In this document: in pieces, positions 1 through 64,000 of the stretch
Layout of the letters: every line of letters begins with the position of its first letter
Numbering within the stretch: position 1 is the stretch's first letter
Sequence record: NC_028999.1
Strand: one strand, 5' to 3'
DNA length: 64,000 nt
Position numbers and translations under genes: made by a program
Notes under the pieces: model-generated
What the model was told of the DNA's origin: nothing
Database searches by the model: none
Seen by the model: the letters and a program-made list of their open reading frames with translations, nothing else

Positions 1-1525
1 CTTTACAAGCTGGGCAATCGTAAGATGGCAACGCCACAATGCCGATGACACTAGAATTCACGTATTCGTGAACTGCCTTGAAGAACGAATCAGCAACCTC
101 AGCGCTGGTGGCCAGGTTGTCTCGCAGATAAGGAACGATTACTTCGGGATCGTCCGTAACGAACTGATCTTCGAAATCTTCATATTCGTCTTCACGTTCA
201 TAAATGCCATCAACCCAGTGAGCATACTGAAGTGCAGTAGTGGCTTGAGCAAGGTTATCGATGTAGCGTTGACGCTGTTGACCATGGGGCTGTTCGTTGA
301 ACGCACCTTGGGTCATGTCGATCAGAGCTTGCATCCACTGACCACCGGAAGCACGGCGTTTCTCAATAGTTGGTACAGCCAAACGAAGACCAATATCGCC
401 AAACCAGAATACTTTCTTCTGAGTAACGGTGAAGTCTTTGCGATAAGCTTCGAACTCTTCGTCAGTACTCGGTTGGAAACGCTTAGCCAGATGTTTGCGT
501 TGTTCCTGAGTGAACACAAGGTTATCAAACCAAACGATCGATGACATGTTGAGTTTGAAACGTTCAACGTGGCTACACGTATTCGGATTGGCTACACAAG
601 GCACAGCGTATTGGAAACCATCCGGGTACATAGCCGCTGCCAACCCGTGATGCAGCAGTACTTCATCATAGATCGATAGTACGGCCTCTAAATCGCTCGG
701 AGAGACGTACTTGTGGTTAGACGATACTACACAGCTCAGTGCTAGGGTAGTGATCGCATCGAGCATGATAGCGCTGGCATTGGAGAATGCCATACCCTTG
801 GACTCTGCACCCAACCGCAGCTTGACACTGGCCATCTCTGTGAGCAGTGAAACGATCTCAGCCAGAGTCGGTGCACGCAGACGCAGCCAGATACCGGAAT
901 GCGGTAGGAAGGTATCGTAGAAACCACCGTTACCAGACTTACGTGCCAGATAAGCCAACATCTCTTCTTTGCTGGCGCGGCGATCTTTGTTCAGCTTCTG
1001 CGACGGGCGACCAGAACGAAGTTCCTGACCTTGTTCACCACCTACCGGCAATACACCCTGACGCCATTCCGAACCAGTACGTTCAGTAGCACGAACTGGT
1101 ACATCACCTAGTTGCAGGTTGGCCATACCACCGATAAGAGTTTCCATCCATGTAGCGTCTTTAATGCTAGCTACAGTATTACCGGTAGAAATGCTTTCGA
1201 TCAGTTCGTTATAGTGGTTCAGGATCTTCATCAAGCTGTTCGGGTTCTCACGAATGAAAGCCAGAACCGCCTCGTCAGCACCTTCAACAGCACTCGAATC
1301 TTTACGAGTCTGAATGAAGTTAATCAGTTGTTGATCAAGAGTCAGTGGTGGGCGCGTATCAACGATTGGACCTTCAGGTATCGTATCATCGACATTAGCT
1401 GGTTCGTCAGGAAGGGTCGGGCCAACCGGTCCGTTCTCCGGCTCAGTACCCGGAGGAACTTGGTCAGCATCCCACTGACCCTCAGCAGGGTAATGATCAT
1501 CTTGATCGAAATCTACTTCACTCAT
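1..1525 (-). CDS. conserved phiKZ-like hypothetical protein, partial (runs off the window), with CxxC at the window edge
   Basis: Absent from the ORF track. My own translation of the reverse strand from ATG 1525 (TAATG overlap with the upstream gene) is open to position 1: MSEVDFDQDD...LPHSGIWLRLRAPT...LPSYDCPACK. Confidence 0.85.
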   Translation of the reverse strand, partial: MSEVDFDQDDHYPAEGQWDADQVPPGTEPENGPVGPTLPDEPANVDDTIPEGPIVDTRPPLTLDQQLINFIQTRKDSSAVEGADEAVLAFIRENPNSLMKILNHYNELIESISTGNTVASIKDATWMETLIGGMANLQLGDVPVRATERTGSEWRQGVLPVGGEQGQELRSGRPSQKLNKDRRASKEEMLAYLARKSGNGGFYDTFLPHSGIWLRLRAPTLAEIVSLLTEMASVKLRLGAESKGMAFSNASAIMLDAITTLALSCVVSSNHKYVSPSDLEAVLSIYDEVLLHHGLAAAMYPDGFQYAVPCVANPNTCSHVERFKLNMSSIVWFDNLVFTQEQRKHLAKRFQPSTDEEFEAYRKDFTVTQKKVFWFGDIGLRLAVPTIEKRRASGGQWMQALIDMTQGAFNEQPHGQQRQRYIDNLAQATTALQYAHWVDGIYEREDEYEDFEDQFVTDDPEVIVPYLRDNLATSAEVADSFFKAVHEYVNSSVIGIVALPSYDCPACK

Positions 1526-2145
1526 TACTTGGTTTCCTCAGTAACCGGATCAGCGAAACTCCAGTTAAGGGTATCGATACCGGCGTCTTGCATGGTTTGA
1601 ATCATACCCAGGAGCAACGGTTGAATGCCCGTCTCCATAGCGGTTTGTAGTTTGGAATAGCCCAGGGACAGAGTAGAGATCAGAGCGATATCATCCAGGG
1701 ACGGCTCGCCTGATTTGTCTTTATGCTGAGTAGCCAGCAGACCCAACGCAGTAATCAGGTTATCCAGATCGACTTGCACGGATTTGAGTTGTGCATCAAA
1801 GCTGGTCGGATCAGGCAGGCGTGCCAGGATGTCATTCAGGTTAGCTAGCACCGGAACCATTACCGGTTGCGTTGCACCAATGAGCCCGGCAACAGACAGA
1901 TACAGTTGACGCAGAATGGCCCAACCATCCGCTTTGAGTAGTTCTTGTGCGACTTCCGCGGATTGTTCCACGGCTTGGTCGAGTTGTTCTTTGGCACAGG
2001 CGGTAGCGGTCATTACGTGTTGTTCCTTATTGGAATTACGATTGAAAATTTCATCAAGCGCTGCGTTCATACGCGCTTTGTCTTCAGGGGTGGGTGGAGG
2101 CAGATGTGCGACATCCATCTCGTTCGCTAAGTGTACTGGAAACAT
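1525..2145 (-). CDS. hypothetical helical protein
   Basis: 206-aa ORF, coupled to the downstream gene by a TAATG overlap. Confidence 0.8.
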   Translation of the reverse strand: MFPVHLANEMDVAHLPPPTPEDKARMNAALDEIFNRNSNKEQHVMTATACAKEQLDQAVEQSAEVAQELLKADGWAILRQLYLSVAGLIGATQPVMVPVLANLNDILARLPDPTSFDAQLKSVQVDLDNLITALGLLATQHKDKSGEPSLDDIALISTLSLGYSKLQTAMETGIQPLLLGMIQTMQDAGIDTLNWSFADPVTEETK

Positions 2146-2270
2146 GTCTGCCTCAAGTAAAAGGTATATGCTAACATAGATGTAACAGAACAGGTAGAGT
2201 TTCCTTATTCTAAAGCGACTTGCTATACGTAACCCTATGTTAACAATATTCCCTTTTAAGGTATTTGATC

Positions 2271-3119
2271 ATGCAAGAAATCCTAGACAGTGTCCTCACG
2301 CCACTGATTGCAGATGAGCGTAAAGAGGCCATTCTGGACTGTGTTGCATCGTTTGAAGAACTCGACTTTTCTCCAGCTCTAGACGAACTGCACACCGTCT
2401 GCATGATTGCTGACGACATGGCTGATACATCTATTCTACTAAGCCGGATCGATGACGTAATCCGAGTGGCACACGACCAGATCCTAAGTGGTTTTGAAAT
2501 ACGTGTATCAGACGAAGCTACTCAAGTCGAGCGTCAAGCTATTCTGAAAACGGTCACTGGTATTGCGTACTACATATTACCAGACGATATTCAAGGTATC
2601 TTGCAAAGCGAATACGATCACGAAGAAACATTAGCACATCTCGTGCCTTTGTTTGAGAATGTATCCGTCGACGATATCCTTCCTTTGATCACCTATGTTG
2701 CTCCCTCGTTTATCGAAGCATTGACTAAACATGTCAATGAGGTCATGCAAGTGCGGGGCGTTGCTCAAGAATACGACCCCCCAGTAGAACGTATCAAATT
2801 GATTAACCAACTGTTGCGTACCTTCGGTCATGACAAGTTCCAATTGATGTTAGAACTTTCCAGTTCGGGAATGCGTGTGGGTGGGGCAATCGATCAGTTA
2901 ATGTCAGACAGCATGAATGCATTGGATTCACGCAATGCCAAAGAAGCCCTGTATGAAATTGTAGGGCTGGTATTCTTCTCAAACGTAACCCCTGAGATGA
3001 TCTGGAAGACAGCTAACATGTTGACAGATGAATATACCGAGAATCCCATGGAGCGGGCAATTATGCTCGATGAACTCCGCGTTATCCAACGTAGGATGCC
3101 TATCAATGAAACTGCGTGA
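2271..3119 (+). CDS. conserved hypothetical protein (phiKZ gp79 position)
   Basis: ATG 2271 after AAGG; overlaps the start of the RNAP gene; synteny. Confidence 0.75.
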   Translation: MQEILDSVLTPLIADERKEAILDCVASFEELDFSPALDELHTVCMIADDMADTSILLSRIDDVIRVAHDQILSGFEIRVSDEATQVERQAILKTVTGIAYYILPDDIQGILQSEYDHEETLAHLVPLFENVSVDDILPLITYVAPSFIEALTKHVNEVMQVRGVAQEYDPPVERIKLINQLLRTFGHDKFQLMLELSSSGMRVGGAIDQLMSDSMNALDSRNAKEALYEIVGLVFFSNVTPEMIWKTANMLTDEYTENPMERAIMLDELRVIQRRMPINETA

Positions 3120-4446
3120 TTACTTCTTACTGGGTTTGAATAAGGGACTTGGCAAGAAACGCGTATGGATGAACGTCTTATTCAACATCGTCTATAATGC
3201 TAACGAAGGTCCTGAATACACGCTCAAGCCTTATTTCAAAGATGATCAGATGTACTTCTACAAGGAAGGCGATTCGAATGACGTTATCGAGTACATCGAA
3301 GATTATATCCCAAACCGAGCCCCATTGCATTTTCGGGATGAATTCATTTTACAACCAGGGGAGATCGCCAATTACAAAGGCACCGAACCCCTACGCACCA
3401 CCTACGGCAATGTCTTTGCCAACCACCTAATCCTGGTTGAAGCCTTCGGTGATCTGTTCCCCTTCCAAGCGGGTAAGTTCGATCCGGCTAAACTGGAAGA
3501 CCAAATCCTCGAACGCATGATTGATGACCGTGAAGATGGTGATGTCACTACCATGGCTGGTGACGGAAAACTGTATGTTTGGCAGTACCTGAAATTCGCT
3601 GATGCGTGCCTAGCTATCCCCGGCTACGCCGATAGCCTCGTCACATCCGTTACCAAGAAGTCTCTGACCAGCTCTCCAGAGCGTGACGCTGTGCGTGAGA
3701 AATGGGTAAAGGATAACGCACACCGACTACATGATCCTGCGGCTATTGCAGAGCTGGGCGTCCTGATGGGTAAAGTCGATGATGAATACCTAGAAGGCGA
3801 TGAAGCCAACGAGTTCTACAAATCGAAGAAGAAACTGGCCGGCGCTCGCCGTAAAGTACACTACTTCTTTGGTGGTGAATCCCCGTTCTCCGATGGCACT
3901 ACTGTTACGTTCATCAAGAAGTCATTGGAAGAAGGTATTGATACCGACTTCATGCCGGTGATGAACAACTCGCTGCGCTTCGGTTCTTACAACCGAGGTG
4001 CACAGACAGCGATGGGTGGTGAATCCACGAAGACTATTTACCGGATGGTAGGTACTGTTCGAATCATCGAACCCGACTGCAAAACCTGGATCGGTATTCC
4101 CACAATGGTGGATGACTTCAACGCCAAAACGTTGATTGGTTATTCCTACGTTGATAAGGGACGATCTATCCTTATCGAGAAAGATGACCTGGAATCTCTC
4201 AAAGGTCGCATCATTGACATCCGTGGTCCGATGACTTGTAAGTCTGGACGGGGTGAAGGGGATGCATTGGGTAAAGGTAAGAACATCTGTGCCGTGTGTG
4301 CAGGTAAAGCACTTGCCGAAAACCCGAACGGTATCCCCGCAGCCGCAGCAGGAGTCGGTGGTAGGTTCTTGATGATCTTTATGTCAAAGATGCACAGCTC
4401 TGTTCTAAGAACCGTGCACTGGGACATGAGACGCCGTATTACCTAG
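3106..4446 (+). CDS. virion RNA polymerase beta' subunit fragment (phiKZ gp80-like)
   Basis: Start at MKLRDYF; bridge-helix-like SYNRGAQTAMGGESTK, Zn-binding Cys (CKT...TCKS...ICAVC) and trigger-loop-like GIPAAAAGVGGRFLMIFMSKMH. Confidence 0.85.
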   Translation: MKLRDYFLLGLNKGLGKKRVWMNVLFNIVYNANEGPEYTLKPYFKDDQMYFYKEGDSNDVIEYIEDYIPNRAPLHFRDEFILQPGEIANYKGTEPLRTTYGNVFANHLILVEAFGDLFPFQAGKFDPAKLEDQILERMIDDREDGDVTTMAGDGKLYVWQYLKFADACLAIPGYADSLVTSVTKKSLTSSPERDAVREKWVKDNAHRLHDPAAIAELGVLMGKVDDEYLEGDEANEFYKSKKKLAGARRKVHYFFGGESPFSDGTTVTFIKKSLEEGIDTDFMPVMNNSLRFGSYNRGAQTAMGGESTKTIYRMVGTVRIIEPDCKTWIGIPTMVDDFNAKTLIGYSYVDKGRSILIEKDDLESLKGRIIDIRGPMTCKSGRGEGDALGKGKNICAVCAGKALAENPNGIPAAAAGVGGRFLMIFMSKMHSSVLRTVHWDMRRRIT

Positions 4447-4466
4447 CTTTCAGCTTGTATTGTTTA

Positions 4467-4538
4467 CCGAGTTAAATATTTAGTGTAGATGTATGTGTAA
4501 TATTATACAGGGTATTTCCCCCATCTACACTAATTCGG
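4467..4538 (+). promoter_or_regulatory. hairpin overlapping the ribosome-binding site of the GIY-YIG gene
   Basis: 12-bp inverted repeat TTAGTGTAGATG (4480-4491) / CATCTACACTAA (4522-4533), plus CCGAG/TTCGG; AT-rich loop. Confidence 0.6.
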
Positions 4539-4548
4539 AAACATAACA

Positions 4549-5742
4549 ATGCATTATCTAGATATCCCCGCAGTTAACGGTGTCCTTACGATTAGCCACG
4601 TAGCAACAGGTTCGTTTTATATGGTGTGCGCGACGAATATACGCGACGCCGCTATAAATGCTAATGGCCAACTACGCTTGGGTACTTATCAAAGTCCAAA
4701 ACTCCAAGAACTTTATCTACAATCTGACGAACTCGATTTTACGTTTATCGAAACGGCAGATAAGGAAGAGTCACGGAGTATCCGTCAAAAAGTAATGGCG
4801 GAAAACTATGGCAATGATAAGCTACTAAATCAGCAGGACTGGCCTAAGCTTACCGGAGTGTTTAAACTTGAACACTCAGCTACTGGTAAATTGATTATTG
4901 GTACCACTCAGGATATTATAAAACAGCACAGCTATCAAGCCACACTACTTCGAACTGGAAAGCATAAGTGTCCTGAGTTCCAATCTCTCTATGACCCGGA
5001 AGTTGGTACAAGTGCGTTTAAGTTCTCTTTCTCCATTTGCACTGATAAAGAAGAAGCTAAATCGGTTGCACAGGAATGGATCAAAGATGCTGTTAAACGG
5101 GGCGTTTATCTAACTGGTTCTACCGTTAAACCAGCCAAGGTTGAAGAAGTCGGTAAATTGTGCGGGGTTTATCGGATAACCTTCCCGGCTACTGGACATT
5201 TCTATATCGGTAGTAGCGGTCATGTCCGTCAGCGACTAGCTCACCACAAGAGTCGACTTAAGGCTGGGCTACACGCCAGCAGTCAAGTGCAGGAGTGCTA
5301 CAATAACAATGGTGGCGAGTATACTACCGACACCATCTATACGGATACCCGTGATGAGGCTTACGCACTGGAACAGAAGTTAATCGACTTACATCAAGTC
5401 GATCCATTGTTTTTGAACTTTGGTAGTGACGTGAAGTCGGTCGTCAAGGATCTTTGGGCTAATCCGGAATATCGTGATCGCATTATCAATGGTTCAGTTA
5501 AATCGGTTAGAGATCCAGAACGGCGAAAAGCTTACGGCGAAAAGATGAAAGCTTACTGGGCTACGCCAGAGGCTAAAGCTAAGCGCATGGGTGGGGGAAA
5601 TCCATTTGCCCGGAAAGTGAGTGTCTTTGGAATCGTATACGGCTCTATTATGGATGCGGTTCGTGCTAAAGCTTTGCCAGATGCTAAACTTCGCCAACGT
5701 TTAAAAGACCCTGAAGACAAAGAAGTCTTCTATGTTAGCTGA
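4549..5742 (+). CDS. free-standing GIY-YIG homing endonuclease with three tandem GIY-YIG modules
   Basis: GVLTI..FYMV, GVFKL..LIIG and GVYRI..FYIG..RQRL..LEQ; basic C-terminal DNA-binding region. Confidence 0.85.
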   Translation: MHYLDIPAVNGVLTISHVATGSFYMVCATNIRDAAINANGQLRLGTYQSPKLQELYLQSDELDFTFIETADKEESRSIRQKVMAENYGNDKLLNQQDWPKLTGVFKLEHSATGKLIIGTTQDIIKQHSYQATLLRTGKHKCPEFQSLYDPEVGTSAFKFSFSICTDKEEAKSVAQEWIKDAVKRGVYLTGSTVKPAKVEEVGKLCGVYRITFPATGHFYIGSSGHVRQRLAHHKSRLKAGLHASSQVQECYNNNGGEYTTDTIYTDTRDEAYALEQKLIDLHQVDPLFLNFGSDVKSVVKDLWANPEYRDRIINGSVKSVRDPERRKAYGEKMKAYWATPEAKAKRMGGGNPFARKVSVFGIVYGSIMDAVRAKALPDAKLRQRLKDPEDKEVFYVS

Positions 5743-5797
5743 CGGGAGAACTTACGCGTTCTCCCAACTTTCTGAACATTTCCCGATAACGGATAAA

Positions 5798-7096
5798 ATG
5801 ATGAGCAACAAAAATCGCAACAGAACTTTCAACCTGGCTGACGTCCAAAAGGGTGCAGTTACTATACCGGAATCCAAAGTGGGTACTGAAGCCGCTGTAG
5901 AGATCCCGGAAACCACTACCGCTGCGGTTGATCTGGAAGACCCTAGCTCTGAGAGCTACAATGATGACAAAGCGGTCACTCACGAACTGCCCGACGACGA
6001 CAAAAGCGAATCTGACGCTGGCGATCCTGTCGACAGTGATCAAGATGTTTCCGAAGGCACTGAAGAACCGGCATCTGTGGATGTAAGTGATCTCCCGGTA
6101 GAAACTGTCACTGAAGAGTCGCCTCAGGTACGTGATATCAACCAACTGGCTGTTGGCGAATGGACGCTTGAAGAACTCGAATCGTACATTGATGGTTCTT
6201 TCGGTAACATCTATCGTTCGAAGCTGGAAGATGTTCTGGAAGAGCATCGCCGGCGCGTTGAGAAACTCGACCATGCTTGGTCGCTGCAAGAGTGCCGAGA
6301 GTTCCTTACCCAAAATATCATCCCGGAGAAGACCTCCACTGGGGCTTGGAAGAACGACGTTACTCGTGCCCTGCGTCGGCCGGGTAGTTGGACTACTCAA
6401 GAACTCGAAGCGTGGGCGCTGGGTGAGATCAAAGCTGTAGGCCTGTCCACCAATGCCGAACTGGCGATTGAACTGAAAGATCGTTTGGGCCTGCAAGTAA
6501 ACACCGTTGATCCGGATAACGTGATCAAGGCTTACAAGGTCCGTACCGGTAACGGTCTGTCCACTGTAGTTCAAGAACACACTGGATCTGTTCCGACCAT
6601 TGCTACCCAAGCCCTGTCCACCGAAGCGAAAGCTGAAGCGGTCGCTGCCATTACTTACCAAGGACTCACTCCCGTGAACCAGAGCTACATTGAAAACACC
6701 CTGAAAGAATACGCAGCTGCGGTAGCGGTCAACAAGCCGGTTACGCCGGAGAATGGCCTACGTGCTCAGAAAGCACTGGACAACCTGCTGCGTTACGTAA
6801 TCAACCTGCAAGATCCGGCCGGCTTCAAATCTGGTATGGATATCATCCTGAATTTCGTTCGTGCAAACCGTGGTCCGCAAGGCGTGTTCAACGACACTTA
6901 CGCCTTCCGTTTCACTGAGAACCTGACCATGCAAAATGGGATTCAGGAATCTCACATTAACCTGATCACTCTGTTTAACGTCTACGCCAGTGAGAATCGC
7001 GAAGCTCGTGCGCAGGCCGATATCCCGACTCTGATCGCGCTGTTCCCCTCGAACAAGCACTCTCTGCTGCTGCAATATTTCAGCAAAGTCGCCTAA
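5798..7096 (+). CDS. conserved phiKZ-like hypothetical protein with acidic N-terminus and W[TS]xxE repeats
   Basis: Start MMSNKNR; motifs WTLEELE, WSLQECR, WTTQELE. Confidence 0.8.
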   Translation: MMSNKNRNRTFNLADVQKGAVTIPESKVGTEAAVEIPETTTAAVDLEDPSSESYNDDKAVTHELPDDDKSESDAGDPVDSDQDVSEGTEEPASVDVSDLPVETVTEESPQVRDINQLAVGEWTLEELESYIDGSFGNIYRSKLEDVLEEHRRRVEKLDHAWSLQECREFLTQNIIPEKTSTGAWKNDVTRALRRPGSWTTQELEAWALGEIKAVGLSTNAELAIELKDRLGLQVNTVDPDNVIKAYKVRTGNGLSTVVQEHTGSVPTIATQALSTEAKAEAVAAITYQGLTPVNQSYIENTLKEYAAAVAVNKPVTPENGLRAQKALDNLLRYVINLQDPAGFKSGMDIILNFVRANRGPQGVFNDTYAFRFTENLTMQNGIQESHINLITLFNVYASENREARAQADIPTLIALFPSNKHSLLLQYFSKVA

Positions 7097-7130
7097 CATA
7101 CTGCCCCTCCTTCGGGAGGGGCCTTATGCT
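7097..7130 (+). terminator. stem-loop terminator
   Basis: GCCCCTCC-TTCG-GGAGGGGC with ACATA and TTATGC flanks. Confidence 0.8.
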
Positions 7131-7164
7131 GCAATCCTATGTTACGTAATTGATGGTGAATACC

Positions 7165-8700
7165 ATGTTTGAATTATTGCTAGGTGCTAGATTAGCTAGA
7201 CCTCCATTGGTTGATAACCGCTTTATCGGAGAAGTAAGTCCTTCTTCGTTTATTACCGCAAGCGCTTTGGCTAGTGCAGTCGGCCTATTAGCTGGAGCAA
7301 ACGTTAATGATGCTATCCCATGGTTACAATTTCGTTTTAATGGCAAGGACTATTACACCCCCAAAAAAGCCATTCGACACACAATTAGCTGGGAAGCATT
7401 AAATTCGGCGAGTCTGATCACTGGGAATAAACTAACCAAAATTGCCTCTAAGTTTTATTCGGTTAGGTTGTTTAAAGGAGCTAGCGTTAATCCGGTAACG
7501 GTTACGAGTGGTTATGACCTGGTACAGTTCCAAGGTTCAGAATGGAACAAATTCATGTACCATATCCACGGCCCTAGCTTCGCTAACCCAAGCAACACAA
7601 TGGCATCTGAACCCCTTGCTGGTGAGTGGGCTCAATACAGTGATGCTGACTTGGGTTTAGGGTATCCCGCTGATGGTGGCGCCGCTACATGGACACAAGA
7701 ACTCTACACCAAATCTGGTGATGCTACTAAGTATGCCGTGTGGCGCGGATACAATGGTGTGTCTTACTGTGGTTATGACGTATCTAACCTGGCGAGTCAG
7801 AGTTATGCTGGATGGCGCCCATTGTTGGAGCAAGTGGCCGATACATTCAAACCGACTGTCAAGACCATCGCTAGTGAAGCGATGGGTAATGGTTGCTGGT
7901 TTGTTTGGAACAACGACATTTATTTCGCTGGCGGTAACGGGTCTCAACAAACCGCAAGGATTATAAAAGTAGATAAGACAACCGGTGCCAGGACGGCTGT
8001 TCCTGTTGGCACGGGGTCTACACCGGCAGCGACATGGTACTGGTCATGTGCAGTTATTGGAGATAAGGTATATTTCTTTGGCGGTCAATCAGCTGCTGGT
8101 TCTGCAAACGCAGCTCAAAATGCCTGTGTGTTCGATATGGTGACACAGGTATGGACCACCCTTGCAAATCTTCCTGAAAAATTATACAGGCCCCGTGTAG
8201 CGGCGATTGGTACTAAACTCTACATCTACGGTGGTGGACTGGTTACTCCTCGCGACACACTGTACGAATATGATCCACAAGGTAACACCTACGTCAAGAA
8301 AGCTCATGGCGGTGAAAACGCATCGGATACAGCTGGACTAGCTGTGACCTCAGACGGTACTTACCTGTATGCCTGTGGTGGTTACTATAATGCCATGTCT
8401 AACAAGCTGAAGCGTTATAACCCAACATCTAATACCTGGGATGTCCTCCAAGCAGCACCTGTAGCCAACTACGAGAATGGTATTGGAATAGCTGGTGACA
8501 TTCTGTTGTCGGTAGGTGGTACTGGGACCAATATGGGACAAAAGGTATACATGTACCTGTTCTCTAAAAATGCGTGGGTGGATACAGGTATAACCCTACC
8601 ACTTTCTTATGCGACGGCGTATTCAACTGTTCTGAATATAGACGGAAAATGGTACGCATTCTCCCAGCAGAATGCATCCCTTGGAGAAATTGGTGGCTGA
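7165..8700 (+). CDS. virion structural paralog with C-terminal Kelch beta-propeller (putative tail/receptor-binding)
   Basis: MFELLL start; family motifs WLQF, EWNKFMY, ADLG, GWRPLLE; Kelch repeats (YFFGG, YIYGG, YACGG, LSVGG). Confidence 0.8.
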   Translation: MFELLLGARLARPPLVDNRFIGEVSPSSFITASALASAVGLLAGANVNDAIPWLQFRFNGKDYYTPKKAIRHTISWEALNSASLITGNKLTKIASKFYSVRLFKGASVNPVTVTSGYDLVQFQGSEWNKFMYHIHGPSFANPSNTMASEPLAGEWAQYSDADLGLGYPADGGAATWTQELYTKSGDATKYAVWRGYNGVSYCGYDVSNLASQSYAGWRPLLEQVADTFKPTVKTIASEAMGNGCWFVWNNDIYFAGGNGSQQTARIIKVDKTTGARTAVPVGTGSTPAATWYWSCAVIGDKVYFFGGQSAAGSANAAQNACVFDMVTQVWTTLANLPEKLYRPRVAAIGTKLYIYGGGLVTPRDTLYEYDPQGNTYVKKAHGGENASDTAGLAVTSDGTYLYACGGYYNAMSNKLKRYNPTSNTWDVLQAAPVANYENGIGIAGDILLSVGGTGTNMGQKVYMYLFSKNAWVDTGITLPLSYATAYSTVLNIDGKWYAFSQQNASLGEIGG

Positions 8701-8701
8701 T

Positions 8702-9337
8702 ATGATGGAATCAATATTGGGGACCATTGCGTCACCAGGTGACAACTTAGTACCAGGTCCCCAAGCTGTCGTAGCTGGCGACACCACCTATGGATATTAC
8801 GGGGAATTCTCTGGTGGCCTTCCGCAACCACAAGCATTGTGTGATCTAGTGAATGCCACTGAAGGCGGCTTACTGGTTACGTCAACGACATGGTTGAAGT
8901 TCTGCGATGGCGGTAAGATCTACTTCATGACCAAGGTTCCGATTAGGAATAACATGCGGTGGTCTGAGCTGGACGCCAAAGGCCTCGTTACCGGTAAACA
9001 AATTACAATCGGCAAGCATACGTACATCTGTCGTATCATGACCGGCATTGCAGATAAGGCCGCTGGCACAGCGGGTGGAGAATGGAACCGCTGGATGTAT
9101 CCATTGTGTACTACCCGACCCAGTGGCCCAGTTTGGGCTAACTTCACAGTAACGCAATTGGGCGTCACATCGACCACTAATGGTGGTGGTGCTAACTGGG
9201 TACAAGAAGAACAAACCTCTGCTCCTGCTTATCACTACTACCGGGGATTTACGGGTATTGCAGTGGTGGGTAAAGAGGTAAGCAATTCGAACATCGGCAA
9301 CTACGGCTGGCGTCCAATATTGGAACTTGTAAACTGA
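8702..9337 (+). CDS. virion structural paralog (N-domain only)
   Basis: PGPQAVVAG, GYYGE, WLKF, EWNRWMY, GWRPILE. Confidence 0.8.
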   Translation: MMESILGTIASPGDNLVPGPQAVVAGDTTYGYYGEFSGGLPQPQALCDLVNATEGGLLVTSTTWLKFCDGGKIYFMTKVPIRNNMRWSELDAKGLVTGKQITIGKHTYICRIMTGIADKAAGTAGGEWNRWMYPLCTTRPSGPVWANFTVTQLGVTSTTNGGGANWVQEEQTSAPAYHYYRGFTGIAVVGKEVSNSNIGNYGWRPILELVN

Positions 9338-9347
9338 GGAGAGAGAA

Positions 9348-10019
9348 ATGTTGGAACTAATGCTCTCTTTGGGCAAACCTATATCTATCGTTGAAGGCGA
9401 CAACGGCCCAGGTCCCACTACTTTAGTCGCTGGTACTTCCCTTGCGGGGTATTTTGGTCTGGTACCCTCCGCCAGTTTAATTGGTGGTGATGCGCTTGCT
9501 ACACTGACTGGCATGACTGCTGGTACTTTACAGAACGACACTACCCCGTGGATGAAATTTGCATACAACAACAAAGCATTGTTCATTGCACAGAAGTCTA
9601 TTCGGTATGGCATGTCGTGGGACAGCTTAAACGCAGCAGCGGTGGCTACACCAGGTAAGACGATCACCATTGGTAACTATCGCTATAAGTGTCGTCTGCT
9701 GTTGATTGCCCCGGCTGACTCAGGTAACTCTAACTCCACGTTACCTGGACGGGAATGGTCTAACCTTATTTACAACGTCTGTACGGCTGGACCCTCTACC
9801 AAGGGTTGGGCCGCATTTACTACTGCCGACCTCGGTATTGGCGGTAGCTTCAATGGTCGATATAACTGGGGTCAAGAATCCGGTACAGCAACGTCAGGTG
9901 CTGGTCGAGCAGGCGTGGGTTACACCACAATTAACAAACTCGACTTCAATGCGTCTGGTAATACCGGTACGCACATGGGATGGAGACCATGCTTGGAACT
10001 GGTTGGTAAAATAGCATAA
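9348..10019 (+). CDS. virion structural paralog (N-domain only)
   Basis: PGPTTLVAG, GYFG, WMKF, EWSNLIY, ADLG, GWRPCLE. Confidence 0.8.
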   Translation: MLELMLSLGKPISIVEGDNGPGPTTLVAGTSLAGYFGLVPSASLIGGDALATLTGMTAGTLQNDTTPWMKFAYNNKALFIAQKSIRYGMSWDSLNAAAVATPGKTITIGNYRYKCRLLLIAPADSGNSNSTLPGREWSNLIYNVCTAGPSTKGWAAFTTADLGIGGSFNGRYNWGQESGTATSGAGRAGVGYTTINKLDFNASGNTGTHMGWRPCLELVGKIA

Positions 10020-10273
10020 CGACATAAAGCCCTCCCCAAAGGGAGGGCCATTATGCTGTCTAGAAGTAACGATCGGTCGTCATGAGTAAATTCAATATTC
10101 ATATTAAGAATCTTAGAGACATCATCACTTAATGATCTAAAATTATTAATATCTATTTTTTGATTATCTAGTTTATCCCGAATTTTTATTAGATGTTCTT
10201 CTATCAATGGACCTAAGTCCCGCTTGACATTAACATCCAATACCTCATTAGAGATTTTTATCGTATGTGGCAT
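9920..10273 (-). CDS. AT-rich hypothetical protein, possibly a remnant
   Basis: The first ~70 aa look protein-like; the frame then runs through the terminator into the opposite gene. Confidence 0.4.
   Translation of the reverse strand: MPHTIKISNEVLDVNVKRDLGPLIEEHLIKIRDKLDNQKIDINNFRSLSDDVSKILNMNIEFTHDDRSLLLDSIMALPLGRALCRYAILPTSSKHGLHPMCVPVLPDALKSSLLIVV
10021..10060. terminator. stem-loop terminator (possibly bidirectional)
   Basis: GACATAAA-GCCCTCCC-CAAA-GGGAGGGC-CATTATGC. Confidence 0.75.
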
Positions 10274-10374
10274 TTTATATCTCTACTAGTATTAATTTGC
10301 AATCATAAAGATATGGCTGTGTTGTATAGAATTCAATCTTACGCATGACGTATTATAAAAGAGAGGCACACAAA

Positions 10375-11889
10375 ATGTTTGAATTATTGTTGTCTTCTGG
10401 ACTAACAAATACCCCTATATATGCTGATCCTTATCCAGGTCCTAAAACACTAATAGCCGGAACAAGGGAATTGGGTTTATATGGTGAAACGTCGTCATCT
10501 GAATTATTTGGATATGACGATGCTGCTAAATTAGTTAATATGACATTTGGTACAGTTATTAATGAAGGGCAACCATGGTTAAAATTTTCCAATAACCATA
10601 TTACCTGCTACATTCCAAAAATGCCTGTACGTAAATCTATACAGAAATCACGTCTAAATAGTGCTGGTTTACGTAATGGTGATTATGAAGTTAGATTTAT
10701 GGGTAATATCTATAAATTTGGTTTATTAACAATGGTTGGTGCCGCATCTGAATGGCAAAGGTTATTATACAATGTCCATGTGTCTAATCTTAACGGAGCA
10801 AACTGGCCATATAAATTTACTGATAATGAATTAGGTATAAACCAAGCTGTTGCTGGTGGTATAAGTACTGATGGTACAACTAACTGGGGAAGAGATGCGG
10901 GTGCTAACCCATCTATTGACCAAATATATCGCGGCTATTATGCAATTGATGTAACTAGTGCATCTAGTAGTGAAACTGGTGCTGTTACGCAAGGATGGCG
11001 TCCAGTTATTTATGCAAGTGGCACGTATCCATTTGTTAAGAACAATGTTATTAAAATTGCTAATTTTGAAACAGATACCGAAATGGTAGCAGGTGCACAG
11101 ATTGGTAATTTGGTTTATTACTATGGCGGCAAAAATACAGCTAACTCTAACTTACGTATTTTAAATTTAGATACAGGTAAGTTAACAGTATTACAACCTA
11201 ATGGAACCCCTATAGCTGTTAAGCAATGTTCGGCAACAGCATTTAATGGGAAAGTATATTTTTATGGTGGCGAAAGTTCTACCGCTAATGTACTTACTAA
11301 AGACATGCAGTGTTATGACCCAGCTACTAATACATGGGAAATAAAATCACCAGGTACTATCACATGTCGTTATGCACGCTCCACTAGTCTTAACGGTTTA
11401 ATTTATATAATGGGTGCTGCCGATAATAATGCTACTAGTAATCGTGGATTCACATTGATTTATAATCCAGTTACTGATGCATATACCAGTGGAACACCAT
11501 TTAATGATACCGGTACTTATACACAAGACTATTCAGTAGGTGTGTATAATAATAGTGTATGTGTTATAGGTGGTATGGTTGGGACTGGTGTCAACACTGG
11601 CATTATCTCTTATAATCAGACTAACAATAATTGGTCTAAACCAATAACCACGGGTATACCTCTTGGTTCAGCAATTAATATACGACCAACTGGTGAACTG
11701 TATGTGATTGCAGGTGAGAACCAAAATAATGCACCAATTAAGTATTATGAGCCACGTTTATCACGTTGGATAAATTTAGGTAGTTTAGAAAATGGTCTGA
11801 TAGATTCTGGTTTTGCTAATACGTTTAATAACGCTGGTAAGTTATATGTTCTAAATGGTAATCAAGATTCAAAATACCAAGTTAGTTAA
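10375..11889 (+). CDS. AT-rich virion structural paralog with Kelch propeller
   Basis: MFELLL start, PGPKTLIAG, WLKF, EWQRLLY, GWRP; Kelch repeats (YYYGG, YFYGG, VIGG). Confidence 0.8.
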   Translation: MFELLLSSGLTNTPIYADPYPGPKTLIAGTRELGLYGETSSSELFGYDDAAKLVNMTFGTVINEGQPWLKFSNNHITCYIPKMPVRKSIQKSRLNSAGLRNGDYEVRFMGNIYKFGLLTMVGAASEWQRLLYNVHVSNLNGANWPYKFTDNELGINQAVAGGISTDGTTNWGRDAGANPSIDQIYRGYYAIDVTSASSSETGAVTQGWRPVIYASGTYPFVKNNVIKIANFETDTEMVAGAQIGNLVYYYGGKNTANSNLRILNLDTGKLTVLQPNGTPIAVKQCSATAFNGKVYFYGGESSTANVLTKDMQCYDPATNTWEIKSPGTITCRYARSTSLNGLIYIMGAADNNATSNRGFTLIYNPVTDAYTSGTPFNDTGTYTQDYSVGVYNNSVCVIGGMVGTGVNTGIISYNQTNNNWSKPITTGIPLGSAINIRPTGELYVIAGENQNNAPIKYYEPRLSRWINLGSLENGLIDSGFANTFNNAGKLYVLNGNQDSKYQVS

Positions 11890-11893
11890 CGAA

Positions 11894-11926
11894 ATAAACC
11901 CTCCCATTATGGGAGGGTTTTATGTC
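11894..11926. terminator. bidirectional terminator between convergent genes
   Basis: AAACCCTCCC-ATTAT-GGGAGGGTTT. Confidence 0.75.
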
Positions 11927-11936
11927 AATGATTATT

Positions 11937-12305
11937 TTAGTAACCCTCATTCAACAGATCGGATAATGCTCTAGCTTGAGAAATATCAGTGGAAGCAAAT
12001 ACGTCAGAAAGATAATAATCATGATCTTTTGCATTCTGACGTAATTCATTCATTAGTTGTTTATTGGATACAGCCCAAATTCTCCATAAGTCTTTATAGT
12101 CCTCATACTTAGGATTATACCCATCTAATGGAGGTTTACCTTTCCCTGCTTTCCAATTATTGGAATGTATTCTGTATCCTTTACAGTCTAATTGCCAAGC
12201 TTCCTCAATCGTTCGTCCATCCGGTAGCCGAGCAAACAGGGCAGAGAATCGTTTGTCGCCAACGGAGGAACATTCGTATCCTCCGCGACGCTTCCACCGA
12301 TACAT
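11937..12305 (-). CDS. NADAR-like (DarG1-type) ADP-ribosylhydrolase, putative
   Basis: ECSS..FSAL..TIEEAWQ..K and LSDVFASTDISQARA parallel the DarG1 motifs EISS..LSAFN..TVESAFQ and FTDIEF..SINCQARA. Confidence 0.65.
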   Translation of the reverse strand: MYRWKRRGGYECSSVGDKRFSALFARLPDGRTIEEAWQLDCKGYRIHSNNWKAGKGKPPLDGYNPKYEDYKDLWRIWAVSNKQLMNELRQNAKDHDYYLSDVFASTDISQARALSDLLNEGY

Positions 12306-12541
12306 TACTTTGGGGGTTGAGTTTCCTTGTGTTTTAGGTAAGCTGCCAGCATGTTATCCAGTTTGGCACCTTTCATGATCTTCTGTGCAATTTCGATACC
12401 GTTGACTCGACCCCCTGTCAGGTTCACACCCACTTCACGACGATCATGTTCAGAGATGTCTTTCATTGCCGAGAACTCCATGACGGTAGTCTCACGAGCA
12501 ATGTTCAGAATCTGACTCACGTTCGGATACGTACTTACAAT
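12305..12541 (-). CDS. polB: split family-B DNA polymerase (phiKZ gp82-like), exon 2
   Basis: Begins IVSTYPNVSQILNIARETT; joined to exon 1 it gives motif A DLDIVSTYPN. Confidence 0.85.
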   Translation of the reverse strand: MVSTYPNVSQILNIARETTVMEFSAMKDISEHDRREVGVNLTGGRVNGIEIAQKIMKGAKLDNMLAAYLKHKETQPPK

Positions 12542-12885
12542 CCATACCTTCGATAGAGTTCGTTATGCTCTACCCGCGTTTACACGCTGCTCCAGGCTTT
12601 CCCTGGATGTGGAGACTATATCACCATCCTTCTCTTTCGAGGATCGGATGCTTCCTATTTCCACCCACTTGGATGTACTCCCTTACGGGATAGTCGTTGA
12701 ACGTTCTTCTCAGAGAGAAGCTTCGCTGCGGATTGCCCAATACATGTGTCTTTTACCATACCCAGTGAGTTAGACTGGCCATCTAGTATATCGCTATCTA
12801 GACTTGGTGCACATGTCTCTAAGGATTTCCCCGTCAATTAAAGAAGTTTGCATCAAGTGTTCCAACTTGATGGGACTAATATTTA
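12542..12885 (-). ncRNA. group I intron (IA2-like), ORF-less, 344 nt
   Basis: U|UAA 5' splice site with P1 U.G pair; Q AAUCCGCAGC, R GUUCAACGACUA, S GAUAUAGUC; P7.1/P7.2 helices; terminal G; splicing restores the reading frame. Confidence 0.9.
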
Positions 12886-14709
12886 ATCCAGATCAGCCAC
12901 GTGCGTAAACAAAAGTGTGTTGTAGTCGGGTAAGTCTTTGACACACTTCAGTCCGTTGGGTCCAGCCATGTACGAAGGCAGGGTAACGATCCAGGAATCG
13001 TGGCCAACAACATAGCTATCAAGATCATGAACCATCTGATCAGAGCTTGAACCAATTACACAGGGTTCAGGCCGCTTGAGATACCAGAAGTGCATGTCGT
13101 CGCACAGACGTTTCGGGTTAGAACTAAAGTTCTTGTAGTCCGAAGATTTCGAGAACAGAGTAATAGACGAAGCCAGGTCATTAATCTTTTCATCGAGTTG
13201 TTCCAGTCGAATGGAGTCGATGATGTTGTAAAGACCGTACCGGACTTTGTGGTTCTTCTGCATCTCAATGTGCCATTCGATACCTCCCAAGTAGTCAGTT
13301 TCAGCGAACTTCAGTTTACCAAAGTTCAGGCGCATCCCCACACCAAACCCAGGATGTACGTTGACACCCCAGACCAGCGAATCAACTTCTTCCCAGTGTT
13401 CTTCTCGTTCGACCTTTTCCTCACGGCGGTACTCGACTTGAACCCTCGGATCTTCCGGATCAATACCTTCTTGTAGCAGCTTCTCCTGAGCTGCGGTATA
13501 AACAGGGACATCGTTGTACGTGACGTCTACCTTATCCTTGCTCGGATCGTTGACCGACCAATATGGGTGGGCACCACTACGTTCAGCGATGGCTTTACCC
13601 ATCTTCTTCATCCAGCTGTTGAATTCCTCTTCAGTCTGAACAGTTTCCTGTTCATCCATGGAGAGTTCTTTCTTCAGGATGGCATCGAGGGCATAACTGG
13701 ATTCTTTACCTTTGGCCAATCGAGTTACACGATACGTGGCCATGGAGTCAATGCACTGGAACGACGCAGGTGCAGTAATCCAATGCCATTGGTCTTCTGG
13801 ACCTTTGGACTTGGTTACACCCGATGCCGTAGTGGTCATCGCTTGGTCTTGACGGTAATGGAAATACCGATAGTTCGGAGGAACTTGAGGATCACTGAAT
13901 ACGTTCTTCGGGTCAATGCCGTAGTTTTCCAGTGTGGTCAAGATTCGACTCATGTCGAAGTCGATATTCCAGAACGCGAAGAAGTCAGGCTTCCACTTGT
14001 GCAAACGACGCATGCAGTTGATGATGATATCAGCAGGCGAATTTACTACCTCAATTTCAATATTGAGATTACGTGCTTTTTTCAGAGTCACCAATTCTGG
14101 AATGCGTTCTAATTCGGCGAAGGTTTCGGCAACTGGGTCATCCAGATCTTTCACCCAATGCTTCAGATATGCCAGATACACGTTTTCCTTGTGTGTAACC
14201 GACATGCAGATAATCTGTCCCTCGTTCTCTTCTTCGTACACGTTGGTCTCGATGTCGCCACCGGCTACCGTGTTACGGGAAATAAGTTCCGGGTATTGCT
14301 CCCGGTAGTCGTTTTTGAGACAGCAGACTGAGCTTACGTCCGAACCGTACAGATAAGGGCTACGGCTCAATTGGCGCATACGTGGGTTAGGACCCATTGA
14401 GTAATCGCCTAACAACTTAGCGATCATACGTGGCATCTCCAGTTGAGTACAGGTGTACTTCTGGAGGTTACGTTCAAATTCGTAATCTTTCTTTTCTTTA
14501 TGATTTTGTCTTCCCTTCTGTGTAATCCAGAAGGGACGTTTGTAGTCTTCAACGACCCGAATACGTGGGATACGACGTTTGTCTTTAAGGTGAATGATTT
14601 CTTTGACTACGTGTGCATCATGCCTACGGCCAGTTTGGTCAGTCACATAAGTGATGTGTTTGGCTTCAATACCAACAACATCTTCTTTTGTAAATTGTAG
14701 GTCGGACAT
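12886..14709 (-). CDS. polB: split family-B DNA polymerase, 3'-5' exonuclease part (phiKZ gp82-like), exon 1
   Basis: ExoI DIET, ExoII WNIDFD, ExoIII YNIIDS; ends HVADLD at the intron; spliced product about 686 aa. Confidence 0.88.
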
Positions 14710-14821
14710 CGAAAACAGCCCCTTTGTTTCGATTTAAAAACACGTATTATGGTGAAGCTAAGTATAAGCTCCCAATCCCAATCTTTATGATTACAATACC
14801 CACATGTCAAGGATGTTCTAG

Positions 14822-16066
14822 ATGAACATGAAACCCACTCTTTCCATGGAAATGCTTGCCATGGGAGCGAAGTCCAAGATCGGTGAGATCACTGAGGACT
14901 TCATTATTAAAGTCCGTGAGAAAGAACGCCTCGGTGTCCGTGTCGACGTCGATACGTTGAAGAAATACTGTGAGGACTTGAAGGCTGAAACTGGGATCAC
15001 TTATAGTTTCAAGCTTATCCTTTCGGATATCCCTGATGCAGGCGTGTACCACAAGGTTATCTTCATGGGTCACGCGGGTACTTGGTACTACACTGACCCC
15101 ATCAACAAAGTCACTGCTACTAGCAAGACTGCCATCGACATGGTCACTGAAATCGACCTGAAAAATGTCAAGGTTAAAGGTGGTGCCGCAGATGATTTGA
15201 TCTTCGAGTTCAACGTCTCCATGGGTATCTTGGGTGAGAAGCTAGGTTTCACTGTGCGTGAAGCTGCCGCTGTCATGATTCACGAAATTGGCCACACGTT
15301 TAACACGTTCATGTACATGGGTGACTACGTTTGGTTGAACTATTACCTGACTGATGGGATCGAGATCCTGCAAGGTAAGAAGGTCAACAAATACAAGTTA
15401 CAGATTCTGGATGAAACCTGGCTACTGGAAAATATTCCTGAAGCCATGCGTGAAGAATTCGTGAACGGTCGCAACGACGACGCCACTGTCCGTAAAGCTA
15501 TTCTATCTGCTTGGAAGAAAGCACCCCGTCACCATCTGACCAACAACCCCACCACGGCTATGCGTCGTGAAGAACAAATGGCTGATATGTTTGCCAGTCG
15601 TCTGGGTTATGGCCGTGATCTGGTTACAGGCCTGCACAAGATGGACAGGTTCTTCGGTGTTACTGGTACCAACTTCTGGCTGGGTCAGACCATCTCCCTG
15701 CTGTTTATGATTACATTTGCTCCACTCACTGCTTTGGCAATCTTGTACGCTGATTCTCCCGATGAGTACAACTTCGCTGCCCGTTACGACAACCCGCTCG
15801 AACGGTTTACCAAGATGCGCCGGGATATCATCGCACAAATGAAACGTGGCGCTTATCCGAAAGCGGAAGTTGAGCGTGATGTTAAAGCGATTGACGAATG
15901 TCTTAAAGACTATTCAAAGAACCGTAGTGTTTTCACAGCTCTGTTAGAATTCTTCCGTCCCCAATTGCGTCGTGAAGCTCAGTATACTCGACATGAGGAA
16001 AACTTAGAAGCTCTCGCGAACAATGATCTGTTCCTTCAAGCCTTCCGCCTCCAATCTAAGGTATAA
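14822..16066 (+). CDS. virion protein with M48-like zinc metallopeptidase motifs
   Basis: HEIGH, EEQMADMFA, RYDNPLERF; hydrophobic segment FWLGQTISLLFMITFAPLTALAILY. Confidence 0.7.
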   Translation: MNMKPTLSMEMLAMGAKSKIGEITEDFIIKVREKERLGVRVDVDTLKKYCEDLKAETGITYSFKLILSDIPDAGVYHKVIFMGHAGTWYYTDPINKVTATSKTAIDMVTEIDLKNVKVKGGAADDLIFEFNVSMGILGEKLGFTVREAAAVMIHEIGHTFNTFMYMGDYVWLNYYLTDGIEILQGKKVNKYKLQILDETWLLENIPEAMREEFVNGRNDDATVRKAILSAWKKAPRHHLTNNPTTAMRREEQMADMFASRLGYGRDLVTGLHKMDRFFGVTGTNFWLGQTISLLFMITFAPLTALAILYADSPDEYNFAARYDNPLERFTKMRRDIIAQMKRGAYPKAEVERDVKAIDECLKDYSKNRSVFTALLEFFRPQLRREAQYTRHEENLEALANNDLFLQAFRLQSKV

Positions 16067-16070
16067 TACC

Positions 16071-16514
16071 ATGCGTCTTGGTTACGAAATCTCCCGACAT
16101 ATCAAAGAACTGAAGTCCCCGACCAACAACGAACGTCAATTGCGCGCTATGATGCTGGCTAATGCCATTGCATTTTACGTGCCGTTTGATCCAAGTCTGT
16201 CTGTAGAACAATTGATCGATACTCACCTACCGACTCTTCGTAAGGTGGTAGGTCAAGTTAACGAAAATATTACCGTGGATTCCAAGCTTGCTCAAGAACT
16301 CTTCAAGCAAGCCATCCGTATCCGCTTCGCTCTGCTTCACGGCGCCGCAGATCCAGCTGTCATCCTAATGGCCATGAAATCCGAAACTGCTGACAGTTTC
16401 CAGACTCCCGATGAAACAGCTGCTGCTGCACTACTGACTTCACGCCTGGACTTTGTTCGCGCACAAAATGGAATCGCTGAAGCTCTGCGTAATCTGGAGA
16501 CTGACGCTCAGTAA
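16071..16514 (+). CDS. hypothetical, probably virion protein
   Basis: Start MRLGYEISR; lies in the structural operon. Confidence 0.75.
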   Translation: MRLGYEISRHIKELKSPTNNERQLRAMMLANAIAFYVPFDPSLSVEQLIDTHLPTLRKVVGQVNENITVDSKLAQELFKQAIRIRFALLHGAADPAVILMAMKSETADSFQTPDETAAAALLTSRLDFVRAQNGIAEALRNLETDAQ

Positions 16515-16529
16515 TACGAGGATGGTTGT

Positions 16530-16841
16530 ATGACCAACCAAACCGAACGGATAGAATTGATCTATCCGCGTATCACAAAGTCTTACGCTAGATCTTTAAT
16601 CATCGAAGAGAAAATTATCTCCGATGAGGATATGTTAGTTACAGTTTGCATCGTTAAACTCAAGAATGGACATCGGATTGTAACCGATGCCATTGTGGCT
16701 AATAAAGCAGCGTTTGATTCGAAGCGTGGTGTGATTGTAGCTAGACGCAAAGCGATCGAGGAGATTATTCGTCTTGAACTATATTTACTACGCCAGAAAA
16801 AATATGAGCGTTCATTAGAAGGTGATACTGATGCAAACTGA
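16530..16841 (+). CDS. Gp49-family / Tad1-like protein
   Basis: VTVCIVKLKNGHRIV...FDSKRG..ARRKA..LELYLLRQKKY matches the N4 Gp49/Sf6 gp66 pattern. Confidence 0.7.
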   Translation: MTNQTERIELIYPRITKSYARSLIIEEKIISDEDMLVTVCIVKLKNGHRIVTDAIVANKAAFDSKRGVIVARRKAIEEIIRLELYLLRQKKYERSLEGDTDAN

Positions 16842-18072
16842 AGAAGAAATCCTTGAGTCTAAGTCGCATGTATTGGACGAAGCTTTGGATGAAGCGGTAA
16901 TCCCGCCGCAAGATATTAAAGTTGACGAAGAAGTGGCACGTCAACTACAAGTCGCCACAGAGCAGATTGGTGTTCTGACCGATCTGTATCACACCATCAA
17001 TGAAGAGGGTGTTTCTCAAGCTGACATCGATGCTCTTAAAGGTGTACGATCTAGTCTTGAGCAACATAATCTTCCATTACCGGCCATTGGTTTGGAAAAC
17101 TACGATGGTTTGTTTACGCCGATGCGGACTTCGGTTAACCTGAAAGTTTCTAACGAATCTATCCTGAAATCCATCACGGATACAATCAAGGAATGGTTCT
17201 ACAAACTGATTGATTGGGTAGCAAAAGTTCTGCAATGGTTCAAAGCACGGAAGTATTCCGATACGCAGATCATGCAGAAGGTCGATAAAGCACAATCCAA
17301 GCTTGATCTGGCCCGTGGATTGTTTGTGGGGATTGTTGCAGCCAACACACTCTCTACCCGTGATCTCCAACCGCAGTACGATGCACTGGCAGGAGAACTG
17401 CTGACTAATGTGCAACTACCGAAGAACGCCATGACATTGGTAGCTTTCGGTAATGGTGAGTACTCCATGGAACTTCGTCGGAAACTGGACAAAGCACAGG
17501 ATCTGTCAAAGAACCTGCTAACCGAGGTCAGTGAACTGCGAGATTTCGTACTGGGGAAATCGCAAGATCTAAACTTCTCCACAGGAACGGGTGATCAACT
17601 GGTTGCTCTGGCTAAAGACATCGCGGACTTTAATACAGAATCAGATGACCCAAACTTCTTCCTCAAGGACAAGGATCTGGGTAACCGTTTCTATGAAAAC
17701 ATCCGGATGATCAAACAACGGCGCACATTCTCTATTGAATTCATCTATAGTACTTACGCTAAAGTTGCTGATGAACTACGTAAAGTGCGTCGCTTTGAAC
17801 TGAAAGATAGTCAGATTCCAGCAGAATATTTCCAAGCCGCTTTCGAGAGTATTCATAAAGCTCTCATTGCGCTGCGTGAAATCATTGATGCATACTACAG
17901 GCTTTCTATTACACAATGGAAAGCCACAGCAACATTCATCAACTTCTATCTGCGAGCTTACGAAATCACTCGTAAAGACCGGATGGATAACCTGGTAGAT
18001 GATGTTGCCCGTGTAACGATCGAGAAACTGAACAAAGGTGTTGATGAACTCAAAGCCTCGCTCGGTATCTGA
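16831..18072 (+). CDS. internal head protein with protease-cleaved propeptide
   Basis: Acidic N-terminus, GLE and SNE sites ([S/A/G]xE consensus), then SILKSITDTIKEWFYKLIDW. Confidence 0.7.
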   Translation: MQTEEEILESKSHVLDEALDEAVIPPQDIKVDEEVARQLQVATEQIGVLTDLYHTINEEGVSQADIDALKGVRSSLEQHNLPLPAIGLENYDGLFTPMRTSVNLKVSNESILKSITDTIKEWFYKLIDWVAKVLQWFKARKYSDTQIMQKVDKAQSKLDLARGLFVGIVAANTLSTRDLQPQYDALAGELLTNVQLPKNAMTLVAFGNGEYSMELRRKLDKAQDLSKNLLTEVSELRDFVLGKSQDLNFSTGTGDQLVALAKDIADFNTESDDPNFFLKDKDLGNRFYENIRMIKQRRTFSIEFIYSTYAKVADELRKVRRFELKDSQIPAEYFQAAFESIHKALIALREIIDAYYRLSITQWKATATFINFYLRAYEITRKDRMDNLVDDVARVTIEKLNKGVDELKASLGI

Positions 18073-18073
18073 C

Positions 18074-18113
18074 GACATATTGCCCGCCCCGAAAGGAGCG
18101 GGCTTTATGCTGT
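18074..18113. terminator. bidirectional terminator
   Basis: GCCCGCCCC-GAAA-GGAGCGGGC-TTTATGC between convergent genes. Confidence 0.75.
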
Positions 18114-21022
18114 TAACTCAATACCTCATGCTTGAGGAAGTTGAATTGGATGTCATCTTCCACAGTGAGTTCTTGGTTGGGGAGTACCACTAGTTTCTTA
18201 CGGATAGCTAGACGAACTGCATCATCTTCCACTGTAAGAATGCTGTAGTTAGCCGAACCACCAAGACCACTGAACTCGATTGCCATGACTTGATCCCCAG
18301 AGGTTTCTTCAAGCTTAGCCACAATATCCGATACCGATACAGTTTTGCGAACGATTAGGTCGTTAGTAATGATCTTACCGTTGCTGATATAGCTCGGACG
18401 AATTGCAGAGTTCTTGTACTCGGACGGTGTCAGGTACATAGTGATCGCAAAGGCTTGGTCCACTGGAATGGTTGCCTTTTGACCCTCACGTACTGTAACA
18501 ACCGTATCACCGTAAGTCGTAGTCGGATACAAGAACAACTCACACTTCTCCAGCAATTGCCGGTTCAGTAGATCAATGTCTGTTTGCAACCAACCCACGA
18601 ATTCCATAGGGATCTGAGAACGATAGTTGGAGGCAGCTTGTTCCGTTGCAAAGTAGAACAGCCCATCCACCATTAGCAGTGTGATTTCTCGCAACAGTTT
18701 ACGAGGTGCAACCAGAATGGGGTTACCGTCTTTATCAAGCTTGACATCCCCTTTCTGATGCTTCTTCACTTGGTTTCCTTGGGCATCCAGAACCGGGTCA
18801 CCTTTCTTGTGAAGAATCTCGTAATCATAACCACCACCCGGCAAAGGCGTGATGATAACGTTACCATTACTGTCAGTAGCGTACTCGTTTTCTTCGTAGA
18901 ACGCCATGACATCGTATTCCCAATGCTGATAAGACTCATCTCCCAACACCGTACGACTACGACGCCAGATGCTGGTCATGTCGTAACCCAGTACGGTTTG
19001 CAGTCGTTCACGAGTTACCACCATATACTGCTGAGGCAGCAGATGACTTTGTACTAGGTCATCGAGTTCATTTGGTTGATAACCGGGAGTGATGGTATTC
19101 ACCACTAGGATGGAAACATCGAGGTTGCAATTCAAGGGCGTATAGAACCGATTCTGCGTTACGTCGAACATGGAGAGGTTGGTCGTATGCAGATGATGTA
19201 GTGAATCAATATCGTAGTTCGTATTGATGTCGAAGTAATACACCCTTTCGTTATCTTCCTTACCCATGTAGATGCCATTGACCGAAGCCCAGCGTGATTC
19301 ATTTGGCGGTTGATAACCGATCTGCAAAACGACTTGATCATCGTTTAGCTGCTTGAACTGATCACCAGTTTCCAGTTTGACAGTAATGCGATAACCTGCA
19401 TCAGTGCGAACAATATTGAACGAGTCAATCGTTGCTTGTAGGTTAGCTGTATCGTTCTCACCCACGAAGACCTTTTGTGTGATCGTCGGGTTATCCAAGT
19501 AGTAAGGACGCATCTCAAAGTTATTCGAGCTAGCATCCAGTACGTTGTGGAACGGTGAGTACATATACCGCCCAGCATTAACTTCCCGTGCAATGGTTTC
19601 AGCATTGCTGTTAACCAAACGGTCAATCTCAGCATCAGCTACCGTGGTAACCATCCCATTATAGAACCGGAACAGCATCGACGGTTTGATCGTAATACGG
19701 CTGTCATTATCAGCAACGTGTTCGGAACCCGCCAGTGAATCCATATCCAGTTTTAACTGAGACATGGCAACGCCTGCGCCTGAGACGATATCCAAACCAG
19801 CCGGTACACCCAGTCGACGAGAAGCCAAAAATTGTCGATTGGTAATGTTATCGATGTTTGATACCAGATCGTAACCACGACGAGTCAGTGTGGATTCCAG
19901 CTGCACGTTCGTAATAGGGATTTGGTTGTCGCCAAGTGTATTATTGATGACTTGATCACGCAGAGTAATAAAGTCAATCGACGCTGCACCACCATCTACC
20001 TTCTGTCGACTCATCGACTGAATCAAACCGAACGTATTCAATGGAGCAACGTACGTGGGGTCGTCGTCAATTGAATTGAACGTGTGCTTAAACTGATCAA
20101 TTTTGTACGCGGCCAGATCTCGCTCCAATCGACCCTTGGTTGTGTAGATATCCACACGAATGTCGCCAGTGGCCATCGCCATGTTGGTATAGACCGTTGG
20201 AATACTCACAGAGAGTTTTCCTGGCAGAACTTTGAATACTACAGTCAGGTTCAGTGGGTCATACACCAGATCGCTGTGAGTTGTCCGTACCTCTTCCCAA
20301 ACATCATCTTGGTTACGACTGATGTAAGCCCGCGCGTAATAGAAATTATCGGTGTAGGTGTACGAGGTTTGGAACAGCGAACTGGGGTTGAGCGTATCCG
20401 TGAAAGTTGTGACTTTGAAGTTCTGTACCGGAATATACAACGACATGACTTTACGTCCGTCGATGATCACCATTTCCCAATCAACCACGTTGGTACTCAG
20501 CGTAGCCACTGGTGAGATCGAGTCCTGTACATATTCAGCTGCGACACCACCGTGTCGCATTACCCGCAGTTCGATCGGGTACTGCATGGTAAAGGTAAGG
20601 TCAGCTACTGTGAACTCAGTTAAACGAGGAATAACCAGTTTCTTCAGGCCCTGGTCTCCATACGGGATAGCCTTAGCTAGAACTTCATCGTAAGCCAACA
20701 GTAGTTGCCAAGTAGTCGATGATGGTTCTGAGAATCGACCCAGGTAATCGTCATCCGACATGTGTCGATAGAGTTCGTCATTGGTGATGGCTAACCGGGG
20801 ATAGAGCTGACGCATCAACCCTTCCGTTTCGTTGATCGCCATACAGGTCTCTTGTACACTGCATTCAGCTGCGTATACAAATGGCATAGTTGCATCAGGG
20901 ATATCAAACGCCGCAGTCCCATTTGGATTCAATTGTGAATCCATCTCCTGAAGGACCAGTTGCTGCATCAATGCTGGATTACGACGTACATTGTACAGCC
21001 GTTCTCTGAAAGAAGAAGTCAC
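18113..21022 (-). CDS. virion structural protein, putative baseplate wedge (phiKZ gp87-like)
   Basis: 969 aa; size, orientation and synteny match the phiKZ-like core gene. Confidence 0.7.
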   Translation of the reverse strand: MTSSFRERLYNVRRNPALMQQLVLQEMDSQLNPNGTAAFDIPDATMPFVYAAECSVQETCMAINETEGLMRQLYPRLAITNDELYRHMSDDDYLGRFSEPSSTTWQLLLAYDEVLAKAIPYGDQGLKKLVIPRLTEFTVADLTFTMQYPIELRVMRHGGVAAEYVQDSISPVATLSTNVVDWEMVIIDGRKVMSLYIPVQNFKVTTFTDTLNPSSLFQTSYTYTDNFYYARAYISRNQDDVWEEVRTTHSDLVYDPLNLTVVFKVLPGKLSVSIPTVYTNMAMATGDIRVDIYTTKGRLERDLAAYKIDQFKHTFNSIDDDPTYVAPLNTFGLIQSMSRQKVDGGAASIDFITLRDQVINNTLGDNQIPITNVQLESTLTRRGYDLVSNIDNITNRQFLASRRLGVPAGLDIVSGAGVAMSQLKLDMDSLAGSEHVADNDSRITIKPSMLFRFYNGMVTTVADAEIDRLVNSNAETIAREVNAGRYMYSPFHNVLDASSNNFEMRPYYLDNPTITQKVFVGENDTANLQATIDSFNIVRTDAGYRITVKLETGDQFKQLNDDQVVLQIGYQPPNESRWASVNGIYMGKEDNERVYYFDINTNYDIDSLHHLHTTNLSMFDVTQNRFYTPLNCNLDVSILVVNTITPGYQPNELDDLVQSHLLPQQYMVVTRERLQTVLGYDMTSIWRRSRTVLGDESYQHWEYDVMAFYEENEYATDSNGNVIITPLPGGGYDYEILHKKGDPVLDAQGNQVKKHQKGDVKLDKDGNPILVAPRKLLREITLLMVDGLFYFATEQAASNYRSQIPMEFVGWLQTDIDLLNRQLLEKCELFLYPTTTYGDTVVTVREGQKATIPVDQAFAITMYLTPSEYKNSAIRPSYISNGKIITNDLIVRKTVSVSDIVAKLEETSGDQVMAIEFSGLGGSANYSILTVEDDAVRLAIRKKLVVLPNQELTVEDDIQFNFLKHEVLS

Positions 21023-21036
21023 AGGTGTTACCTCAA

Positions 21037-22077
21037 TTAAGATTTGTACGGTCTGGTCAGGTTACCACCAACACGCGCGTTATAGACCTCGACTGGCACA
21101 TGCCATTCTAGTTCCATATTGGCAGCATTGATGTAGGGATAAGCTTGGAAGTTGAACCACTGCTTTTCATGGGCTTGCAATTTAACTGTCAGGCGACCAC
21201 GTTTCCCATCTCGCATCAGACCATTGAAAGTTTCAACTAGGTCATTAAACTCATAGATCAAGATGTGATCGTAAATTGTCATACCCATACAACGGAAGCT
21301 GAAGTTCAGCTGATCATTGGCAACCTGGAACGGTGTCTCAGAACCGTCACCGGTGTAGTTCATGATCTGTCCAGTTGGAGAGTTCATAGGCAGTGCAGCA
21401 CCACATGCAGCAATGCGGGTTACGAAAGTTTTCGTTTGGTCCATAACCAGACGATAGATTCGTGTATTGGCATCGTATTCATTCCGCATCAGCAGGTCAG
21501 GATAGGGTAAAATACGACCTTCTCGATTAAGGCCCATATAGACAAGCCAAATGTAGAACATCCATGATATAGGATCGCCAGAAATATTGCGGAATGTCGC
21601 TTGTAGGTCGAAAGTGTTGTACTGGTATGGTACATCATCGACATACGACATTGCATCGCGGTAAACACCAGCGGTCGTCGTCGCAAGGTTTATAGTGAAG
21701 TCTTCCCAACCCGTTAAACTAATTAGGTTGTTAGACAGCAGTGGGATGAATGGATTCAACGGATCTACCCCACCACACCAAGCATCGCCACCGTTCTTAT
21801 GTGCCCTCGGGTCTAAGTATGCCCTGACCATTCGTTCGATACTGAGCGCATTGGGGTTTAGTATCTGAGACAATCGACGGTCTACCATGCAGTTCTGATC
21901 AGATAAATTCAACAATGGTCTGGTAAAGAACGTATAGCCATGGTTCTCGGTGTTTAGTGCGATCGCGTTATTGCGTCCAGTGATGTTTAGACCCTTGAAA
22001 GAGTCATCAACTGACTGGTCGCGCGGCGACATCCCAATGTTCTGGGAAATTTGCTTTAAATAATCTGTTAGTGCCAT
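21037..22077 (-). CDS. virion structural protein, tail tube-like/initiator (phiKZ gp88-like)
   Basis: GYTFFTRPLLNLS, FIPLLSN, DLQATFRNISGDP; synteny. Confidence 0.7.
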   Translation of the reverse strand: MALTDYLKQISQNIGMSPRDQSVDDSFKGLNITGRNNAIALNTENHGYTFFTRPLLNLSDQNCMVDRRLSQILNPNALSIERMVRAYLDPRAHKNGGDAWCGGVDPLNPFIPLLSNNLISLTGWEDFTINLATTTAGVYRDAMSYVDDVPYQYNTFDLQATFRNISGDPISWMFYIWLVYMGLNREGRILPYPDLLMRNEYDANTRIYRLVMDQTKTFVTRIAACGAALPMNSPTGQIMNYTGDGSETPFQVANDQLNFSFRCMGMTIYDHILIYEFNDLVETFNGLMRDGKRGRLTVKLQAHEKQWFNFQAYPYINAANMELEWHVPVEVYNARVGGNLTRPYKS

Positions 22078-22118
22078 TTTTTTAAAACTCTCTGCGGATC
22101 AACAAAGGAAGAGAACAA

Positions 22119-23279
22119 ATGCTACCTATTGGTGCGGCAATTGGCGGAGCCGCAGGTTCCGCCGCTGGCGGCCTCATGGCCACCGTATTTAACCTTGCTA
22201 AGAACGGCATGGAAGTAGGGTCCCTTGCTGACCTGGCTCGCCCGTGTCGTGTTGAGCCGCTGGCTATCATCGATAGTGCATTGGCTGATCAACCTTACAT
22301 GCAAGACCTGATGAAAATGGGTCTGTCGCAGTTCGCTGGTTATTACCTGCAAGCTGTGAACATGGTTCTCGGTGTTGGTAAGATCGACACCCTGAAAGTG
22401 TTCGATTCGCTGAACCCGTATCGTTCAGTCGGCGGCGGTATTGATGTCCGTCAAGCGGCCTTCTCGAAAGAAACTTACTTGGACGGTCTGCCGTCTCTGG
22501 AAAGCTTCAATGAGCGTATGCGTCCTGATACTATCGCGGAATACTCCATGGAGAAATTCCAAGCGGGTCGTGATGACGCTGATACCTCTAAGGATACCGA
22601 CGCTGGTAAGTCGATGAGTTCCGGTGATGGTGGTAAGATTTACGAGACTGAGAATCTGGCAGTGGGTAAACTGCTGAACGTGGAAATCAAAGACGGTGAC
22701 CAGAAAGCAAAGTTGCCTGTTCTGATTCGTCTAATCCCGGCTGCTGTTCCGTCTCAGACTCTGACTCATATCTTTACCGCAGGCGGTCGTGACTCTTGGG
22801 CTCACCGTTACTTCCTGGTGAAGACTGGTCAGCTGCGCTTCTGGCGTGATTTCATTATGGGTCAAGACATGATCGATGCGCATTTCCAAGCATTGATGAA
22901 AGACCAATCGGGTGTCTATAAGACCATTACCGATCGTCGTCGCAATAACATGTCTAAAGCTTTCCAAAGTGGTCGTGTATCCATGGCGGACGCTTCCAAC
23001 ATTGCTATCATCTCTGCTACAACCATGAAGCAGACCGCGAATGCACTGTATGCGAAGATGGATGATTTCAATGTCCGTCAGAAGATCTTTGACAACAGCT
23101 ATCTGCTGATGCTGATGGTTGTAGATGAGCGCTGGCAGCGTGTTACCGTTTACCATCGCGGTGTAGACCTCTCCTCCAGCTATCGTCTGGATGAAGTCAA
23201 GATGGCTGAGAAGTCGAAGGGTCAGGATATCACTGAGATCTTCAAGCTGTTCAGCAAACAAATGCAAACCAATATCTAA
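22119..23279 (+). CDS. internal head protein (phiKZ gp89-like)
   Basis: SKE, SLE and SME sites; divergent from the gp88-like gene; synteny. Confidence 0.75.
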   Translation: MLPIGAAIGGAAGSAAGGLMATVFNLAKNGMEVGSLADLARPCRVEPLAIIDSALADQPYMQDLMKMGLSQFAGYYLQAVNMVLGVGKIDTLKVFDSLNPYRSVGGGIDVRQAAFSKETYLDGLPSLESFNERMRPDTIAEYSMEKFQAGRDDADTSKDTDAGKSMSSGDGGKIYETENLAVGKLLNVEIKDGDQKAKLPVLIRLIPAAVPSQTLTHIFTAGGRDSWAHRYFLVKTGQLRFWRDFIMGQDMIDAHFQALMKDQSGVYKTITDRRRNNMSKAFQSGRVSMADASNIAIISATTMKQTANALYAKMDDFNVRQKIFDNSYLLMLMVVDERWQRVTVYHRGVDLSSSYRLDEVKMAEKSKGQDITEIFKLFSKQMQTNI

Positions 23280-23294
23280 GTCAAGGACATCGCG

Positions 23295-24188
23295 ATGAGT
23301 CTTCTTACATATGTCCGCTCTCTCGCTCCTGTCATTGAACGTCGGGATCTGATGAACATCATCGACAATCTGGAACTGGAGTATGAAGATACCCTGGCTC
23401 CGATTCTGGCTGATGTGCGAGAAGCTTTTGGTGGTCGCCCTCTGAAGAGCATGTTGGCTCGACGCATGGATGTTGCCATGCGTCGCAACGTGAACTTCAG
23501 TGGTTCGGTGGTTGATGTCATTATCAACTCCCTGACCAATGTTAAATCAGCTTTTGAATTCCTGCGTCGTGAAACGCGTGCTCTGTTCAGTGTTCAGTTT
23601 ACTAACTCAAACCTGACCTTTGACCGAGCTAACCTACTTAAGTTCGTTGAAGCCCTGGCTTTCTACGTTCGTTACGGTCGTAAGTTCCTGCTCTACGTAG
23701 TGGGTCAAGAAGCTGCTACTGTCGGTAAGGCCACGATCTCTCGTTGGACCTCTGCTGAAAACGAATGGATTGAGTCTAACATGTCTCAATTCACCGCATT
23801 GTTCCCGACCATGAACCTGCCGGGTAGCGAACTCAAGTCTCGTATGTCTCGTGCATCTTCGGCTACCATTGACGACAGTACTTTCCAACTGGCTCAAGGT
23901 TTGGGCGCTGCTAAGACTGATCCGCTGAATCTGTCGGGCTTCTCTCCGCGTCAAAACCCCTTCCTGATCATCGGCAAGCTGATTGCCGAAATGCAGGCAG
24001 AGCGTTACAAGAACGCCAAGGAAGAATACTTCGGTCTGCAACTGCGTCTGCAAGAACTGCGCGAGCTAGCCGCTGGCGGTCAAGCTAATCCGCAACTGCA
24101 ACGTGAAATCGAAGCTTACGAACGCCGTGCTTCCAGCTATGAATTCGAGATCGCACAGATCGAAGAGAAAGCTGGCATTGCTAGTTAA
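23295..24188 (+). CDS. internal head protein (phiKZ gp90-like)
   Basis: 297 aa, highly expressed codon usage, C-terminal coiled coil; synteny. Confidence 0.75.
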   Translation: MSLLTYVRSLAPVIERRDLMNIIDNLELEYEDTLAPILADVREAFGGRPLKSMLARRMDVAMRRNVNFSGSVVDVIINSLTNVKSAFEFLRRETRALFSVQFTNSNLTFDRANLLKFVEALAFYVRYGRKFLLYVVGQEAATVGKATISRWTSAENEWIESNMSQFTALFPTMNLPGSELKSRMSRASSATIDDSTFQLAQGLGAAKTDPLNLSGFSPRQNPFLIIGKLIAEMQAERYKNAKEEYFGLQLRLQELRELAAGGQANPQLQREIEAYERRASSYEFEIAQIEEKAGIAS

Positions 24189-24193
24189 GGAGA

Positions 24194-24736
24194 ATGGTCA
24201 TGGGTCAGCCTACTAATTCCGTGAAACCATTCGACGCTAATAAAGAGTACACAGGGGGGCAATACAAAGCCTCCCAGCGTTTCACAATGCGTCAAGGTGA
24301 TCCGCGTGTTCATGACTTGTTCGTGGAATACACCAATTTTCCACAGCGGACTGTTTATTGGGAATTCCGTAAACAAGTAATCGATCTGGCATTGGTTCTG
24401 TTTGGTGGTAACTATAATTGGTTCCTGCGTCAAGACCATAATGCCACTCTGACTGGGGTCAATTACGACTTCCTGCTCGATACTGTACGTTTCATTGCTA
24501 CTGGTAAGCGTCGTGTGAACCTGCATACCTGGCCAGCTCTGCTGACGTATGAACCCACGCAGCCTATCAACGTAGAAGAACGCCGCAATATTGCTGGTCT
24601 CTTCCATGAACTGAATCTCAGTCTGGACACCAAAGCGATTATCCAGAAATGGTGTACGCATAAAGGTGGTTTCGATGACCTCATGTACACCATGAATATG
24701 CTCTTTGGCACAGTACCTGAGAAAGTCAACAAGTAA
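24194..24736 (+). CDS. conserved hypothetical protein (gp91 position)
   Basis: AGGAG RBS; lies within the operon. Confidence 0.75.
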   Translation: MVMGQPTNSVKPFDANKEYTGGQYKASQRFTMRQGDPRVHDLFVEYTNFPQRTVYWEFRKQVIDLALVLFGGNYNWFLRQDHNATLTGVNYDFLLDTVRFIATGKRRVNLHTWPALLTYEPTQPINVEERRNIAGLFHELNLSLDTKAIIQKWCTHKGGFDDLMYTMNMLFGTVPEKVNK

Positions 24737-24746
24737 AGGAGGGTCC

Positions 24747-26063
24747 ATGGTTGACTCTATTGTTAACCAAACCCAACCTGAGCATCTCGACGGGGTAGAA
24801 CCCGTCGATTTGCCCGTCTCGCCCGAAGACCAAACTAAGTTGGAGTCAATTGACATTAGCTTAGAGGCATTTCATGCAGAATTGGATAGACTGGAGAAAC
24901 TAGATCACTTTATCCACAGTGATACGGGTAAACAGTCTCCAGAGATGCTGCGTTATGCCGTGGAGAAGTTCGGATTTGCGGACGCGATCTCGACGGAAGA
25001 CATTACCGATTCCGCCAAGCAGGTATGGGACCGCACTAAGTACAATTTAAAGCGATTCCAGAGCGATTTGTACGGTTACGCTAAGGTTCTCCAGAGTGGG
25101 AACGATCGCATCGTAGAGCGCATTTCTATGCTTTATGACACGGCCTCCAATATCAAGGATAAGCCGTATCAAGAAGAGATTGAAATTCGTAAGAACGCTA
25201 AGTTCGGTATTGACGGTAAGTTTGAACCGCATGACATTCGTCCAGTGATGATTCAAACGCAGAACCTTCTGGACTTCTATGATAAAGTCCTATTGCCGTA
25301 CATGGCCATGATCGATAAGATGATCAACAATTTATCGTTCGATGAAAAATGGACTGAAGACGCTACGATCGACTTTAGTATCTTCTACGCTAAGCGTTGG
25401 CTCAAGGGGGCACTCCCGGTTGAGAATGATCAACGCTTTCGTGTGAATGCTTCAGTGTTTCGGTCAGACTTGACTCAAGGCAATCGTTCTATTTACTTCT
25501 CGGGCCCTACTGAGGCGGAAACGGACAAGATCCAAGACTGGGCTTTTATGGTGAATACAATTCGGGATTTCCGATTTAAGTATTACACTGTACCGGAACA
25601 AAAGCCGGTTAACCCGGAAGACAACAAGATCGAAGTCCCTGCATCAAATCAGATCCGTCAACGTTTAGGTGTATTGATGGGCCTGGCCAAACGTCTACAA
25701 GCTCGGAAGGGTTATGACCAGAAGCTTTCTGCCGCATTACGTAAGCTGGAACAATCAGCTGATCGGGTACGCAGTAAAGCCGGTCAAATAAGGACCATGG
25801 ATAATAATGACCCTAACAGCCCAACTAATCGGCCAACCGAGGCAAAGAACGAAGCTCGCCCTGCCGTATCGAATGTAATCCATGATTTGACGATGATCCT
25901 GAACAACGTGACACGTATGATCACCGATTACAATAATGCCCTGGCTGGGATGATTCGCTTAATTAGTGGATTGGCATTCATTGCTGACCTGGAACTCAAG
26001 GCCTTCCAAGCACCTTTGCGAAAGCCTACTGAGGAAGAACAAAAGCGTCTCGCTCCAAGATGA
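24747..26063 (+). CDS. internal head protein (gp92 position)
   Basis: AAGGAGG RBS; SLE and STE propeptide sites. Confidence 0.72.
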   Translation: MVDSIVNQTQPEHLDGVEPVDLPVSPEDQTKLESIDISLEAFHAELDRLEKLDHFIHSDTGKQSPEMLRYAVEKFGFADAISTEDITDSAKQVWDRTKYNLKRFQSDLYGYAKVLQSGNDRIVERISMLYDTASNIKDKPYQEEIEIRKNAKFGIDGKFEPHDIRPVMIQTQNLLDFYDKVLLPYMAMIDKMINNLSFDEKWTEDATIDFSIFYAKRWLKGALPVENDQRFRVNASVFRSDLTQGNRSIYFSGPTEAETDKIQDWAFMVNTIRDFRFKYYTVPEQKPVNPEDNKIEVPASNQIRQRLGVLMGLAKRLQARKGYDQKLSAALRKLEQSADRVRSKAGQIRTMDNNDPNSPTNRPTEAKNEARPAVSNVIHDLTMILNNVTRMITDYNNALAGMIRLISGLAFIADLELKAFQAPLRKPTEEEQKRLAPR

Positions 26064-26100
26064 CATAAACGGGAACCGTATGGTTCCCTTTATGCTATGT
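26063..26100 (+). terminator. terminator followed by TATG late-promoter-like motif
   Basis: CATAAACGGGAACC-GTAT-GGTTCCCTTTATGCTATGT; nearly identical to 28261-28298. Confidence 0.7.
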
Positions 26101-26126
26101 TATTCAGATACTCATGAGTACTAGAC

Positions 26127-27092
26127 ATGATTCATAACCTCGCATTCCACTTGGGCAACGAAGATTTCGCCGATGCTCATGAACCCCTGTTTGATGGCAC
26201 TGGCGAACCGCCAAGCATCGAAACTCAAAAGAACGACCAAGACTCAGTAGGTACAGGGGAAACTGCCCCAGCTGCCGAAAGTCCGGATACCCCGGAACAG
26301 AAACCCCAGCCGGAAGAAACTGCTGAAGCTGAAACCCCAGAAGACTCGGGTGAAGCTGAATCGGTTAAAGCCTCGGAACTGGAGCACGAGAAAGTAGAAG
26401 ACGTTGAGGCCGAAGAGAAACCTCTGGACGAATCTACTACAGCTCTGGAAAACTATATGCCAAAAGCAGTGCAGTCGGCTATCCTTGGTTTCTCCAAGCG
26501 TGAACGCACTGTACTGGGTAGCCATGTCAAGCGTATCCATCGCCTGGCTGGTACAAAACGCTCTGCTGACGAATCCATCTCTCTGGAATCTCTGGCTGAA
26601 GCTGTAGTCATCGGTAAAGCTCGTCTGATCGACCTGCGGGTACAGAAGGCCCATCATCGCTTTGCTGTATCCAACGAAGCTGTTGCTTCGGTACAAGCTC
26701 TGACCACGACTAAAGATCTCCCCAAACACCCTAAGGAGAATCAAGTATTCCATGTGAATGGTGTTGACTGGGTATTCTCTAAAGGCCAATGGGTAACTCG
26801 CCAAGGCATCTACGGTTTTGAAGACATTGATCCGACCTACTCGGTTCCGAAGACTGAGGCAGATTGCGACAATGCTCCTTTGGCACATGACATGATCCAG
26901 GGCGGTGAATTCGCTGAACCCGTTGATCAAGTTGAAGTGATCCCGGCTCTGGAAGCCTACGACCGTCTGCTAACTAAATACAAGCCTGCCCTGACTGAGC
27001 GTGCTTGTGGCGTAGTGGTAGCAGGTATTGAGCGCGCTGCAAAACTCAGCGGTATGAAAAGCGGCACTGTGTCCGTTGAGGCGTACCGTTAA
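26127..27092 (+). CDS. acidic head-associated protein, propeptide-like along its whole length
   Basis: Many [S/A/G]xE sites; ends just after the family block ALEAYDRLL..VVVAGIERAA..SVEAYR. Confidence 0.65.
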   Translation: MIHNLAFHLGNEDFADAHEPLFDGTGEPPSIETQKNDQDSVGTGETAPAAESPDTPEQKPQPEETAEAETPEDSGEAESVKASELEHEKVEDVEAEEKPLDESTTALENYMPKAVQSAILGFSKRERTVLGSHVKRIHRLAGTKRSADESISLESLAEAVVIGKARLIDLRVQKAHHRFAVSNEAVASVQALTTTKDLPKHPKENQVFHVNGVDWVFSKGQWVTRQGIYGFEDIDPTYSVPKTEADCDNAPLAHDMIQGGEFAEPVDQVEVIPALEAYDRLLTKYKPALTERACGVVVAGIERAAKLSGMKSGTVSVEAYR

Positions 27093-27143
27093 AATGAAGG
27101 GGGCTTCGGCTCCCTTTATGCTAACACTAATCGAGAAACACCC

Positions 27144-28259
27144 ATGAGCAACTCAGCTTTCGTAGATAAAGCTTTTAAAGAAATTGATCGCTTGGAGCGC
27201 GCCCAAGCTGCCCTAGAGGGTTATTTGGATCTGATTAAGGAAGCAGGGCCCAGAGGTTTGTCGAAACAAGCAGCGGCGATTATGCACACCGGCCTTGAGC
27301 ACATCGACGTTACTTGCGGCTTGACAGTGCGGGCCACTGGTATGGAGTCGTATGACGCTACTCCTCGCTCGGCGATGGAGGCCGTAAACGTTGATACCAA
27401 AGCGATCGCTAACCGCGCTCGTGAAATTGGTGCCAAGATCCTGGAATGGATTAAGAAGATCTTCACTGCGGTACAGCATAAGTTTAACAAGCTGTCAAGT
27501 GGTGTAGCTGCAATGGAGAGTGAGTCCGGTAAAGTTACCGAAGCTCTCAAGGCTATTAAAGGTGACTTGCCTGATAAGATCAACCTGGCTAATAATCCGT
27601 GGATGTACCTGGACAAAGAGTTCGTTGGTTTTGAACTAACCGACGCTGAGGCCAACGTACTCAAAGAACTCAAGCAAGGTTTGGAAATCAGCTACAAGAA
27701 AATTGTAGAGCCGATCATTGCTGGGTTACGGGATCATGGCATTAGTCCCTTTGTAACCGATGTTATCAGAGACACCATGACACGTATTCAAATCCATAAT
27801 CCGCCTGCGGTCGAATTACCAGGTAACTTTAAATTCAGGCGCAATGGCTTCCGTTTCAAGATCAAGATGGATAACGATTTTGCGGACAGGGCAGCAGTCA
27901 GTGCATTGGTTGGCTCCACCGGGACGCATGATGTGGATGTTCCGTCGTTATCTGAACTTCGTAATCAGTGGGAACGTAAGATCGTTCCTCACATTCATGC
28001 CCTTGGTAATCCGCAAAGCTTTGGTCTGATTGAGAAGATCCGTGATGATCTGACTAAGGCATTGGTTGACGTTCGTAAACATAAGAACTTCGATGAAGAT
28101 CAGTTCAAGAAAATTCAGGCAGCCATATCTGAGTTTGTCAAGGAACTGAATCCCGATGATTACTTCACAGTAACTCGACAACTAGTTTTGTGCTTGCGAG
28201 CCAAATTCAAGGCATATCACGCCGTACTCAATGCAGTCAACAAAAGTGGCGAAGAGTAA
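27144..28259 (+). CDS. internal head paralog (phiKZ gp93-family)
   Basis: ALEGYLDLIKEAGPRGLSKQAAAIM...GMESYDATPRSA. Confidence 0.8.
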   Translation: MSNSAFVDKAFKEIDRLERAQAALEGYLDLIKEAGPRGLSKQAAAIMHTGLEHIDVTCGLTVRATGMESYDATPRSAMEAVNVDTKAIANRAREIGAKILEWIKKIFTAVQHKFNKLSSGVAAMESESGKVTEALKAIKGDLPDKINLANNPWMYLDKEFVGFELTDAEANVLKELKQGLEISYKKIVEPIIAGLRDHGISPFVTDVIRDTMTRIQIHNPPAVELPGNFKFRRNGFRFKIKMDNDFADRAAVSALVGSTGTHDVDVPSLSELRNQWERKIVPHIHALGNPQSFGLIEKIRDDLTKALVDVRKHKNFDEDQFKKIQAAISEFVKELNPDDYFTVTRQLVLCLRAKFKAYHAVLNAVNKSGEE

Positions 28260-28326
28260 TCATAAACGGGAACCTTCGGGTTCCCTTTATGCTATGTTAA
28301 CATACACCTTGCAAGGGTTTAAACAA

Positions 28327-29607
28327 ATGGCACTTGAACAACAACCGCCGTGCAACGTCAATGACGAGCTGGCCGATACTATCATTGAACCCAATGATGA
28401 AATCATCGAAGACTCCAGCGATTTCGTGAATGTGGATCCTGAAGTAGAAGTACTGAACGATGAGGCTGAAGAACTTGCTTCGGTTAATGAAGCTCTGGAA
28501 GCTTATTCGGTACTTCTGAAGCAAGCCGGTGAGAAAGGCATTAACCGACAGACTGCTGCCATCATGGCAGTAGGTATGCGGAACATTGACCGTAAACTGG
28601 GTTTTGATAATCCTGGTTTTGGTTTGGAAGAATTTAACTCAGCTACGCCGCGTGATGGTCGTCAACAGGTAGTTATCTCCATTGAAGACATCAAAGAACG
28701 TGGTAAAGTGCTGTTTGAAAAACTTAAAGAGTTTTTCAACAAGCTCATGGCGGTGGCTAAACAGGTTTGGGAACGGGTTGCAGGTGCACGTGTTAAAACA
28801 GAACGTAAAGCACAATATCTGTTGACTGCTATTCCAAAATTCCCTGGATATCCTGGTGGTAAATTCCGTGGGGAAGTTCCACCTGTACCGGCTGGCGTCC
28901 GTTCTAATCTGCCGAATCTTGCCGATAACAGAAAAGAAGCTACAGACAAAGACAGTTTTGAAGTTGTGATCAATACCCCTGCGCCCGTGTTTGCAGATGG
29001 TAAAAATACCTACGATAACATCGATCGTGAAAAGCGATATATCAAACTGCTGTCTAATGGTCTTCCGCGGTTCTATCGTGATATCTTTGTAAAGGTTCGT
29101 GAAGTTATTCGTAGCGGTAATGACGATTCTGATCTGATGGTCTCCATTCTAGATTACGTTCATCGGGCTGCTGAACTCGTATTGAAGACTGGTCTGGCTG
29201 GCGAATCACTGCCGGGTAATCGGCAGTTAGTCTGGGATAAAGAAGCCCTGAGTTTTGCACTGGTAGAATCTGACGGGACTGTTCCAGAAAGCATTACTCT
29301 TGACCTGCGTCCGAATACCCGCCTTAAAGCACTGGCGAAAGATATTCACAGTTTCAGCGGTGAGCCATGGACAGCAGATCGTGAGAAAGCCATGAAAGAA
29401 GTTTCTGGTGATTATCAAGCCGTGGTTTCTGATCTCAACCGTGTCTTTGCAGATGATGTTGAACGTGCACAGAGACTGGCTGGGGCGATCATGACACTGA
29501 TGCAGAAAGTTTATAAGCCTGGGCTGTTTGCTAATGTTGAGGTCGCTGTCGTTCGCGCACTTTCCGCCAAGTTGGAAATTGTTGAAGCAGAACTTGCGAG
29601 CTACTAA
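28327..29607 (+). CDS. internal head paralog (phiKZ gp93-family)
   Basis: ALEAYSVLLKQAGEKGINRQTAAIM...GLEEFNSATPRDG...SIEDIKE. Confidence 0.8.
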   Translation: MALEQQPPCNVNDELADTIIEPNDEIIEDSSDFVNVDPEVEVLNDEAEELASVNEALEAYSVLLKQAGEKGINRQTAAIMAVGMRNIDRKLGFDNPGFGLEEFNSATPRDGRQQVVISIEDIKERGKVLFEKLKEFFNKLMAVAKQVWERVAGARVKTERKAQYLLTAIPKFPGYPGGKFRGEVPPVPAGVRSNLPNLADNRKEATDKDSFEVVINTPAPVFADGKNTYDNIDREKRYIKLLSNGLPRFYRDIFVKVREVIRSGNDDSDLMVSILDYVHRAAELVLKTGLAGESLPGNRQLVWDKEALSFALVESDGTVPESITLDLRPNTRLKALAKDIHSFSGEPWTADREKAMKEVSGDYQAVVSDLNRVFADDVERAQRLAGAIMTLMQKVYKPGLFANVEVAVVRALSAKLEIVEAELASY

Positions 29608-29675
29608 ACATATTGCCTCCCTTCGGGGAGGCTTTATGCCGTCAATCCTATGTTTAACACAATAGAGTCTTACTC

Positions 29676-30830
29676 ATGGATACTCGCCAAGACCCTCATA
29701 ACCGGCCAGATCTCAAGGATGCGCCGGACGAATTTGAACAACCAGATACGATCACTGATGACCATCTTGAACAGATCGACGAACTGGTTGCTATGCATCA
29801 TTCACTGGAGAACTATCTTAGCCACCTGGAAGCAGCTGGTCCTGATGGGTTATCTCGTCATGCAAAACGTGCCATGCAAATGGGGTTGAATCACATCGAC
29901 TCCAAACTTAATCGAATGACGTGTTCTCTGGAAGACAGTGAATCCACTGAAACCGATAACAGCAGTCTTGGTAACCGTATTAAAGAAATTGCTAAGCGGA
30001 TTTATCAGTTCATTCTAAAACTGATCGATCAAGCTAAGCAATATGCCAAGAAAGTTATTGGTGGTTCTGAACGCGTTAAGTCGAAAGCTGAAGAACTCCT
30101 GAAACAGATCCGTGATCGGACCAAACCAAAACCAGCTAATGAACTTCATAATGAAGCTTCTCATGTAACGGTCAATAGCCCAGGTATTTTGTTTGCAGAT
30201 GGTCATTTCTGTTTGGCTGAATGCCGTACTGAACAGGAAATTATTAAGTTCTTCCTACAAACGTATCCTCAATACACCAAAGACCAAATCAACAAACTCA
30301 CTAAGGCTGTCAAGTCTTACGATGTTGAATCAGGGGATGTTCGCGAATATGAGTCTATCAGTGAATTTGTAGGCAAGCATGTCAGTCTGGTAGCGAGTAT
30401 TGCAGACAAAATTCTACCCGGTAATAAGAAGGTCGAATTCAGGTATACCGCGTTAGGTCCATATTTGGGTGATGCAGATGCCAAAGATGCTCCAAGTGAA
30501 TATTCATTTGAAGCACGTCATCGGGCAGCTATCGAAGACACTTTGAAGCAAAACATTGCTACAATGAATGCCGTCGCTAAACTGTTAAAAGCTGAAGCTA
30601 GTATTCTGGATGAGATGCGTGAGCTTAGTCAACAGCTCATGGGTCTGCAAAATCGTCGTGGTGAAACAGTGTGGCGATCTGCACGGGAAGCACTGGATAA
30701 AGTCTGTACGGATAGCATGGAGCTGTTCCAGCGTATTCGTCCTGATTACGGCCCTATCTCCGCTCATCTAACTCGGATTGGGAAAGCGCGTAACGACGTC
30801 TGCGAGCTCGAACTGAAAGCACACCAGTAA
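29676..30830 (+). CDS. internal head paralog (phiKZ gp93-family)
   Basis: SLENYLSHLEAAGPDGLSRHAKRAMQMGL...SLEDSE. Confidence 0.8.
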   Translation: MDTRQDPHNRPDLKDAPDEFEQPDTITDDHLEQIDELVAMHHSLENYLSHLEAAGPDGLSRHAKRAMQMGLNHIDSKLNRMTCSLEDSESTETDNSSLGNRIKEIAKRIYQFILKLIDQAKQYAKKVIGGSERVKSKAEELLKQIRDRTKPKPANELHNEASHVTVNSPGILFADGHFCLAECRTEQEIIKFFLQTYPQYTKDQINKLTKAVKSYDVESGDVREYESISEFVGKHVSLVASIADKILPGNKKVEFRYTALGPYLGDADAKDAPSEYSFEARHRAAIEDTLKQNIATMNAVAKLLKAEASILDEMRELSQQLMGLQNRRGETVWRSAREALDKVCTDSMELFQRIRPDYGPISAHLTRIGKARNDVCELELKAHQ

Positions 30831-30894
30831 CCAATTCTATGGTTATTTACGAAGTCATCATCGCGCGATGATCTAACCTCTAGAGGAATTAATA

Positions 30895-32403
30895 ATGTCC
30901 AGTGCATTGCAACGCTACCTGAGTCAGGAAGAGTACGACGAAGCTCCCGTACCGACTGATGTGGTAGTTGAAGGCGGCGATTCTGCTATCGACGCCCAAG
31001 AAGTAGAAGTAATTGCCGGTCCGACGCCGGCAGTTGTAGAGGGAGCTATCGAGCCGACGCCGATCACTGAAGTTCTCCCCGAACCGACTCCGGCTCCACT
31101 ACCTGAAACACCTGCTGTTGTGACTAACACCGAAATGACCCCTGTTGCTGAAGTTACCACTGACATCCCTGCTGGGGCCGAACAAGAAGTCGATATCGCT
31201 GTCGATCAAGGTCTACCGCCGACTGGCGAAGAGATCCTCGACGTTGAAGCTGCTGTTGATAATGACAGTACTTTGCCGATGATGGACCACAGTCAGATTG
31301 AACAAACCATCATCGCCAACCAAGTTGACGATATGATCGAAGTTCAGCAATCGATGGAAGCTTATGCTGCTCTGCTGAAACAAACCGGTCTGGAAGGTAT
31401 CTCTCAGCAAACCGCAGCATTCCTGCGGGTGGGTCTGAAAGATGCTGAACGCAAATTGGGTGTTACGGGCCTGGTTGCCGGTCTGGAATCTTACGACGCT
31501 ACACCGCGCTCAGCTATTCAGAAAGCTACTGTATCCACAGAAGACCTGAAGGCATATGCCAAGCAGGCATTCGAGAAAGTGATGGAGCTTATCCGTAAAC
31601 TACTCGCTGCTATCGCCTCTGGTTTTGAAAGCCTTATGTCAGGTATTGTTGAAACTGAACACAAGCTTAATCTGCTGGAACAAGCAGCTGAGCAACTGCG
31701 TGGTAAAGAAGCACCGAATGCTGTTGTTCCACTGAATGATCCACTGTTGTTCGCCGGCACTAAGCTGAAATTCAAAGATACCAAATCTCTTTCGGGTCTG
31801 GCACATTTCAGTTCGTACGCCTATCCTGCCGCTGTGAAGAAATATTACGAAGGCCTGGGTACTCTGGTTAAGGGCTGGGATCCGATCAAGGGTAATGCCG
31901 ATGATCTGGTCGAGAAGCTGACTAGCGCCACCGCACCTCTGGACGATCTGTACAGCGATAATGAAATCCTGCCAGGTAATATGGTAATCGATATCGCTGC
32001 CGATGGCATTGTCTATGGCCTACGTAAAGATGAAACACAAGACGATCAGGTCAGTGGTAAGCTTACGGTTCGATCTGTTCCTGAGATCAAACAACACCTG
32101 AAGAAACTCTCGGACATCATCAAGATTAACAAAGCTGCTAAAGCGGAGCATGAGAAGATTGCTGAAGGTGCTAAGACCCTGACCGATGCAGGCAAAGCAC
32201 TGGAAGCAAAACTGGGTAGCGCTGAACTGGATCCGAGTTCCAAGGCTGAGATTCAGAAAGTACTTAACACTATCGCTGATCTGGTTCGTACTTCTAACCC
32301 GCGTAGCAAACAGATCACCCACTACGTCATCCGTGTAGTGAGTGCACATCTGAAAGTGATCAAAGCTGAACTGTCCAGCTACACCAAGAAAACTGGTGAA
32401 TAA
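30895..32403 (+). CDS. internal head paralog (phiKZ gp93/gp95-family)
   Basis: SMEAYAALLKQTGLEGISQQTAAFL...GLESYDATPRSA...STEDLK. Confidence 0.8.
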   Translation: MSSALQRYLSQEEYDEAPVPTDVVVEGGDSAIDAQEVEVIAGPTPAVVEGAIEPTPITEVLPEPTPAPLPETPAVVTNTEMTPVAEVTTDIPAGAEQEVDIAVDQGLPPTGEEILDVEAAVDNDSTLPMMDHSQIEQTIIANQVDDMIEVQQSMEAYAALLKQTGLEGISQQTAAFLRVGLKDAERKLGVTGLVAGLESYDATPRSAIQKATVSTEDLKAYAKQAFEKVMELIRKLLAAIASGFESLMSGIVETEHKLNLLEQAAEQLRGKEAPNAVVPLNDPLLFAGTKLKFKDTKSLSGLAHFSSYAYPAAVKKYYEGLGTLVKGWDPIKGNADDLVEKLTSATAPLDDLYSDNEILPGNMVIDIAADGIVYGLRKDETQDDQVSGKLTVRSVPEIKQHLKKLSDIIKINKAAKAEHEKIAEGAKTLTDAGKALEAKLGSAELDPSSKAEIQKVLNTIADLVRTSNPRSKQITHYVIRVVSAHLKVIKAELSSYTKKTGE

Positions 32404-32451
32404 TCATAACGACGGGGCTCTTCGGAGTCCCGTCTTATGCTAGGAGTTGTT

Positions 32452-33582
32452 ATGTCGATTGAACTCGATCTGGATACACCGATTATTAAACAACCGATCG
32501 CTGAACCAGACTACAATAATGTTACTGCTGAAAAGCTGTCTGAACTCATGGAGACCTCTCCGGAGATTGCCGCTAAGATCATCGAACTGATGGGCAGTAA
32601 TGAGGCGTATGCTGAATACAAACACGCACTAAGACAAACTTTAAGCCTCGATGTGAGTACTGAGGATTTCAAAGAAGAGTTCGCCAAACTACTCGACCGA
32701 ATTCTGGCCTTCTTAAAAGCGATGGCTAAGGATCTGTTCGACGGTACCGCCGGGATGGCGTTGACCATGGAACGTATTATGTTGCGTGCTGATCGGCTGC
32801 AAACAGATGCGCGTTCGGTAGCACGTCGTGATAAAGCAACTACGTTCAAGATCAATACTCGAATACAGAACCTGTGTGTGCGTTATCGTCCTATCACTGA
32901 AGTGCAGGGATTGTTCTCCGCACTGCGTAATCTGGACATTGTGGCTCGTACCTACTACGAATTCCAGAACAGTCAAATGCTTTCGGCTAGCCTCCGTATT
33001 CCCAACGTTATTAACAACGAAGGAGAACTAGCAAATGTCATTGAAACAATTATGTCCGTTAATCCTGTCGGGATGGCTGCCAATAATCAGTTGTTCCGTC
33101 ATAGCGGATACCGTCATGAAAGTATCCACCTCCTTGGTAACCGCCAATTGGTCGTGGTTGACAAACGCCCTGACGGCGGTCAAGTCGATCGTCTCTTAGG
33201 GATTGAAGTAAAGCTGGATGATTCTGAACGAGATCCCCTACCATTACCAGAAGAGATCACGTTCCAACGATTCTCCACTTCCATTGAAGTATCTTTGCTG
33301 CGTCAGGTAGTAAAGACTGCTGAGATGCTTAACCGAGCTAATAACCTTTCCACTCGTCATCGCCGCCGCGATCGTATTAATCAATTGACTGCGATTGTGA
33401 ACAAAGTGCGCGATAATCTCCAGACTGATCAACTAAGGGATGTGAGTGAGGATAGCTATAGGCTCTTCGTTCGGGTAATTGAAGCTTATATTGACTGGCT
33501 AGCGAATCCATACCTGGGGTTCATGGCGTTGTGTGCACGCGATCTCACGGCCATTTTGAATGTCTGTGAAGCCAATATTTAG
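32452..33582 (+). CDS. internal head protein (gp96 position)
   Basis: SNE and STE sites, then DFKEEFAKLLDRILAFLK. Confidence 0.72.
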   Translation: MSIELDLDTPIIKQPIAEPDYNNVTAEKLSELMETSPEIAAKIIELMGSNEAYAEYKHALRQTLSLDVSTEDFKEEFAKLLDRILAFLKAMAKDLFDGTAGMALTMERIMLRADRLQTDARSVARRDKATTFKINTRIQNLCVRYRPITEVQGLFSALRNLDIVARTYYEFQNSQMLSASLRIPNVINNEGELANVIETIMSVNPVGMAANNQLFRHSGYRHESIHLLGNRQLVVVDKRPDGGQVDRLLGIEVKLDDSERDPLPLPEEITFQRFSTSIEVSLLRQVVKTAEMLNRANNLSTRHRRRDRINQLTAIVNKVRDNLQTDQLRDVSEDSYRLFVRVIEAYIDWLANPYLGFMALCARDLTAILNVCEANI

Positions 33583-33629
33583 ACCAATTATCTGAAACAC
33601 CGATTTAACCTGTACAGAAGGTATTCAAC

Positions 33630-36191
33630 ATGTTGAAAAGTCTGCACAAATACCTCGCCTCTGTCGAAGAATTCGACGAGACTGAAGGTACTCCGGCAGA
33701 GCCGCCCATGGCGGAAGAAGTGGATGCGACTGCGGTCACTACGTCTGCTGAACCGGAGGTTGATGTACAAGAGGCTGGGGACGATGTAGGTCAAGCTACC
33801 CCCACCGAAGAGATCGCTCCCGATGGCGATCTGGAAGTCGTAGAAGAGAAGCCTGTGGTTCCGGAGCCCATGGCTACTACAAACGAATCCACCGCCGTAG
33901 CAGAAGCTACTGCAATCGGAGAACAAAAACAGGCTGACGTCCAGAGTCTGGTAGACCAAGCTGAACAACTACAAGCCACATCCGCTGATATTGTCAGTGA
34001 GGCTGCTGCTGAAGTTGAAGAAGGCGCTACCGACATTAATGGCAATGGCATCACGGAAGATCAAGCCGAATCCAATTCCAACGCAGAGGCCCTGACAGCA
34101 GAAGCTGAAGCCGAAGCGGTACAGGCCGAGGAGACCCCGGTCGAAGTCGAAGGTGCTGATGATGCAGAAAGCGGCAACACTGAAGCCGAGGCCAGTGGAG
34201 ATGACGACGCCCCTACAACTGACGAAAATACAGATAGTGGGAGCGATGATCTCAGCGGTGATACTGATGTTGACCTTGGTGGGTCTGGCGACAATGTTGC
34301 CGCTACTGATGATACCGGTATTACTGAAACGGGGCCCGAAACTGAAGTGGGGGAACTGGGTGCAGGTGAAGGTGAATCCGACGACACTGATGTAGTCGAA
34401 GAAGCCGAAACAGAGCTAGAGAGCAACGATGAGTCTGATCTCTCTGAAGAAATCCCCGCTACCGACAGTGAACCTGTGGTAGAAGAAGTCGTAGAAGAAA
34501 ATGCTCCGACTGAAACCGAAGCACTCGTCAATAACGAGGGGGAAACCGAAGAAGAGGTAAATATTCCTCCAGAAGCCGAAGAGATTCCGGCTGAGGAACT
34601 CCCCGAGGGTGGTGATGTTGTTGAGACACCTGAAGAAATTGAGGAAGCTGCTGAAACAGCTGAAGATGTTTCTGATGATGTCGAAGAAGTTGAAGCTGCC
34701 AAAGCCGAAGCTGAAACCAATGCCCCCACCGAGATCGTTGATGAAATCGCTGAAGCGGCTGAGACAGTAGAAGAAGAGACTGGCGTTGACCCGCTGGATA
34801 CTCAAGCTTCTTTCGACGCAGTCGACGAAGCTGCTGCTGCTGAAAACAAAGATGAACCGGTCGTCGAGGAAGTCGAAGAACCGGCCATCGACGTAGAGGC
34901 TGGTGAAATCGAAGAGACTGATGAAGAAGCAGATCTCGATGAAGGCGAACTGGACATTCCAGACGTTGACACTGACACCACCGAAGAAGACGTGGCTGAG
35001 GCAGAAGCGGAAGCTGATGACATCGAACTGGAAGCAGATGAAGACGAGGCAAAAGCTATTGATGCGTCTCGCACTATTGCTGATCTGCAAAAGGAACAAA
35101 CTACGGTAGAAGAGTTCATCGAGCTTCTGAAGTTCGGTCTGGAAAGCGAGCAGTTCTCTATCCAAACTGTGATCCTTGCTCAAGATAAGCTTGACAAACT
35201 ACATGACGCCTTCGGTAAATATTCTCCGGGTATTCCTTCCATGGAAGACTATGGTAAGGATGATCTGGATAAGTATTACATGACGTCTCTGGAAAGCTTC
35301 CGAGGTTTCATCTCCAAGATCAATAACCTGCAACGGTCACTGCATGAGAAGGTTGAGCGTTGGTGGCATGGCGGCATCGTCACTAAAATCGATGCCCGTT
35401 CTAAAGCCATCAACAAAGATATCGACCTGGTTCTAACCAAACTCTCGGGTGCGTCTATCCAGGGTAAGGTATCGCTCAGCGGTTTGAACTCTGACCTGGC
35501 CACCCGTGACGGTGATCTGGTTAAAGCTGTCGCTGGCGATCTGCGTGTTATTTCGGAGATTGCTATCAAGGGTCTGAAAGACTCCGAACGGCTGCAAGCC
35601 AATATCATCGATATCCTGAACAAGACCGTTACTGAGGGTGGTGGTGATAAAACTACTAATCTGCTGCAACGTGCTCTGGCTATCAAACCTGCTCAGTTCC
35701 TGCCGATCGCATTCACGGCTGGTTCCATGTTGGGGGGCTGGGTTCTGGAATCGCGTGGGGTTATTGAAGGTGATTCCACAGGCAAGAAACTGCGTTCACT
35801 GGGTGATGTTGGTGTACCGGCCGTCAAGCGTACCAAAGTAGCTGACAAGGTTACTAAAGTAGAGCTTAGCAAAGCTGAACTGGCGCGCCTGCTGACTCTG
35901 GCTAAAGCATACGCTGCACTAGCTCAGAAACTGGCAGCCAGCGCTGGTATGAAGGCGGTTGATAGCTTTACCGAGAACCGCATCGTTCGTAACCGTGCAT
36001 TGGATACTGGCGCGCACGGTGGTGACGTAGTTACTCGTGCTTCGACTTGGAGTGACATCGGTGATATCGACGAACTTGCTGGAGCTCTGCTGAAGGTTTG
36101 TGCGTCGCACATTGAGGTCTACAAGTTCATTACGCAGCACTCTCTTGACGTAGCCTCCGGCATTGTCAAGCTGGCTCGTAAGGCCCTGTAA
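33630..36191 (+). CDS. internal head protein with very long acidic propeptide (gp97 position)
   Basis: About 480 aa E/D/A/T-rich region, then GLESE..SMEDY..SLESF and a helical mature domain. Confidence 0.75.
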   Translation: MLKSLHKYLASVEEFDETEGTPAEPPMAEEVDATAVTTSAEPEVDVQEAGDDVGQATPTEEIAPDGDLEVVEEKPVVPEPMATTNESTAVAEATAIGEQKQADVQSLVDQAEQLQATSADIVSEAAAEVEEGATDINGNGITEDQAESNSNAEALTAEAEAEAVQAEETPVEVEGADDAESGNTEAEASGDDDAPTTDENTDSGSDDLSGDTDVDLGGSGDNVAATDDTGITETGPETEVGELGAGEGESDDTDVVEEAETELESNDESDLSEEIPATDSEPVVEEVVEENAPTETEALVNNEGETEEEVNIPPEAEEIPAEELPEGGDVVETPEEIEEAAETAEDVSDDVEEVEAAKAEAETNAPTEIVDEIAEAAETVEEETGVDPLDTQASFDAVDEAAAAENKDEPVVEEVEEPAIDVEAGEIEETDEEADLDEGELDIPDVDTDTTEEDVAEAEAEADDIELEADEDEAKAIDASRTIADLQKEQTTVEEFIELLKFGLESEQFSIQTVILAQDKLDKLHDAFGKYSPGIPSMEDYGKDDLDKYYMTSLESFRGFISKINNLQRSLHEKVERWWHGGIVTKIDARSKAINKDIDLVLTKLSGASIQGKVSLSGLNSDLATRDGDLVKAVAGDLRVISEIAIKGLKDSERLQANIIDILNKTVTEGGGDKTTNLLQRALAIKPAQFLPIAFTAGSMLGGWVLESRGVIEGDSTGKKLRSLGDVGVPAVKRTKVADKVTKVELSKAELARLLTLAKAYAALAQKLAASAGMKAVDSFTENRIVRNRALDTGAHGGDVVTRASTWSDIGDIDELAGALLKVCASHIEVYKFITQHSLDVASGIVKLARKAL

Positions 36192-36196
36192 GACAA

Positions 36197-36231
36197 CATA
36201 ATAGCCTCTCCGTAATGGAGAGGCTATTATG
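36197..36231 (+). terminator. terminator
   Basis: 15-bp stem CATAATAGCCTCTCC / GGAGAGGCTATTATG. Confidence 0.8.
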
Positions 36232-36267
36232 CCGGATCTTATGATCTTAGAACTTGAGGTATATCTC

Positions 36268-37911
36268 ATGCCCTCAGCAACAGTCCCATTGCCGGACGTA
36301 TATGAAACAATTACCCGTAAGGTGGCTGTTGACGTCGTAAGGCAAGTCGCGCAGTACATGACCTTGCCGGAACAGACTGAAGTCTATTTACCGGGTCGCT
36401 CGGATACCGTTCCTATGAACGATGGCATGTTTGGTAATTGCTGTGATACAGCTAACGCCGTGCATTTCGATCCAGAGGAACGAGTTACTATTACTTACGA
36501 TGAAGTCGCTGAAGAGAACTTTACACTTTCTACAGCTGTAATGAACAACGAGAATTTCCCGGTGTTCTACGACGAAACTCGTGATGTTATTATGCGTCCA
36601 ATTCGTCGCTTCGTTGACTTTCGTATTGACTTTGAATATCAAGCTCCAAACGTAGTATTGGCTCAACGCTGGTTAGACGATCAACGCATTCGTTTAAGTT
36701 CGGGTGTGGGAGATCTGACGATGTCGTTGACCTACCATTACAACGTACCACCCGCTTTATTGGGATTGATGAAGGGTCTGTACGACACCATGCAGAACTC
36801 CTGCTGGCCGACAGAGTGGACCTTCCGCGAATGGATGGAAAAATATTGGGCCCAACCCCAAACCGAGATGACCACTTTGATCGGTACGCACCCCACTCTG
36901 ACCATTTATGAGCGTCAAGTGGATGTAGTGGGTCACTTTGACTTTATCAACTCTCCTGAGACTCCTCAGCAATCTAGTGATAAAGCTGGTGGCTACACAG
37001 TTAACTTCAGTTACATCTGTCGTTACGAGCGTCCAACGCATATTCGGGTTACTTACCCGATGATTATGCATCAATGTCCGATTCCGAAAGTCTTCCGTCC
37101 TAAACCGATTTATGAAAACTACCAGCAAGCTGATCGCAAGGTAACCAATCTACGGGGTTCACTGGAGAAAGCTCTGATTTTGATGCGCAGCCGCGGCGTG
37201 GATTACATCCAACATCCAGATACTGACGATTGGCATACCGATGATAAACCCATTCAACGCTTTACATTTTTTAATGGATTGCTTTGTTTGGATAAAGATG
37301 ATCCCACACAGCTACTGGATCTTTCTAAGCTAGGACGATTCACATTTACTGGTTGGTGGTTAGAGTTCTTCAAACAAGAAGGGGCACACGCAATCGCCGA
37401 TGGTTCGTTCTTTGAGTTTAGACTCTACCAGAACAACCAGAGAATTCGTGTACCTCTAACTATTGATCCGGGTACGTTGATTGTGCGTTCGACAATGCCT
37501 CTGGATCCACATCGGTATTATCACATACAGATCTCATTGGTGAAGAACCTCTACGCTATCAACGATAGATATTGGCGTTGTATTTCTCGTTACCCAACTT
37601 GCTGTTGGCAACTCTTCCATCTCTTTAACCTAGGGATTGGTAAGAGACCAATTGAGCAGATGGAACTTCTTGGTTTGTCTGGTCCTCGTCCTCCCGAAGG
37701 GGATTGTGGTGAGGAAGGTAAGACAGAATACGTGAAGGACATACCACATTTCCCACGCGGGATTGTGAAATGGGGCGATATCGCAGAGGCTCGTGATGAG
37801 CAGGATAAGAACATCATCGGTGGTCCTGGTGAATCGGGTTATGTAAACCAGAACACCTTTGGTCCAACTAATGTTCTATTTGCAAATATCATCTCTGAGC
37901 GTAAAAGTTAA
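36268..37911 (+). CDS. virion structural protein (phiKZ gp98-like)
   Basis: GAGGT RBS; start MPSATVPLPDVYETITR; synteny. Confidence 0.72.
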   Translation: MPSATVPLPDVYETITRKVAVDVVRQVAQYMTLPEQTEVYLPGRSDTVPMNDGMFGNCCDTANAVHFDPEERVTITYDEVAEENFTLSTAVMNNENFPVFYDETRDVIMRPIRRFVDFRIDFEYQAPNVVLAQRWLDDQRIRLSSGVGDLTMSLTYHYNVPPALLGLMKGLYDTMQNSCWPTEWTFREWMEKYWAQPQTEMTTLIGTHPTLTIYERQVDVVGHFDFINSPETPQQSSDKAGGYTVNFSYICRYERPTHIRVTYPMIMHQCPIPKVFRPKPIYENYQQADRKVTNLRGSLEKALILMRSRGVDYIQHPDTDDWHTDDKPIQRFTFFNGLLCLDKDDPTQLLDLSKLGRFTFTGWWLEFFKQEGAHAIADGSFFEFRLYQNNQRIRVPLTIDPGTLIVRSTMPLDPHRYYHIQISLVKNLYAINDRYWRCISRYPTCCWQLFHLFNLGIGKRPIEQMELLGLSGPRPPEGDCGEEGKTEYVKDIPHFPRGIVKWGDIAEARDEQDKNIIGGPGESGYVNQNTFGPTNVLFANIISERKS

Positions 37912-37929
37912 TAAGGAATAGGTGATTCA

Positions 37930-39348
37930 ATGTCACTCTTTGTTGAAGAGGAAGAACCACTTCCTAAGAACCCCGAAGTTGATCCGGTGGTACCTAAAGC
38001 CAGGCCAGATACTTTCCGTGGTATTGCGGTTGATACCAAGTTTATTCCACGCAGCTCTATGCTCAGGTGGATTAACGGTGCGAACTGGACCGGTACGTAC
38101 TTTGCACAGAAGCTTGACGAAACACAAGAGCCAACTCCATTGGCTCTACATCGTCAGCCTCCATACCAACAGTACATTCGAATCAACGGCATCAACATCA
38201 AGGTCAACCAGACGCTGGATATTTCCCAAGACGAGCGCATTCGCACATTCTCCGTTACGGCCACTGGTCACACCTATCCTGGTCTGACTGCTAACTACGG
38301 GGATATGTGGGTAGCCGATGTGGGAGATGGTCGGATTGGTTTATTCACTGTTACTTCTGCTCGTCGAGAAACATTCCTACGAGATTCAACTTACGCCATT
38401 GAACTGAAGATGGTCAGTTTCCTGACTCCACAACAAATGGAGGATTTGGAAAGGAAAACCATTCTAACGTATTACTGGTCGGCAAGTGCCCTAGGGGCCG
38501 GTTGTAATCCCTATGTAACTGAGCAGCAACAAGAAGACAGTAAGAACTTTGCCGCACTGCGTTCCGAAATCATTCGTCGATATATCACTGATTTCTACTC
38601 CAAGGAACACAGTACATTTCTGGTGCCCGATCAACTAGCTAAAACCTACGATCACTTTGTCACCAAGGCCATGCTAATGATGGTTGATACGCAGACTGAT
38701 GGTCGCATGCGTTTGGTGAAACTGTTGAACGTAATGTCGGAACCGGTGATGTCGCAACCTACTGTTTGGGATGCACTGGTGCGTCAGGATTCTGGTCGCT
38801 TCTGTGATAATACCGAACGTGCACATCTTGTGAATACGCGTATTTCCAGATGGCGTCCTGAATTACAGGCAATTGGTTTCTCGGGGATTGCTCGATTTGT
38901 ATTCCCAATTGATGCTCCGACAGATGTAGATTCGCAATACGACGGTGAAGACCGTGCACGACCAGAAGGTATTCCTTTCCATGAAGGACGTCCTCGTAGA
39001 CCTGAACCAGGTCCATGGCGTTCTCAGGAAGAACGTGATCTAGAATGGTTCAAACGTAAGCCACAACAATTGGTTGACGTAGCAACTGCCTGGAAGACAC
39101 CCTCCGACATTAAGCCTGTCGTAGTGGATGACTACTATGTATTCTCGCAATCATTCTACTACCAAACTCCAGTTACCCAATCTAAATTGGAACAGCTGGC
39201 TTGGCAGATGATCAACAATGAGCCTTTAAACGTTGACTCGCTTCGTGCAGTCACTAAATGTTGTTTGGGTTGGGATAACCTTGAAAGGTTCTATTACCAC
39301 CCGGTTTTGATTGCATTGCTGAAATACGCAGTGAGGATTGGTACATGA
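37930..39348 (+). CDS. virion structural protein (phiKZ gp99-like)
   Basis: 472 aa; FRGIAVDTKFIP..SMLRWINGANW; synteny. Confidence 0.72.
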   Translation: MSLFVEEEEPLPKNPEVDPVVPKARPDTFRGIAVDTKFIPRSSMLRWINGANWTGTYFAQKLDETQEPTPLALHRQPPYQQYIRINGINIKVNQTLDISQDERIRTFSVTATGHTYPGLTANYGDMWVADVGDGRIGLFTVTSARRETFLRDSTYAIELKMVSFLTPQQMEDLERKTILTYYWSASALGAGCNPYVTEQQQEDSKNFAALRSEIIRRYITDFYSKEHSTFLVPDQLAKTYDHFVTKAMLMMVDTQTDGRMRLVKLLNVMSEPVMSQPTVWDALVRQDSGRFCDNTERAHLVNTRISRWRPELQAIGFSGIARFVFPIDAPTDVDSQYDGEDRARPEGIPFHEGRPRRPEPGPWRSQEERDLEWFKRKPQQLVDVATAWKTPSDIKPVVVDDYYVFSQSFYYQTPVTQSKLEQLAWQMINNEPLNVDSLRAVTKCCLGWDNLERFYYHPVLIALLKYAVRIGT

Positions 39349-39932
39349 ATATCAAGCTCTGTGATCGCCGAACTGCTGCATGGCGTCTATTTCATCTACA
39401 GTTTCCTGCCGTGGCTCCGTACATGGCAGGATTCTCAGCTGAGTACCTGCGTGACAACGCTATCAACGGTACGGGTGATAAATATGTAGACCGAGATAGG
39501 CAGAACGAACTCGTTCGTACAAGCCTAACAGCCGCGGCTATGGCCATGTTGATGGGTCAAGGTTACACCATTGGTTTGTTGAATTTCCAGGATTGCGTAC
39601 AAATTTACCATGACATCCAGCAGCACTTCGCTGACTGGCGTGATCAATGTGTATTTGGTGCGCATCCCAGTGGATTCCCGCCGATTGAAGACCTCCGTCT
39701 ATTTGAAGATCTGGCTTTAGAGGTCCATGGCCTGGCCAAAAAACTCGAACCAGCAGGGCGTAATTCCAGTCATGTCTTCGATAGCCTTTTGATGATGGCT
39801 CGCAAACGAAACCTCACTGCAACCAACCGATACTTCGATGGACTCCAAAAGAACGATGGGCAACTCAAGCCATACGTTTCTATAGTGGACGATATTGAAC
39901 GGTACGTAGTGGAGTCGCAAGATGTCCGTTGA
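39345..39932 (+). CDS. conserved hypothetical protein (gp100 position)
   Basis: ATGA overlap with the previous gene. Confidence 0.72.
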   Translation: MNIKLCDRRTAAWRLFHLQFPAVAPYMAGFSAEYLRDNAINGTGDKYVDRDRQNELVRTSLTAAAMAMLMGQGYTIGLLNFQDCVQIYHDIQQHFADWRDQCVFGAHPSGFPPIEDLRLFEDLALEVHGLAKKLEPAGRNSSHVFDSLLMMARKRNLTATNRYFDGLQKNDGQLKPYVSIVDDIERYVVESQDVR

Positions 39933-41307
39933 TAAAACGCTACTCATGCGTGAAGTGAATAATGTTATTCAGTCTGGTGATGGACATTACAACTTCCGCA
40001 TGGAGATAAAGATCCTTGCTAATAAGAAATGGATCACTCCAGTTCGGTTGGATCATTATCGCCTAGTGCGTGACTATTCATCTGGACAAGTGGGTGATGA
40101 TCGTACAGTAGAGTTCCTGATGAACTACGGGGACTTTGCCTACGACATCCTACCTTATCGTGATAACCTCATTGTGGAGTACACTGAAGTTCCGTTACGG
40201 GAAGTAAATTCTGCGCGGGACTGGGACAAGCGTTCGACTACGAAACGCTATCGGGGTATCCTCAACATGAGTGGTCAATCAAACCCTGCGTTATCTTCTA
40301 AGAACTCATTGCTGCAATCACGTGAAGCATTGAATCAGATCTCGATGATCCCCATTCAGATGCAGCTCGTAGATGAATTGACTTACCGTGTTATGATGGC
40401 GTCGTATGGCAACACATTTGTGAACATGACGACTAAAGACATGGTAATCGCATCACATCACGAGGTCTTTGCGGCATTGGGTGGCACGGATGATCAACGT
40501 TTATTGGGTTGGGATATTGCCGATGGCTGGAATCCAGATGTTCATTACCAGATCGGTTTGCCAGATGGTATCCGCTTAGCTGATATCCCTCGATTTCTAC
40601 AGAACGATGAAGGTGGAATTTACCCCACTGGGATGGGTCGATATATTCAGAATCAGATCTTCTACATGTATCCGTTGTTTGATACAACTAGATTCAATAA
40701 GAAGACTAGGGTTCTGAACCTGATCAATATTCCCAGTGACCGTTACGAAGGCGCTGAGAAGACGTATAAGAGCACTGACCGACATGTGACGGTGATAGCC
40801 ACCGGTAATGCATCTTCGCTCGATGACGGGCTTGCTACGGTCTTACAACAGGGTAATGGTGTTCGCTTTGGTAATGCTAACAACCTGTTGACAGATCAAG
40901 CTGTCACCAAAGACAACAAGATGTTAATGGACCGGGCATCTAACTTGTATGAAGTCAATATTGGAAATCTCCAAACTGGCTTTAACAACACCCGATGGGC
41001 AAATGAGCGGGTAACCGCCAACCCTTATAAACAGTATTCGATTATGGCACAACGCCAAGGCCAGCAATTGGATCTGGAATGGGTTAACGGTAATCCCGAT
41101 GAATTGTACCCTGGAATGCCAGTGAAGTTTTTTACCATATCTGGCGACACTGTAAAAATTTACCACGGTACCCTATTAGGTGTAGGTGAACAACGAACCG
41201 CTTCTGATGCGTCTCCAGTAGTCAATCGGCATGTCAGTAAGTGTCAGTTGTCCGTCTTTGTCAACCGGTTTGAAATCGTAGATGACACTATAAGCCCCAC
41301 CCCTTAA
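39922..41307 (+). CDS. virion structural protein, putative baseplate hub (phiKZ gp101-like)
   Basis: 461 aa; FLQNDEGGIYPTGMGRY, ELYPGMPVKF; synteny. Confidence 0.7.
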   Translation: MSVDKTLLMREVNNVIQSGDGHYNFRMEIKILANKKWITPVRLDHYRLVRDYSSGQVGDDRTVEFLMNYGDFAYDILPYRDNLIVEYTEVPLREVNSARDWDKRSTTKRYRGILNMSGQSNPALSSKNSLLQSREALNQISMIPIQMQLVDELTYRVMMASYGNTFVNMTTKDMVIASHHEVFAALGGTDDQRLLGWDIADGWNPDVHYQIGLPDGIRLADIPRFLQNDEGGIYPTGMGRYIQNQIFYMYPLFDTTRFNKKTRVLNLINIPSDRYEGAEKTYKSTDRHVTVIATGNASSLDDGLATVLQQGNGVRFGNANNLLTDQAVTKDNKMLMDRASNLYEVNIGNLQTGFNNTRWANERVTANPYKQYSIMAQRQGQQLDLEWVNGNPDELYPGMPVKFFTISGDTVKIYHGTLLGVGEQRTASDASPVVNRHVSKCQLSVFVNRFEIVDDTISPTP

Positions 41308-41336
41308 GTGGGGTGGGTTTATACCAGGTGACCACA

Positions 41337-41768
41337 ATGACAAACATTTATATAGCAATCGACCCGGCGTGGTCCTATGGGTTCCTAAGCGCGATATCTA
41401 ATCACATTACGTTAGATTTTAGCACGCAGAGCCGTCTCTACGAGCACGCGATGGATTTCATTCGTCTACGCCATAACTTCAACTGGAATCATGACGCTAT
41501 TGCTTTTAATACTGGTTATAACAGTATCATGATGGCGTTGCAAGAATATCCAATTGCTACGTCGTTCTTTGAGGGCATGTATCGGCAACTCTTCAATAAT
41601 TACCATCTTGCATTAAATAGCTTGGGTGGAGAGATTGCAAAGATAACAACCATTACCGATAGTGAAGGGCTGATTACCGGCATCGTCTGTCAGGTAGTGG
41701 AAACAATTCCACATATTCAAAGTGTTTTTAACCCTATATCACAGATGGGAATTAACTCCACCTGTTGA
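41337..41768 (+). CDS. hypothetical protein
   Basis: AGGTG RBS; 143 aa. Confidence 0.7.
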   Translation: MTNIYIAIDPAWSYGFLSAISNHITLDFSTQSRLYEHAMDFIRLRHNFNWNHDAIAFNTGYNSIMMALQEYPIATSFFEGMYRQLFNNYHLALNSLGGEIAKITTITDSEGLITGIVCQVVETIPHIQSVFNPISQMGINSTC

Positions 41769-41778
41769 GGTATAAGGG

Positions 41779-41919
41779 ATGCAAAAGGTACAGCAAACTG
41801 AAGAACTGCTTCCTCGTGAACAGAAGCCTCAGGTGCCCAAGAGCCTCATCGACTTACCGCACCTGGTTGTAATCTTCGTGGTGGCTCTTGCGGTCACTAT
41901 CTATCACAACGGCTTTTGA
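41779..41919 (+). CDS. small membrane protein (46 aa)
   Basis: Below the track cutoff; MQKVQQ...HLVVIFVVALAVTIYHNGF; AAGGG RBS. Confidence 0.6.
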   Translation: MQKVQQTEELLPREQKPQVPKSLIDLPHLVVIFVVALAVTIYHNGF

Positions 41920-41928
41920 GGTAGCAAT

Positions 41929-42099
41929 ATGTTCAACTTCTGGGATGATTCCAAAACCGAAGCAGAAAACGATCAGGCATCGAAGAAAGCTCGACATAAT
42001 AAGGATATCCTTCAGTTCCTGACCGCAGGCGTGGCGCTGGTGACAGGCGTTATTACCTGTGCTGTAGCGAGCAAAAAGTTGTTTGATGAAATGACTTAA
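41929..42099 (+). CDS. small membrane protein (56 aa)
   Basis: GAGGT RBS; MFNFWDD...FLTAGVALVTGVITCAVASKK. Confidence 0.6.
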   Translation: MFNFWDDSKTEAENDQASKKARHNKDILQFLTAGVALVTGVITCAVASKKLFDEMT

Positions 42100-42167
42100 T
42101 TTGGCGCTCAATCTAATGAGTGGGTGATGTCCGCTCACTCATTAGACAAGTTTAAGGAGCCATTTAA

Positions 42168-42650
42168 ATGGCTGAATTCATAATCGGTAAGGATATCTTC
42201 CAGGAGCCCGGAGATCTTTACGTCATAACCGTCAACACCGTTGGCGTGATGGGTGCCGGCGTTGCCAAAGCCTTTAGAGAGCGTCACCCTGACCTCTTTC
42301 AAAGGTACAAACATGATTGCAAGATGAAGATCATCCAGATCGGTCATCCTGTCATCTACAAAGGAGATGACAATAAACATTACATGATGTTCCCCACTAA
42401 GGAACGATGGCAAGATCCGTCTCTACCTTCTTACATATCTGCTGGTTTACAGTGGATGGTCGACAATATCGACGAGAATGCAGACGATGATTTCATCGAT
42501 TCCAAGTGGAAGATCGTCATGCCACCCTTAGGGTGTGGACATGGAAAACTACACTTCCCAGATGTCAGGGCAATGATTGAAGAGTTCTCTCAACACATTC
42601 CTAATCAACTGGTTGTGGTCTATCCTCCCTGGATGGAGTCCGTTGAGTAA
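42168..42650 (+). CDS. macrodomain ADP-ribosylhydrolase (DarG2/TARG1-like)
   Basis: VNTVGVMGAGVA, FPTK (catalytic Lys position), MPPLGCGHG. Confidence 0.88.
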   Translation: MAEFIIGKDIFQEPGDLYVITVNTVGVMGAGVAKAFRERHPDLFQRYKHDCKMKIIQIGHPVIYKGDDNKHYMMFPTKERWQDPSLPSYISAGLQWMVDNIDENADDDFIDSKWKIVMPPLGCGHGKLHFPDVRAMIEEFSQHIPNQLVVVYPPWMESVE

Positions 42651-42732
42651 TGCAACATAATGCCCCACCTAACGGGTGGGGATTATGCCGCTATTGGCTG
42701 AGCAGATTCGTATATTCAAAACATTTTAAACA

Positions 42733-42750
42733 CTATATTACAAATGTGAT
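42733..42750 (+). promoter_or_regulatory. early (virion RNAP) promoter
   Basis: CTATATTAC-AAAT-GTGAT; contains the phiKZ early motif TATATTAC. Confidence 0.8.
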
Positions 42751-42781
42751 ATTAGCCTAGTTAATCAACGGAGTAATCCCC

Positions 42782-42889
42782 ATGGGCATTGCTAAGTTCT
42801 GCTTTAAACTCGGTCTGGCAGTCGTGATCATTAACGCAGCCTGGTGGGCCGTTGATACCATCTTCGAAGAGGAAACCACAGATGTCTGA
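42782..42889 (+). CDS. small membrane peptide (35 aa)
   Basis: GGAG RBS; MGIAKFCFKLGLAVVIINAAWWAVDTIFEEETTDV. Confidence 0.6.
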   Translation: MGIAKFCFKLGLAVVIINAAWWAVDTIFEEETTDV

Positions 42890-42986
42890 CTACATCAAGT
42901 TCAACCTGAAAGTAGTACTGGGCATAGTAGCCTGTTACTATGCTTTGAAAACCACCAACTTCATCGTAGAAGAAATCATCGGTTAA
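42882..42986 (+). CDS. small membrane peptide (34 aa)
   Basis: GAGGA RBS; MSDYIKFNLKVVLGIVACYYALKTTNFIVEEIIG. Confidence 0.6.
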   Translation: MSDYIKFNLKVVLGIVACYYALKTTNFIVEEIIG

Positions 42987-42991
42987 GTGTC

Positions 42992-43321
42992 ATGAACTGG
43001 TACTTCAAATCAGTTCTGGCACTTACAGGGGTTATGACCGTTTTGGGTGCAGGCATAGGCCTTCTCGCCTGGCGACATATCTCTACGATCAACAAATTGT
43101 ATTCCCAAGGTTGGGAGTACCTCAACAAGATCCATGACCAACTTCTGAGTGATGGGTACTACCATCATTCGCACTGGCAACGCCGCAAGAGTCTCTTGTG
43201 GCAAGAAGCAGCAGCTGGAATCGAAGAGATTTTAGCTGCGTACCCCGCGAGCATAAAAGACCATGTTCGCGAACACCTACGCTACGATTCACGTCGGATC
43301 GTTAACTGTGATACTCACTGA
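42992..43321 (+). CDS. N-anchored membrane protein
   Basis: N-terminal TM segment SVLALTGVMTVLGAGIGLLAW. Confidence 0.7.
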   Translation: MNWYFKSVLALTGVMTVLGAGIGLLAWRHISTINKLYSQGWEYLNKIHDQLLSDGYYHHSHWQRRKSLLWQEAAAGIEEILAAYPASIKDHVREHLRYDSRRIVNCDTH

Positions 43322-43336
43322 AAAGGAAACTGCACC

Positions 43337-43492
43337 ATGAAACAAGCTCTCATCATCGCTGGTATCGTTACCTCCATCGGCGCTGCTGCCTTCGCCGGCT
43401 ACAAGTACTTCACCGGCAACGACGCCGACTCGGCGGGCGACACCCCGGCAGCTCCCGAAGCCGCCACTGAAGAAACCCCCGCTACTGAATAA
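43337..43492 (+). CDS. small N-anchored membrane protein with acidic tail (51 aa)
   Basis: AAGGA RBS; MKQALIIAGIVTSIGAAAFAGYKYF... Confidence 0.7.
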   Translation: MKQALIIAGIVTSIGAAAFAGYKYFTGNDADSAGDTPAAPEAATEETPATE

Positions 43493-43535
43493 GTAGCGGT
43501 TCACCTTCCACACCATTTCAAGTAAGGAAAGCAAT

Positions 43536-43838
43536 ATGTTCGGTTCTCTCGTAAAAGGTGCTCTGCTGATGGTCGTCGGAGCGGCTGGTCTGACTGCCAT
43601 GATGGTGTGGTCGGATGACGCTATCTCGAATGAGCTCCTGCGTGAGTTCAACGATTACGTCAAGTCTCTACCCGAAGATCTCGTCGGTGAAGAGCGTAAC
43701 AAAACCATCCATAGCTATGTCGAGCGTCGCATGAAAGAAATCCGCAGCGCTCTCAGCATGGCTCGTAACCTGTGTGAATTGGAGGAAAAGGTACAAGCCT
43801 TCCTCCAGAAGAACATCACTCCGGTTCCGGCAGAGTAA
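43536..43838 (+). CDS. N-anchored membrane protein
   Basis: TM segment GALLMVVGAAGLTAMMVW; AAGGA RBS. Confidence 0.75.
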   Translation: MFGSLVKGALLMVVGAAGLTAMMVWSDDAISNELLREFNDYVKSLPEDLVGEERNKTIHSYVERRMKEIRSALSMARNLCELEEKVQAFLQKNITPVPAE

Positions 43839-43892
43839 CCCCTAGGGGGCCTTCGGGCCCCCATCTCCTTTGTAATGTATCTTTTCTGAAGG

Positions 43893-43910
43893 CTATATTA
43901 CAAAAGTGAT
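43893..43910 (+). promoter_or_regulatory. early promoter
   Basis: CTATATTAC-AAAA-GTGAT. Confidence 0.8.
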
Positions 43911-43938
43911 ATTACCCAATTCAATCGAGGATTTAATC

Positions 43939-44091
43939 ATGAAAGCAATTGCCCTGGTATTCGTAGGTATGGTTCTTGGCGGCCTGTTCGTTAACGCTAA
44001 GTACGATACCCCCAAAGCATCTGAAGAGCAAGTTGTACTCGGTACCCGGATCGGTTCTCTGGGTCAAGAGATCTTGGTTGTTAAGAACTAA
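43939..44091 (+). CDS. small membrane protein (50 aa)
   Basis: GAGGA RBS; MKAIALVFVGMVLGGLFV. Confidence 0.65.
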   Translation: MKAIALVFVGMVLGGLFVNAKYDTPKASEEQVVLGTRIGSLGQEILVVKN

Positions 44092-44130
44092 GTAATACCC
44101 CCTTCAAATAAACAATAGGAAAATACAATC

Positions 44131-44487
44131 ATGGCTCGCTCCCTCTCTGACTACGTCGTAGAAGAAATCGTTTATCCGACCGTCATCGGTCTGTCTATCG
44201 CCGGCGTTCTGATCGGCATCAATGAGGCTGTCAAATGGTGGAACCGTCCCACCGATAAGGACATCGTCGAAGAATACTGTATCAAGATCGATGAGATCGT
44301 TCAGCGCCACAAGAACCGTGTCGTCGCTCGCGAGGGGGATCGCATCATCGCCGTCAACACCGCTTACCGTGCCCTGATGCTTCGCCTCGCCGTGGAATAC
44401 CAGGGTAACGAACTGGAAGAAGTTCGTAAGACCATCCGTGCACATTACGAAATGCGTGCGAAAGAAAACGGTTGGGAAATCAACTAA
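44131..44487 (+). CDS. N-anchored membrane protein
   Basis: TM segment VYPTVIGLSIAGVLIGI. Confidence 0.75.
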   Translation: MARSLSDYVVEEIVYPTVIGLSIAGVLIGINEAVKWWNRPTDKDIVEEYCIKIDEIVQRHKNRVVAREGDRIIAVNTAYRALMLRLAVEYQGNELEEVRKTIRAHYEMRAKENGWEIN

Positions 44488-44552
44488 GCGCGATGGGGTA
44501 GGCGAAAGCTTACCCCCTGTTATACCTTCAATTTTTAATAGGAATCTTCAAA

Positions 44553-44933
44553 ATGAAAACAGTCTCGATCGTGGCCATCACTATTTCAGCTGTAGTCGCT
44601 GTTGGTTTCACCGCAGCGGCTATCTATACCCACAACCGTAACGAAGCTCGCATCGAAAAACGCGATGCATTCATCGACAGCATTTGCGGCGATCTCGCCG
44701 AAGCAGTTGCTAAGTACAAGCGTACCGCTGACTACGACAAACTCGTGGACAGTCTGCGTGAAGACGGTCTCTCTCCGGAAGACCTCGTCAATCGCGTGCG
44801 CTTTGCTGTAGCCGCCAAACTGCTTCCGCGGTTCGAGAAGCGTTTGGAAAAGAACAAGGATGAATACTCCGAAGAAGACTTCGGTATCATCCTGTCCCGT
44901 CTCCACACCTTCACCAAGCGAGTTATCTACTAA
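44553..44933 (+). CDS. N-anchored membrane protein
   Basis: TM segment VSIVAITISAVVAVGFTAAAIY. Confidence 0.75.
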   Translation: MKTVSIVAITISAVVAVGFTAAAIYTHNRNEARIEKRDAFIDSICGDLAEAVAKYKRTADYDKLVDSLREDGLSPEDLVNRVRFAVAAKLLPRFEKRLEKNKDEYSEEDFGIILSRLHTFTKRVIY

Positions 44934-45115
44934 TGAAATACCTCACTCAAGCCCTCGTTGTAATCTTCCTCGGTGCCAGCGTTGCTGTGGGTAACGCTTA
45001 CGTCGATCTGACCAAGCCGGAAGGCAAAGTCAGTAAAGAAACCCAAGCACTCTGCGACAAGCGTGACCAGAAGTGTCAGCAGTTTGTGATCGTCTTCCAG
45101 GAGAAGTTCAAGTGA
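44933..45115 (+). CDS. small membrane or exported protein
   Basis: TAATG overlap; TM segment ALVVIFLGASVAVG. Confidence 0.7.
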   Translation: MKYLTQALVVIFLGASVAVGNAYVDLTKPEGKVSKETQALCDKRDQKCQQFVIVFQEKFK

Positions 45116-45234
45116 TCCAACAACCTTACCGTCGCACAGCGGCCGAGTTCTCCATCAATCAAGGAACTGAACAGAAACAAGCTGCCGGTTTCACCAGCGC
45201 CTATTATGTCTTCGCTGACATTAAAGGCGACACC

Positions 45235-45531
45235 ATGCTGGACTGGATCGAATACCAGATGAACCGTCTGATGCCTCTGGAGGTCCGTAACCATAACCAC
45301 AGCTACAAGGACATGTTCTGGATGTTCCATGACCAGGGCTTGTTCAAAGAGCCGGTAAACGCTGAGTTCTTCTATCGGATCATCCCGATCCACAAGCGCC
45401 GTTTCCGCAAGCTGCTGCGCCGCGTAGCCGGCGCCTGTCGTATCAAGGGTGGCGGTTACAAGGGCGTGGATTGCATGGTGGTTCCTGATGCAGTGGTCGA
45501 CACCATGAACGCCTGGGTCAATGAAGGCTAA
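45235..45531 (+). CDS. hypothetical early protein
   Basis: AAAGG RBS before MLDWIEYQM. Confidence 0.7.
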   Translation: MLDWIEYQMNRLMPLEVRNHNHSYKDMFWMFHDQGLFKEPVNAEFFYRIIPIHKRRFRKLLRRVAGACRIKGGGYKGVDCMVVPDAVVDTMNAWVNEG

Positions 45532-45565
45532 ACGTCCGCAGATCTACCGAAGGAAATCCGTAACA

Positions 45566-45859
45566 ATGACCGATAAATACGAATCTCCGGTTAGCACACC
45601 GGATAAGCTTTACATCAACGGCTACAACGTCACCGCCCTGACGGACCTGATCGAACAAATACGCGATCACTTCGGGGATGAAACGTTCCTGGAACAGATC
45701 TCCATCGATACCGAGCAGGTTCAAGTCGCCGGTTGCAGCTGTTGCCCTGGTGGTGCTGTCTACAACACCTACTACGTTATCACCCGTGAGCCTGTGGGGG
45801 ATAACGTACGTAACTCGGCTACCATGCTGGGTGGTATCCTTCAGGAAACTGACGGATGA
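45566..45859 (+). CDS. hypothetical early protein with CxCC motif
   Basis: AAGGA upstream; GCSCCPGG. Confidence 0.65.
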   Translation: MTDKYESPVSTPDKLYINGYNVTALTDLIEQIRDHFGDETFLEQISIDTEQVQVAGCSCCPGGAVYNTYYVITREPVGDNVRNSATMLGGILQETDG

Positions 45860-46083
45860 GTTACCGTTTCCGTCAGATAACCTCGACAGAGGCACGTGAG
45901 CTCCCTAACGGTGAGTATGACACGTGCCCACTACATGGCCCTCAGGTGTACATGCCTGAGCGTCGTGTACGGGTGAAGAATGGTTCTGTGCGGTTACTGG
46001 CGTACATCGATGATGACATGCTGGCATTCAGTGCACCGTTCTTCTTTGAAGTCAACGTTTTAGTGGAGAAGCAAGATGGGTAA
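45856..46083 (+). CDS. hypothetical early protein
   Basis: ATGA overlap. Confidence 0.65.
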   Translation: MSYRFRQITSTEARELPNGEYDTCPLHGPQVYMPERRVRVKNGSVRLLAYIDDDMLAFSAPFFFEVNVLVEKQDG

Positions 46084-46243
46084 GAAATTATTCGACCATG
46101 TCCGCAGTCAATGGTTAATGGCCACCTGCTTCGCTGTAGCTGATTCGGTTCTGTATGGTGATGCTTTCGCACGGAATAGCATCAAAGAAGCAGAAGACAA
46201 CCTTCGGGAAACGGCGGCTAAGATCATTGCAGGTGACTACTGA
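46076..46243 (+). CDS. hypothetical early protein (55 aa)
   Basis: GGAG RBS; MGKKLFDHVRSQW; fills the gap between coupled genes. Confidence 0.6.
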   Translation: MGKKLFDHVRSQWLMATCFAVADSVLYGDAFARNSIKEAEDNLRETAAKIIAGDY

Positions 46244-46428
46244 TGGCTTCGCGTATTTCCAAAGGTAAACGTCGGTACCTGATGCAGTTGGTTAAGTCGG
46301 GTGCTATGCGTTATAAAAGTATCTGGCAGGCTGCTTGCGGTATGTACGGCCTCAATATGCATCTCGAAGGCACGTCAGAATCGCGTGAAGCCATCTACCG
46401 TCGATTCCTGGAAGAGGAAGAGCAATGA
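46243..46428 (+). CDS. hypothetical basic early protein
   Basis: TGATG overlap. Confidence 0.65.
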   Translation: MASRISKGKRRYLMQLVKSGAMRYKSIWQAACGMYGLNMHLEGTSESREAIYRRFLEEEEQ

Positions 46429-46658
46429 GCCTCAACTACAGCGGCTACAGCGTTACCTTTAACGTTACGCACAACGGTGTCCAAAAAGCGTTCACTGGGT
46501 TCACTGAACCGACTGGTGATGCTGAGGAGGACAAGAAGATCGCTACTCGTAAAGCCATGGAGCAATTCATGGCCTCCGAGCAGTTCGGTCAGATGACCTA
46601 TGGCTTGATGGACGAGTTCAACATCAAGGTCACCACGCTGGTACACACCAGCATGTAA
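46425..46658 (+). CDS. hypothetical early protein
   Basis: ATGA overlap; GAGGA RBS. Confidence 0.7.
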   Translation: MSLNYSGYSVTFNVTHNGVQKAFTGFTEPTGDAEEDKKIATRKAMEQFMASEQFGQMTYGLMDEFNIKVTTLVHTSM

Positions 46659-46725
46659 AGAGTAATATACGTGTACTCGTATCCTAAACAGATACGAGTG
46701 CATTATTTTATTCCGTGAGGTAGGT

Positions 46726-46962
46726 ATGTTTATTAATGTGATCGCTCAAATCCAGGGTCAGAGTAGAACGGTGGATGTAATCGTCAGTGAGCCTAATAGC
46801 CTCGTTGAACTATTGACGATTTATCAGAAGTCGGATAAGGTTAAAGCTTATCGGGTTATTCCACAAGACTGCCCACCAGTAAAGAACTTCTATACCGATT
46901 TCGGTTGGGGTAACGCGTATTTTGATAAGAACCAACCTGATAAATTTGATTGGACCGATTAA
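46726..46962 (+). CDS. hypothetical early protein
   Basis: GAGGTAGG RBS. Confidence 0.65.
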   Translation: MFINVIAQIQGQSRTVDVIVSEPNSLVELLTIYQKSDKVKAYRVIPQDCPPVKNFYTDFGWGNAYFDKNQPDKFDWTD

Positions 46963-47006
46963 CATGTCTAAAGAGGAAGGGCTGACCTACGTCGTCCCGC
47001 CGTACG

Positions 47007-47240
47007 ATGAACTCTGACAAGCTACGGGGAATACTGGCTAACCACGGTATACTCCCTACACTGTTCGTTGAGAGTTCAGATATACGTATTGCCAACTTCC
47101 GGTTCCAACGGCATAAAACTCAGGTTCTCAAACCTGGTGGACCTGGTTATCGGAAATGGATTGACGTGGATTCACTGGACTGGGTAGAAGTCGAGTTCCA
47201 CCTCAACAAATTCCTCAAGGAGAATGGTCTCGATGGATGA
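47007..47240 (+). CDS. hypothetical early protein
   Basis: 77-aa ORF, co-oriented in the cluster. Confidence 0.55.
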   Translation: MNSDKLRGILANHGILPTLFVESSDIRIANFRFQRHKTQVLKPGGPGYRKWIDVDSLDWVEVEFHLNKFLKENGLDG

Positions 47241-47688
47241 CCTCATGATCAACCACAACTACGGAAAACCCATGAACGAAACGCCAGCTATACGGATCTC
47301 GGATCTGCCAGTACTGGACGATCGCCAGATCAATCAGGCGATTGCCAATCTGGATACATTGGCCATTCCGTCTGCTGAACAGGTCATTAAAACGATCGAT
47401 GAGCAGGAGCGTATCCGTCAGACACCGCTGTTTGACACCTTCGTCAAGGACATGGTAGCCAAGCTCAATGATCCGGTGTTTCTACATCGTGAGAAACACC
47501 ATTTCTCCTCGGGTAAGGGCTACGTCTTCGAGTACAAGGATAACATGCCCGCCCCGTTGTTCGAATACCTTTGCAGTCAGTTTGGCAAAGCCGGCTGGGC
47601 GGCGGTTACCAGGACCAATGGTAACGAGCGCGCGGCAACTGGCCGAACGACTTCCATCTACGTCATCTACGATGATTGCGACGAGTAA
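47233..47688 (+). CDS. hypothetical early protein
   Basis: AAGGAG RBS. Confidence 0.7.
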   Translation: MDDLMINHNYGKPMNETPAIRISDLPVLDDRQINQAIANLDTLAIPSAEQVIKTIDEQERIRQTPLFDTFVKDMVAKLNDPVFLHREKHHFSSGKGYVFEYKDNMPAPLFEYLCSQFGKAGWAAVTRTNGNERAATGRTTSIYVIYDDCDE

Positions 47689-47696
47689 GTGCAACC

Positions 47697-47909
47697 ATGA
47701 TTGATAAAGAAGCGGTTTTCAAGACCGAGGAAGAAATCCTCATGAAAGGCGATCTCGTGATGTGCCGCGAGTATGGCCTGTCACCCAACGGCAATCCCCT
47801 CAATGGGGTCTGGGTGATCCGCAACCGCAAGACTGGTCAGTACATCGACCATGACCGCTACAGCAATGACCTCAAAGAGCGTCACGACTTCCACCCCAAC
47901 GTGAGTTAA
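47697..47909 (+). CDS. hypothetical early protein
   Basis: 70-aa ORF with consistent codon usage. Confidence 0.65.
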   Translation: MIDKEAVFKTEEEILMKGDLVMCREYGLSPNGNPLNGVWVIRNRKTGQYIDHDRYSNDLKERHDFHPNVS

Positions 47910-47920
47910 AGGAGTAATAC

Positions 47921-48181
47921 ATGGGTACTCATATTTCCGGTGACTACACCGAAATCAATTTCCTGGAGTTCCACAACCGTAAAAAGCAACTCCCCAGTGG
48001 CATCTACCTCGTGGTTGAACACGATGGTAGTCACAACGTCGCTCGTGTTACCAGCAACGGTCTCTGGAATGAGATCGACTGGTTCTCGGTACAAGAGTGG
48101 GAAGATCTGCAACAACGTGAGCATCAAGCACGTATGGATGATGCTGCGCTCGACGCCATCATGCGTTTCGATCCCCTTTAA
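47921..48181 (+). CDS. hypothetical early protein
   Basis: AAGGAG RBS. Confidence 0.7.
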   Translation: MGTHISGDYTEINFLEFHNRKKQLPSGIYLVVEHDGSHNVARVTSNGLWNEIDWFSVQEWEDLQQREHQARMDDAALDAIMRFDPL

Positions 48182-48217
48182 CAACCGTCATTCAATTAGT
48201 AATAGGAAAATTTAATC

Positions 48218-49033
48218 ATGACTCATCGTCCGACTCAAGAACAACTGCAACATTTTCGTAGCATGCGTGAAGCTCGTCGTGTTCGCTTCAATCCGGCTCA
48301 CCTCCCCCAGGGCACCGTAGTCGAAGCTGAGCTCCCCACCCTGAAGAACTACGACAACCCGGAACAAATGGTGATCCTGCCGGGTGACGTATACCCACGC
48401 GGTCAGTTCACCGTGGATTACTGCGGTCGTAACGGCGCTGACAGCTGGTACGTCGTGTGCTTCGAAGAAGATGAAGGCCTGGGCATCAAGCGTGGGTTCA
48501 ACATCTCCTGGGTGCGCAAGATCATCTCCCGTGGTACTGGTCCGGTTCTGACCGATGACCCGAACCGCGATACCACTTACCGACCCAACATGCACCCGCC
48601 GCGTTACCGCAGCTTCCCCAAGCCCAAGAACGCGTACTACATGGAAAGCCTGCGCATGGGTGTACATGGTATCCTGCAAAGCCATCCAGCGTTCAAAGAT
48701 CGTTGCCGCGATCACCTCTACGATCTGGAGAAGATCACCGCATGGCTCGAAAATCACCCGACCATTCAGGCCGGTGCTCATAAGACCACCTACATTCACT
48801 TCTACGTCATCAATAAGCGTAAGTTCCTCAAGCTACTGGAGCAAGCCATGACTTACGCCAAGACCAGCCGCCGCAAGGAACAAGAACGCAACAACCGTCT
48901 GGACTACGAGGCCAGCATGCGTGACCTCGATTCGTGCTTCGACGATGATGACGACATCCCGGTAGTTACCGATGAGGATACCACCTGGGAAACCCACTAT
49001 GATCCATCCGCTGAGGATTGGGTTGGTAATTAA
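48218..49033 (+). CDS. hypothetical early protein
   Basis: 271 aa, strong codon bias, acidic tail, followed by a terminator (49060-49090). Confidence 0.8.
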   Translation: MTHRPTQEQLQHFRSMREARRVRFNPAHLPQGTVVEAELPTLKNYDNPEQMVILPGDVYPRGQFTVDYCGRNGADSWYVVCFEEDEGLGIKRGFNISWVRKIISRGTGPVLTDDPNRDTTYRPNMHPPRYRSFPKPKNAYYMESLRMGVHGILQSHPAFKDRCRDHLYDLEKITAWLENHPTIQAGAHKTTYIHFYVINKRKFLKLLEQAMTYAKTSRRKEQERNNRLDYEASMRDLDSCFDDDDDIPVVTDEDTTWETHYDPSAEDWVGN

Positions 49034-49150
49034 TTCGTTGGTAACAACGCTTATACCCAGGGGCTCTTTGGAGCCCCATCTTTTTTTATTTCCACAAACG
49101 GCAGTACTTTTTATAACTAGACTTGCGTGTCGTTTTAGAGGGACTGAGAA

Positions 49151-49495
49151 ATGCCTGTACATCAACTCAATAGCCAATTGCTGATTAAGCACTCCCCTCA
49201 GTTCACCTATGACGATTCTGGTGTCCTGTTCAGTGCACGTAGCTACAAAGACCAGAATGACCAACCGAAGATCCATTGGGACGTATACAAGGGTAATGAT
49301 TACCACGGAGCTTTCGTACGCGTGGGTCATCCGAGTCTTCCGAACAAACTCCACTTCATCCAGTTGGAAATCTTCAAACGGTATTCACAATACACTAATC
49401 TGTGCAATCTGTACCAACTCGAACCAGTGATCAAGGAAGAGTACGATCTCCTGATCGCTAAACTCAACAAGCTGTATCACCTCAACATCGTCTAA
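49151..49495 (+). CDS. hypothetical protein
   Basis: GAGGGA RBS; 114 aa. Confidence 0.7.
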   Translation: MPVHQLNSQLLIKHSPQFTYDDSGVLFSARSYKDQNDQPKIHWDVYKGNDYHGAFVRVGHPSLPNKLHFIQLEIFKRYSQYTNLCNLYQLEPVIKEEYDLLIAKLNKLYHLNIV

Positions 49496-49509
49496 AAGGA
49501 AACTACAAG

Positions 49510-50580
49510 ATGATTCGTCTCCCTTCCACCGTTACCAACGTGTTCAGCCGTTCCGTCAACAACATCAACCAGTGGATGGACAAGAATGTAGGTTCAGTTT
49601 ACGCTGGTTTCCCCACGGCTGTCCTGGAATCCCCGGAAGCTGGTCACTGGCGTGAACTCGAAGCCGCTCCCCAGAACCATGTCTACATGGACATGCTCTG
49701 GGCTGAGGTAGCTCGTATCGGTCTGCGCATCTGCAACACCATTGATCGGGTCGACGTACGTCTGTACGTTGGTCTGTGTCGTCGGGATTGGTTCGACAAC
49801 GGTAACAGCGAACTGATCGAGATCTTTACCGAGCTCTATGACGGCGATCAGTGGTTCCGTACCGGTGAGCAGTACCTGCCGGTTGAGAAAGCCAATCAGA
49901 TCCCGGTGGTGCTGAACGCGCGGATCGCCTGTGGTTACTGGGACACCATCTGTCAACATGAAGTATACCTCGGGGGGTTGTATGATCCCAGTCGTATCGA
50001 CTGGCATTGGGACAATCCCTTCGTTACCCTGGCTAATCTCGAAATCCGCAGTACCTTCGTAGTACCCACCCTACTGCGTATGGTGAAACGCCTCGGCGTT
50101 ACTTCGCAGTTCCGTGGTATTGCTGACGACGCAAGTGTTGTGTTGGCGATCGACGGTATCGACGAAGCCGCCGCAATGCATGCCTCTGAACGCACCCGTG
50201 AGCACGAGGACATGGTAGTCCTCAAGCTGCGTGATGCGATCATGCGTTACATTCTCACCAGTGGCGGCTTCCAGGTACACTACCCGAACGGTAATCGCCT
50301 GCACTGCGGGCTGACCACTGGTAAATACTGGATCGATAATGACGAACGGAAATTGACTCACGTTACCATGACTCTCTACACGCCGGAACATGTTCACGGT
50401 ATCAATGGCGACCAACTGGAAGAGGTCTACTACTCCAACATGTCGGAAAACTTCGCTCCCGAAGACTACGACACCATCCTGAAAGCCCTCGATAAACGAC
50501 TGCGGGAACAGAACGATGTATCTGGTCTGGGTAGCCGTGTGGTCGACCTGTGGCGTGCAACTCAGATGTTCCCGGTATGA
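49510..50580 (+). CDS. hypothetical protein
   Basis: AAGGA RBS; 356 aa. Confidence 0.8.
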   Translation: MIRLPSTVTNVFSRSVNNINQWMDKNVGSVYAGFPTAVLESPEAGHWRELEAAPQNHVYMDMLWAEVARIGLRICNTIDRVDVRLYVGLCRRDWFDNGNSELIEIFTELYDGDQWFRTGEQYLPVEKANQIPVVLNARIACGYWDTICQHEVYLGGLYDPSRIDWHWDNPFVTLANLEIRSTFVVPTLLRMVKRLGVTSQFRGIADDASVVLAIDGIDEAAAMHASERTREHEDMVVLKLRDAIMRYILTSGGFQVHYPNGNRLHCGLTTGKYWIDNDERKLTHVTMTLYTPEHVHGINGDQLEEVYYSNMSENFAPEDYDTILKALDKRLREQNDVSGLGSRVVDLWRATQMFPV

Positions 50581-50810
50581 ATTGCGGTGTAACGGATTTC
50601 GATGTCTACTTGACCATCGTGTTCTTTTTCATTGCAGGTGCGATGTGGCTCTGGTATATTCTTGGAATGTACCTACCTACTGAGGTCTACAAGAACGAAC
50701 CCGACCACAAGAAGGATGAGTACTTCCAGAAAATGCTGTACGTAGCCTTGGGTGCCTCAGGCCTGGCTGTCGCTCAATACCTCTTCCTAAAAGGACTTTC
50801 CAATGTCTAA
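50577..50810 (+). CDS. two-TM small membrane protein
   Basis: ATGA overlap; two hydrophobic helices. Confidence 0.65.
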   Translation: MNCGVTDFDVYLTIVFFFIAGAMWLWYILGMYLPTEVYKNEPDHKKDEYFQKMLYVALGASGLAVAQYLFLKGLSNV

Positions 50811-51072
50811 CAAGCTTGGTAAGAAACACCCGAACTACAGCAATCAAAGTGAAGCCATGGCTAAGCTGATCGCCCGTAAGGATAAATTCGGGCGCCCCAT
50901 GGTTCGTCGTTATACCCCACACATCCTGGATGCGTGGTCGAAACTGCGTGACAAGCTCATGCATCCCTTCCAGGACCAGTACGAGGAGTCCCGCATCTCT
51001 CCGGCGAAACGGGCATACTACCTCAAGCTGGACAAGTACTACAACCGCTCCATTAACGGTAAGGACATCTGA
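50803..51072 (+). CDS. basic hypothetical protein
   Basis: AAAGGA RBS. Confidence 0.7.
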   Translation: MSNKLGKKHPNYSNQSEAMAKLIARKDKFGRPMVRRYTPHILDAWSKLRDKLMHPFQDQYEESRISPAKRAYYLKLDKYYNRSINGKDI

Positions 51073-51209
51073 TGGACGAGCGCTACCAGGAATACCGCAC
51101 CATGTTCACCGACCCGTTCGCGGGTCAAACTCGTAACCAACGGAGGGTTGCCAAGAAGCTTGCCGAGAAGGAAACGCGCAAGCTCCTCCAGCGCACCCGC
51201 CAGAAGTAA
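51072..51209 (+). CDS. small basic protein (45 aa)
   Basis: TGATG overlap, AAGGA RBS, followed by a terminator at 51211-51241. Confidence 0.6.
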   Translation: MDERYQEYRTMFTDPFAGQTRNQRRVAKKLAEKETRKLLQRTRQK

Positions 51210-51270
51210 TGACATAAAGCCCCTCCCTTCGGGGAGGGGTGTTCTATTTAATTTTTAACAGGGAAATCCA

Positions 51271-51600
51271 ATGGAAGACTTCTACGAAATCAATCTGTTC
51301 CAGGTCGAACGTGTAAAGACCACTATCGGTGACGAGATGGTTGTCGTCGTTCAGGTTGTTACCATGGACAAACGCAAAGCATATGGCGTGCTGGCCGTTG
51401 AAGGTGCTCTGTCCGCTAATGGGGTGATCAAGTTCACTGAGGACCGCCAGTATGCGCGTTACTTCTTCACCGGGTCAGTGGCTAAGGTTTACGCTGAAGC
51501 CTATGCCAATTACCTGCGCTACAACATGGACGAACAAGATTACCTCGACATGAACAGCGGTTACAACTATTCCGAATTCATGAATCTGGTAACCCGCTGA
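51271..51600 (+). CDS. hypothetical protein
   Basis: 109-aa ORF with RBS. Confidence 0.7.
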   Translation: MEDFYEINLFQVERVKTTIGDEMVVVVQVVTMDKRKAYGVLAVEGALSANGVIKFTEDRQYARYFFTGSVAKVYAEAYANYLRYNMDEQDYLDMNSGYNYSEFMNLVTR

Positions 51601-51607
51601 GGTAGCT

Positions 51608-52027
51608 ATGGAAAAGATGTTAGAATCGTTCAAGTTCCACAACAAGCATGTTGTGGTGAACTTCGAATATGATGTAAAGAACGACATCTGGCGCCGTGTT
51701 AAGCCCATCGTTCCTATTGGCACTGGTACCGGTAGCATTCCCATTGAAGATCCTGTCGGTGAGCTACTGAACATTCGCTGGGTAGACTGGCAGAAAGCGT
51801 GGCGCGGTGGCGAACAAAAACAATTGTTGGAAGATCGGGTTATCGAACTGAATCCCGAACTAGTCGAAGCTATCCTCGACACTGAATATCTCCAGGAGGA
51901 CTACAATCGCGATGAAGGTCTGGTACAAGTTCGTTACCAGATCTCGAACGATTATCATAATCGTGAGTTCGCTCGCGATTCCGTTAAACGTATCATCGAA
52001 GCCTACAACAAACTCAAGGTGTACTAA
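51608..52027 (+). CDS. hypothetical protein
   Basis: GAGGT RBS. Confidence 0.7.
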   Translation: MEKMLESFKFHNKHVVVNFEYDVKNDIWRRVKPIVPIGTGTGSIPIEDPVGELLNIRWVDWQKAWRGGEQKQLLEDRVIELNPELVEAILDTEYLQEDYNRDEGLVQVRYQISNDYHNREFARDSVKRIIEAYNKLKVY

Positions 52028-52452
52028 TGAGTCTGGAAAAAAGAGATGAAGCGGTAATTTACACCCATGTTGAAACCGGTGGATTGTACTACCGTAACGG
52101 TATTGCCGAAGGTGGTCATGGAAGACAAGTGGTGTTCACCAGCTACTTCGGCGGTAATGTGATGTACATGAGCGAGGCTGATTTCCAAACGGTAATGAAA
52201 CCAGCTAAAACATACGGCTTACGATTCGCTCGGACCTGGGCACCAGCCAAGTGGATAATGGTTATGTTCGCTGGTCTCATCGTTAGTCTTACCTACTATT
52301 CGATTTCTGGTAAGGTGGTCAGTGTCAATAAGTACGCAGAAGCGCTGACACTCATCATCGTAATTTCCAGTATCATGCGTTATCCGATCACATGGCTGTA
52401 TTTCTGGAAATACAATGGGCGTGAGAAAGGTATCGCTTTCTTCAAAGACTAG
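52027..52452 (+). CDS. two-TM membrane protein
   Basis: TAATG overlap; two C-terminal TM helices. Confidence 0.7.
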   Translation: MSLEKRDEAVIYTHVETGGLYYRNGIAEGGHGRQVVFTSYFGGNVMYMSEADFQTVMKPAKTYGLRFARTWAPAKWIMVMFAGLIVSLTYYSISGKVVSVNKYAEALTLIIVISSIMRYPITWLYFWKYNGREKGIAFFKD

Positions 52453-52539
52453 GGGAATTCGACGCTGATGGTTCTCGCGTTATTCATGGACGTCCTGCGT
52501 TAATTCGGTCCGGTTTCACCGGGTCTGTAACCTCCAACT

Positions 52540-52580
52540 GGGAGCCCTTCGGGGCTCCCTTTTATTTCCTTCTTTTTTTT
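52540..52580 (+). terminator. Rho-independent terminator ending the early cluster
   Basis: GGGAGCCC-TTCG-GGGCTCCC plus a long T tract. Confidence 0.85.
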
Positions 52581-52596
52581 TTGTTTTAGGCTAAGA

Positions 52597-52645
52597 CGAC
52601 ATAAAGGATAGGGAGAAGCGGTACGTCATGTCCGCTTCTCCCTAT
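52597..52645 (-). terminator. minus-strand terminator
   Basis: 14-bp stem ATAGGGAGAAGCGG / CCGCTTCTCCCTAT with the family flank. Confidence 0.65.
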
Positions 52646-53260
52646 TGCAGCTCCCACGGCCTGATAGGAACCACATAATAACCGGCATCAGATATCTTGA
52701 GCTTCATTTGTGGATGCTCCTCTTGAGCTTAGCATTTTTCACTTCCAGATCTCCAATAACCACAATTGTTCGGCTTACAGGTTTCCAGTCAGGTAGATTA
52801 CCAGCAGTAGGGTATCTAACTTAAAGGAAATCGCAGCTTTGTCTTCACGTAGTATTACTACAGCTGAGTATATTTTTTAATCAATGTCTATTGAGTATTG
52901 TTTTAATAGAGGTTTTTGAAGATTATACTGGGGTTAGTTATGATTCTGTAGACGAAGGAAAAGGATCCTCCGGAGGAGGGGGGTTTTATTTAATAATAAA
53001 CAGAGTTACGTTAGTAACTCATTCCTTATTCTTCTCTTATAAAGTCCTTAGTCTGTTAAACTAAAATCCTTATTCCTAAGCGTAAGCTAAATATACTACA
53101 AGCCTCCCCTCAAAGGGAGGCGTTTATGTTGTATTATATTTTTGTTTAAGTTATTATAAATGTCGACGCTAAGGCCTCTATTTTGCGTTTCTATGCATTA
53201 TCTCCATTAAAGGGTACCGATGGCCATTACGGCATAAAGCTCCCCGTAGGGAGCCGTATG

Positions 53261-53671
53261 TTAAACTACACCAAATACTAGGTCGTAACCACGTTTAGCA
53301 CCATTGCTGGTAATAGCACGGGCATCACTGAGGGTGTAGGACTGTGGAGTGGTAGCGTCTTCGTTAGTAGCGAAGTCGATAATGTAGCCAGCTTGGAACG
53401 CATGTCCCCAACCACTACGAACTTCACCGTTTATTGCAGTACCGAAAACTTTCTGCCATTCTTCACTGGTAACGCGCATGACGTCCAGTAGAACCCATTG
53501 ACGAGCTACTACGAGAATATTGATCGGCTCAGCCTTAATGAACGCTTTGGCAATAACGGTACGCAGTTCTTCCAGCATCGCTTTAACACGATCACGGTAT
53601 TGTTGACGTTCTTTATCTACTTTAGCCATCTGGTCCAGTTCATCAACACTGGGGTATACGTCACAGAGCAT
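53261..53671 (-). CDS. hypothetical protein
   Basis: AAGGAGG RBS; terminator at 53231-53262. Confidence 0.75.
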   Translation of the reverse strand: MLCDVYPSVDELDQMAKVDKERQQYRDRVKAMLEELRTVIAKAFIKAEPINILVVARQWVLLDVMRVTSEEWQKVFGTAINGEVRSGWGHAFQAGYIIDFATNEDATTPQSYTLSDARAITSNGAKRGYDLVFGVV

Positions 53672-53746
53672 CTTGAGACCTCCTTTTCTCTTGTTCTACC
53701 ATGACCATTACAGCACGACATAGCGCCTGCATGTCTCTTACTTGAC

Positions 53747-54130
53747 TCATACATCCCCCAACGCTAAACGAACTAGGTCGTCGACGTCTAAATCCCAAAA
53801 GATACGGTTAAACCCAACACAGTCACACCACGCATAATCTCCATCGGGCATTGGCCAAGGTTTCTGGAAGACTTCAACCAGTACATTGTAACGCAGGTAC
53901 AGTTCATGAATCAGACCTTCACGACGCTCATTAACTTCAGCTTCAGAGATCTGATCGATTGGCCACGGGAATCCATTAGAGAGTTCAAACGAAACACTAG
54001 CAATCAGATTACGGATTGCAATAAGGTTCTGACTCGTTGAGTAAATCCGGATGGCCGTAGGACGCCTTTCCCTGGCGTTAAAAAGAATGTAGTTCTTGAT
54101 GCCTGACATCAAGCTGTCGATTGCCGCCAT
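53747..54130 (-). CDS. hypothetical protein
   Basis: AAGG RBS; 127 aa. Confidence 0.7.
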   Translation of the reverse strand: MAAIDSLMSGIKNYILFNARERRPTAIRIYSTSQNLIAIRNLIASVSFELSNGFPWPIDQISEAEVNERREGLIHELYLRYNVLVEVFQKPWPMPDGDYAWCDCVGFNRIFWDLDVDDLVRLALGDV

Positions 54131-54185
54131 TTATTCTTACCTTGTAAGGGATTGAATAAAGCCTCCCCGAAGGGAGGCCCTACTA

Positions 54186-54554
54186 TTAATTAGACCAAGC
54201 GTCATCGTCCATACCACCGATAATGCTACCCGGAACAATTTTGAGCGAGTAGTCTTCTTCTTTATCGATGTCCCATGGGATAATGCCACACGAACTGAAC
54301 GGCAGAAGAACATATTGGTCTTCTTCAGACGTCACAGTGTTCCGGTGCTTACCCCGTTGGATGGCGAGATACGATTTGCCTTTCACTTTGATGATGTGGT
54401 GGAACAGTTCTAGGTCAGGTTCCTGACCCAGTCGACGGCAACCGTCATAATAGCCTTTGTTGGCTACAACCTTCACGAAGTCTTCGGTGTTCTCCCGCAT
54501 GAGCTGGAGGGCATCAGAGCCGAGCTGGTGAGGACTGATAAACGTGATACCTCT
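54186..54554 (-). CDS. dnaB: DnaB-like replicative helicase, exon 2
   Basis: RGITFISPHQL (motif H3), then SKGKHR-like RGKHR and LLPF..GIIPWD; in frame with exon 1 after splicing. Confidence 0.87.
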   Translation of the reverse strand, partial: RGITFISPHQLGSDALQLMRENTEDFVKVVANKGYYDGCRRLGQEPDLELFHHIIKVKGKSYLAIQRGKHRNTVTSEEDQYVLLPFSSCGIIPWDIDKEEDYSLKIVPGSIIGGMDDDAWSN

Positions 54555-56344
54555 CGATGTGTTCAGTAAGGTTCGTTACACCTTACCCGCGCCATTATGC
54601 GCAGCTCCAGGCTTTCCCTGGATGTCCAGACTATATCTTCACCCTCGGTTTCCCGATAGGGTGCTTCCCACTTCGAGTTCACTTGAACTCTACTCCCCAC
54701 TACGGGATAGTCGTTGAACCTTCTCCGTGCCTTTCGGTTTAGGAGCTTGGCTGCTGATTGTCCAATTTCTACACTTGTTAAACCTTCATAGACTCCTTTC
54801 GGGTCTATTGTGGTAGTAGAACTCTGAAGGAGTTTCCAGCAATTCAGGAAGTACTCGTAAAGCATTACGGCTTTACGGCCCTAAATAAGTAACCCTTAGT
54901 TTCCTTATTAGTGCTCAGATTTAATCGAATTGTTTTCTCGTTTAGACCGGTTAGACGAGCTGCTTCTTTAATAGAAGCAACCTCAGTTATAACACCGGTA
55001 TTCACGCAGGTAACCAGAATGGCTTTAGCTTGTATTGGCTTGTCGATATACGCCGAATTATCGTACTTATTCGAATCCGTGCGGATTATCCAACGCTTAG
55101 CGTAGATGTATTTCAATCCACGACTTAGGTCGACTTGCAACTCCGCTTTAGATCTCCCACAGTGATTCGCTATCTCCTGTAAAGTAGCGAAGACATGGAG
55201 AGTATTCGTTTCTAGATCACTTACGTAGTAAGGTCCAGACAGATTATTCCTACTGTAATGAATTTCACAGTGCGGAACATGCTCTTTAAAACGAATGACG
55301 AAGTTGTCGATGGTTTCGAACCGATATGGTATTCCATACGCTGTCGCAATCTGTTTTACACGATTGAACTTCCGGCTCTGTCCAGTCCGCGTATCGAAAA
55401 CCGTTATGGTGAATATCGATTTACCAACTTTAAAATCGTTTATATCAACTGTTTCGTAATGCCATGGTGTTAAGTCATCCATGGTTTTTATTTCATACCG
55501 CTTGCCCCAAAGATAACCAGGCAGTTTAGTTTGAAAACTTACAGTTGAGTTACCTACACCAATACCGAGACTTCTGTTCATCTCGCTAATGGACCTGTAC
55601 GCAGTAACTTCTCCAGTTAGGACATCCCTAACCTTCGTACCAATAGGTGTTCCATTAAGACCGACTTCCAATGCATGCTGTGCATTTTCCGAAGCATCAC
55701 ACCATTCTAGGTTAGATACGTCGTTATTGGTCTTAACTCCATCAATATGGTTAACGAGCGGTCTTTTTACGAAACATTCGTTTGGAACCCATGCCAAAGC
55801 TACTAACCGATGAAATTTTACGGTACGATTGCAATTTCGATCGGGTACTCTGATATAACACGTGTAGTAACCTTTATCATCGAGTTTCACATCCGTGATA
55901 ATCGAATTCGTTTTGGTATCTAGCACATGCCCATTGGTATCAATAGCGTATCTTGGGTAGTTTGGTATATGCCTGAACCCATCGCAGTAGTAAATCGGTT
56001 CTGCGAATGTCATTATCTTTCCGCACCTTATTCTCAAAAGCGTGTTGTCCACGTCTTTGAAAATTATTTTGTCAAGGTGTTGGGATAGATTGGGAATGTC
56101 TTCACATTCGTACCAAGCAAGTAGACTGAGCCACTCGACTGTGACTGTATACTTTTTACCAAATAGAACGATATTAACTAATCCATTCTCTTCCGGTAGG
56201 GAAACATGTTTCCCCAATCGGTCAAATATTTGACCGTTTAAATCAATTCGGTATTCTGAACTACCAGGAATCTTTTTAATCACAGCCACACCCCAAGTTA
56301 AAAAATCAACTATAGGATATCTGTAATTAAAGGTAGGTAATTTA
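54555..56344 (-). mobile_element. group I intron (IA2-like), 1790 nt, encoding an HNH endonuclease
   Basis: CCU|UAA 5' splice site; P AAUUGCUGGAAA, Q AAUCAGCAGC, R GUUCAACGACUA, S GAAGAUAUAGUC; terminal G at 54555. Confidence 0.9.
54865..56289 (-). CDS. intron-encoded NUMOD4-HNH homing endonuclease
   Basis: IPNYPRYAIDTNG (NUMOD4), HRLVALAW, NHIDGVKTNNDVSNLEW, C-terminal NUMOD1-like SIKEAARLTG. Confidence 0.9.
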   Translation of the reverse strand: MAVIKKIPGSSEYRIDLNGQIFDRLGKHVSLPEENGLVNIVLFGKKYTVTVEWLSLLAWYECEDIPNLSQHLDKIIFKDVDNTLLRIRCGKIMTFAEPIYYCDGFRHIPNYPRYAIDTNGHVLDTKTNSIITDVKLDDKGYYTCYIRVPDRNCNRTVKFHRLVALAWVPNECFVKRPLVNHIDGVKTNNDVSNLEWCDASENAQHALEVGLNGTPIGTKVRDVLTGEVTAYRSISEMNRSLGIGVGNSTVSFQTKLPGYLWGKRYEIKTMDDLTPWHYETVDINDFKVGKSIFTITVFDTRTGQSRKFNRVKQIATAYGIPYRFETIDNFVIRFKEHVPHCEIHYSRNNLSGPYYVSDLETNTLHVFATLQEIANHCGRSKAELQVDLSRGLKYIYAKRWIIRTDSNKYDNSAYIDKPIQAKAILVTCVNTGVITEVASIKEAARLTGLNEKTIRLNLSTNKETKGYLFRAVKP

Positions 56345-57511
56345 AGGAGTGGTATAGTTCCTCATGCGACGGAACAGCAGACGAATATCATCACCTGCTA
56401 CTTTCGCATCCAGACCAGTCTTTGGTAGCATGTTCAGGTAGTCAACCATCAGCATCTGGATTTCGTAACCCTGGGACTGGAGACCATCAAGGTAGTTGGT
56501 GAAACCACCAATGGTAAATTCAGTCGGGTCAAAACGGATCATCTTAACGTTGAAACCGTTCTCTTGCAGACGTGCACAGACATAAGCCGCAGCTTCTCGT
56601 TTGTCGATGTCAGCAACAATGATCTCTTCACCCGTTTCATTCTCACGGATATACTTGTAAATAGTTAGCAAGTTATCAGAGATTTCGTTTTCCAACGTAA
56701 CAAACAGCAACAGAGGCTTCTTCGTCTTGTCACGCATGAACGGACGGTTAAACAGAGCGATGTGCGAGAACAGCAACATTAGCATGTATGACTTGAAGTT
56801 GTGTTGCAGAGCCGCAGTGGTGATAAACTCGCCTCGACGAAATGCCCCCAAGCTACCCAGGATACGGTTAAATCCTTTCCAACCTGTTTTGAATGCACCG
56901 TCAGCAGACAGAGTAGTCTGTACCTGCTCAAAGAAATCTTCTACTGCTTCAGGCTCACTGAAGTCCAAGCAACCCATTTCAGCTGGGTGTCTACTTTCAG
57001 CACGCGCTTTGACATACGGATCGAGCTTAGCGCCCATCTCGTTAATAGCACCAGCGATATCGCCACTACCGCCACGGTTGAAAAGAAGCTTCTGCGAATA
57101 CTCTCGAACGATCTGCTTGATCTTTTCATCATTGAGGTGTGCGTTCAGCGCACTGCGACGAGAGTTGATAGCCCGCATAATGGACATCCCGTCAGGGAAA
57201 TCCTCTTTTACGCCATTGACTACCGCTTCGTACAGATAGTTTTCTTCCCGGCAACTCACTTGTACGGCTTGTAGAACTTCCGCCAAACTCGGGAAATCGT
57301 GCTTTGCTTTACTGTTCAGATCACCGACGAGCTTACGTAGTTCTAAGAACGTTTGCCGACCATGGTCGTGGTCAACAGTGGTATCACGGACTTCCAGTGT
57401 ATTGATGATTTCCGATATCAGTTCAGTTGATGGTGCAGCAGGAGAATCTTCACGGTGTTCCAAGCACAGCAGGGTAACACACTGTACGAGCAGTTGTTTC
57501 GGGGAGGACAT
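56345..57511 (-). CDS. dnaB: DnaB-like replicative helicase (phiKZ gp118-like), exon 1
   Basis: GWKGFNRILG, FRRGE, divergent Walker A ALQHNFKS, VTLEN, Walker B MVDYL; spliced product about 511 aa. Confidence 0.9.
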
Positions 57512-57645
57512 TTACAGCATCCTTGAGTGTGAATTTTTTAATGATGTACCGTGTACCATTTTGTTTCTAGGTAATTTGTCGCTAAAAATAATGCATATTC
57601 CTATGTAGACTGTTTTTAAGCCTTGGTCCACTATAGGTCTTACCG

Positions 57646-58188
57646 ATGATCAAGTTACTCGTTATCCCTGAAGCTGTCTTCGATCAGTATAAAGCTGATG
57701 GCGTGGACTTTAGCAAATTGCTGTGTCCCAACTATATAGCTTCCGTAAGTTCGGTAAACGACCTTGCGGAGATTGATGCGGTTATCAACGAATTTCAGTT
57801 CCCGTTCTGCTCTGCCACTCCGATCGAGAAGGCAGAGAGTCCGGTGGTTGGGATTGCCATTAAGGCGAACTCAGATTGTGATGAACAATTCAAGATGCAA
57901 GAATTGCACAATCGTTTAGAGGAACGAATTGCCACCTTGGCACTCCGGAAAGGTAATGAACCACCTTTTGTAGGCGTTTATTACCTTTATCCTGTAGATG
58001 AGAATCTTTGGGTTGCGGTGCAGAAGAGTCTGCATACAAACAATGTCGATCCTAACCGGCTCTCTCTTAAGGCTAACCATAGCTTCTTCGATAGTATGGT
58101 TAATGAGCTGACGGCGCTACCTGGTTTCAAGTTTGAGCAGGCCGCCAACACCAATCTCTTCACTTATTATCTGGAATCACAAGGCTAA
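57646..58188 (+). CDS. hypothetical protein upstream of the capsid gene
   Basis: 180 aa; preceded by a CCTATGT late-like motif. Confidence 0.7.
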   Translation: MIKLLVIPEAVFDQYKADGVDFSKLLCPNYIASVSSVNDLAEIDAVINEFQFPFCSATPIEKAESPVVGIAIKANSDCDEQFKMQELHNRLEERIATLALRKGNEPPFVGVYYLYPVDENLWVAVQKSLHTNNVDPNRLSLKANHSFFDSMVNELTALPGFKFEQAANTNLFTYYLESQG

Positions 58189-58265
58189 CATCCGGATCAT
58201 TCCTAGCCTTGTAATTGAAAGATATTTGCTAAACCAATACCCATCCTGCGTAGGAAACAACAGAA

Positions 58266-60509
58266 ATGAAACAACTCAAAGACCTGTTCAAGGTTAATGG
58301 TGATTCCAGCCGTACTACCTTTGGCCTGGAAGAATTCGTTGGTCACCTGACCAAAGAAGTAGACTTCGCTGACAGCATCTTCGACGCTGGCACTGGCCTG
58401 GTCAAGTCGATCGGTAACGAAGCTTTCGGTGAAAATGCTGAAGAGCAATCCGCTGCTTCTAGCCTCTACAAGCGCCTGCAAAGCATGGCCAGCAACTACG
58501 GCTTCGAAGCCTTCCAAGCTGACCCGAGTCTGAGCCAAGCTCAGATCCGCGAACAAATCCGTGTTACTGGCAACCAGCTCGCTGCCGGTACCCTCGCTGC
58601 CATCGCTTGCACCGACCAGACCGCTTACATCAAAGCTCTGCGTAAGGTCTCGGTTGAAAGCGTTTCCAACGACAAGAACGTCGTTAACGTTCAACATCGC
58701 TTCGACGGTCCTGCTGGTTCCCTGCAAGTCTTCGAAAACGGCGTTGGCCTGGAAAACTACAACGAGAAATCTCAGCGCGACTTCCGCGTTGTGACCGTTG
58801 GCTACAACCTGGCTGCTTCCCGTCAGGACGAGTTCGCTGAGCGCATCTACCCGACCACCGTTATCAACCCGATCGAGGGTGGCGTGGTTCAGGTTCTGCC
58901 GTACATCGCCGTGATGAAAGACGTTTATCACGCTGTATCGGGCCAGAAGCTTCAGAACGAAGAAGTCAACATGGTAGAAGCCTACCGTGATCCGTCCATC
59001 CTGGACGACGAGTGCACCGCTCTGATCCCGTCGATCGATCCGGCCGGCACCAACCTGAAGTTCTTCATCGACCCGACTCTGGTTGCTCCGACCACCGTCG
59101 TTAACGAACAGAACATGTCCGTCGAGACTGCTCCGCTGAAGCCGGGCATCAAGATCGATCTGATCGGTAACTCCAACGCTAGCCTGCTGATCAACAAAGG
59201 CATGCTGGACATTTCCGACACCATCGACCCCGCTGGTCGTCTGAAAGCTCTGTACGTTAAGTTCCAGGGCAAAGTGATCAAGTTCGCTGTGGATCGCCTG
59301 CCGCGTGCTGTGTTCCAACCGGATCTGGTTGGTGATACCCGTGGTGCCAAGATCGACTTCTGGTCTGACGACCTGACTGTTAGCGCCATCACCCGTACCG
59401 TTGACCAAACTCAAACCGCAGCAATGCAAGAGCTGGAACAGCGTAAGTGGGTTCTGCGTCTGAGCATGCAGTTCAGCGGTCACATCTCCACCAGCCGTGG
59501 CGACAGCCGCTTCACCGTTGGCGAAGTTTCTGTTGATCGCATCACCGACGAAGACCGTCGCAATGTTTCCCTGGAAACTGGCGCTGGTAAGACTCTGGTT
59601 GACAGCATCACTGATCTGGAGATCGTAGGTTTCGACCTGGATACTCGCTTCACCAACACCAACCGTCGTCAGCGTGGCCACCTGCTGCAAACTCGTGCCC
59701 TGCAATTCCGTCACCCGATCCCCATGCACGCTCCGGTTACTCTGCCGCTGAGCACCATGGACGAAGAAGGTCCGGGCGAAGTTGTGAAGGCACTGACCGT
59801 CAACACCAACATCCGTAACAGCAACAACGCTGTTAAACGTCTGCTGAACTACCTGGCTCAGCTGAAAGAAGTTACTGCCAATGGTTTCGACCGTCCGCAG
59901 TTCGGTGCTGTTGAAGGCGCTCTGTCGGCCGTAATGCGTCCGACCTATCGTTACAAAGAGCTGCACTTGCCCGACGTGATCGACACCCTGAAGTCGCAAG
60001 ACCGCTGGGAAGACGTCTGCTCGGCAATCCTGAACGCTGTTAAAGGTGAACTGTTCCCGGCTTACCGTGAATCGAACATCGAAGCTGCGTTCCGCGTGAT
60101 CTCGGGTAACCAAGACGAGCGTCCGATGTTCCTGTTCTGCTCGGACAAAGAGATCGCCAACTACCTGATGACCAAAGGTGATGACCGTACCCTCGGTGCT
60201 TACCTGGAATACGATCTGGTATCGACCAACAACGAACTGTTCGACAGCAAGCTGGTGGTGATCCCGACTCGTAAGAACCCGCAAGAGAACGATATCCTCT
60301 CCTTCGGTCAGTTCTTCTACGTTTCCACCGTCATCGCTGACCTGCCGATCACCCGTGGTGGTCAGCAAGTTACTCGCGAAATCGCGGCCATCCCGTTCAA
60401 CCTGCACGTGAACAACATTCCGTTCGCACTTGAGTTCAAGATCACTGGCTTCCAAGAAGTGATGGGCGAATCTCAGTGGAACAAGACTGTTGCTAGCCTG
60501 AAGCCTTGA
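58266..60509 (+). CDS. major capsid protein (phiKZ gp120-like)
   Basis: 747 aa; GLE at residue 163 matches the phiKZ propeptide cleavage position; DEFAERIYPT, strong codon bias, position next to dnaB. Confidence 0.92.
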   Translation: MKQLKDLFKVNGDSSRTTFGLEEFVGHLTKEVDFADSIFDAGTGLVKSIGNEAFGENAEEQSAASSLYKRLQSMASNYGFEAFQADPSLSQAQIREQIRVTGNQLAAGTLAAIACTDQTAYIKALRKVSVESVSNDKNVVNVQHRFDGPAGSLQVFENGVGLENYNEKSQRDFRVVTVGYNLAASRQDEFAERIYPTTVINPIEGGVVQVLPYIAVMKDVYHAVSGQKLQNEEVNMVEAYRDPSILDDECTALIPSIDPAGTNLKFFIDPTLVAPTTVVNEQNMSVETAPLKPGIKIDLIGNSNASLLINKGMLDISDTIDPAGRLKALYVKFQGKVIKFAVDRLPRAVFQPDLVGDTRGAKIDFWSDDLTVSAITRTVDQTQTAAMQELEQRKWVLRLSMQFSGHISTSRGDSRFTVGEVSVDRITDEDRRNVSLETGAGKTLVDSITDLEIVGFDLDTRFTNTNRRQRGHLLQTRALQFRHPIPMHAPVTLPLSTMDEEGPGEVVKALTVNTNIRNSNNAVKRLLNYLAQLKEVTANGFDRPQFGAVEGALSAVMRPTYRYKELHLPDVIDTLKSQDRWEDVCSAILNAVKGELFPAYRESNIEAAFRVISGNQDERPMFLFCSDKEIANYLMTKGDDRTLGAYLEYDLVSTNNELFDSKLVVIPTRKNPQENDILSFGQFFYVSTVIADLPITRGGQQVTREIAAIPFNLHVNNIPFALEFKITGFQEVMGESQWNKTVASLKP

Positions 60510-60616
60510 GCTGGAAAGGGAACACTCCGATACATGGAGAATGGCAACGTCCGTTATCTTGAAGACGGAGTGGCCCGCCGCTTAGACACTCCCGTGATCT
60601 AACGCGGTAAAAGAAC

Positions 60617-60653
60617 GCATAGGCCCGCCCCGAAAGGAGCGGGCTTTATGCCG
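60617..60653 (+). terminator. terminator of the capsid transcript
   Basis: GCCCGCCCC-GAAA-GGAGCGGGC-TTTATGCC. Confidence 0.75.
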
Positions 60654-60680
60654 TCAAGGCCAGTGTAAAAAATCTCACAT

Positions 60681-60698
60681 CTATATTACGTTGGTGAT
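60681..60698 (+). promoter_or_regulatory. early promoter
   Basis: CTATATTAC-GTTG-GTGAT. Confidence 0.78.
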
Positions 60699-60732
60699 AA
60701 GCGTTTTAAATATTTAAATACGGAGTTAAATC

Positions 60733-61266
60733 ATGGGCTTCTTTAGCCGATACGGTCAATGCGTAGAACGGGCTTTGCATGAGGCCCAGTGTAACCCAGG
60801 TGATATCATTATTAAATTACCTGAAACTGAAATGGAGGATGCCATTAAGAACCTGATAGACCAATCACAGAAAGAAACTACTGAGGCGTGTAATGGGATG
60901 CAAGCCCAAAAACCCCAACCTCAACAAGCACACAACCATCCACCGAAGGGTGGGTATATGCCCCCTAAAACAGATCCGTTTGAGTTGCAGATGATAGCTG
61001 CATTCGGCGGTCGTTTTCAAGAGGAGTACCCTCATGGAAAACAGCCAAAGCGCAGCCCCGGACAAAAAGTACGTGGAGCTGCGCGTGATGGGGAAGAGTA
61101 TCGGAACGTTCGAGGTCCGAGCAAAAAAGAAAAGAAATCCCAACGTCGAACCGCCAAAAGAAACTGCGAGTCCAACTCAGCAGTAACAAATAAAGGACGA
61201 GTTGTTGGGATGGTTCTGGAAGGGGTAGTATTCAATGGTGAGTATCAACCGTTCGAACGCCGCTAG
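60733..61266 (+). CDS. hypothetical protein with basic, disordered C-terminus
   Basis: GGAG RBS; directly after the early promoter. Confidence 0.65.
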   Translation: MGFFSRYGQCVERALHEAQCNPGDIIIKLPETEMEDAIKNLIDQSQKETTEACNGMQAQKPQPQQAHNHPPKGGYMPPKTDPFELQMIAAFGGRFQEEYPHGKQPKRSPGQKVRGAARDGEEYRNVRGPSKKEKKSQRRTAKRNCESNSAVTNKGRVVGMVLEGVVFNGEYQPFERR

Positions 61267-62275
61267 ACTGGCAGAGAACGCTAGTACTGATAGCCCATTT
61301 GACCAGAGTTATTTTAGTTATGGTCAGACTAATCCTAACCAAAGCTTCCGTTTCGGCGAAGGTGAGGTTGAACGTAAGGTGCGGTTTATCAATGAGTCGT
61401 TCCATGATCTTAGTATTATTGACGGAACTGGTATGACTCTAGATTTGCCCGCTTCGCGTACAGCCGGATCTCGCCTGGTTGTATGCGTTTCTTACCGATG
61501 GGGCCATCAGGTACAGTTTAATCCAGCCGCCATGCTGAAGCATGCTCCACAGGCAGATGAATTGTACGTTCGTAAAATCACCAGTCTAATCCGTAATACA
61601 GATAACAATAGCCCTAGAGAGCTGGATCTGTATTACGTGGTCGACCTGGGGAGTCTTGATAAGGATCCTTATGGGATCTGGATTGAGCCGTTAAACGTTC
61701 AGGTCGTTATGACCCGTTATTCCAAAACCACGACGTTCTTCACTCAGGATTGTTTCTTCAATCGGAATGATGAACTCTACGAGATGGAAGAACGCGTGTG
61801 GGCAACGACGGTTACTCTAGCTTACTTTGTGGATGACGCTAAGATTGTAGAGAAGGCATATGTGCCTATCGGATCGGACTTGCTCGAAGTCTCTCCAGTC
61901 TATCGTCCGGATGTTCCTCGTGGAATCTATATCAACCTTCGGGGAGATGTAAGTTTTGCGGCAAGCAAAAGTAATCGCCGTTGTCTGCACGTTAAACCAG
62001 AAGAGTTTCAAAAGTACGGCATTTATCGCACGTGCCGGGATTGGGAAGAAGCAGTGAAAGCCAGTGCGAAGGGGCTTAGTAAAGATGGCGTTAAGGCAAT
62101 CATGGATGTCTTCCAGGAAGTCCACGGAATCAAACCTGAGGAAGATAAACCGAAGGCTGCGAGTATCCGTGACATTGTGATCGTCGGGGAATACACGATT
62201 GGTAGTGTACTAGACTTCATGGGCGAATTGGCCAAAGCAGACTCCATACTCGAAAAGCTATTTAAGAAAAGGTAG
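61235..62275 (+). CDS. conserved hypothetical protein (phiKZ gp122 position)
   Basis: 346 aa; immediately upstream of the gp123-like gene. Confidence 0.75.
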   Translation: MVSINRSNAARLAENASTDSPFDQSYFSYGQTNPNQSFRFGEGEVERKVRFINESFHDLSIIDGTGMTLDLPASRTAGSRLVVCVSYRWGHQVQFNPAAMLKHAPQADELYVRKITSLIRNTDNNSPRELDLYYVVDLGSLDKDPYGIWIEPLNVQVVMTRYSKTTTFFTQDCFFNRNDELYEMEERVWATTVTLAYFVDDAKIVEKAYVPIGSDLLEVSPVYRPDVPRGIYINLRGDVSFAASKSNRRCLHVKPEEFQKYGIYRTCRDWEEAVKASAKGLSKDGVKAIMDVFQEVHGIKPEEDKPKAASIRDIVIVGEYTIGSVLDFMGELAKADSILEKLFKKR

Positions 62276-62286
62276 GTAGGACCAAG

Positions 62287-63909
62287 ATGGATCCGTTTCT
62301 CAACCAGAGAATCAAAGAAAGGACCCCAGAGTTCAATAAGACCCTTGCCAACGGTCTTGCGATTGAGCACATGATGGGCCTCAATGAGGCTGGGATCAAC
62401 AACACCCGAGCGCTGATTGATAACCTGTTCCAGATCAACTCCGCGCTCTTTCCGGAGGGTTTTAAGTATCACGGTAACGTTGTTGTACGGGCTGAGAAAC
62501 ACTTCGAAGAGATCACACGGGAATACGGTTCGCGGCGCGTTGCCAACATCGCGCCATCGAATCTGTACATGATCGCTTTGAAGACCAGCTTTAAGGGCGA
62601 AGAACTCTTCGATCGCCACATGTTGATACCTTTCGTTGAACAAGGTGGTACGACTGTATTGAACGGGGCGCGTTACGGGATCGCCCCTGTTCTAACTGAT
62701 GTGGGTTACTCAGTTCTGAACAACAGCATCTTCATTCCGTTCCGGCGGGCGAAGTTGACATTCAAACAGAAAGACCACCATTATTTGTGCAACGGTGATT
62801 TGCAGATCATGTACGTGATCTGGTCACAGATCCACAACGAGATGTCGAAGCGAACCAAGCGAGATCTGGACAATCGCCAATACATCGAGTCGTGCCTGGC
62901 ACATTACTTCTTCTGTGAATTCGGTCTGATTGAGACCTTCAAACGTTGGGGTAATGCAGATCTGCAAATCGGGTATCTCAAGGATTTCCCTGAGAGCCAA
63001 TACCCACGTGACCAATGGTGCGTCTACGAGTCAGCGTTCCTGACGGGTAAACATCCCACTGGTGACATGGTTCTGGTTATCCCACGTCATCAGGAAACTG
63101 ATTTCGTGAAACGCTTGGTAGCTGGTTTCTGGTATGTGGTCGACACGTTCCCCAGTCGGTTCTATGAGCCGAGCTATCTGGATAACAAATCGATCTGGCG
63201 TATCATCCTCGGCTTGATGATCTTTGGTGACTTTGAACACCAGGGTAAACTGGCTGAGAACATTGATAACCATCTGGATAGTTTTAACAACTCACTGGAT
63301 GAGATGACCATCGAGGAGCTTCGCTCGGTGGATGTCAATGTCAGCACTATCTGGGAACTGTTGTATGCCATCATGACGCACTTGGCACATCACCTGTATG
63401 CCACGGATATCGATGAAACCAGTATGTACAACAAGCGGTTGAGCATCCTGCGTTACGTAATGGATGAGTTCAACTATGCCGTAACCATGTTTGGTTTTAC
63501 GTTCCAAGCCAGACGTGATAAGGATTGGACTGCCCAGGAAATCAACGATGCCCTGAAACGTTCGTTCAAACTCAATACCTGTATTCGCAAACTCACCAGC
63601 GAACACGGGGAGATGGAGACGATCAGTATGCCTGGCGACAATAAGGCTATTAAGATCACCTCTATCTTGGTACCGCAAGATCGTGCTAAGACCAGCAAGG
63701 CGCACAATAAGTCTCTTATTGGCGACTCTACCAGGCTGATCCACGCATCGATTGCGGAGGTCGGCCAATATAAGAACCAACCGAAGAACAACCCGGATGG
63801 TCGTGGCCGACTCAATCTCTTCGTAGGTGTACGATACGATGGGATGATTGAACGGCGCGATGACGATCGGGAATTATTGGACGCCACCCAAAAGCGTTTC
63901 GCCCGTTAA
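62287..63909 (+). CDS. non-virion RNA polymerase beta subunit, N-terminal part (phiKZ gp123-like)
   Basis: DPFLNQRIKERTPEFNKTLANG, LIPFVEQGG..LNG..Y, SLIH-like RLIHASIAEVGQY, PDGRGRLN. Confidence 0.87.
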   Translation: MDPFLNQRIKERTPEFNKTLANGLAIEHMMGLNEAGINNTRALIDNLFQINSALFPEGFKYHGNVVVRAEKHFEEITREYGSRRVANIAPSNLYMIALKTSFKGEELFDRHMLIPFVEQGGTTVLNGARYGIAPVLTDVGYSVLNNSIFIPFRRAKLTFKQKDHHYLCNGDLQIMYVIWSQIHNEMSKRTKRDLDNRQYIESCLAHYFFCEFGLIETFKRWGNADLQIGYLKDFPESQYPRDQWCVYESAFLTGKHPTGDMVLVIPRHQETDFVKRLVAGFWYVVDTFPSRFYEPSYLDNKSIWRIILGLMIFGDFEHQGKLAENIDNHLDSFNNSLDEMTIEELRSVDVNVSTIWELLYAIMTHLAHHLYATDIDETSMYNKRLSILRYVMDEFNYAVTMFGFTFQARRDKDWTAQEINDALKRSFKLNTCIRKLTSEHGEMETISMPGDNKAIKITSILVPQDRAKTSKAHNKSLIGDSTRLIHASIAEVGQYKNQPKNNPDGRGRLNLFVGVRYDGMIERRDDDRELLDATQKRFAR

Positions 63910-63934
63910 CAATTAAGCAATAGGAATACACCAG

Positions 63935-64000
63935 ATGCAAAACATGAACCTTCCCCATTTCTCCCAACTCGGTCTGCCGGTACCATTTCACGGCGTCGAC
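63935..64000 (+). CDS. 5' fragment of the next gene
   Basis: AGGA RBS, MQNMNLPHF..., open to the window end. Confidence 0.55.
   Translation, partial: MQNMNLPHFSQLGLPVPFHGVD

What the first reader, a model, noticed from the sequence alone, without database searches (positions are those of the whole stretch)
11937..12305. Orphan DarG1-like NADAR translationally coupled to the DNA polymerase
The 122-aa protein aligns by eye with DarG1-type NADAR motifs: ECSS, FSAL, TIEEAWQ..K, and SDVF..ISQARA containing the presumptive catalytic Asp. Its ATG overlaps the TAA of polB exon 2. DarT1 ADP-ribosylates guanine in ssDNA and blocks phage replication, and orphan antitoxin-like NADARs counter it in T4-like phages. 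A minimal NADAR co-expressed with the polymerase would be a replication-linked counter-defence, and its translation could depend on intron splicing.
Basis: partly seen in the sequence, partly recalled or inferred. Interest (0 to 1): 0.72.

Follow-up and report, generated by a model that had tools for sequence, protein, structure and literature searches.

The report
Frameshift-fused extra domain on phage polymerase
The small gene after the DNA polymerase gene of jumbo phage PhiPA3 is real and highly conserved, but it is not a demonstrable NADAR enzyme; it is most likely read as an extra tail domain of the polymerase, because ribosomes slip back one base at a conserved slippery site just before the polymerase stop codon.

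Summary
The window is Pseudomonas phage PhiPA3. The ORF at 11937-12305 (-) is gp084. The quoted strings, the TAATG overlap with the polB stop and the group I intron in polB are all there.

NADAR membership is not supported. There is no Pfam, NCBIfam or PDB sequence match, and hhalign against AdfN-type NADAR alignments gives probability below 1%. Foldseek finds no PDB match. It gives only weak matches to viral NADAR models (TM up to 0.59), although the order of secondary-structure elements resembles a shortened NADAR. No DarT gene was seen near any homologue.

The gene belongs to a large uncharacterised family (866 cluster representatives). Members stand alone or are fused to DUF4326, SLOG, DUF488, RNase H and helicase domains.

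New result: polB ends C_CCA_AAG_TAA, a known shift-prone -1 heptamer, and gp084 lies in the -1 frame. All 15 related loci with this frame relation carry C_CCA_AAG, G_GGA_AAG or A_AAA_AAG at the junction. Thirteen of them have no start codon, phiKZ-type phages and Phabio included. One relative encodes the polymerase and the domain as a single ORF.

Best reading: a programmed -1 frameshift makes a PolB-gp084 fusion after intron splicing. The domain's chemistry is unknown; ADP-ribose or adduct removal from DNA is one candidate.

The parts
11937..12305 (-). gp084 reading frame: 122 codons plus TAA. It encodes a ~120-aa alpha+beta domain of an uncharacterised family (PHROG 9995). It has an ATG in PhiPA3, but the frame is also open in the -1 frame of polB from the slippery site onward.
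12308..12314 (-). C_CCA_AAG, a -1 slippery heptamer (X_XXY_YYZ) in the polB zero frame, directly followed by the polB stop codon.
   Evidence: shift-prone heptamers listed in PMC5009743
12305..12307 (-). polB stop codon TAA. Its last base is the A of the gp084 ATG.
12305..12541 (-). polB exon 2 (78 codons plus stop).
12542..12885 (-). Group I intron in polB, 344 nt, with no ORF for a homing enzyme. It begins with an in-frame TAA and ends in G.
12886..14709 (-). polB exon 1 (608 codons), the phiKZ-type family B DNA polymerase (PhiPA3 gp085).
11896..11920 (-). Intrinsic-terminator-like hairpin with a T-rich tail, 17 nt after the gp084 stop. It marks the end of the polB-gp084 unit and lies between the convergent genes 083 and 084.
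   Evidence: the weak Rfam Phe_leader match is this hairpin

Best explanation
gp084 is a conserved, enzyme-like ~120-aa domain. In PhiPA3 and its relatives it is made mainly as a C-terminal extension of the replicative family B DNA polymerase.

Proposed steps: (1) the group I intron is spliced, joining exon 1 to exon 2; (2) ribosomes translate polB to the last two sense codons, which form the heptamer C_CCA_AAG with the stop codon next in the A site; (3) a fraction of ribosomes slips back one base and reads on through one linker codon and the 122 gp084 codons. This gives an 809-residue PolB-gp084 isoform beside the 686-residue PolB. In PhiPA3 the ATG could also yield some free gp084.

The domain itself probably processes an adduct or modification on DNA or nucleotides at the replication fork. 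Removal of ADP-ribose-type adducts by a shortened NADAR-like active site is one candidate chemistry.

Shown: the gene, its conservation, the heptamer and its covariation, the missing start codons in relatives, the natural in-frame fusion, and the fusion partners. Inferred: the frameshift event, its share of products, and every statement about biochemical function.
For: Junction in PhiPA3: the zero frame ends C_CCA_AAG_TAA and gp084 is in the -1 frame, open from the heptamer.

Comparative evidence:
- Of 80 IMG/VR loci with a homologue, 23 have phiKZ-type polB directly upstream.
- All 15 of those with the homologue in the -1 frame carry a zero-frame X_XXA_AAG heptamer at the head of the homology, after the last -1-frame stop. 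These are C_CCA_AAG (6), G_GGA_AAG (1) and A_AAA_AAG (8).
- These are the three heptamers named as highly shift-prone in E. coli (PMC5009743).
- In 9,731 zero-frame polB codons there are 17 X_XXA_AAG heptamers, and 15 of them are at the junction.
- The codon before the heptamer encodes P, N, S, V, A or L, but its third base always matches the next two bases (C with CCA, G with GGA).
- Only 2 of the 15 have a canonical start codon at the head. phiKZ-type phages have ATA there and Phabio has GTA. By contrast, 37 of 57 loci without polB have their own start and 18 are embedded in longer ORFs.
- The start-less phiKZ-type copy is under purifying selection (34 synonymous against 10 non-synonymous differences in codons 1-84, no stops).
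- P0223, from a contig with a PhiKZ_MCP neighbour, is a single 698-aa ORF with the polymerase at residues 29-531 and the domain at 558-677.
- Two further loci have the domain in frame behind a single TAG.

Enzyme-like character: about 20 positions are 97-100% conserved in 337 distinct sequences, among them E11, S13, D17, E34, Q38, K42, K55, Y70, D101 and Q110. The AlphaFold model has pLDDT 97.

Context: the domain is fused to DUF4326 (18 of 75 mid-size members), SLOG families, DUF488-N3a, RNase H, an AlkB-like oxygenase and PIF1-type helicase. These are the partners reported for Macro and NADAR domains (PMC9503650 and PMC7824862).
Against: There is no protein-level evidence for the fusion. No conserved RNA structure lies downstream of the heptamer, so the only candidate stimulator in the C_CCA_AAG class is the adjacent stop codon. 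PhiPA3 itself has an ATG overlapping the stop, so free gp084 made by reinitiation cannot be excluded there. Six related loci have the gene in the +1 frame, overlapping polB by 19-22 nt, some with GTG or TTG; this shows that a separate product, or a different recoding event, also exists. The 15 loci are related phages, not independent samples. The function rests on context only. The NADAR similarity is not statistically significant in any test.
Confidence: 0.55

Rival explanations
1. Stand-alone gp084 made by termination-reinitiation. Ribosomes finishing polB at TAA restart at the overlapping ATG. No fusion protein is made in PhiPA3, and the heptamer is incidental.
For: There is a TAATG overlap, and no Shine-Dalgarno sequence at a usable distance: AAGGA lies about 17-23 nt upstream. 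Stand-alone homologues with their own ATG are the commonest form outside the polB context (37 of 57 loci). 201phi2-1 has a GTG 12 nt after the polB stop.
Against: The start codon is not conserved. The equivalent codon is ATA, ACA, ACT, GTT or GTA in relatives whose 122-codon frame is intact and under selection. The heptamer is kept at synonymous positions and switches between three shift-prone forms. A natural in-frame fusion exists.
Confidence: 0.2
2. gp084 is a true, minimal member of the NADAR superfamily and acts as an orphan DarG1-like antitoxin that removes DarT1 guanine-ADP-ribose from phage DNA.
For: The order of secondary-structure elements is the same as in an AdfN-orthologue model, minus a central helix-helix-hairpin insert. 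An invariant Glu, Gln and Lys lie on the equivalent helix and an invariant Asp on the equivalent late strand. Eight proteins named NADAR, and one more named like YbiA, are among 46 weak BFVD matches, with TM 0.42-0.59 normalised to the query. True NADAR pairs gave 0.55-0.67 in the control. The fusion partners are shared with NADAR domains. hhalign places helices 67-93 and strand 98-100 on the matching NADAR elements, with P=0.066.
Against: Nothing is significant: Pfam, NCBIfam and PDB profile searches are empty for NADAR, hhalign probability is at most 0.8%, and Foldseek E-values are at least 0.9. The Glu-Lys spacing is x7, not x6. There is no N-terminal basic extension, since the protein starts at the first strand. 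No DarT or ART gene was found in 131 neighbouring ORFs of 17 bacterial loci or in the phage contexts. The NADAR alignments I could build cover only the AdfN-like clade.
Confidence: 0.15
3. The domain is a non-catalytic accessory of the polymerase, for example a DNA- or partner-binding module, rather than an enzyme.
For: It is attached to polymerases, helicases, RNase H and DprA-like modules, all of which handle DNA. A divergent copy sits directly upstream of a different DNA polymerase gene in Rhizobium phage RHph_Y5A.
Against: The invariant set is dominated by acidic and polar residues (E11, D17, E34, D101, S13, S21, Q38, Q110). That pattern is typical of an active site, not of a basic DNA-binding surface. 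Sequence conservation of 50-60% between jumbo phages, N4-like phages and cyanobacterial giant proteins is unusually high for an adaptor.
Confidence: 0.12
4. The junction pattern is a by-product of coding constraints, and the start-less copies are decaying pseudogenes.
For: The loci are phylogenetically related. The polB C-terminus often ends in Pro-Lys.
Against: Synonymous differences dominate and there are no stops in start-less copies. Three different heptamers occur at different distances from the stop. Fifteen of 17 X_XXA_AAG sites in 9,731 codons lie at the junction.
Confidence: 0.03

Closest known systems
NADAR / YbiA-like ADP-ribosyl-DNA glycohydrolases (DarG1 antitoxin; T4 AdfN = gp30.3; Pfam PF08719 and PF08010)
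   Same: It is a small alpha+beta domain with the same order of elements: strand, short helix, hairpin with Asp-Gly, a helix carrying Glu/Gln/Lys, two long helices, a strand carrying an acid or His, and a last helix. It occurs in phages and is fused to SLOG and DUF4326 modules.
   Different: There is no significant sequence, profile or Foldseek match. The domain is about 30-45 residues shorter and lacks the central helix-helix-hairpin. The Glu-Lys spacing is one residue longer. There is no DarT partner and no N-terminal extension.
dnaX tau/gamma programmed -1 frameshift (A_AAA_AAG) in the E. coli replicase
   Same: A replication protein gene yields two isoforms by -1 slippage on a Lys-codon heptamer. 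The same heptamer is used in eight of the related phage loci.
   Different: In dnaX the shift truncates the protein and is driven by an upstream SD-like element and a downstream stem-loop. Here the shift would extend the protein by a whole domain. In the C_CCA_AAG class the only visible stimulator is the adjacent stop codon.
Phage tail assembly chaperone G/GT-type -1 frameshift (G_GGA_AAG in lambda)
   Same: A conserved -1 frameshift near the end of an ORF adds a C-terminal domain encoded by the overlapping downstream ORF, which lacks its own conserved start. Slippery sequences vary between lineages while the arrangement is kept.
   Different: Here it is a replication gene, not a morphogenesis gene. 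The downstream domain also exists widely as a free protein and in giant multidomain proteins.
AdfM (PhiPA3 gp108, phiKZ gp104): macrodomain anti-DarT2 factor of nucleus-forming phages (PMC13309987)
   Same: It is from the same phage and shows that ADP-ribosylation of DNA is a real threat inside the phage nucleus.
   Different: It has a different fold, is a different gene and is experimentally characterised. It says nothing direct about gp084.
Modules of phage and conjugative-element polyvalent proteins in the NAD/ADP-ribose network (SLOG, DUF4326, DUF488, Macro, NADAR)
   Same: The gp084 domain occurs inside 1,000-6,000-aa proteins and in two-domain fusions with these modules.
   Different: The domain has no Pfam model, and I found no description of it in the papers I could search.

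Membership tests
NADAR superfamily (PF08719 / PF08010) | Significant match to the family profiles or to solved NADAR sequences | tested here: not met
   Pfam at E<=1 gave nothing and NCBIfam nothing. The phmmer and profile searches of PDB returned no NADAR, whereas the AdfN-clade profile finds YbiA 2b3w at E=0.0011. hhalign probability was 0.1-0.8%. The AdfN HMM with filters off found nothing in 267 family proteins.
NADAR superfamily | YbiA-like fold: a helical core flanked by two small beta-sheets | tested here: inconclusive
   The model (pLDDT 97) has the same order of elements as the AdfN-orthologue model but lacks H47-66 and the 76-85 hairpin. Foldseek against PDB found no NADAR, though only 2,000 candidates were aligned. 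BFVD NADAR models matched at TM 0.42-0.59, E 0.9-8. Control: the AdfN model against 2b3w, 8bau and 8bat gave TM 0.67, 0.56 and 0.55 at E 9e-5 to 0.23.
NADAR superfamily | Catalytic Glu-x6-Lys pair on the first core helix (E88/K95 in E. coli C7 NADAR; E36/K43 in T4 AdfN) | tested here: not met
   gp084 has invariant E34, Q38 and K42, which is Glu-x7-Lys. AdfN-clade invariants are E36, Q40 and K43. The residues are defined in PMC11543638 and PMC11257639. The residue types and the helix are the same, but the register differs by one.
DarT1-associated NADAR (DarG1-type antitoxin) | N-terminal basic extension, a catalytic Asp two residues before the superfamily Glu, and a conserved extra Lys | tested here: not met
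   The protein starts at strand 1, so there is no extension. A single invariant acid, D101, lies on the equivalent strand. No position-by-position equivalence could be established.
DarT1-associated NADAR (DarG1-type antitoxin) | Relatives encoded next to a DarT1 toxin gene | tested here: not met
   No DarT or ART family appeared among 131 neighbouring ORFs of 17 bacterial-genome loci. None appeared in the phage and metagenome contexts either.
NADAR superfamily | ADP-ribosyl (N-glycosidic) hydrolase activity | not testable with these tools
   No biochemical data were found for PhiPA3 gp084, phiKZ 082.1 or 201phi2-1 gp143.
Programmed -1 ribosomal frameshift site | X_XXY_YYZ heptamer in the zero frame, with the downstream ORF in the -1 frame and open from the site | tested here: met
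   C_CCA_AAG lies at 12314-12308 (-), and the -1 frame is open from 48 nt upstream of the ATG.
Programmed -1 ribosomal frameshift site | Conservation of slipperiness, not of amino acids, across relatives | tested here: met
   All 15 of 15 -1-frame loci have it. Three heptamer types occur. The third base of the preceding codon covaries with the heptamer. Fifteen of 17 X_XXA_AAG sites in 9,731 polB codons are at the junction.
Programmed -1 ribosomal frameshift site | The downstream ORF lacks its own conserved initiation codon | tested here: met
   Thirteen of 15 loci have no ATG, GTG or TTG at the head. phiKZ has ATA and Phabio has GTA. PhiPA3 itself does have an ATG.
Programmed -1 ribosomal frameshift site | A stimulatory element: downstream structure, upstream SD-like sequence or adjacent stop codon | tested here: inconclusive
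   There is no conserved downstream helix (4 pairs, no covariation; z=-0.66). The stop codon follows the heptamer at once in 6 of 7 C_CCA_AAG / G_GGA_AAG IMG/VR loci. An AAGGA lies 9 nt upstream in PhiPA3 but is not conserved.
Programmed -1 ribosomal frameshift site | Detection of the trans-frame protein | not testable with these tools
   No proteomic data were available. Indirect support comes from the natural single-ORF fusion P0223.
Group I intron | Match to the covariance model, a U before the 5' splice site paired with G in P1, a terminal G, and an exon junction that restores the conserved protein | tested here: met
   RF00028 scored 71.7 bits against a gathering score of 50. P1 and the terminal G were read from the sequence. 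The intron-less phiKZ, PS119XW and Phabio polymerases align without a gap across 12886|12541.

The most novel reading that the evidence does not exclude
phiKZ-like nucleus-forming phages make two isoforms of their replicative DNA polymerase by a conserved -1 frameshift. The longer isoform carries a previously undescribed catalytic domain, either a stripped-down NADAR relative or a new fold. This domain would remove ADP-ribose or a similar bulky adduct from template DNA at the fork, a polymerase-tethered counter-defence inside the phage nucleus.
Probability: 0.2. Interest if true: 0.85.

Novelty: new variant of a known kind. Interest (0 to 1): 0.7.

Why it matters
phiKZ and PhiPA3 are the model nucleus-forming jumbo phages, yet their replisome is poorly described. 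In phiKZ-type genome records this gene is annotated only as a 38-codon fragment, because gene callers find no start codon.

A conserved recoding event at the end of polB would mean that the polymerase exists in two forms, one carrying an extra conserved domain. It would add a replication-gene example to bacterial and phage frameshifting, alongside dnaX and the tail chaperones.

The domain is one of the more widespread unnamed modules of phage and mobile-element multidomain proteins (866 cluster representatives). It keeps company with NAD/ADP-ribose-network and DNA-processing domains. Settling its structure and ligand would annotate hundreds of proteins. It would also test whether ADP-ribosylation of DNA is countered directly at the fork.

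Tried and rejected
- Pfam, NCBIfam and PADLOC scans of gp084 found nothing useful. A PglZ hit at E=0.032 and a PLC-beta_C hit on exon 2 are taken as chance.
- The PDB profile search gave eukaryotic uL3 at E=0.0038 as best hit. This is a Lys-rich helical stretch with no supporting evidence, so I rejected it.
- The Rfam Phe_leader match at 11866-11926 (27 bits against a gathering score of 55) is the terminator hairpin.
- The Rfam 3' end of the intron (12590) leaves an in-frame stop before exon 2. The boundary was corrected to 12542 with intron-less relatives.
- hhalign against three successively larger NADAR alignments, in local, global and low-mact modes, was never significant. The forced long alignment places the N-terminal halves differently from my element-by-element mapping, so neither mapping is reliable there.
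- The AdfN HMM against all family proteins found nothing.
- I could not obtain a canonical PF08719 alignment. The third homologue search and the viral scan both stayed inside the AdfN-like clade.
- The search for a downstream frameshift-stimulating structure was negative.
- Literature searches for phiKZ 082.1, and for 'slippery' together with 'phiKZ', found nothing. The Burroughs and Aravind paper on the rhodanese-phosphatase superfamily is not held.
Full report
**Identity of the region.** The window is Pseudomonas phage PhiPA3 (NC_028999.1; window coordinate = record coordinate minus 62,000), matched at 100% identity over 3.5 kb. The ORF of the finding, 11937..12305 on the minus strand, is gp084, annotated 'hypothetical protein, similar to gp143 of 201phi2-1'. 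The gene upstream on the same strand is gp085, DNA polymerase.

**The observation.**
- The ORF and its translation are as described.
- The four quoted strings are present.
- The ATG at 12305-12303 shares its A with the TAA at 12307-12305.
- The 71-codon ORF ending at that TAA matches positions 505-571 of the 576-position PHROG 3011 DNA polymerase profile. The 608-codon ORF at 12883..14709 matches positions 3-496.
- Rfam finds a group I intron between them (RF00028, 71.7 bits, E=4e-17).

**Splice model.**
- The Rfam 3' end (12590) cannot be the splice site, because the exon 2 frame has a TAA just downstream of it.
- The intron-less polymerases of phiKZ, PS119XW and Phabio align without a gap from window 12886 directly to 12541 (residues 562/563, 570/571 and 595/596).
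- Exon 1 is therefore 14709..12886, the intron 12885..12542 (344 nt) and exon 2 12541..12305.
- The sequence agrees. The last exon 1 base is a U that can pair with G in P1, the intron begins with an in-frame TAA, and it ends in G.
- Spliced PolB has 686 residues.

**What gp084 is by sequence.**
- It matches no Pfam, NCBIfam or PDB sequence.
- In PHROGs it is family 9995, function unknown. A 38-residue PHROG (33573) matches only its last 38 residues.
- It has 307 homologues at 50-80% identity, none with a Pfam domain.
- An exhaustive profile search finds 866 cluster representatives at E<=1e-3.
- In 337 distinct domain sequences about twenty positions are 97-100% conserved, including E11, S13, G16, D17, S21, E34, Q38, K42, K55, Y70, W74, D101, Q110 and A111. 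This pattern looks like an active site.

**Where the domain occurs.**
- Among the 147 best representatives beyond those already found, 32 are up to 200 aa, 58 are 201-400 aa, 33 are 401-2,500 aa and 24 exceed 2,500 aa.
- Pfam partners in the 75 mid-size proteins are DUF4326 (18), YAcAr (5), cpYpsA (2), DprA-like (2), DUF488-N3a (2), RNase H (2), an AlkB-like oxygenase (1) and guanylate kinase (1). One protein adds a PIF1-type helicase and a SprT-like region.
- Only 17 loci were found in 185,579 species genomes, several of them inside 1,100-3,000-aa proteins of cyanobacteria. Their neighbours again include SLOG, DUF4326, DUF488, RNase H, SF1 helicase and nucleotide-metabolism genes, and no DarT or ART family.
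[quoted passage not shown] The gp084 domain therefore sits in the same company as NADAR.

**Is it a NADAR? Sequence tests.**
- I fetched the T2 orthologue of T4 AdfN (gp30.3) by a primer printed in PMC11257639.
- I confirmed it as PF08010 and collected two sets of relatives, some also hitting PF08719.
- Profile-profile comparison with the gp084 family gave probabilities of 0.1-0.4%.
- With enlarged alignments on both sides it gave 0.8%, P=0.066. The local alignment covers gp084 residues 67-110 against NADAR 92-128.
- The AdfN-clade profile detects E. coli YbiA (2b3w) at E=0.0011. The gp084 profile does not.
- NADAR catalysis depends on a Glu-x6-Lys pair conserved across the superfamily. DarT1-associated members add an Asp, a Lys and a basic N-terminal extension (PMC11543638; E36/K43 in AdfN).
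- gp084 has invariant E34, Q38 and K42, one residue further apart, and no N-terminal extension.

**Is it a NADAR? Structure tests.**
- The AlphaFold model is very confident (pLDDT 97.3, pTM 0.90).
- Foldseek against PDB found nothing (best E=1.2, TM below 0.22), although only 2,000 candidates were aligned.
- Against BFVD, four family members matched strongly. A weak tail followed (E 0.8-9). In it, eight proteins are named NADAR, one 'swarming motility protein' (a name I know as an annotation of YbiA), and nine DUF4326.
- The NADAR matches have TM 0.42-0.59 normalised to the query; the DUF4326 matches have about 0.3.
- As a control I modelled an AdfN orthologue (pLDDT 94) and searched PDB. YbiA, the Phytophthora NADAR and the Geobacter DarG1 NADAR came back at E 9e-5, 0.011 and 0.23, with TM 0.67, 0.56 and 0.55. 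Genuine NADAR pairs thus score in the TM range that gp084 reaches with viral NADAR models, but gp084 never reaches a significant E-value.
- The order of elements agrees. In AdfN it is: strand 3-5, short helix 14-17, hairpin 25-32, helix 35-41, then helices 47-66 and hairpin 76-85, helices 89-105 and 107-114, strand 120-122, helix 138-151.
- In gp084 it is: strand 3-5, short helix near 18-20, bridge residues 26 and 32 around Asp-Gly, helix 33-41, a loop, helices 67-80 and 82-93, strand 98-100, helix 110-119.
- My judgement: membership is not shown and two defining features fail. A remote, pared-down NADAR-like fold remains possible.

**The junction with polB: the main new result.**
- I compared the junction in relatives to see whether the TAATG overlap is conserved. 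The start codon is not conserved, but a slippery heptamer is.
- In PhiPA3 the polB zero frame ends C_CCA_AAG_TAA (12314..12305), and gp084 is in the -1 frame, open from the heptamer.
- phiKZ, Phabio, PS119XW and 201phi2-1 have the same heptamer. The codon at the head of the conserved frame is ATA in phiKZ and GTA in Phabio.
- In phiKZ-type records only a 38-codon internal fragment is annotated, or nothing. This explains PHROG 33573.
- Among 80 IMG/VR loci with a homologue, 23 have phiKZ-type polB directly upstream.
- In 15 of these the homologue is in the -1 frame. Every one has a zero-frame X_XXA_AAG heptamer at the head of the homology, downstream of the last -1-frame stop.
- The heptamers are C_CCA_AAG in six loci (the stop follows at once in five, after one codon in 201phi2-1), G_GGA_AAG in one (the stop follows at once), and A_AAA_AAG in eight, where the polB frame runs on for 24-96 nt.
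- Atkins et al. (PMC5009743) name exactly these three as highly shift-prone in E. coli.
- The codon before the heptamer encodes Pro, Asn, Ser, Val, Ala or Leu, but its third base always matches the next two bases.
- In 9,731 zero-frame polB codons there are 43 X_XXY_YYZ heptamers, 17 of them X_XXA_AAG. Fifteen of those 17 are the junction sites.
- Only two of the 15 have a canonical start at the head (PhiPA3 ATG, 201phi2-1 GTG). Of the 57 loci without polB, 37 have their own start and 18 are embedded in longer ORFs.
- The start-less phiKZ-type copy differs from PhiPA3 by 34 synonymous and 10 non-synonymous codons in codons 1-84 and has no stop.
- P0223, from a contig whose neighbour is a PhiKZ-type major capsid protein, is a single 698-residue ORF with the polymerase at 29-531 and the gp084 domain at 558-677.
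- Two loci (L106, L108) have the domain in the polB frame behind a single TAG, without a start.
- Six loci have it in the +1 frame, overlapping polB by 19-22 nt, with a conserved GAA_AAG_AAG and a non-conserved first codon. I could not decide between their own GTG/TTG starts and another recoding event.

**What this implies.**
- The simplest account of these facts is a programmed -1 frameshift that appends the domain to PolB, giving 809 residues against 686.
- In the C_CCA_AAG class the stop codon in the A site is the only visible stimulator. I found no conserved downstream structure.
- The heptamer lies in exon 2, so the fusion requires the intron to be spliced. In unspliced RNA the zero frame stops at the first intron codon.
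- PhiPA3's ATG is one of several residues found at that position and may be incidental. Reinitiation giving some free gp084 cannot be excluded.
- A terminator-like hairpin follows the gp084 stop at 11920-11896.

**Function.**
- Nothing here measures activity.
- The invariant polar residues, the fusion to the replicative polymerase, and the partners elsewhere (RNase H, helicases, AlkB-like, DprA-like and SLOG, DUF4326, DUF488) suggest an enzyme that processes an adduct or modification on DNA or nucleotides.
- Supporting this, the gene lies in the early region of N4-like phages and near thymidylate synthase and deaminase genes in other large phages.
- ADP-ribose removal is one candidate, given the NADAR-like topology and company.
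- PhiPA3 already has a proven macrodomain anti-DarT2 factor, gp108, which works in the phage nucleus (PMC13309987). I found no report of DarTG1 tested against these phages.

**Novelty.** No paper in the searchable library mentions phiKZ together with 'slippery', or gene 082.1. The mechanism type is well known. Its use to add a domain to a phage DNA polymerase, and the domain itself, appear undescribed.

- In my private reasoning, before tool-derived alignments were available, I loosely recalled short motif patterns of NADAR/YbiA and DUF4326 from memory. I also spelled out a few residues on either side of the proposed frameshift.
- None of these letters was used as a query, saved or printed by a script, or used as evidence.
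- All motif statements in this report come from alignments A1 and A3 and from papers.
- No trans-frame sequence is written here.

Noticed in passing
L005 3501-3869 (phiKZ) and phiKZ-type records; PHROG 33573: In phiKZ-type genomes the 122-codon frame is intact (87% identical to PhiPA3), but it is annotated only as a 38-codon fragment (PHIKZ082.1) or split into small 'hypothetical proteins', because there is no start codon at its head. PHROG 33573 (38 aa) is this fragment.
   Followed up: yes
L044, L047, L048, L049, L052, L057 (Psa21/RVTF4-type phages; also L034, L036), about 3480-3525: The homologue lies in the +1 frame of polB and overlaps it by 19-22 nt. GAA_AAG_AAG is conserved in the polB frame just before the head. 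The first codon varies (TTG, GTG, CTG, ACG, AGT), and L044 has no canonical start codon at the head. This may be a -2 or +1 recoding site, or weak independent starts.
   Followed up: partly
L106 and L108, 3150-3875: The gp084 homologue is in the same frame as polB exon 2, separated by a single TAG, with no start codon. This suggests stop-codon readthrough or TAG reassignment. In these contigs polB is also interrupted at the same position as the PhiPA3 intron.
   Followed up: partly
L002 3065-6730 (phage HPP-Temi): polB is annotated in two pieces with an HNH endonuclease gene between them. polB of this phage group is therefore a recurrent target of mobile insertions. The PhiPA3 intron carries no endonuclease ORF.
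   Followed up: no
L118 2501-2776 (Rhizobium phage RHph_Y5A): An unannotated, divergent homologue (38% identity) lies directly upstream of a different DNA polymerase gene. This is a second, independent association of the domain with a polymerase.
   Followed up: no
window 7150-11889 (+): There is a run of four paralogous virion structural genes (PhiPA3 080-083, Kelch-like) that share an N-terminal region. Gene 083 is convergent with gp084 and shares the hairpin at 11896-11920.
   Followed up: no
(PDB profile search): The family profile gives a borderline match (E=0.0038) to residues 91-185 of eukaryotic ribosomal protein uL3, repeated more weakly in many uL3 orthologues. It is probably compositional.
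   Followed up: no
window about 4549-5742 (record 66549-67742): PhiPA3 gene 078 is annotated as an endonuclease similar to a site-specific DNA endonuclease of a green alga. It is possibly another mobile-element remnant near the RNA polymerase and structural genes.
   Followed up: no
rank 11: PhiPA3 gp174 (F8SK47) appears among the weak structural matches (TM 0.31 over 60 columns), next to DUF4326 proteins. It might be a DUF4326-like protein of the same phage.
   Followed up: no

Follow-up and report, generated by a model that had tools for sequence, protein, structure and literature searches.

The DNA polymerase gene gp085 of Pseudomonas phage PhiPA3, a phiKZ-like, nucleus-forming jumbo phage that serves as a model for such phages, very probably carries a self-splicing group I intron of the phage IA type that has lost its open reading frame from an HNH-carrying ancestor. 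We put the probability of this reading at about 0.9, judging from sequence comparison. The intron occupies positions 12542..12885 (344 nt, minus strand) of the window, the whole stretch of 64,000 nucleotides analyzed here from PhiPA3 (NC_028999/HQ630627), in which a coordinate equals the record position minus 62000. The main value of the finding is a corrected gene model, in which DNAP-N, the N-terminal subunit of the two-subunit replicative polymerase, has a predicted spliced length of 686 aa.

The DNAP-N gene and its exon junction

Exon 1 of the DNAP-N gene (gp085) spans 12886..14709 on the minus strand and comprises 608 codons, as defined by the open reading frame list, the RefSeq label "DNA polymerase" and a match to PHROG 3011. 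It encodes the Exo I, II and III motifs and the first half of motif A, with the C-terminal end ...HVADLD. Its last codons, GCT GAT CTG GAT, extend to 12886 and are followed directly by an in-frame TAA (12885-12883), the annotated gp085 ORF with its stop being 12883..14709(-). This UAA is the first codon of the intron, and the last intron base is the omega-G at 12542. The bases after that G, ATT GTA AGT ACG TAT CCG, open exon 2 (12305..12541, minus strand), which consists of 78 codons (IVSTYPNVSQ...QPPK) and a stop and is identified by PHROG 3011 and by alignment with the homolog of phage PS119XW. The insert itself is delimited by the Rfam group I model RF00028, by tblastn of the intron-less exons and by a minimum free energy (MFE) fold. 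The original prediction, made from the letters of this DNA alone, had described a 344-nt element with these limits, exon flanks and terminal G, all of which hold on the minus strand. When the flanks are joined by script they translate to ...FTHVADLDIVSTYPNVSQ..., with ...HVADLDIVSTYPN... as the stretch across the junction and ...LLFTHVADLDIVSTYPNVSQILNIA as a longer reading. The predicted spliced nucleotide junction is GCTGATCTGGAT/ATTGTAAGTACG, and the tryptic peptide predicted to cross it is ...HVADLDIVSTYPNVSQILNIAR.

Three independent comparisons place the same junction. The DNAP-N of PS119XW (QEM41817, 647 aa) has no insert and reads unbroken through ...FSHVADLD/IVSTYPNVSQ..., PhiPA3 exon 1 aligning with its residues 1-570 and exon 2 with residues 571-646 (82% identical). 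In the PHROG 3011 "DNA polymerase" profile, exon 1 covers positions 3-496 (E 5e-208) and exon 2 positions 497-571 (E 1e-22), such that positions 496 and 497 abut at the exon junction. Finally, tblastn with a 148-aa piece spanning the junction gave contiguous matches, that is, a single uninterrupted match over at least 80% of the query, in 241 of 288 phage records, with 201phi2-1 and phages of the phiKZ type among them. Excision of the intron restores a continuous, conserved reading frame. Alignment to intron-less homologs, put forward as a check together with the original prediction, therefore finds them contiguous at DLD/IVSTYP, and the rebuilding of DLD-IVSTYPN on excision is confirmed by the scripted join and by residues 570 and 571 of PS119XW. 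Around the junction, 9 of 17 nucleotides differ between HPP-Temi (intron-plus) and PS119XW (intron-less), all of them synonymously, against about 10% elsewhere in the exons. This raised divergence would fit P1 requirements, divergence of a homing site or both; in the same comparison, the U of the P1 U.G pair in the intron-plus alleles is a C in the intron-less allele.

GenBank and RefSeq annotate a 608-aa polymerase, leave exon 2 without annotation and show an empty interval between gp085 and gp084. As publicly annotated, PhiPA3 DNAP-N is thus missing half of motif A along with 78 conserved residues, and expression or modelling of the PhiPA3 replisome needs the 686-aa spliced product. The truncated polymerase had been foreseen correctly; the false 71-aa gene that was said to accompany it is absent from the public records, and the 71-aa ORF (12305..12520), with a GTG start 7 codons past the junction, is a mechanical ORF only. 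The annotated 608-aa protein, the existence of this ORF and the fact that the polymerase is already multi-subunit could all be taken to mean that the insert is a dead intron relic and that the polymerase either is truly truncated or is active as 608 aa plus the 71-aa product, with no covalent join. A start at that GTG would, however, drop the invariant residues S573, Y575 and P576, and no homolog has a separate gene here, the homologs being either contiguous or intron-bearing. We regard such a relic as very improbable, a view to which the covariation described below also contributes.

Exon 2 is followed by gp084 (11937..12305, minus strand; 122 aa, PHROG 9995, function not known), as given by annotation and PHROG, and the ATG of gp084 overlaps the exon-2 stop codon (TAATG). 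Exon 2 is also trailed by a 122-aa ORF in metagenomic contig L012, and a different, 95-aa gene lies there in PS119XW. At 8672-11889 on the plus strand, three consecutive ORFs (221, 223 and 514 aa) have a common N-terminal pattern, ...GPGP..L[VI]AG...G[YL][YF]GE..., and bear the annotation of virion structural proteins, with Kelch-like repeats in the last; they resemble paralogous modules of a fibre or receptor-binding kind.

Pfam assigned no family to either exon, the lone match (PLC-beta_C) lying below the cut-off and arising by chance, and phmmer and a 30-sequence profile run against PDB sequences gave only insignificant REV1 matches. This lack of recognition agrees with the literature, in which the phiKZ-like phages have a unique, divergent clade of family B polymerases. 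The assignment of motif A therefore draws on the residue pattern, invariance, Foldseek of the exonuclease part and the literature. Among 30 homologs, D158 and E160 (Exo I, DxE), N254 and D258 (Exo II, Nx3FD) and Y456 and D460 (Exo III, Yx3D) are invariant and F257 is nearly so. The stretch D570-I-V-S573-T-Y575-P576-N fits motif A (DxxSLYPS) as judged from its sequence, with D568, D570, S573, Y575 and P576 invariant in the 30 homologs, and the invariant residues S573, Y575, P576, R586, E592, R605, G608 and N617 of the same alignment fall in exon 2. With D570 in motif A, the intron lies directly after the codon of the presumed catalytic aspartate.

Foldseek returned RB69 gp43 as the top match (E 2.6e-12, probability 1.00), followed by T4 polymerase and archaeal PolB. 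The AlphaFold model is a monomer of an intron-less homolog (mean pLDDT 79.5) in which the exonuclease part exceeds a pLDDT of 90 and residues 519-616, around motif A and where the exon-2 part begins, fall below 50, so that motif A cannot be placed structurally in the monomer model. The low model confidence at 519-616 agrees with a recent preprint on the chimallivirus polymerase, according to which this region folds only with DNAP-C (bioRxiv 10.64898/2026.10.01.755736). The RB69 gp43 match and the invariance among 30 homologs together support the placing of the intron in motif A of a divergent B-family polymerase.

In chimalliviruses the polymerase is encoded by two genes (phiKZ gp082 and gp050; Goslar gp068 and gp244), whose products, DNAP-N and DNAP-C, form an interdigitated heterodimer, and Goslar DNAP-N has been purified with DNAP-C and used in primer-extension assays (bioRxiv 10.64898/2026.10.01.755736). 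The PhiPA3 enzyme is split as had been proposed: DNAP-N is gp085, and the C-terminal subunit, DNAP-C, is gp047 at record positions 32133-34283, some 40 kb distant and beyond the limits of the window. This subunit is expected to hold motifs B and C (fingers, second catalytic Asp).

Ribozyme anatomy and covariation

RF00028 matches 12895..12590 on the minus strand over the full model (positions 1-253) with 71.7 bits (E 3.2e-16), above the curated gathering score of 50 bits, and thereby answers the covariance-model search suggested with the original prediction. The classical Q (3' strand of P4), R (GUUCAACGACUA) and S (GAUAUAGUCU) elements, which had been read from the sequence, align with the Rfam consensus, as do the P4 strands. 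Window positions are obtained from intron nt n as 12886 - n, and all helices lie on the minus strand.

P1 (12873..12889), seen in the sequence and in the MFE fold, pairs the exon end GGAU (12889-12886) and the following UAA with the guide UUAGUCC (12879-12873, nt 7-13). It places a U.G pair at the 5' splice site, closes with an L1 of 3 nt and is recovered by the unconstrained MFE fold; the GGAU:GUCC pairing with U.G at the splice site had been anticipated in exactly this form. The P2 hairpin (nt 14-35, 12851..12872) follows, with three to four pair types at its inner pairs among seven homologs. The next segment (12701..12846), defined by Rfam, pair counts and the fold, contains the 5' strand of P3 (nt 40-45, pairing with nt 230-235) and the P4-P6 domain, in which P4 (nt 50-56 with nt 154-159) has a bulged A, P6/P6a includes P6a at nt 166-180, and a P5abc-like extension is made up of a GCGA tetraloop hairpin (nt 84-104), P5c (nt 108-124) and an A-rich stretch (nt 130-137). 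The 3' half of the catalytic core (12613..12702), resting on the same three kinds of evidence, comprises R/J6-7 with the 5' strand of P7 (nt 184-196), the 3' strand of P3 (nt 230-235) and S with the 3' strand of P7 (nt 264-273). Here P7 is formed by nt 191-196 and nt 267-272, P7.1 has a GUAA loop, P7.2 occupies nt 211-224 and P8 has a GAAA loop. The 3' domain (12542..12607), based on RNAalifold and the fold, holds P9 (nt 279-295), P9.1 (nt 299-310, GUAA loop), P9.2 (nt 314-332) and a 3' tail ending in the omega-G (nt 344). P7.1 and P7.2 mark IA-type introns such as those of T4, SPO1 and Twort, and on these helices the PhiPA3 polymerase intron would be of the phage IA type.

The MFE fold has an energy of -103.7 kcal/mol with a modest z of -2.37, 1 of 100 shuffles folding equally well. 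Unconstrained, it recovers almost all of the helices listed and four GNRA tetraloops, and the entire 344 nt can be explained by helices of the ribozyme. The bare interruption of the ORF could also be put down to an intein, to programmed frameshifting or readthrough, or to an error of sequencing or assembly; nothing further favors these readings. The insert, however, has stop codons in every frame, one of them in frame at its very start; it matches an RNA model and no protein family, and homologous inserts occupy the identical position in other, independent genomes and in contigs from metagenomes. We give these readings practically no credence, and the RF00028 match and the covariation of the same-site introns refute them.

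The same-site introns were collected by retrieving contigs for metagenomic DNAP-N gene calls that stop at the same residue. They fall into forms with no ORF in the P1 loop, namely PhiPA3 (344 nt), L006 (433 nt), L015 (404 nt) and L013 (440 nt), and forms with an HNH gene in the P1 loop, namely HPP-Temi (1722 nt), L012 (1774 nt) and the introns of L009 and L010, both of which are partial because the contig ends. The terminal U of the 5' exon pairs with the guide G throughout, the P1 U.G pair being kept in all same-site homologs examined, and each of the seven introns for which the 3' end is available closes with a 3'-terminal G, as expected of the omega-G. RNAalifold, applied unguided to seven aligned same-site introns, returned P2, P3, P6, P8, P9 and P9.2, and 40 of its 56 pairs have compensatory changes on both sides; P9.2 alone has 5 doubly compensated pairs among 7. 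Scripted pair counts show that all six positions of P3 are paired in 7/7 introns, with two to three pair types each, and that five of the six positions of P7 are paired in all seven, with one compensatory swap of U-A to C-G; the pairing of P4, P6, P8 and P9 is likewise kept.

The core helices P3-P9, including the P3/P7 pseudoknot, are thus supported by covariation. Together with the covariance model, the covariation in seven same-site introns secures the group I identity that had been assigned to the element. It also means that the RNA structure is under selection, unlike that of a dead relic.

Inspection revealed no convincing canonical P10 pairing of the 3' exon AUU... with bases 5' of the guide G. 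Many group I introns do without P10. The gathering threshold missed the introns of Goslar, L013 and L015, which scored 44.7, 27.7 and 48.8 bits in a permissive Rfam run. The lack of a clear P10 and the sub-threshold scores of the same-site introns L013 and L015 could be taken as signs that the intron is excised in vivo and has, since the loss of its ORF, needed help from a maturase-like factor or an RNA chaperone, of either phage or host origin. Chimallivirus transcription takes place inside the phage nucleus, apart from ribosomes, so that translation would neither assist nor disturb the folding of the intron, and the want of ribosome-assisted folding would add to the case for a cofactor. Against such a need, the PhiPA3 core is complete and its score is above the threshold, the P5abc-like extension and the four GNRA loops are typical stabilizers of autonomous folding, and HNH endonucleases are not known to act as maturases. 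We judge dependence on a cofactor to be improbable and favor self-splicing.

Loss of the endonuclease and the predicted splicing reaction

No endonuclease gene is present in 12885..12542, where the only ORFs are of 42-60 aa and the 60-aa ORF has no PHROG match. The statement that the ribozyme has no endonuclease of its own accordingly stands: the intron has no ORF above 60 aa, no family match and an L1 of 3 nt. Its closest intron relative is that of HPP-Temi, the core being 83% identical over 98% of the length (blastn). There, a 444-aa HNH_3/NUMOD1 ORF lies between the 5' strand of P1 and the guide, its last codons overlapping the guide and P2. Where HPP-Temi reads TAAATAT, about 1.35 kb and then TAGTCCC, PhiPA3 reads TAAATAT-TAGTCCC. 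An HNH_3/NUMOD1 ORF is carried by the introns of HPP-Temi, L009, L010 and L012, and the four proteins are 54-57% identical over their full length, with ...LR(E/D)NIxVPS at or near the C-terminus. In the ORF-less L006 intron (L006:5163-5275) the 80-nt L1 still encodes a remnant of the HNH C-terminus, ...YNLRENVKVPSD; in PhiPA3, L015 and L013 the L1 is minimal (3-4 nt).

The HNH genes of the relatives and the L006 remnant indicate that the ancestral same-site intron had an endonuclease and that the ORF-less forms are internal deletions, the remnant being direct evidence of such a loss. These comparisons show that the ORF-less state of PhiPA3 is a derived one, reached by deletion of the HNH gene, and not the original condition. 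The ancestor was probably a mobile intron whose P1 loop held the gene of an I-HmuI-like HNH/NUMOD homing endonuclease; in PhiPA3 the entire gene is deleted and a 3-nt loop is left. Loss of the ORF is the expected late stage of the homing cycle. Lacking an endonuclease, the intron would not home by itself and would be inherited vertically.

In the reaction we propose, the exon end GGAU of the pre-mRNA would pair with the internal guide GUCC, exogenous guanosine would attack after the U of the U.G pair, and the freed exon would attack after the terminal G (12542), joining GAT to ATT. Ligation would yield the 686-aa protein, with motif A as D-L-D-I-V-S-T-Y-P-N. An unspliced message would stop at the in-frame UAA and give 608 aa, without half of motif A and the 78 conserved residues. 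We infer splicing, its self-sufficiency and its necessity for replication; splicing follows from the intact covarying core, the exact frame, the exon-2 invariants, the TAATG overlap and the viability of PhiPA3. Since PhiPA3 is viable its polymerase gene must be expressed, and we can soundly infer that replication depends on splicing.

Known introns and the colonization of replisome genes

Our literature search found no description of the PhiPA3 polymerase intron. The intron of Pseudomonas phage HPP-Temi (PP968062) has the identical insertion point (ADLD/IVSTYPN), the P1 U.G pair and the 3' domain in common with it and differs in its length of 1722 nt and in the 444-aa HNH/NUMOD1 gene in L1, which in PhiPA3 measures 3 nt. 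The HPP-Temi record annotates the locus only as "DNA polymerase / HNH endonuclease / DNA polymerase". The DNAP-N gene of the E. coli chimallivirus Goslar, gp068, has been described as containing a self-splicing intron with the homing endonuclease gp069, and its authors made the equivalent correction of the gene model by hand (bioRxiv 10.64898/2026.10.01.755736, methods). In our analysis the Goslar intron (L005, NC_048170 79000-84000) is a group I intron with an E value of 2e-8 at its score below the gathering threshold. It is like the PhiPA3 intron in host gene, motif A, group and the 5' exon end GGAU, and unlike it in that the junction, VAD/LDISSSYPN, lies 6 nt upstream, the endonuclease gene is present and the core has diverged. 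The HNH/NUMOD1 protein gp069 is 31-35% identical to the HNH proteins of the PhiPA3 site. A paper on MIJ3 concerns an unrelated split intein.

Within PhiPA3, the well-known gp210 intron of the RNA polymerase beta-subunit gene codes for an HNH endonuclease, which is active and cleaves the allele of PhiKZ (Birkholz et al. 2024, Science; PMC11620839). It resembles the DNA polymerase intron in phage, in group and in lying directly after the conserved catalytic aspartates of an essential polymerase, the difference being that the DNA polymerase intron is without an endonuclease. At record positions 53811-58420, outside the window, a RefSeq misc_feature of 4.6 kb, "RNA polymerase beta subunit (fragment)", is phiKZ gp071-like and probably represents another intron-interrupted gene. 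A blastn search with the polymerase intron matched four places in the PhiPA3 genome, and a core match in phiKZ lies at PHIKZ072.1.

Since SPO1, phage DNA polymerase genes have been known to contain group I introns, mostly with HNH nicking endonucleases; examples are those of SPO1/SP82 (I-HmuI), Bastille (I-BasI), LUZ24 and Pf-WMP3. Like these, the PhiPA3 intron interrupts a conserved polymerase motif. The hosts of those introns are family A or other polymerases of unrelated phages. In the nucleus-forming jumbo phage PhiPA3, by contrast, the host is a B-family enzyme that is both split and divergent, and the intron has no ORF. The PhiPA3 intron is unannotated but is an ordinary kind of phage intron, and knowledge of group I introns is unchanged by it.

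The window contains a second intron (1790 nt, 54555..56344, minus strand; Rfam 83.1 bits at 54900..54607) in the gene for a divergent DnaB-like helicase. Helicase exon 1 (56345..57511) corresponds to positions 1-239 of Pfam divDNAB and exon 2 (from 54554) to positions 240-350. P1 of this intron pairs CCU/UAAAU with AUUUAGGG, again with a U.G pair, and L1 holds a 474-aa HNH_3/NUMOD1/I-HmuI-like ORF (54865..56289). The ribozyme is paralogous to that of the polymerase intron, which it resembles in the P9-P9.2 3' domain and equals in P1 architecture; it differs in keeping its 474-aa HNH_3/NUMOD1 gene and in its host gene. RefSeq gp133, "putative endonuclease" (54563..54865), overlies the ribozyme core of the helicase intron, the 474-aa HNH ORF is without a CDS, and the helicase exons appear there as two genes, gp134 and gp131.

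Of the best 120 DNAP-N protein clusters, 77 are full-length; the others break off at ADLD (10), at AD (13) or at ...GHDSWI (20). The AD end corresponds to the Goslar site, 6 nt upstream, and the GHDSWI end lies about 35 codons upstream; contigs confirm group I introns at all three sites. In contig L019, a 96-nt mini-exon lies between two group I introns (53.7 and 64.9 bits).

The same-site introns with and without HNH genes, the two further sites within 35 codons and the helicase intron together show that the replisome genes of chimalliviruses are heavily colonized by one intron/HNH family, a pattern relevant to studies of phage competition based on gp210. Speculatively, and in our estimate rather doubtfully, the ORF-less intron could be more than a decaying parasite and be kept as an "immunity allele," its split motif-A target shielding the polymerase gene from the HNH endonucleases that related chimalliviruses, HPP-Temi-like phages among them, have at this site. 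A further twist, equally speculative, would be that splicing in the ribosome-free phage nucleus gates or times the production of the polymerase. If the immunity reading is true, the allele would serve in defense as gp210 does in interference, and phages would be in conflict over the 35-codon stretch around motif A, which has three alternative insertion sites and is interrupted in about one-third of environmental alleles.

Follow-up and report, generated by a model that had tools for sequence, protein, structure and literature searches.

The gp088 gene of Pseudomonas phage PhiPA3 encodes a member of the Acb4 (PF13876) family, and its product is most likely a free-standing Acb4 protein that, by analogy with characterized relatives, would act as a homo-oligomeric sponge for a CBASS-type cyclic nucleotide signal. 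This reading is favored here with some reserve; what was observed directly is the family to which gp088 belongs, its fold, its gene order, its occurrence among phages and its presence in RNA libraries. The Acb4 family, its mechanism and the membership of gp088, which belongs to a divergent jumbo-phage clade, are already public. Unless stated otherwise, positions refer to the window, the whole 64,000-nt stretch of DNA that was analyzed, which corresponds to record positions 62001-126000 of PhiPA3, NC_028999.1 (Table 1).

A small gene between two capsid vertex-protein genes

That the gene is inserted in a virion operon, as the original prediction held, is confirmed by its surroundings: gp088 lies between gp087 and gp089, and the phiKZ counterparts of these neighbors, gp085 and gp086, follow each other at a distance of 10 nt, without a gene of this kind between them. 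The spacing in PhiPA3 is tight, with 15 nt from the gp087 stop codon to the gp088 start and an 11-nt overlap of gp088 with gp089, whose ATG is inside the gp088 3' end. When the region 14500-18300 was scanned for promoters and terminators, no site rose above shuffled expectation, and the + strand of the gp086-gp089 block contained no internal terminator-like site. RNA libraries from two studies hold short assembled contigs that cover gp088 at 100% identity, extending over 16521-16841 in one run and over 16533-16611 and 16786-16997 in others. These contigs are compatible with transcription of the gene; they are assembled contigs only, for which DNA carry-over is possible.

Table 1. Positions of gp088, its parts and the other PhiPA3 genes discussed (window numbering, except for gp217)
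Feature	Position	Strand	Description
gp086	14822..16066	+	Head protein of the virion, orthologous to phiKZ gp084; opens the same-strand block
gp087	16071..16514	+	Capsid vertex-binding protein, PF25615 PhiKZ_gp85, E 2e-68; upstream of gp088
GAGGA motif	16518..16522	+	Shine-Dalgarno-like/ribosome-binding motif, read from sequence; 7 nt before the gp088 ATG, 3 nt past the gp087 stop codon
gp088 ORF	16530..16841	+	ATG to TGA, 103 aa; Acb4 family (PF13876); UniProt F8SJW7
PF13876 domain proper	16575..16799	+	Residues 16-90 of gp088
Predicted ligand-loop equivalent	16683..16730	+	Residues 52-67 of gp088; third strand and the loop leading into the long helix, compare SPO1 Acb4
S-L-E string	16812..16820	+	Residues 95-97 of gp088
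gp089	16831..18072	+	Capsid vertex-binding protein, PF25617 PhiKZ_gp86, E 1e-162; downstream of gp088
gp096	26127..27092	+	321-aa virion protein, annotated as similar to phiKZ gp184
gp217	PhiPA3 record 207848..208417, outside the window	+	Tad1 homologue; annotated 'hypothetical protein'

The first gene of the block carries a feature of its own, an HExxH motif at gp086 residues 154-158 that is kept in all seven orthologues examined, that of phiKZ included, and that suggests a zinc metallopeptidase-like site; gp086 has no match in Pfam.

Membership in the Acb4 family

Against Pfam, gp088 matched PF13876 (Phage_gp49_66) over profile positions 2-81 of 82 with an E-value of 1.7e-10 and a score of 41.7 bits, the cut-off being 27, and it also matched phrog_322 (E 1e-25). 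A six-frame search of the genome gave the same PF13876 match and identified gp088 as the sole PF13876 gene of PhiPA3; neither Tad2 (PF11195) nor Sequestin (PF21825) was found in this phage. The motif string beginning TVC.V.L.NG, from which membership in the Gp49 family had been proposed, is literally present at gp088 residues 38-92, and the profile matches bear the proposal out. On the same model SPO1 Acb4 scores 34.9 bits, while N4 gp49 and Sf6 gp66 reach about 120 bits and the range for the N4, Sf6 and RSL1 proteins is 89-120 bits. A clade profile made from nine jumbo-phage orthologues, when searched against PDB sequences at E-values up to 10, had 9E4W as its sole match (E 0.11), and the register of this match agreed with that of the MAFFT alignment.

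PF13876 is named for N4 gp49 and Sf6 gene 66, and its characterized members are Acb4 (anti-CBASS 4) proteins (Chang et al., bioRxiv 10.1101/2024.12.30.630793). Acb4 was discovered in Bacillus phage SPO1, and its structure with 3'3'-cGAMP (PDB 9E4W) is a tetramer shaped like a pinwheel, in which four pockets lie between subunits; SPO1 Acb4 rescued phage from CBASS, and 3'3'-cGAMP was bound by all eight of the purified homologues, which are diverse in sequence (Chang et al.). In the same work 1,331 PF13876 proteins were defined as Acb4 homologues, and Table S3 already lists gp088 (F8SJW7) as well as relatives from 201phi2-1, Phabio, Psa21, PA1C and Noxifer. In later work, N4 gp49 was found to bind c-di-AMP at 111 nM. 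The description of the Gp49 family as sponges for immune signals is upheld.

Predicted fold

An AlphaFold2 model of gp088, built from eight clade sequences (mean pLDDT 83.4), comprises a helix at residues 17-22, strands at 24-32, 37-44 and 49-55 and a long helix at 64-100, with disorder limited to residues 1-10 and the Acb4 fold spanning residues 13-92 of 103. The model matches the fold of the Acb4 protomer, which has three antiparallel strands, an N-terminal helical region and long C-terminal helices and is dsRBD-like. In a Foldseek search of the PDB the ten best matches were chains of 9E4W (TM 0.59-0.69, rmsd 1.7-2.7 A over about 70 residues), and the next match was far lower. VIA-align, which is independent of Foldseek, likewise ranked 9e4w_A first among 48,161 representatives (Z 8.4, rmsd 2.7 A, 75 residues). 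SPO1 Acb4 is thus the best solved match of the model in two independent structure searches. The central strand of the model, V37-L44, is hydrophobic on both faces, which would suit a sheet buried in a dimer.

The matches that follow 9e4w_A in VIA-align are release factors, ribosome hibernation factors and dsRBDs, and gp088 is basic, with a pI of 9.1 and 19 lysine and arginine residues. A protein with these properties might bind RNA or ribosomes through its dsRBD-like core, for example as a translation regulator of the head operon, and be no sponge at all. This is very improbable, however, since the release factors, hibernation factors and dsRBDs are also the structural neighbors of SPO1 Acb4, a proven sponge (Chang et al.), the Z scores of these matches to gp088 (5-7) are within the range that the tool calls common, and by sequence gp088 belongs to PF13876, which is no RNA-binding family.

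Separation from Tad1 and a true Tad1 homologue elsewhere in the genome

The original prediction had described gp088 as Tad1-like and had counted Tad1 within the Gp49 family, and on both points it has to be corrected. The PF13876 members are Acb4 proteins, which have no structural homology to Tad1, Tad2 or Acb2 (Chang et al.), and the Tad1 domain of phiKZ gp184 has no match in Pfam. No Tad1 chain was returned by PDB sequence searches with gp088 alone or with the clade profile at E-values up to 10, and no Tad1, Tad2 or Acb2 structure was among the matches listed by Foldseek and VIA-align for the gp088 model. An hhalign comparison of the gp088 clade with the Tad1 domain of phiKZ gp184 gave a probability of 0.2%, the aligned piece being a 17-residue string around Cys-x5-Asn-Gly and nothing else; as a positive control, the C-terminal domain of gp184 matched solved Tad1 (7UAV, 8KBB) at an E-value of about 3e-6. 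Membership of gp088 in the Tad1 family is excluded by these sequence searches, fold searches and the hhalign comparison. A (T/V)xC(I/V)xLxNG string is common to the Acb4 and Tad1 families and may be the source of the mix-up.

That gp088 could be a Tad1-family sponge for the Thoeris signal gcADPR is accordingly barely credible. Beyond the short shared string, the one point in its favor is that an Acb4-Sequestin fusion binds gcADPR, albeit via the Sequestin domain. Against it are the lack of sequence or fold similarity between gp088 and Tad1, the position of phiKZ Tad1 outside PF13876, and the presence in PhiPA3 of a true Tad1 homologue, gp217. The identity of gp217 to phiKZ gp184 in the Tad1 domain is 56% (E 1e-37), and at its N-terminus gp217 is extended by an acidic stretch of about 80 aa; its gene is syntenic with that of gp184, being flanked by orthologues of gp182 and gp186.

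A further gene in the window, gp096, is related to another part of gp184. Residues 181-236 of gp096 match residues 56-112 of gp184, which precede the Tad1 domain (E 6e-14 to the capsid structure 8Y6V), and the Tad1 domain itself is absent from gp096. Since gp096 shares only the pre-Tad1 part, the two fused parts of phiKZ gp184 find their best matches in separate PhiPA3 genes, gp096 and gp217.

The predicted ligand pocket

Residue numbering of SPO1 Acb4 and gp088 coincides over the core, which allows the ligand contacts to be compared directly. In SPO1 Acb4 the contacts are K36, F48, E49, V56, Y57, F62, N63, I66, T70, K81 and L89, of which K36, F48 and E49 read the guanine and V56, F62, N63 and I66 hold the adenine (Chang et al.). 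The comparison took in the ten alignable positions, L89 not being alignable, with N4 gp49, Sf6 gp66, the RSL1 homologue and SPO1 Acb4 as references. At these ten positions, in the order given, the residues of gp088 are L, H, R, V, A, F, D, R, V and R. Positions 56, 57, 62, 63, 70 and 81 are within the variation of N4, Sf6 and RSL1. The remaining four contacts go beyond the range of the references: K/R/H at 36 is replaced by L, the stacking F48 by H, E/T/S at 49 by R and I/L/Q at 66 by R (Arg/Lys). Loss of the G-x-S at 52-54 and of Trp80 also places gp088 outside the family range. The divergence of the usual ES/SAC and W positions, noticed in the original prediction, is real: in the alignment with N4 gp49, Sf6 gp66 and RSL1, G-E-S-A-C has become T-D-A-I-V and the Trp at position 80 is Ile. 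Of the adenine-side residues, V56 and F62 are kept and N63 is conservatively replaced by D; G67, A71 and Y85 of SPO1 are likewise kept or conservatively replaced. Because the changed positions 36, 48 and 49 are those that read guanine in SPO1, the predicted gp088 pocket has its adenine side largely kept and its guanine side rebuilt.

The clade splits into two subclades, and in each of them the ligand loop varies least. In the PhiPA3-type subclade (26 sequences) the loop reads T-D-A-I-V-A-N, R49 is invariant and position 36 is L, C or S; A54-I55-V56-A57-N58, F62 and G67 show little or no variation. In the Psa21-type subclade (18 sequences, including RVTF4) the loop is of the more canonical E-S-A-x-C kind, T-E-S-A-T-C-G, and position 36 is R. 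The contact positions as a set are not more conserved than other positions within the clade (permutation p 0.16 and 0.55).

These features raise the question of whether the Acb4 fold and sponge mechanism have been kept and the specificity switched. In that case the pocket, lined by L36, H48, R49 and R66, would take up some signal different from 3'3'-cGAMP; the cyclic trinucleotide that type III-C CBASS of P. aeruginosa makes is one example, and signals built on adenine alone or derived from ADPR are others. Such a switch would be in keeping with the concentration of changes on the SPO1 guanine side, with the distinct invariant loops of the two subclades and with the varying ligand range within the Acb4 family. 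Of the 13 group-specific positions, four are at contacts, but this enrichment is not significant (p 0.07), and every one of the eight Acb4 members tested bound 3'3'-cGAMP despite their diversity. A switched specificity is considered unlikely.

Distribution and history

A search of a large protein database with the clade profile retrieved 45 jumbo-phage clade members, all of about 100 aa and many on contigs of about 300 kb; it retrieved no canonical PF13876 members and nothing between E 1e-24 and the threshold. A single-protein search with gp088 returned four proteins, and a single-protein search for the gp088 locus in viral contigs gave no matches. In 201phi2-1, Phabio, Psa21, RVTF4 and Viktualia the gene order is gp84-like, gp85-like, Acb4-like, gp86-like, with the DNA polymerase gene ahead on the opposite strand. 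In at least five genera of jumbo phages the Acb4-like gene has this slot between the gp85-like and gp86-like genes, and adjoining genes either overlap or are 0-15 nt apart. No PF13876 match was found in phiKZ at E-values up to 10, and EL, OBP and SPN3US have no gene of this family.

Identity to orthologues is 37-51% for gp088, 40-49% for gp086 and gp087 and 27-30% for gp089, so that gp088 diverges about as slowly as its structural neighbors. In the simplest history suggested by these comparisons, the gene was inserted once, between the two vertex-protein genes, in the ancestor of the lineage from PhiPA3 to Psa21. This ancestor would be that of PhiPA3, 201phi2-1, Phabio, Psa21 and RVTF4; the gene has probably been inherited vertically since. 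It probably shares a transcript with the head genes, to which its translation is probably coupled. The context counts against the sponge reading, being atypical for an anti-defence gene, with a fixed capsid-operon slot across genera and evolution no faster than that of the neighbors.

A possible capsid role or packaging

The fixed slot in at least five genera and the neighbor-like rate of divergence would also be expected of a protein domesticated for a capsid role, either as an assembly factor or partner of gp087 and gp089 or as packaged and injected cargo. Cargo of this kind has a precedent in phiKZ gp184/Tad1, a packaged sponge whose N-terminus wedges it into the capsid; it is cut by the head protease and injected. 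A capsid role is nevertheless improbable, as phiKZ, EL, OBP and SPN3US make the same kind of capsid with no PF13876 gene.

For packaging in particular, which had been raised on account of the position among head genes, no support emerged. The GenBank notes of 201phi2-1 state that gp145, gp146, gp148 and gp149 were seen in virions by mass spectrometry, whereas the gp088 orthologue, gp147, has no such note. The pattern is the same in PhiPA3, where gp088 alone is named 'hypothetical protein' amid neighbors annotated 'virion structural'. With residues 13-92 of 103 taken up by the Acb4 fold, gp088 has no anchor or propeptide domain. The S-L-E string at residues 95-97 fits S/A/G-x-E, the head-protease site of phiKZ-like phages; however, it is a single site near the C-terminus that orthologues do not conserve, and chance alone would be expected to give one site of this kind. 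Mass spectrometry could have missed a small protein of low copy number, and packaging of gp088 in the virion is for this reason kept at a slight probability, at best that of a capsid role in general.

Proposed mode of action

On the preferred reading, gp088 would form a homo-oligomer, which in the solved SPO1 Acb4 is a tetramer. The pockets between the gp088 subunits would sequester the cyclic nucleotide alarm signal of a CBASS-type host defence, such that the defence effector would never be switched on. Oligomer formation, ligand binding, the anti-defence effect and the timing of expression of gp088 are what we infer from its relatives and its context. CBASS can restrict nucleus-forming phages of the phiKZ kind and acts from the cytoplasm or on the host, and because such defences act from the cytoplasm the phage nucleus would be no shield against them, as the original prediction supposed.

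If gp088 is transcribed with the head genes, the sponge would be present only after these turn on. Huiting et al. (2023, in Cell) reportedly observed that phages escape P. aeruginosa CBASS via capsid mutations, and in that light a sponge made alongside capsid genes would be not unreasonable. A more specific scenario can be framed, in which a vertically inherited Acb4 subfamily in the vertex-protein operon captures a signal other than 3'3'-cGAMP and has its production timed to the structural proteins that trigger CBASS. This scenario is doubtful, at about the level of the specificity switch that it includes; if true, the timed Acb4 would be a second anti-signaling device, mechanistically distinct, beside the injected Tad1.

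Comparison with known systems

The orthologues of gp088 in 201phi2-1 (gp147), Phabio, Viktualia, phages of the PA1C/PS119XW type, Psa21 and RVTF4 occupy the same slot, are about 100 aa long and are 37-79% identical; those of Psa21 and RVTF4 differ from gp088 in the basic residue at position 36 and the more canonical loop.

SPO1 Acb4 (9E4W), from a phage of Gram-positive hosts, resembles gp088 in its PF13876 domain, its length (96 versus 103 aa) and its alpha-beta-beta-beta-helix fold, and the two have C40, N46, V56, F62, G67, A71 and Y85 in common in the same register. Their identity is nonetheless only about 19%, the C-terminal helix of gp088 is longer and continuous, and SPO1 Acb4 rejects c-di-AMP.

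N4 gp49, Sf6 gp66 and the Acb4-Sequestin fusion of Ab09, a Pseudomonas N4-like phage, come like gp088 from phages of Gram-negative hosts. The Acb4 domain of the Ab09 fusion is tetrameric and, in P. aeruginosa, counteracts type II-A CBASS. N4 gp49 and Sf6 gp66 are far closer to the PF13876 model than gp088 (42 bits in round figures), and proteins of their type keep F48, a basic residue or His at 36, G-x-S-A-C and Trp80; none of these is retained in gp088. In N4-like phages Acb4 is found in variable anti-defence hot spots, in contrast to the capsid operon that houses gp088. The PF13876 protein of the Ralstonia jumbo phage RSL1 has another architecture, its 234 aa consisting of a canonical Acb4 domain followed by a C-terminal extension of about 125 aa.

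PhiKZ gp184/Tad1 is a sponge for an immune signal, carried by a Pseudomonas jumbo phage that forms a nucleus, and shows that such phages invest in sponges, but it belongs to a family and fold unrelated to those of gp088. PhiKZ Tad1 is anchored to the capsid by its N-terminus, travels in the virion and is injected, whereas gp088 is without such an extension and is not reported in virions. A 2026 review describes Tad1 as the only anti-defence protein known in jumbo phages. The Acb4-family protein of PhiPA3 and its relatives is a second candidate sponge, one that phiKZ does not have, and its presence could help to explain the differing CBASS sensitivity of the nucleus-forming phages that are studied for therapy.

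Follow-up and report, generated by a model that had tools for sequence, protein, structure and literature searches.

A group I intron with an HNH endonuclease reading frame in the replicative helicase gene of the nucleus-forming phage PhiPA3

In the nucleus-forming Pseudomonas jumbo phage PhiPA3, the gene of the essential DnaB-like helicase (dnaB) is, with a probability that we put at about 0.9, interrupted by a mobile group I intron, whose splicing and nicking activities are predicted here from sequence comparison. The window that we analysed, 64,000 nucleotides of DNA, corresponds to positions 62001–126000 of the PhiPA3 record and is 100% identical to NC_028999.1/HQ630627.1. Coordinates below are window positions (record position minus 62000, same strand), and all features described lie on the minus strand.

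We propose that one dnaB pre-mRNA is made, on which translation of exon 1 would stop at a UAA formed by the first three bases of the intron. The RNA would splice itself by two guanosine-initiated transesterifications, and the joining of the exons would restore a helicase of 510 aa. The 472-aa I-HmuI/gp210-type HNH enzyme encoded in the intron would nick intron-less dnaB near ...AAC TAY ACN NCN CCN/CGN GGN ATY..., and repair from an intron-bearing genome would copy the intron into the nicked allele (homing). A hairpin over the ribosome-binding site and start codon may keep translation of the endonuclease low or timed.

The helicase exons and the ribozyme core

Exon 1 (56345–57511; 389 codons, last base U at 56345) encodes the first part of a divergent DnaB-like helicase and is annotated as gp134, an assignment that agrees with PF20307, PHROG 3213 and protein alignment. 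Exon 2 (54189–54554; 121 codons and a stop) was identified by its translation, PF20307 and the annotation. The Pfam family divDNAB (PF20307; cutoff 26 bits) matched exon 1 over profile positions 1–239 (E 7e-98, 328 bits) and exon 2 over positions 240–350 (E 7e-48, 163.5 bits), and the match is thus unbroken across the junction. When aligned with the uninterrupted proteins of PS119XW (512 aa), Phabio (510 aa) and phiKZ (491 aa), the two exon products adjoin without gap or overlap, and DNA alignment with uninterrupted genes gave the same abutment. Exon 1 ends in ...RRMRNYTTP with the final codon CCT, and exon 2 continues from 54554 with AGA GGT ATC (RGITF...). The claim of a preliminary description of this DNA, that removal of 56344–54555 joins RRMRNYTTP to RGITF..., is therefore borne out by the profile continuity and by the abutment on three uninterrupted homologues; its single restored protein also stands, with the length corrected from about 511 aa to 510 aa (389+121). 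The tryptic peptides NYTTPR and GITFISPHQLGSDALQLMR are predicted to be specific to the spliced message.

In one orthologue (L198), exon 1 residues 205–377 aligned to positions 2–156 of the 255 of Pfam DnaB_C, with 27.6 bits (cutoff 27), which places the junction within the RecA-like ATPase domain, just before the strand-plus-sensor segment ITFISPHQ. We take this segment to be DnaB motif H3, and its apparent restoration on joining is consistent with the DnaB_C placement of the junction. A PDB sequence search with both helicase pieces returned chance antibody matches or none.

The interval between the exons (54555–56344, 1790 nt) was delimited by sequence, by Rfam model RF00028 and by the exon abutment. 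It begins with TAA (56344–56342), an in-frame stop for exon 1, and base 54555 is the terminal G (omegaG). Since exon 1 ends in U, 54555–56344 is the exact U(-1)...omegaG interval. RF00028 matched 54900–54607 on the minus strand over the full model (1–253) with 83.1 bits (gathering score 50, E 1.3e-19). Eight orthologous loci scored 65–106 bits, and the intron-less dnaB loci of PS119XW, phiKZ and Phabio had no Rfam match. In all six orthologues with a mapped 3′ end, the end is a G directly before the exon 2 codon. The Rfam score, the canonical boundaries and the restored frame together uphold the proposal that a group I intron lies in the replicative helicase gene.

The catalytic core (54566–54851) was traced by Rfam alignment, a consensus fold of six orthologous introns and mapping of alignment columns to coordinates. 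The alignment and fold gave P3 (54851–46/54669–64), P4 (54841–36/54757–52), P8 (54663–58/54645–40) and P9.2 (54586–81/54571–66), with P5, P6/P6a, P9 and P9.1 also within the core. GACUA (54712–08) and UAGUC (54633–29) are presumably the strands of P7, by motif and from general knowledge of group I introns. Compensatory changes occur in 38 of the 69 pairs of the consensus fold, including those of P7.1 (54707–04/54697–94) and P7.2 (54687–85/54680–78). From these two helices, which lie between P7 and P3′, we call the intron IA-like; the subgroup name IA (T4 td/SPO1 type) is assigned from these two elements and is to be read as provisional. P10 is weak, with 3–4 possible pairs seen by eye only, and folding a shortened intron by minimum free energy (MFE) or as duplexes was uninformative.

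In both public PhiPA3 records the helicase appears as two separate CDSs, gp134 (exon 1) and gp131 (exon 2), the latter with an annotated start at ATG 54500, 18 codons too late. Between them is annotated 'gp133 putative endonuclease' (54563–54865, 100 aa), which overlaps the RF00028 match and had no family in a Pfam search; this ORF is spurious and lies over the ribozyme core. The real 472-aa HNH ORF is absent from the annotated features of both records. PhiPA3 is a model nucleus-forming phage, and the fragmented helicase, missing endonuclease and mislabelled ORF skew knock-down design, proteomics databases and core-genome counts. In the literature that we searched, no dnaB intron is described for PhiPA3 or for any other chimallivirus, and a search of proteogenomic supplements for the locus coordinates found no match. 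The suggestion that the insertion had not been reported thus holds for this literature; the GenBank record of 2011, however, has labels for two helicase fragments and for a 'putative endonuclease' at the locus, so that the split had already been noticed implicitly. A group I intron with an HNH gene is an ordinary kind of selfish element; it is the dnaB insertion site that is previously undescribed in the literature searched.

The endonuclease frame and its overlap with the splicing elements

The endonuclease ORF (54865–56283, 472 aa and a stop) was recognized from the ORF list, Pfam, PHROG 59, its predicted fold and its similarity to gp210, the HNH enzyme of another PhiPA3 intron. We placed its start at GTG 56283 because orthologues begin with MIKK or MFKK there. 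Two N-terminal NUMOD4-like modules are followed by the HNH domain and by NUMOD1/helix-turn-helix repeats, with Pfam matches to HNH_3 (26 bits, cutoff 24.8), NUMOD1 and an I-HmuI NUMOD-like family. All of 42 orthologues (38–68% identity) have H158, R159, N178, H179, N191, E193, W194 and N200, and H203 is nearly invariant among them, in keeping with a beta-beta-alpha-metal HNH motif with catalytic His and Asn residues. Over the catalytic half the protein is 30% identical to gp210 (E 4e-21), and its H179 aligns with gp210 H82; the H82R mutant of gp210 does not nick (PMC11620839). An AF2 model (pLDDT 87.9) matched I-HmuI (1U3E) in Foldseek with E 5.9e-7 and probability 1.00 over 180 columns (TM normalised to target 0.46), and I-HmuI was the only significant PDB match both by sequence (E 0.006) and by fold. 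Judged by these comparisons, the ORF is intact and of the I-HmuI-like HNH type, with nicking as its predicted activity; the intron thus carries an HNH endonuclease gene, as had been proposed.

In the preliminary description this ORF was put between P1 and the catalytic core; when 12 orthologous introns are compared, it proves to lie in the P1 loop instead. The 5′ strand of P1 (56340–56347), taken from the pair table of the 12 orthologues, consists of exon CCU and intron UAAAU; the U of the U.G wobble at the splice site is 56345. The internal guide sequence, AUUUA.GGG (54879–54886), forms the 3′ strand and was assigned by register, covariation and the mapping of the Rfam model's P1, which falls on the guide sequence in all orthologues. 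About 1.45 kb separates the two strands, CCU|UAAAU at the 5′ splice site and AUUUA.GGG close to where the ORF ends. With the guide sequence inside its final codons, the ORF fills the P1 loop and overlaps both the 3′ strand of P1 and P2 (54855–54878), a hairpin with the HNH stop codon (54867–54865) in its loop. Eight of the nine pairs of the P2 stem are kept through two-sided changes (RNAalifold, 12 orthologues).

P1 is short, with three exon base pairs and 3–5 intron pairs. Positions −3 to +1 and +3 are paired, and the U.G wobble is present, in 12 of 12 orthologues; in this register 77 of 84 cells are paired, as against at most 60 of 84 when the guide sequence is slid by 1–3. The guide sequence doubles as coding sequence for the conserved ...F-R-A end of the enzyme, and protein constraint could therefore explain part of its conservation. 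The three pair types at position −3 (C-G in eight orthologues, G-C in three, U-A in one), however, argue for RNA pairing. Two other candidates for the guide sequence were rejected. GGGUGUGG at 56293–56286, upstream of the ORF, can form 7 of 8 pairs with the exon end in PhiPA3, a pairing that the orthologues lack; the stretch instead makes up the 3′ arm of a hairpin in which the endonuclease start codon is included. GGGAGU at 54697 is the 3′ strand of P7.1 and is present in the DNA polymerase intron too.

The hairpin at the start codon (56275–56331), found in the P1 loop by MFE folding, pairs both the Shine-Dalgarno sequence (GGGG, 56294–56291) and the GTG start (56283–56281), with −22.9 kcal/mol and a z of −4.5. 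At the endonuclease start, the z of the fold is −2.7 or lower in 8 of 11 orthologues as well, and in seven of these eight the 3′ arm reaches the start codon in structures read by eye, the arm in L201 being ~1 base short. The orthologue hairpins are built from different sequences in each, and for the 5′ portion of the P1 loop, where the alignment was poor, RNAalifold gave no consensus. From these folds, translational control of the endonuclease is the likely role of the hairpin. Since the end of the ORF overlaps the guide sequence and P2, translation and splicing of one molecule would be mutually exclusive, a conflict that may be relaxed where the phage transcribes inside a ribosome-free nucleus.

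Distribution, mobility and possible effect on competitors

Of 290 phage records with this helicase, 285 are continuous across the site and two, both of PhiPA3, are split there, the other three falling in neither count; among the ~290 cultured phages PhiPA3 is the only one with the insertion. Metagenomes held ~50 clusters of orthologous endonucleases, obtained by protein search and contig look-ups, and all 11 orthologues that were looked up (at least 37% identity) sit at the identical dnaB site on contigs of uncultured chimalliviruses. The element is thus widespread in uncultured relatives. HNH-pattern scans of JGI metagenomes and IMG/VR gave, among the matches listed, generic HNH genes only (25–62% local identity). 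On the DnaB tree intron-plus and intron-minus alleles interleave, with at least 4–5 changes of state, a pattern that points to homing. In 59 of 66 pairs similarity is higher for the endonuclease than for DnaB exon 1 (85% versus 74% for L028/L033, for example). The N-terminal region of DnaB evolves fast, which weakens the argument from this excess of conservation for distant pairs. Beside the insertion site no co-conversion tracts were seen, mismatches being spread evenly; none is visible because the closest intron-plus/intron-minus pairs are just 76–84% identical in exon 1 DNA. One contig pair (L023/L026), which breaks near the site, was discarded as evidence of an intron, the L026 site being uninterrupted. 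The ~50 clusters, with 11 of 11 looked up at one site, offer material for studying homing dynamics and the sharing of sequence between ORF and guide helix.

An extension of the mobile-intron reading, which we regard as possible but doubtful, is that the endonuclease also serves as a weapon, nicking the dnaB of co-infecting relatives (phiKZ, PS119XW-like and 201phi2-1-like phages) that would be too diverged for recombination repair, to the competitive advantage of PhiPA3. The enzyme is homologous to gp210, which acts in this way on phiKZ gp178 (PMC11620839), and by this homology damage to co-infecting relatives is plausible. Its target is essential and highly conserved, RMRNYTxP/RGITF being identical across Pseudomonas chimalliviruses except at x (T or A), and, PhiPA3 being the sole cultured carrier, the site is empty in every known relative. 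At the DNA level, however, the joined flanks of PhiPA3 match the phiKZ site at 34 of 48 bases (14 differ) and the PS119XW site at 39 of 48, and the phiKZ nucleus keeps native gp210 out (PMC11620839). The fuller proposal seems unlikely to us, namely that PhiPA3 has here a second intron-borne 'weapon', directed at the replicative helicase gene of co-infecting chimalliviruses, and that a layout with the ORF in P1 and its end serving as guide sequence and P2 is tolerated or favoured by splicing in a ribosome-free nucleus. Harm to a competitor by an intron endonuclease was first demonstrated with PhiPA3, and the homologous enzyme of the dnaB intron, presumably directed at another essential gene, is an obvious next candidate for such studies.

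An intron that is fixed and immobile, with a ribozyme that splices and an endonuclease that is inactive or re-purposed, for example to help RNA folding, would account for PhiPA3 being the sole cultured carrier and for the unusual length of the enzyme (472 aa versus 174 for I-HmuI, with an extra N-terminal module). We consider it improbable, given that all 42 orthologues keep the catalytic HNH residues unchanged, that the intron is patchily present among close relatives and that endonuclease similarity exceeds host-gene similarity. Maturase activity, moreover, is not known for HNH enzymes. A truly split helicase, in which polypeptides of 389 aa and ~104–121 aa assemble and nothing is spliced, would fit the two CDSs of the public records but is highly improbable, as the group I core is complete, high-scoring and covarying, the U/G boundaries are canonical, P1 pairs with the exon, the layout is maintained in 12 diverged lineages, and exon 2 lacks a start codon at the junction, its first ATG lying 18 codons in and losing ITFISPHQ.

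Comparison with known systems

The closest known system to the mobile dnaB intron is in the same phage. gp210 is the HNH enzyme of the intron in the PhiPA3 virion RNA polymerase beta gene, and its nicking and competitive effect are experimental (Birkholz et al. 2024, PMC11620839). The two introns belong to the same family (67.8 bits in Rfam for that of gp210) and have similar core sequences. By inspection, the layout is that of the dnaB intron: the gp210 ORF begins a short way past the 5′ splice site, stops shortly ahead of P2 and has a candidate guide sequence, ACA.GUC, within its end. The enzymes differ in target (RNAP versus dnaB) and in length, gp210 having 330 aa and the dnaB-intron enzyme 472 aa, with an extra ~100-aa N-terminal NUMOD4-like module and more C-terminal repeats. 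The next-closest endonucleases (29–32% identity, full length) are those of the RNAP beta introns of Klebsiella phage phiKp_32 and of a 241-kb metagenomic phage (P0055). These introns share the ORF-then-core layout (51 bits in Rfam for the group I match of phiKp_32) but interrupt RNAP beta, not dnaB; the genes flanking the phiKp_32 intron, when compared with DnaB, showed no similarity to it and are RNAP beta. As judged by identity, the gap between at most 32% here and at least 37% in the dnaB set separates a dnaB-specific endonuclease clade.

I-HmuI (PDB 1U3E), from the DNA polymerase intron of Bacillus phage SPO1, likewise has an HNH domain followed by NUMOD/helix-turn-helix DNA-binding modules. 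Its ORF too is carried by a group I intron that interrupts a phage replication gene, but the enzyme has 174 aa and just 20% identity to the dnaB-intron enzyme. The I-HmuI ORF is placed outside P1, in a loop at the periphery of the core. The T4 td intron, likewise of group I, interrupts a phage gene of DNA metabolism and has the ribosome-binding site of I-TevI held in a hairpin, as is predicted for the endonuclease of the dnaB intron; in T4 a promoter inside the hairpin is also known. I-TevI differs in being a GIY-YIG enzyme that makes double-strand breaks and in having its ORF in the P6 loop. DnaB inteins (cyanobacterial and Rhodothermus ones, for example) are also selfish elements with a homing endonuclease in the ATPase domain of a replicative helicase, but they splice at the protein level and keep one frame, whereas PhiPA3 dnaB has an in-frame stop at the junction and an RNA ribozyme.

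A group I intron interrupting dnaB

Positions 115700-119600 of the Pseudomonas phage PhiPA3 record (HQ630627.1 / NC_028999.1) correspond to window 53700-57600 with 100% identity on the same strand (record position minus 62000 gives window position). The locus adjoins the major head protein gene; its minus-strand annotations are gp134 and gp131, both labelled 'DnaB-like replicative helicase', gp133, labelled 'putative endonuclease', and gp130. We found that exon 1 of dnaB (57511-56345, minus strand; 389 codons) ends in ...RRMRNYTTP, its last codon, CCT, being directly followed by TAA (56344-56342), and that exon 2 (from 54554, minus strand; 121 codons, RGITFISPHQL...) is preceded by a G at 54555. 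The exons cover positions 1-239 and 240-350 of PF20307 (Pfam divergent DnaB), respectively, and abut without gap or overlap in protein and DNA alignments with the uninterrupted genes of phages PS119XW, Phabio and phiKZ. The Rfam group I model matches 54900-54607 (minus strand) with 83.1 bits (threshold 50) and has no match in these three intron-less dnaB loci. Reading frames, PF20307 continuity, homologue abutment and the Rfam match thus confirm the preliminary description of a group I intron splitting dnaB at 54555-56344 (1790 nt), whose removal joins RRMRNYTTP to RGITFISPHQL in one protein, of 510 aa rather than the estimated ~511. Self-splicing would restore the helicase mRNA. As annotated, gp131 begins 18 codons inside exon 2, a record error. 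In the Phabio record (NC_062582.1), dnaB exon 2 has matches at two places.

The endonuclease and its position in the intron

The intron ORF (54865-56289 in a mechanical ORF listing) matches Pfam HNH_3, NUMOD1 and I-HmuI-NUMOD-like, as well as PHROG HNH families, and I-HmuI is its sole PDB relative, both by sequence and by fold (AF2 model pLDDT 87.9; Foldseek E 5.9e-7), in agreement with the proposal that the intron encodes an HNH enzyme. Orthologues begin MIKK.../MFKK... where the PhiPA3 ORF has its second in-frame GTG; since their starts align there, we set the start at 56283; the product is then 472 aa long, and a GGGG lies seven bases before the start codon. None of the HNH residues varies across 42 orthologues (38-68% identity), and, judged from its sequence, the nuclease gene is intact. 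Neither public record has a feature for this ORF (54865-56283, minus strand). The CDS labelled gp133 is instead a 100-aa ORF (54563-54865, minus strand) lying on top of the ribozyme core and having no family match.

The ORF had been placed between P1 and the catalytic core, an arrangement that did not hold, because the 3' strand of P1 lies inside the end of the ORF (12 orthologues). The P1 5' strand (56347-56340, minus strand; CCU/UAAAU, exon end/first intron bases) pairs with the guide sequence (54886-54879, minus strand; AUUUA.GGG), which the endonuclease stop codon follows by ~15 nt. All 12 orthologues keep the splice-site U.G and the pairs beside it, exon position -3 being C-G in 8, G-C in 3 and U-A in 1; of the 84 P1 cells, 77 pair in register and at most 60 when the strands are slid, and Rfam's P1 columns fall at the same position in every locus. 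P2 (54878-54855, minus strand), whose loop contains the stop codon, preserves eight of its nine pairs despite changes on both sides. P3 to P9.2, including P7.1 and P7.2, were recovered in a six-sequence consensus (38 of 69 pairs compensatory); P10, for which 3-4 pairs were judged possible by eye, is a weak helix. The positions of the guide sequence and P2 across orthologues indicate that the ORF fills the P1 loop, its last codons doubling as guide sequence and P2. A guide sequence just upstream of the ORF, tempting in PhiPA3 alone, was dropped since it is not conserved in orthologues.

A predicted hairpin (56331-56275, minus strand; z -4.5) pairs the endonuclease Shine-Dalgarno and start codon. 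Eight of 11 orthologues have a counterpart (z <= -2.7), different in sequence in each; as read from the structures, seven of these have a 3' arm extending as far as the start codon, the eighth, L201, falling about one base short. On the analogy of T4 I-TevI, the hairpin may be read as translational control of the endonuclease. Two short motifs, AAAUUAC-like and then YUAUAG near the hairpin tip, lie in the 5' portion of the P1 loop (56326-56309, minus strand) and recur at the equivalent place in five looked-up loci (L028, L031, L034, L035 and L198); AAAUUAC pairs with the start-codon region in the predicted hairpin.

Distribution and mobility

Among 290 phage records encoding this helicase, a 121-aa probe across the exon junction was continuous in 285 and split in two of the other five, both of them PhiPA3 records; IMG/VR yielded no further carriers. 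A search of 5.8 billion proteins returned 58 relatives of the endonuclease (92-100% query coverage, 28-68% identity) and 3 additional shorter ones (~80% coverage), nearly all from metagenome assemblies. All 11 relatives of at least 37% identity whose contigs we looked up lie downstream of a divDNAB exon 1 (384-415 codons), beside a phiKZ-type capsid gene, with divDNAB exon 2 past the endonuclease wherever the contig extends far enough. In every locus ...N[YF]xx[PA] is directly followed by the TAA that opens the intron, and a G precedes exon 2, [RK][GK]I...; Rfam scores are 65-106 bits in the eight loci with the core present. Since these relatives are all at the dnaB site, while the next-closest ones (29-32% identity) belong to group I introns that interrupt RNA polymerase beta genes, the comparison identifies a dnaB-specific intron/endonuclease lineage, common in uncultured chimalliviruses, of which PhiPA3 is so far the only cultured carrier. 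Four of the metagenomic contigs (L028, L033, L198 and L200) break off within the ribozyme core, ~80-300 nt past the end of the endonuclease ORF, probably because several introns with similar cores in one genome interrupted the assembly. Another uncultured chimallivirus contig (L034; 5972-7177, minus strand) has a TnpB/IS605 OrfB-type gene (Cas12f-like) just downstream of dnaB.

In a DnaB exon 1 tree, intron-plus and intron-minus alleles are interleaved (Phabio and L033 are sisters, 201phi2-1 falls together with L028 and L197, and PS119XW is next to PhiPA3), requiring at least four to five changes of intron state. In 59 of 66 pairs, similarity is higher for the endonuclease than for DnaB exon 1 (L028/L033: enzyme 85%, helicase 74%). 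This pattern fits repeated horizontal homing and loss, in which the endonuclease would nick empty dnaB sites. A co-conversion tract was not detectable, since even the closest intron-plus/intron-minus pairs share just 76-84% identity in exon 1 DNA. The nearest arginine codons either side of the insertion, AGG (56358-56356) and AGA (54554-54552), within 15 nt, are two of the three rare AGR codons in PhiPA3 dnaB (AGR makes up 6 of 107 arginine codons across four genes), and both places are CGN in all six intron-less alleles examined; they may have been left behind by co-conversion from a donor, or may be self-protective.

Relation to known introns

The ribozyme is, by these comparisons, complete, with canonical boundaries and a site-specific but patchy distribution. 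The dnaB intron is real, misannotated and of an ordinary kind; the useful additions are its metagenomic lineage and the ORF-in-P1 layout. PhiPA3 introns have been described at gp65-66 and gp210 (PMC10643120, PMC10449902, PMC11620839), and one in the DNA polymerase of phage Goslar (PMC13648698); the dnaB intron was not found in the searched literature on PhiPA3 and other chimalliviruses, within which the suggestion that dnaB is an unreported target holds.

A second PhiPA3 group I intron (12551-12885, minus strand; 335 nt, 71.7 bits with Rfam) lies within the DNA polymerase gene gp085, exon 1 matching PHROG 3011 positions 3-496 and the next 81 codons (exon 2, 12550-12305) positions 497-571; these 81 codons are missing from the record annotation. 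This intron has no ORF, and P1 here takes the usual form of a short hairpin (GGAU/UAA...UUAGUCC). In Klebsiella phage phiKp_32 (L008, 1122-5058) and in L036, the RNAP beta gene is split by a group I intron encoding a 457-aa relative of the HNH enzyme (exons at PHROG 3295 positions 3-402 and 403-696); 'hypothetical protein' is the annotation given to each of the three CDSs.

It is speculative that the dnaB enzyme also harms co-infecting phages in the way that gp210, the HNH endonuclease of the PhiPA3 virion RNA polymerase beta gene intron, does. PS119XW matches the joined PhiPA3 flanks at 39 of 48 bases and phiKZ at 34 of 48, and import would matter, because native gp210 is excluded from the phiKZ nucleus (PMC11620839). 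The two enzymes are 30% identical (E 4e-21), and H179 aligns with gp210 H82, mutation of which abolishes nicking (PMC11620839). The dnaB enzyme differs in being ~100 residues longer at the N-terminus, where it has a second NUMOD4-like motif. The ORF-in-P1 layout, judged by inspection, is seemingly shared with the gp210 intron.
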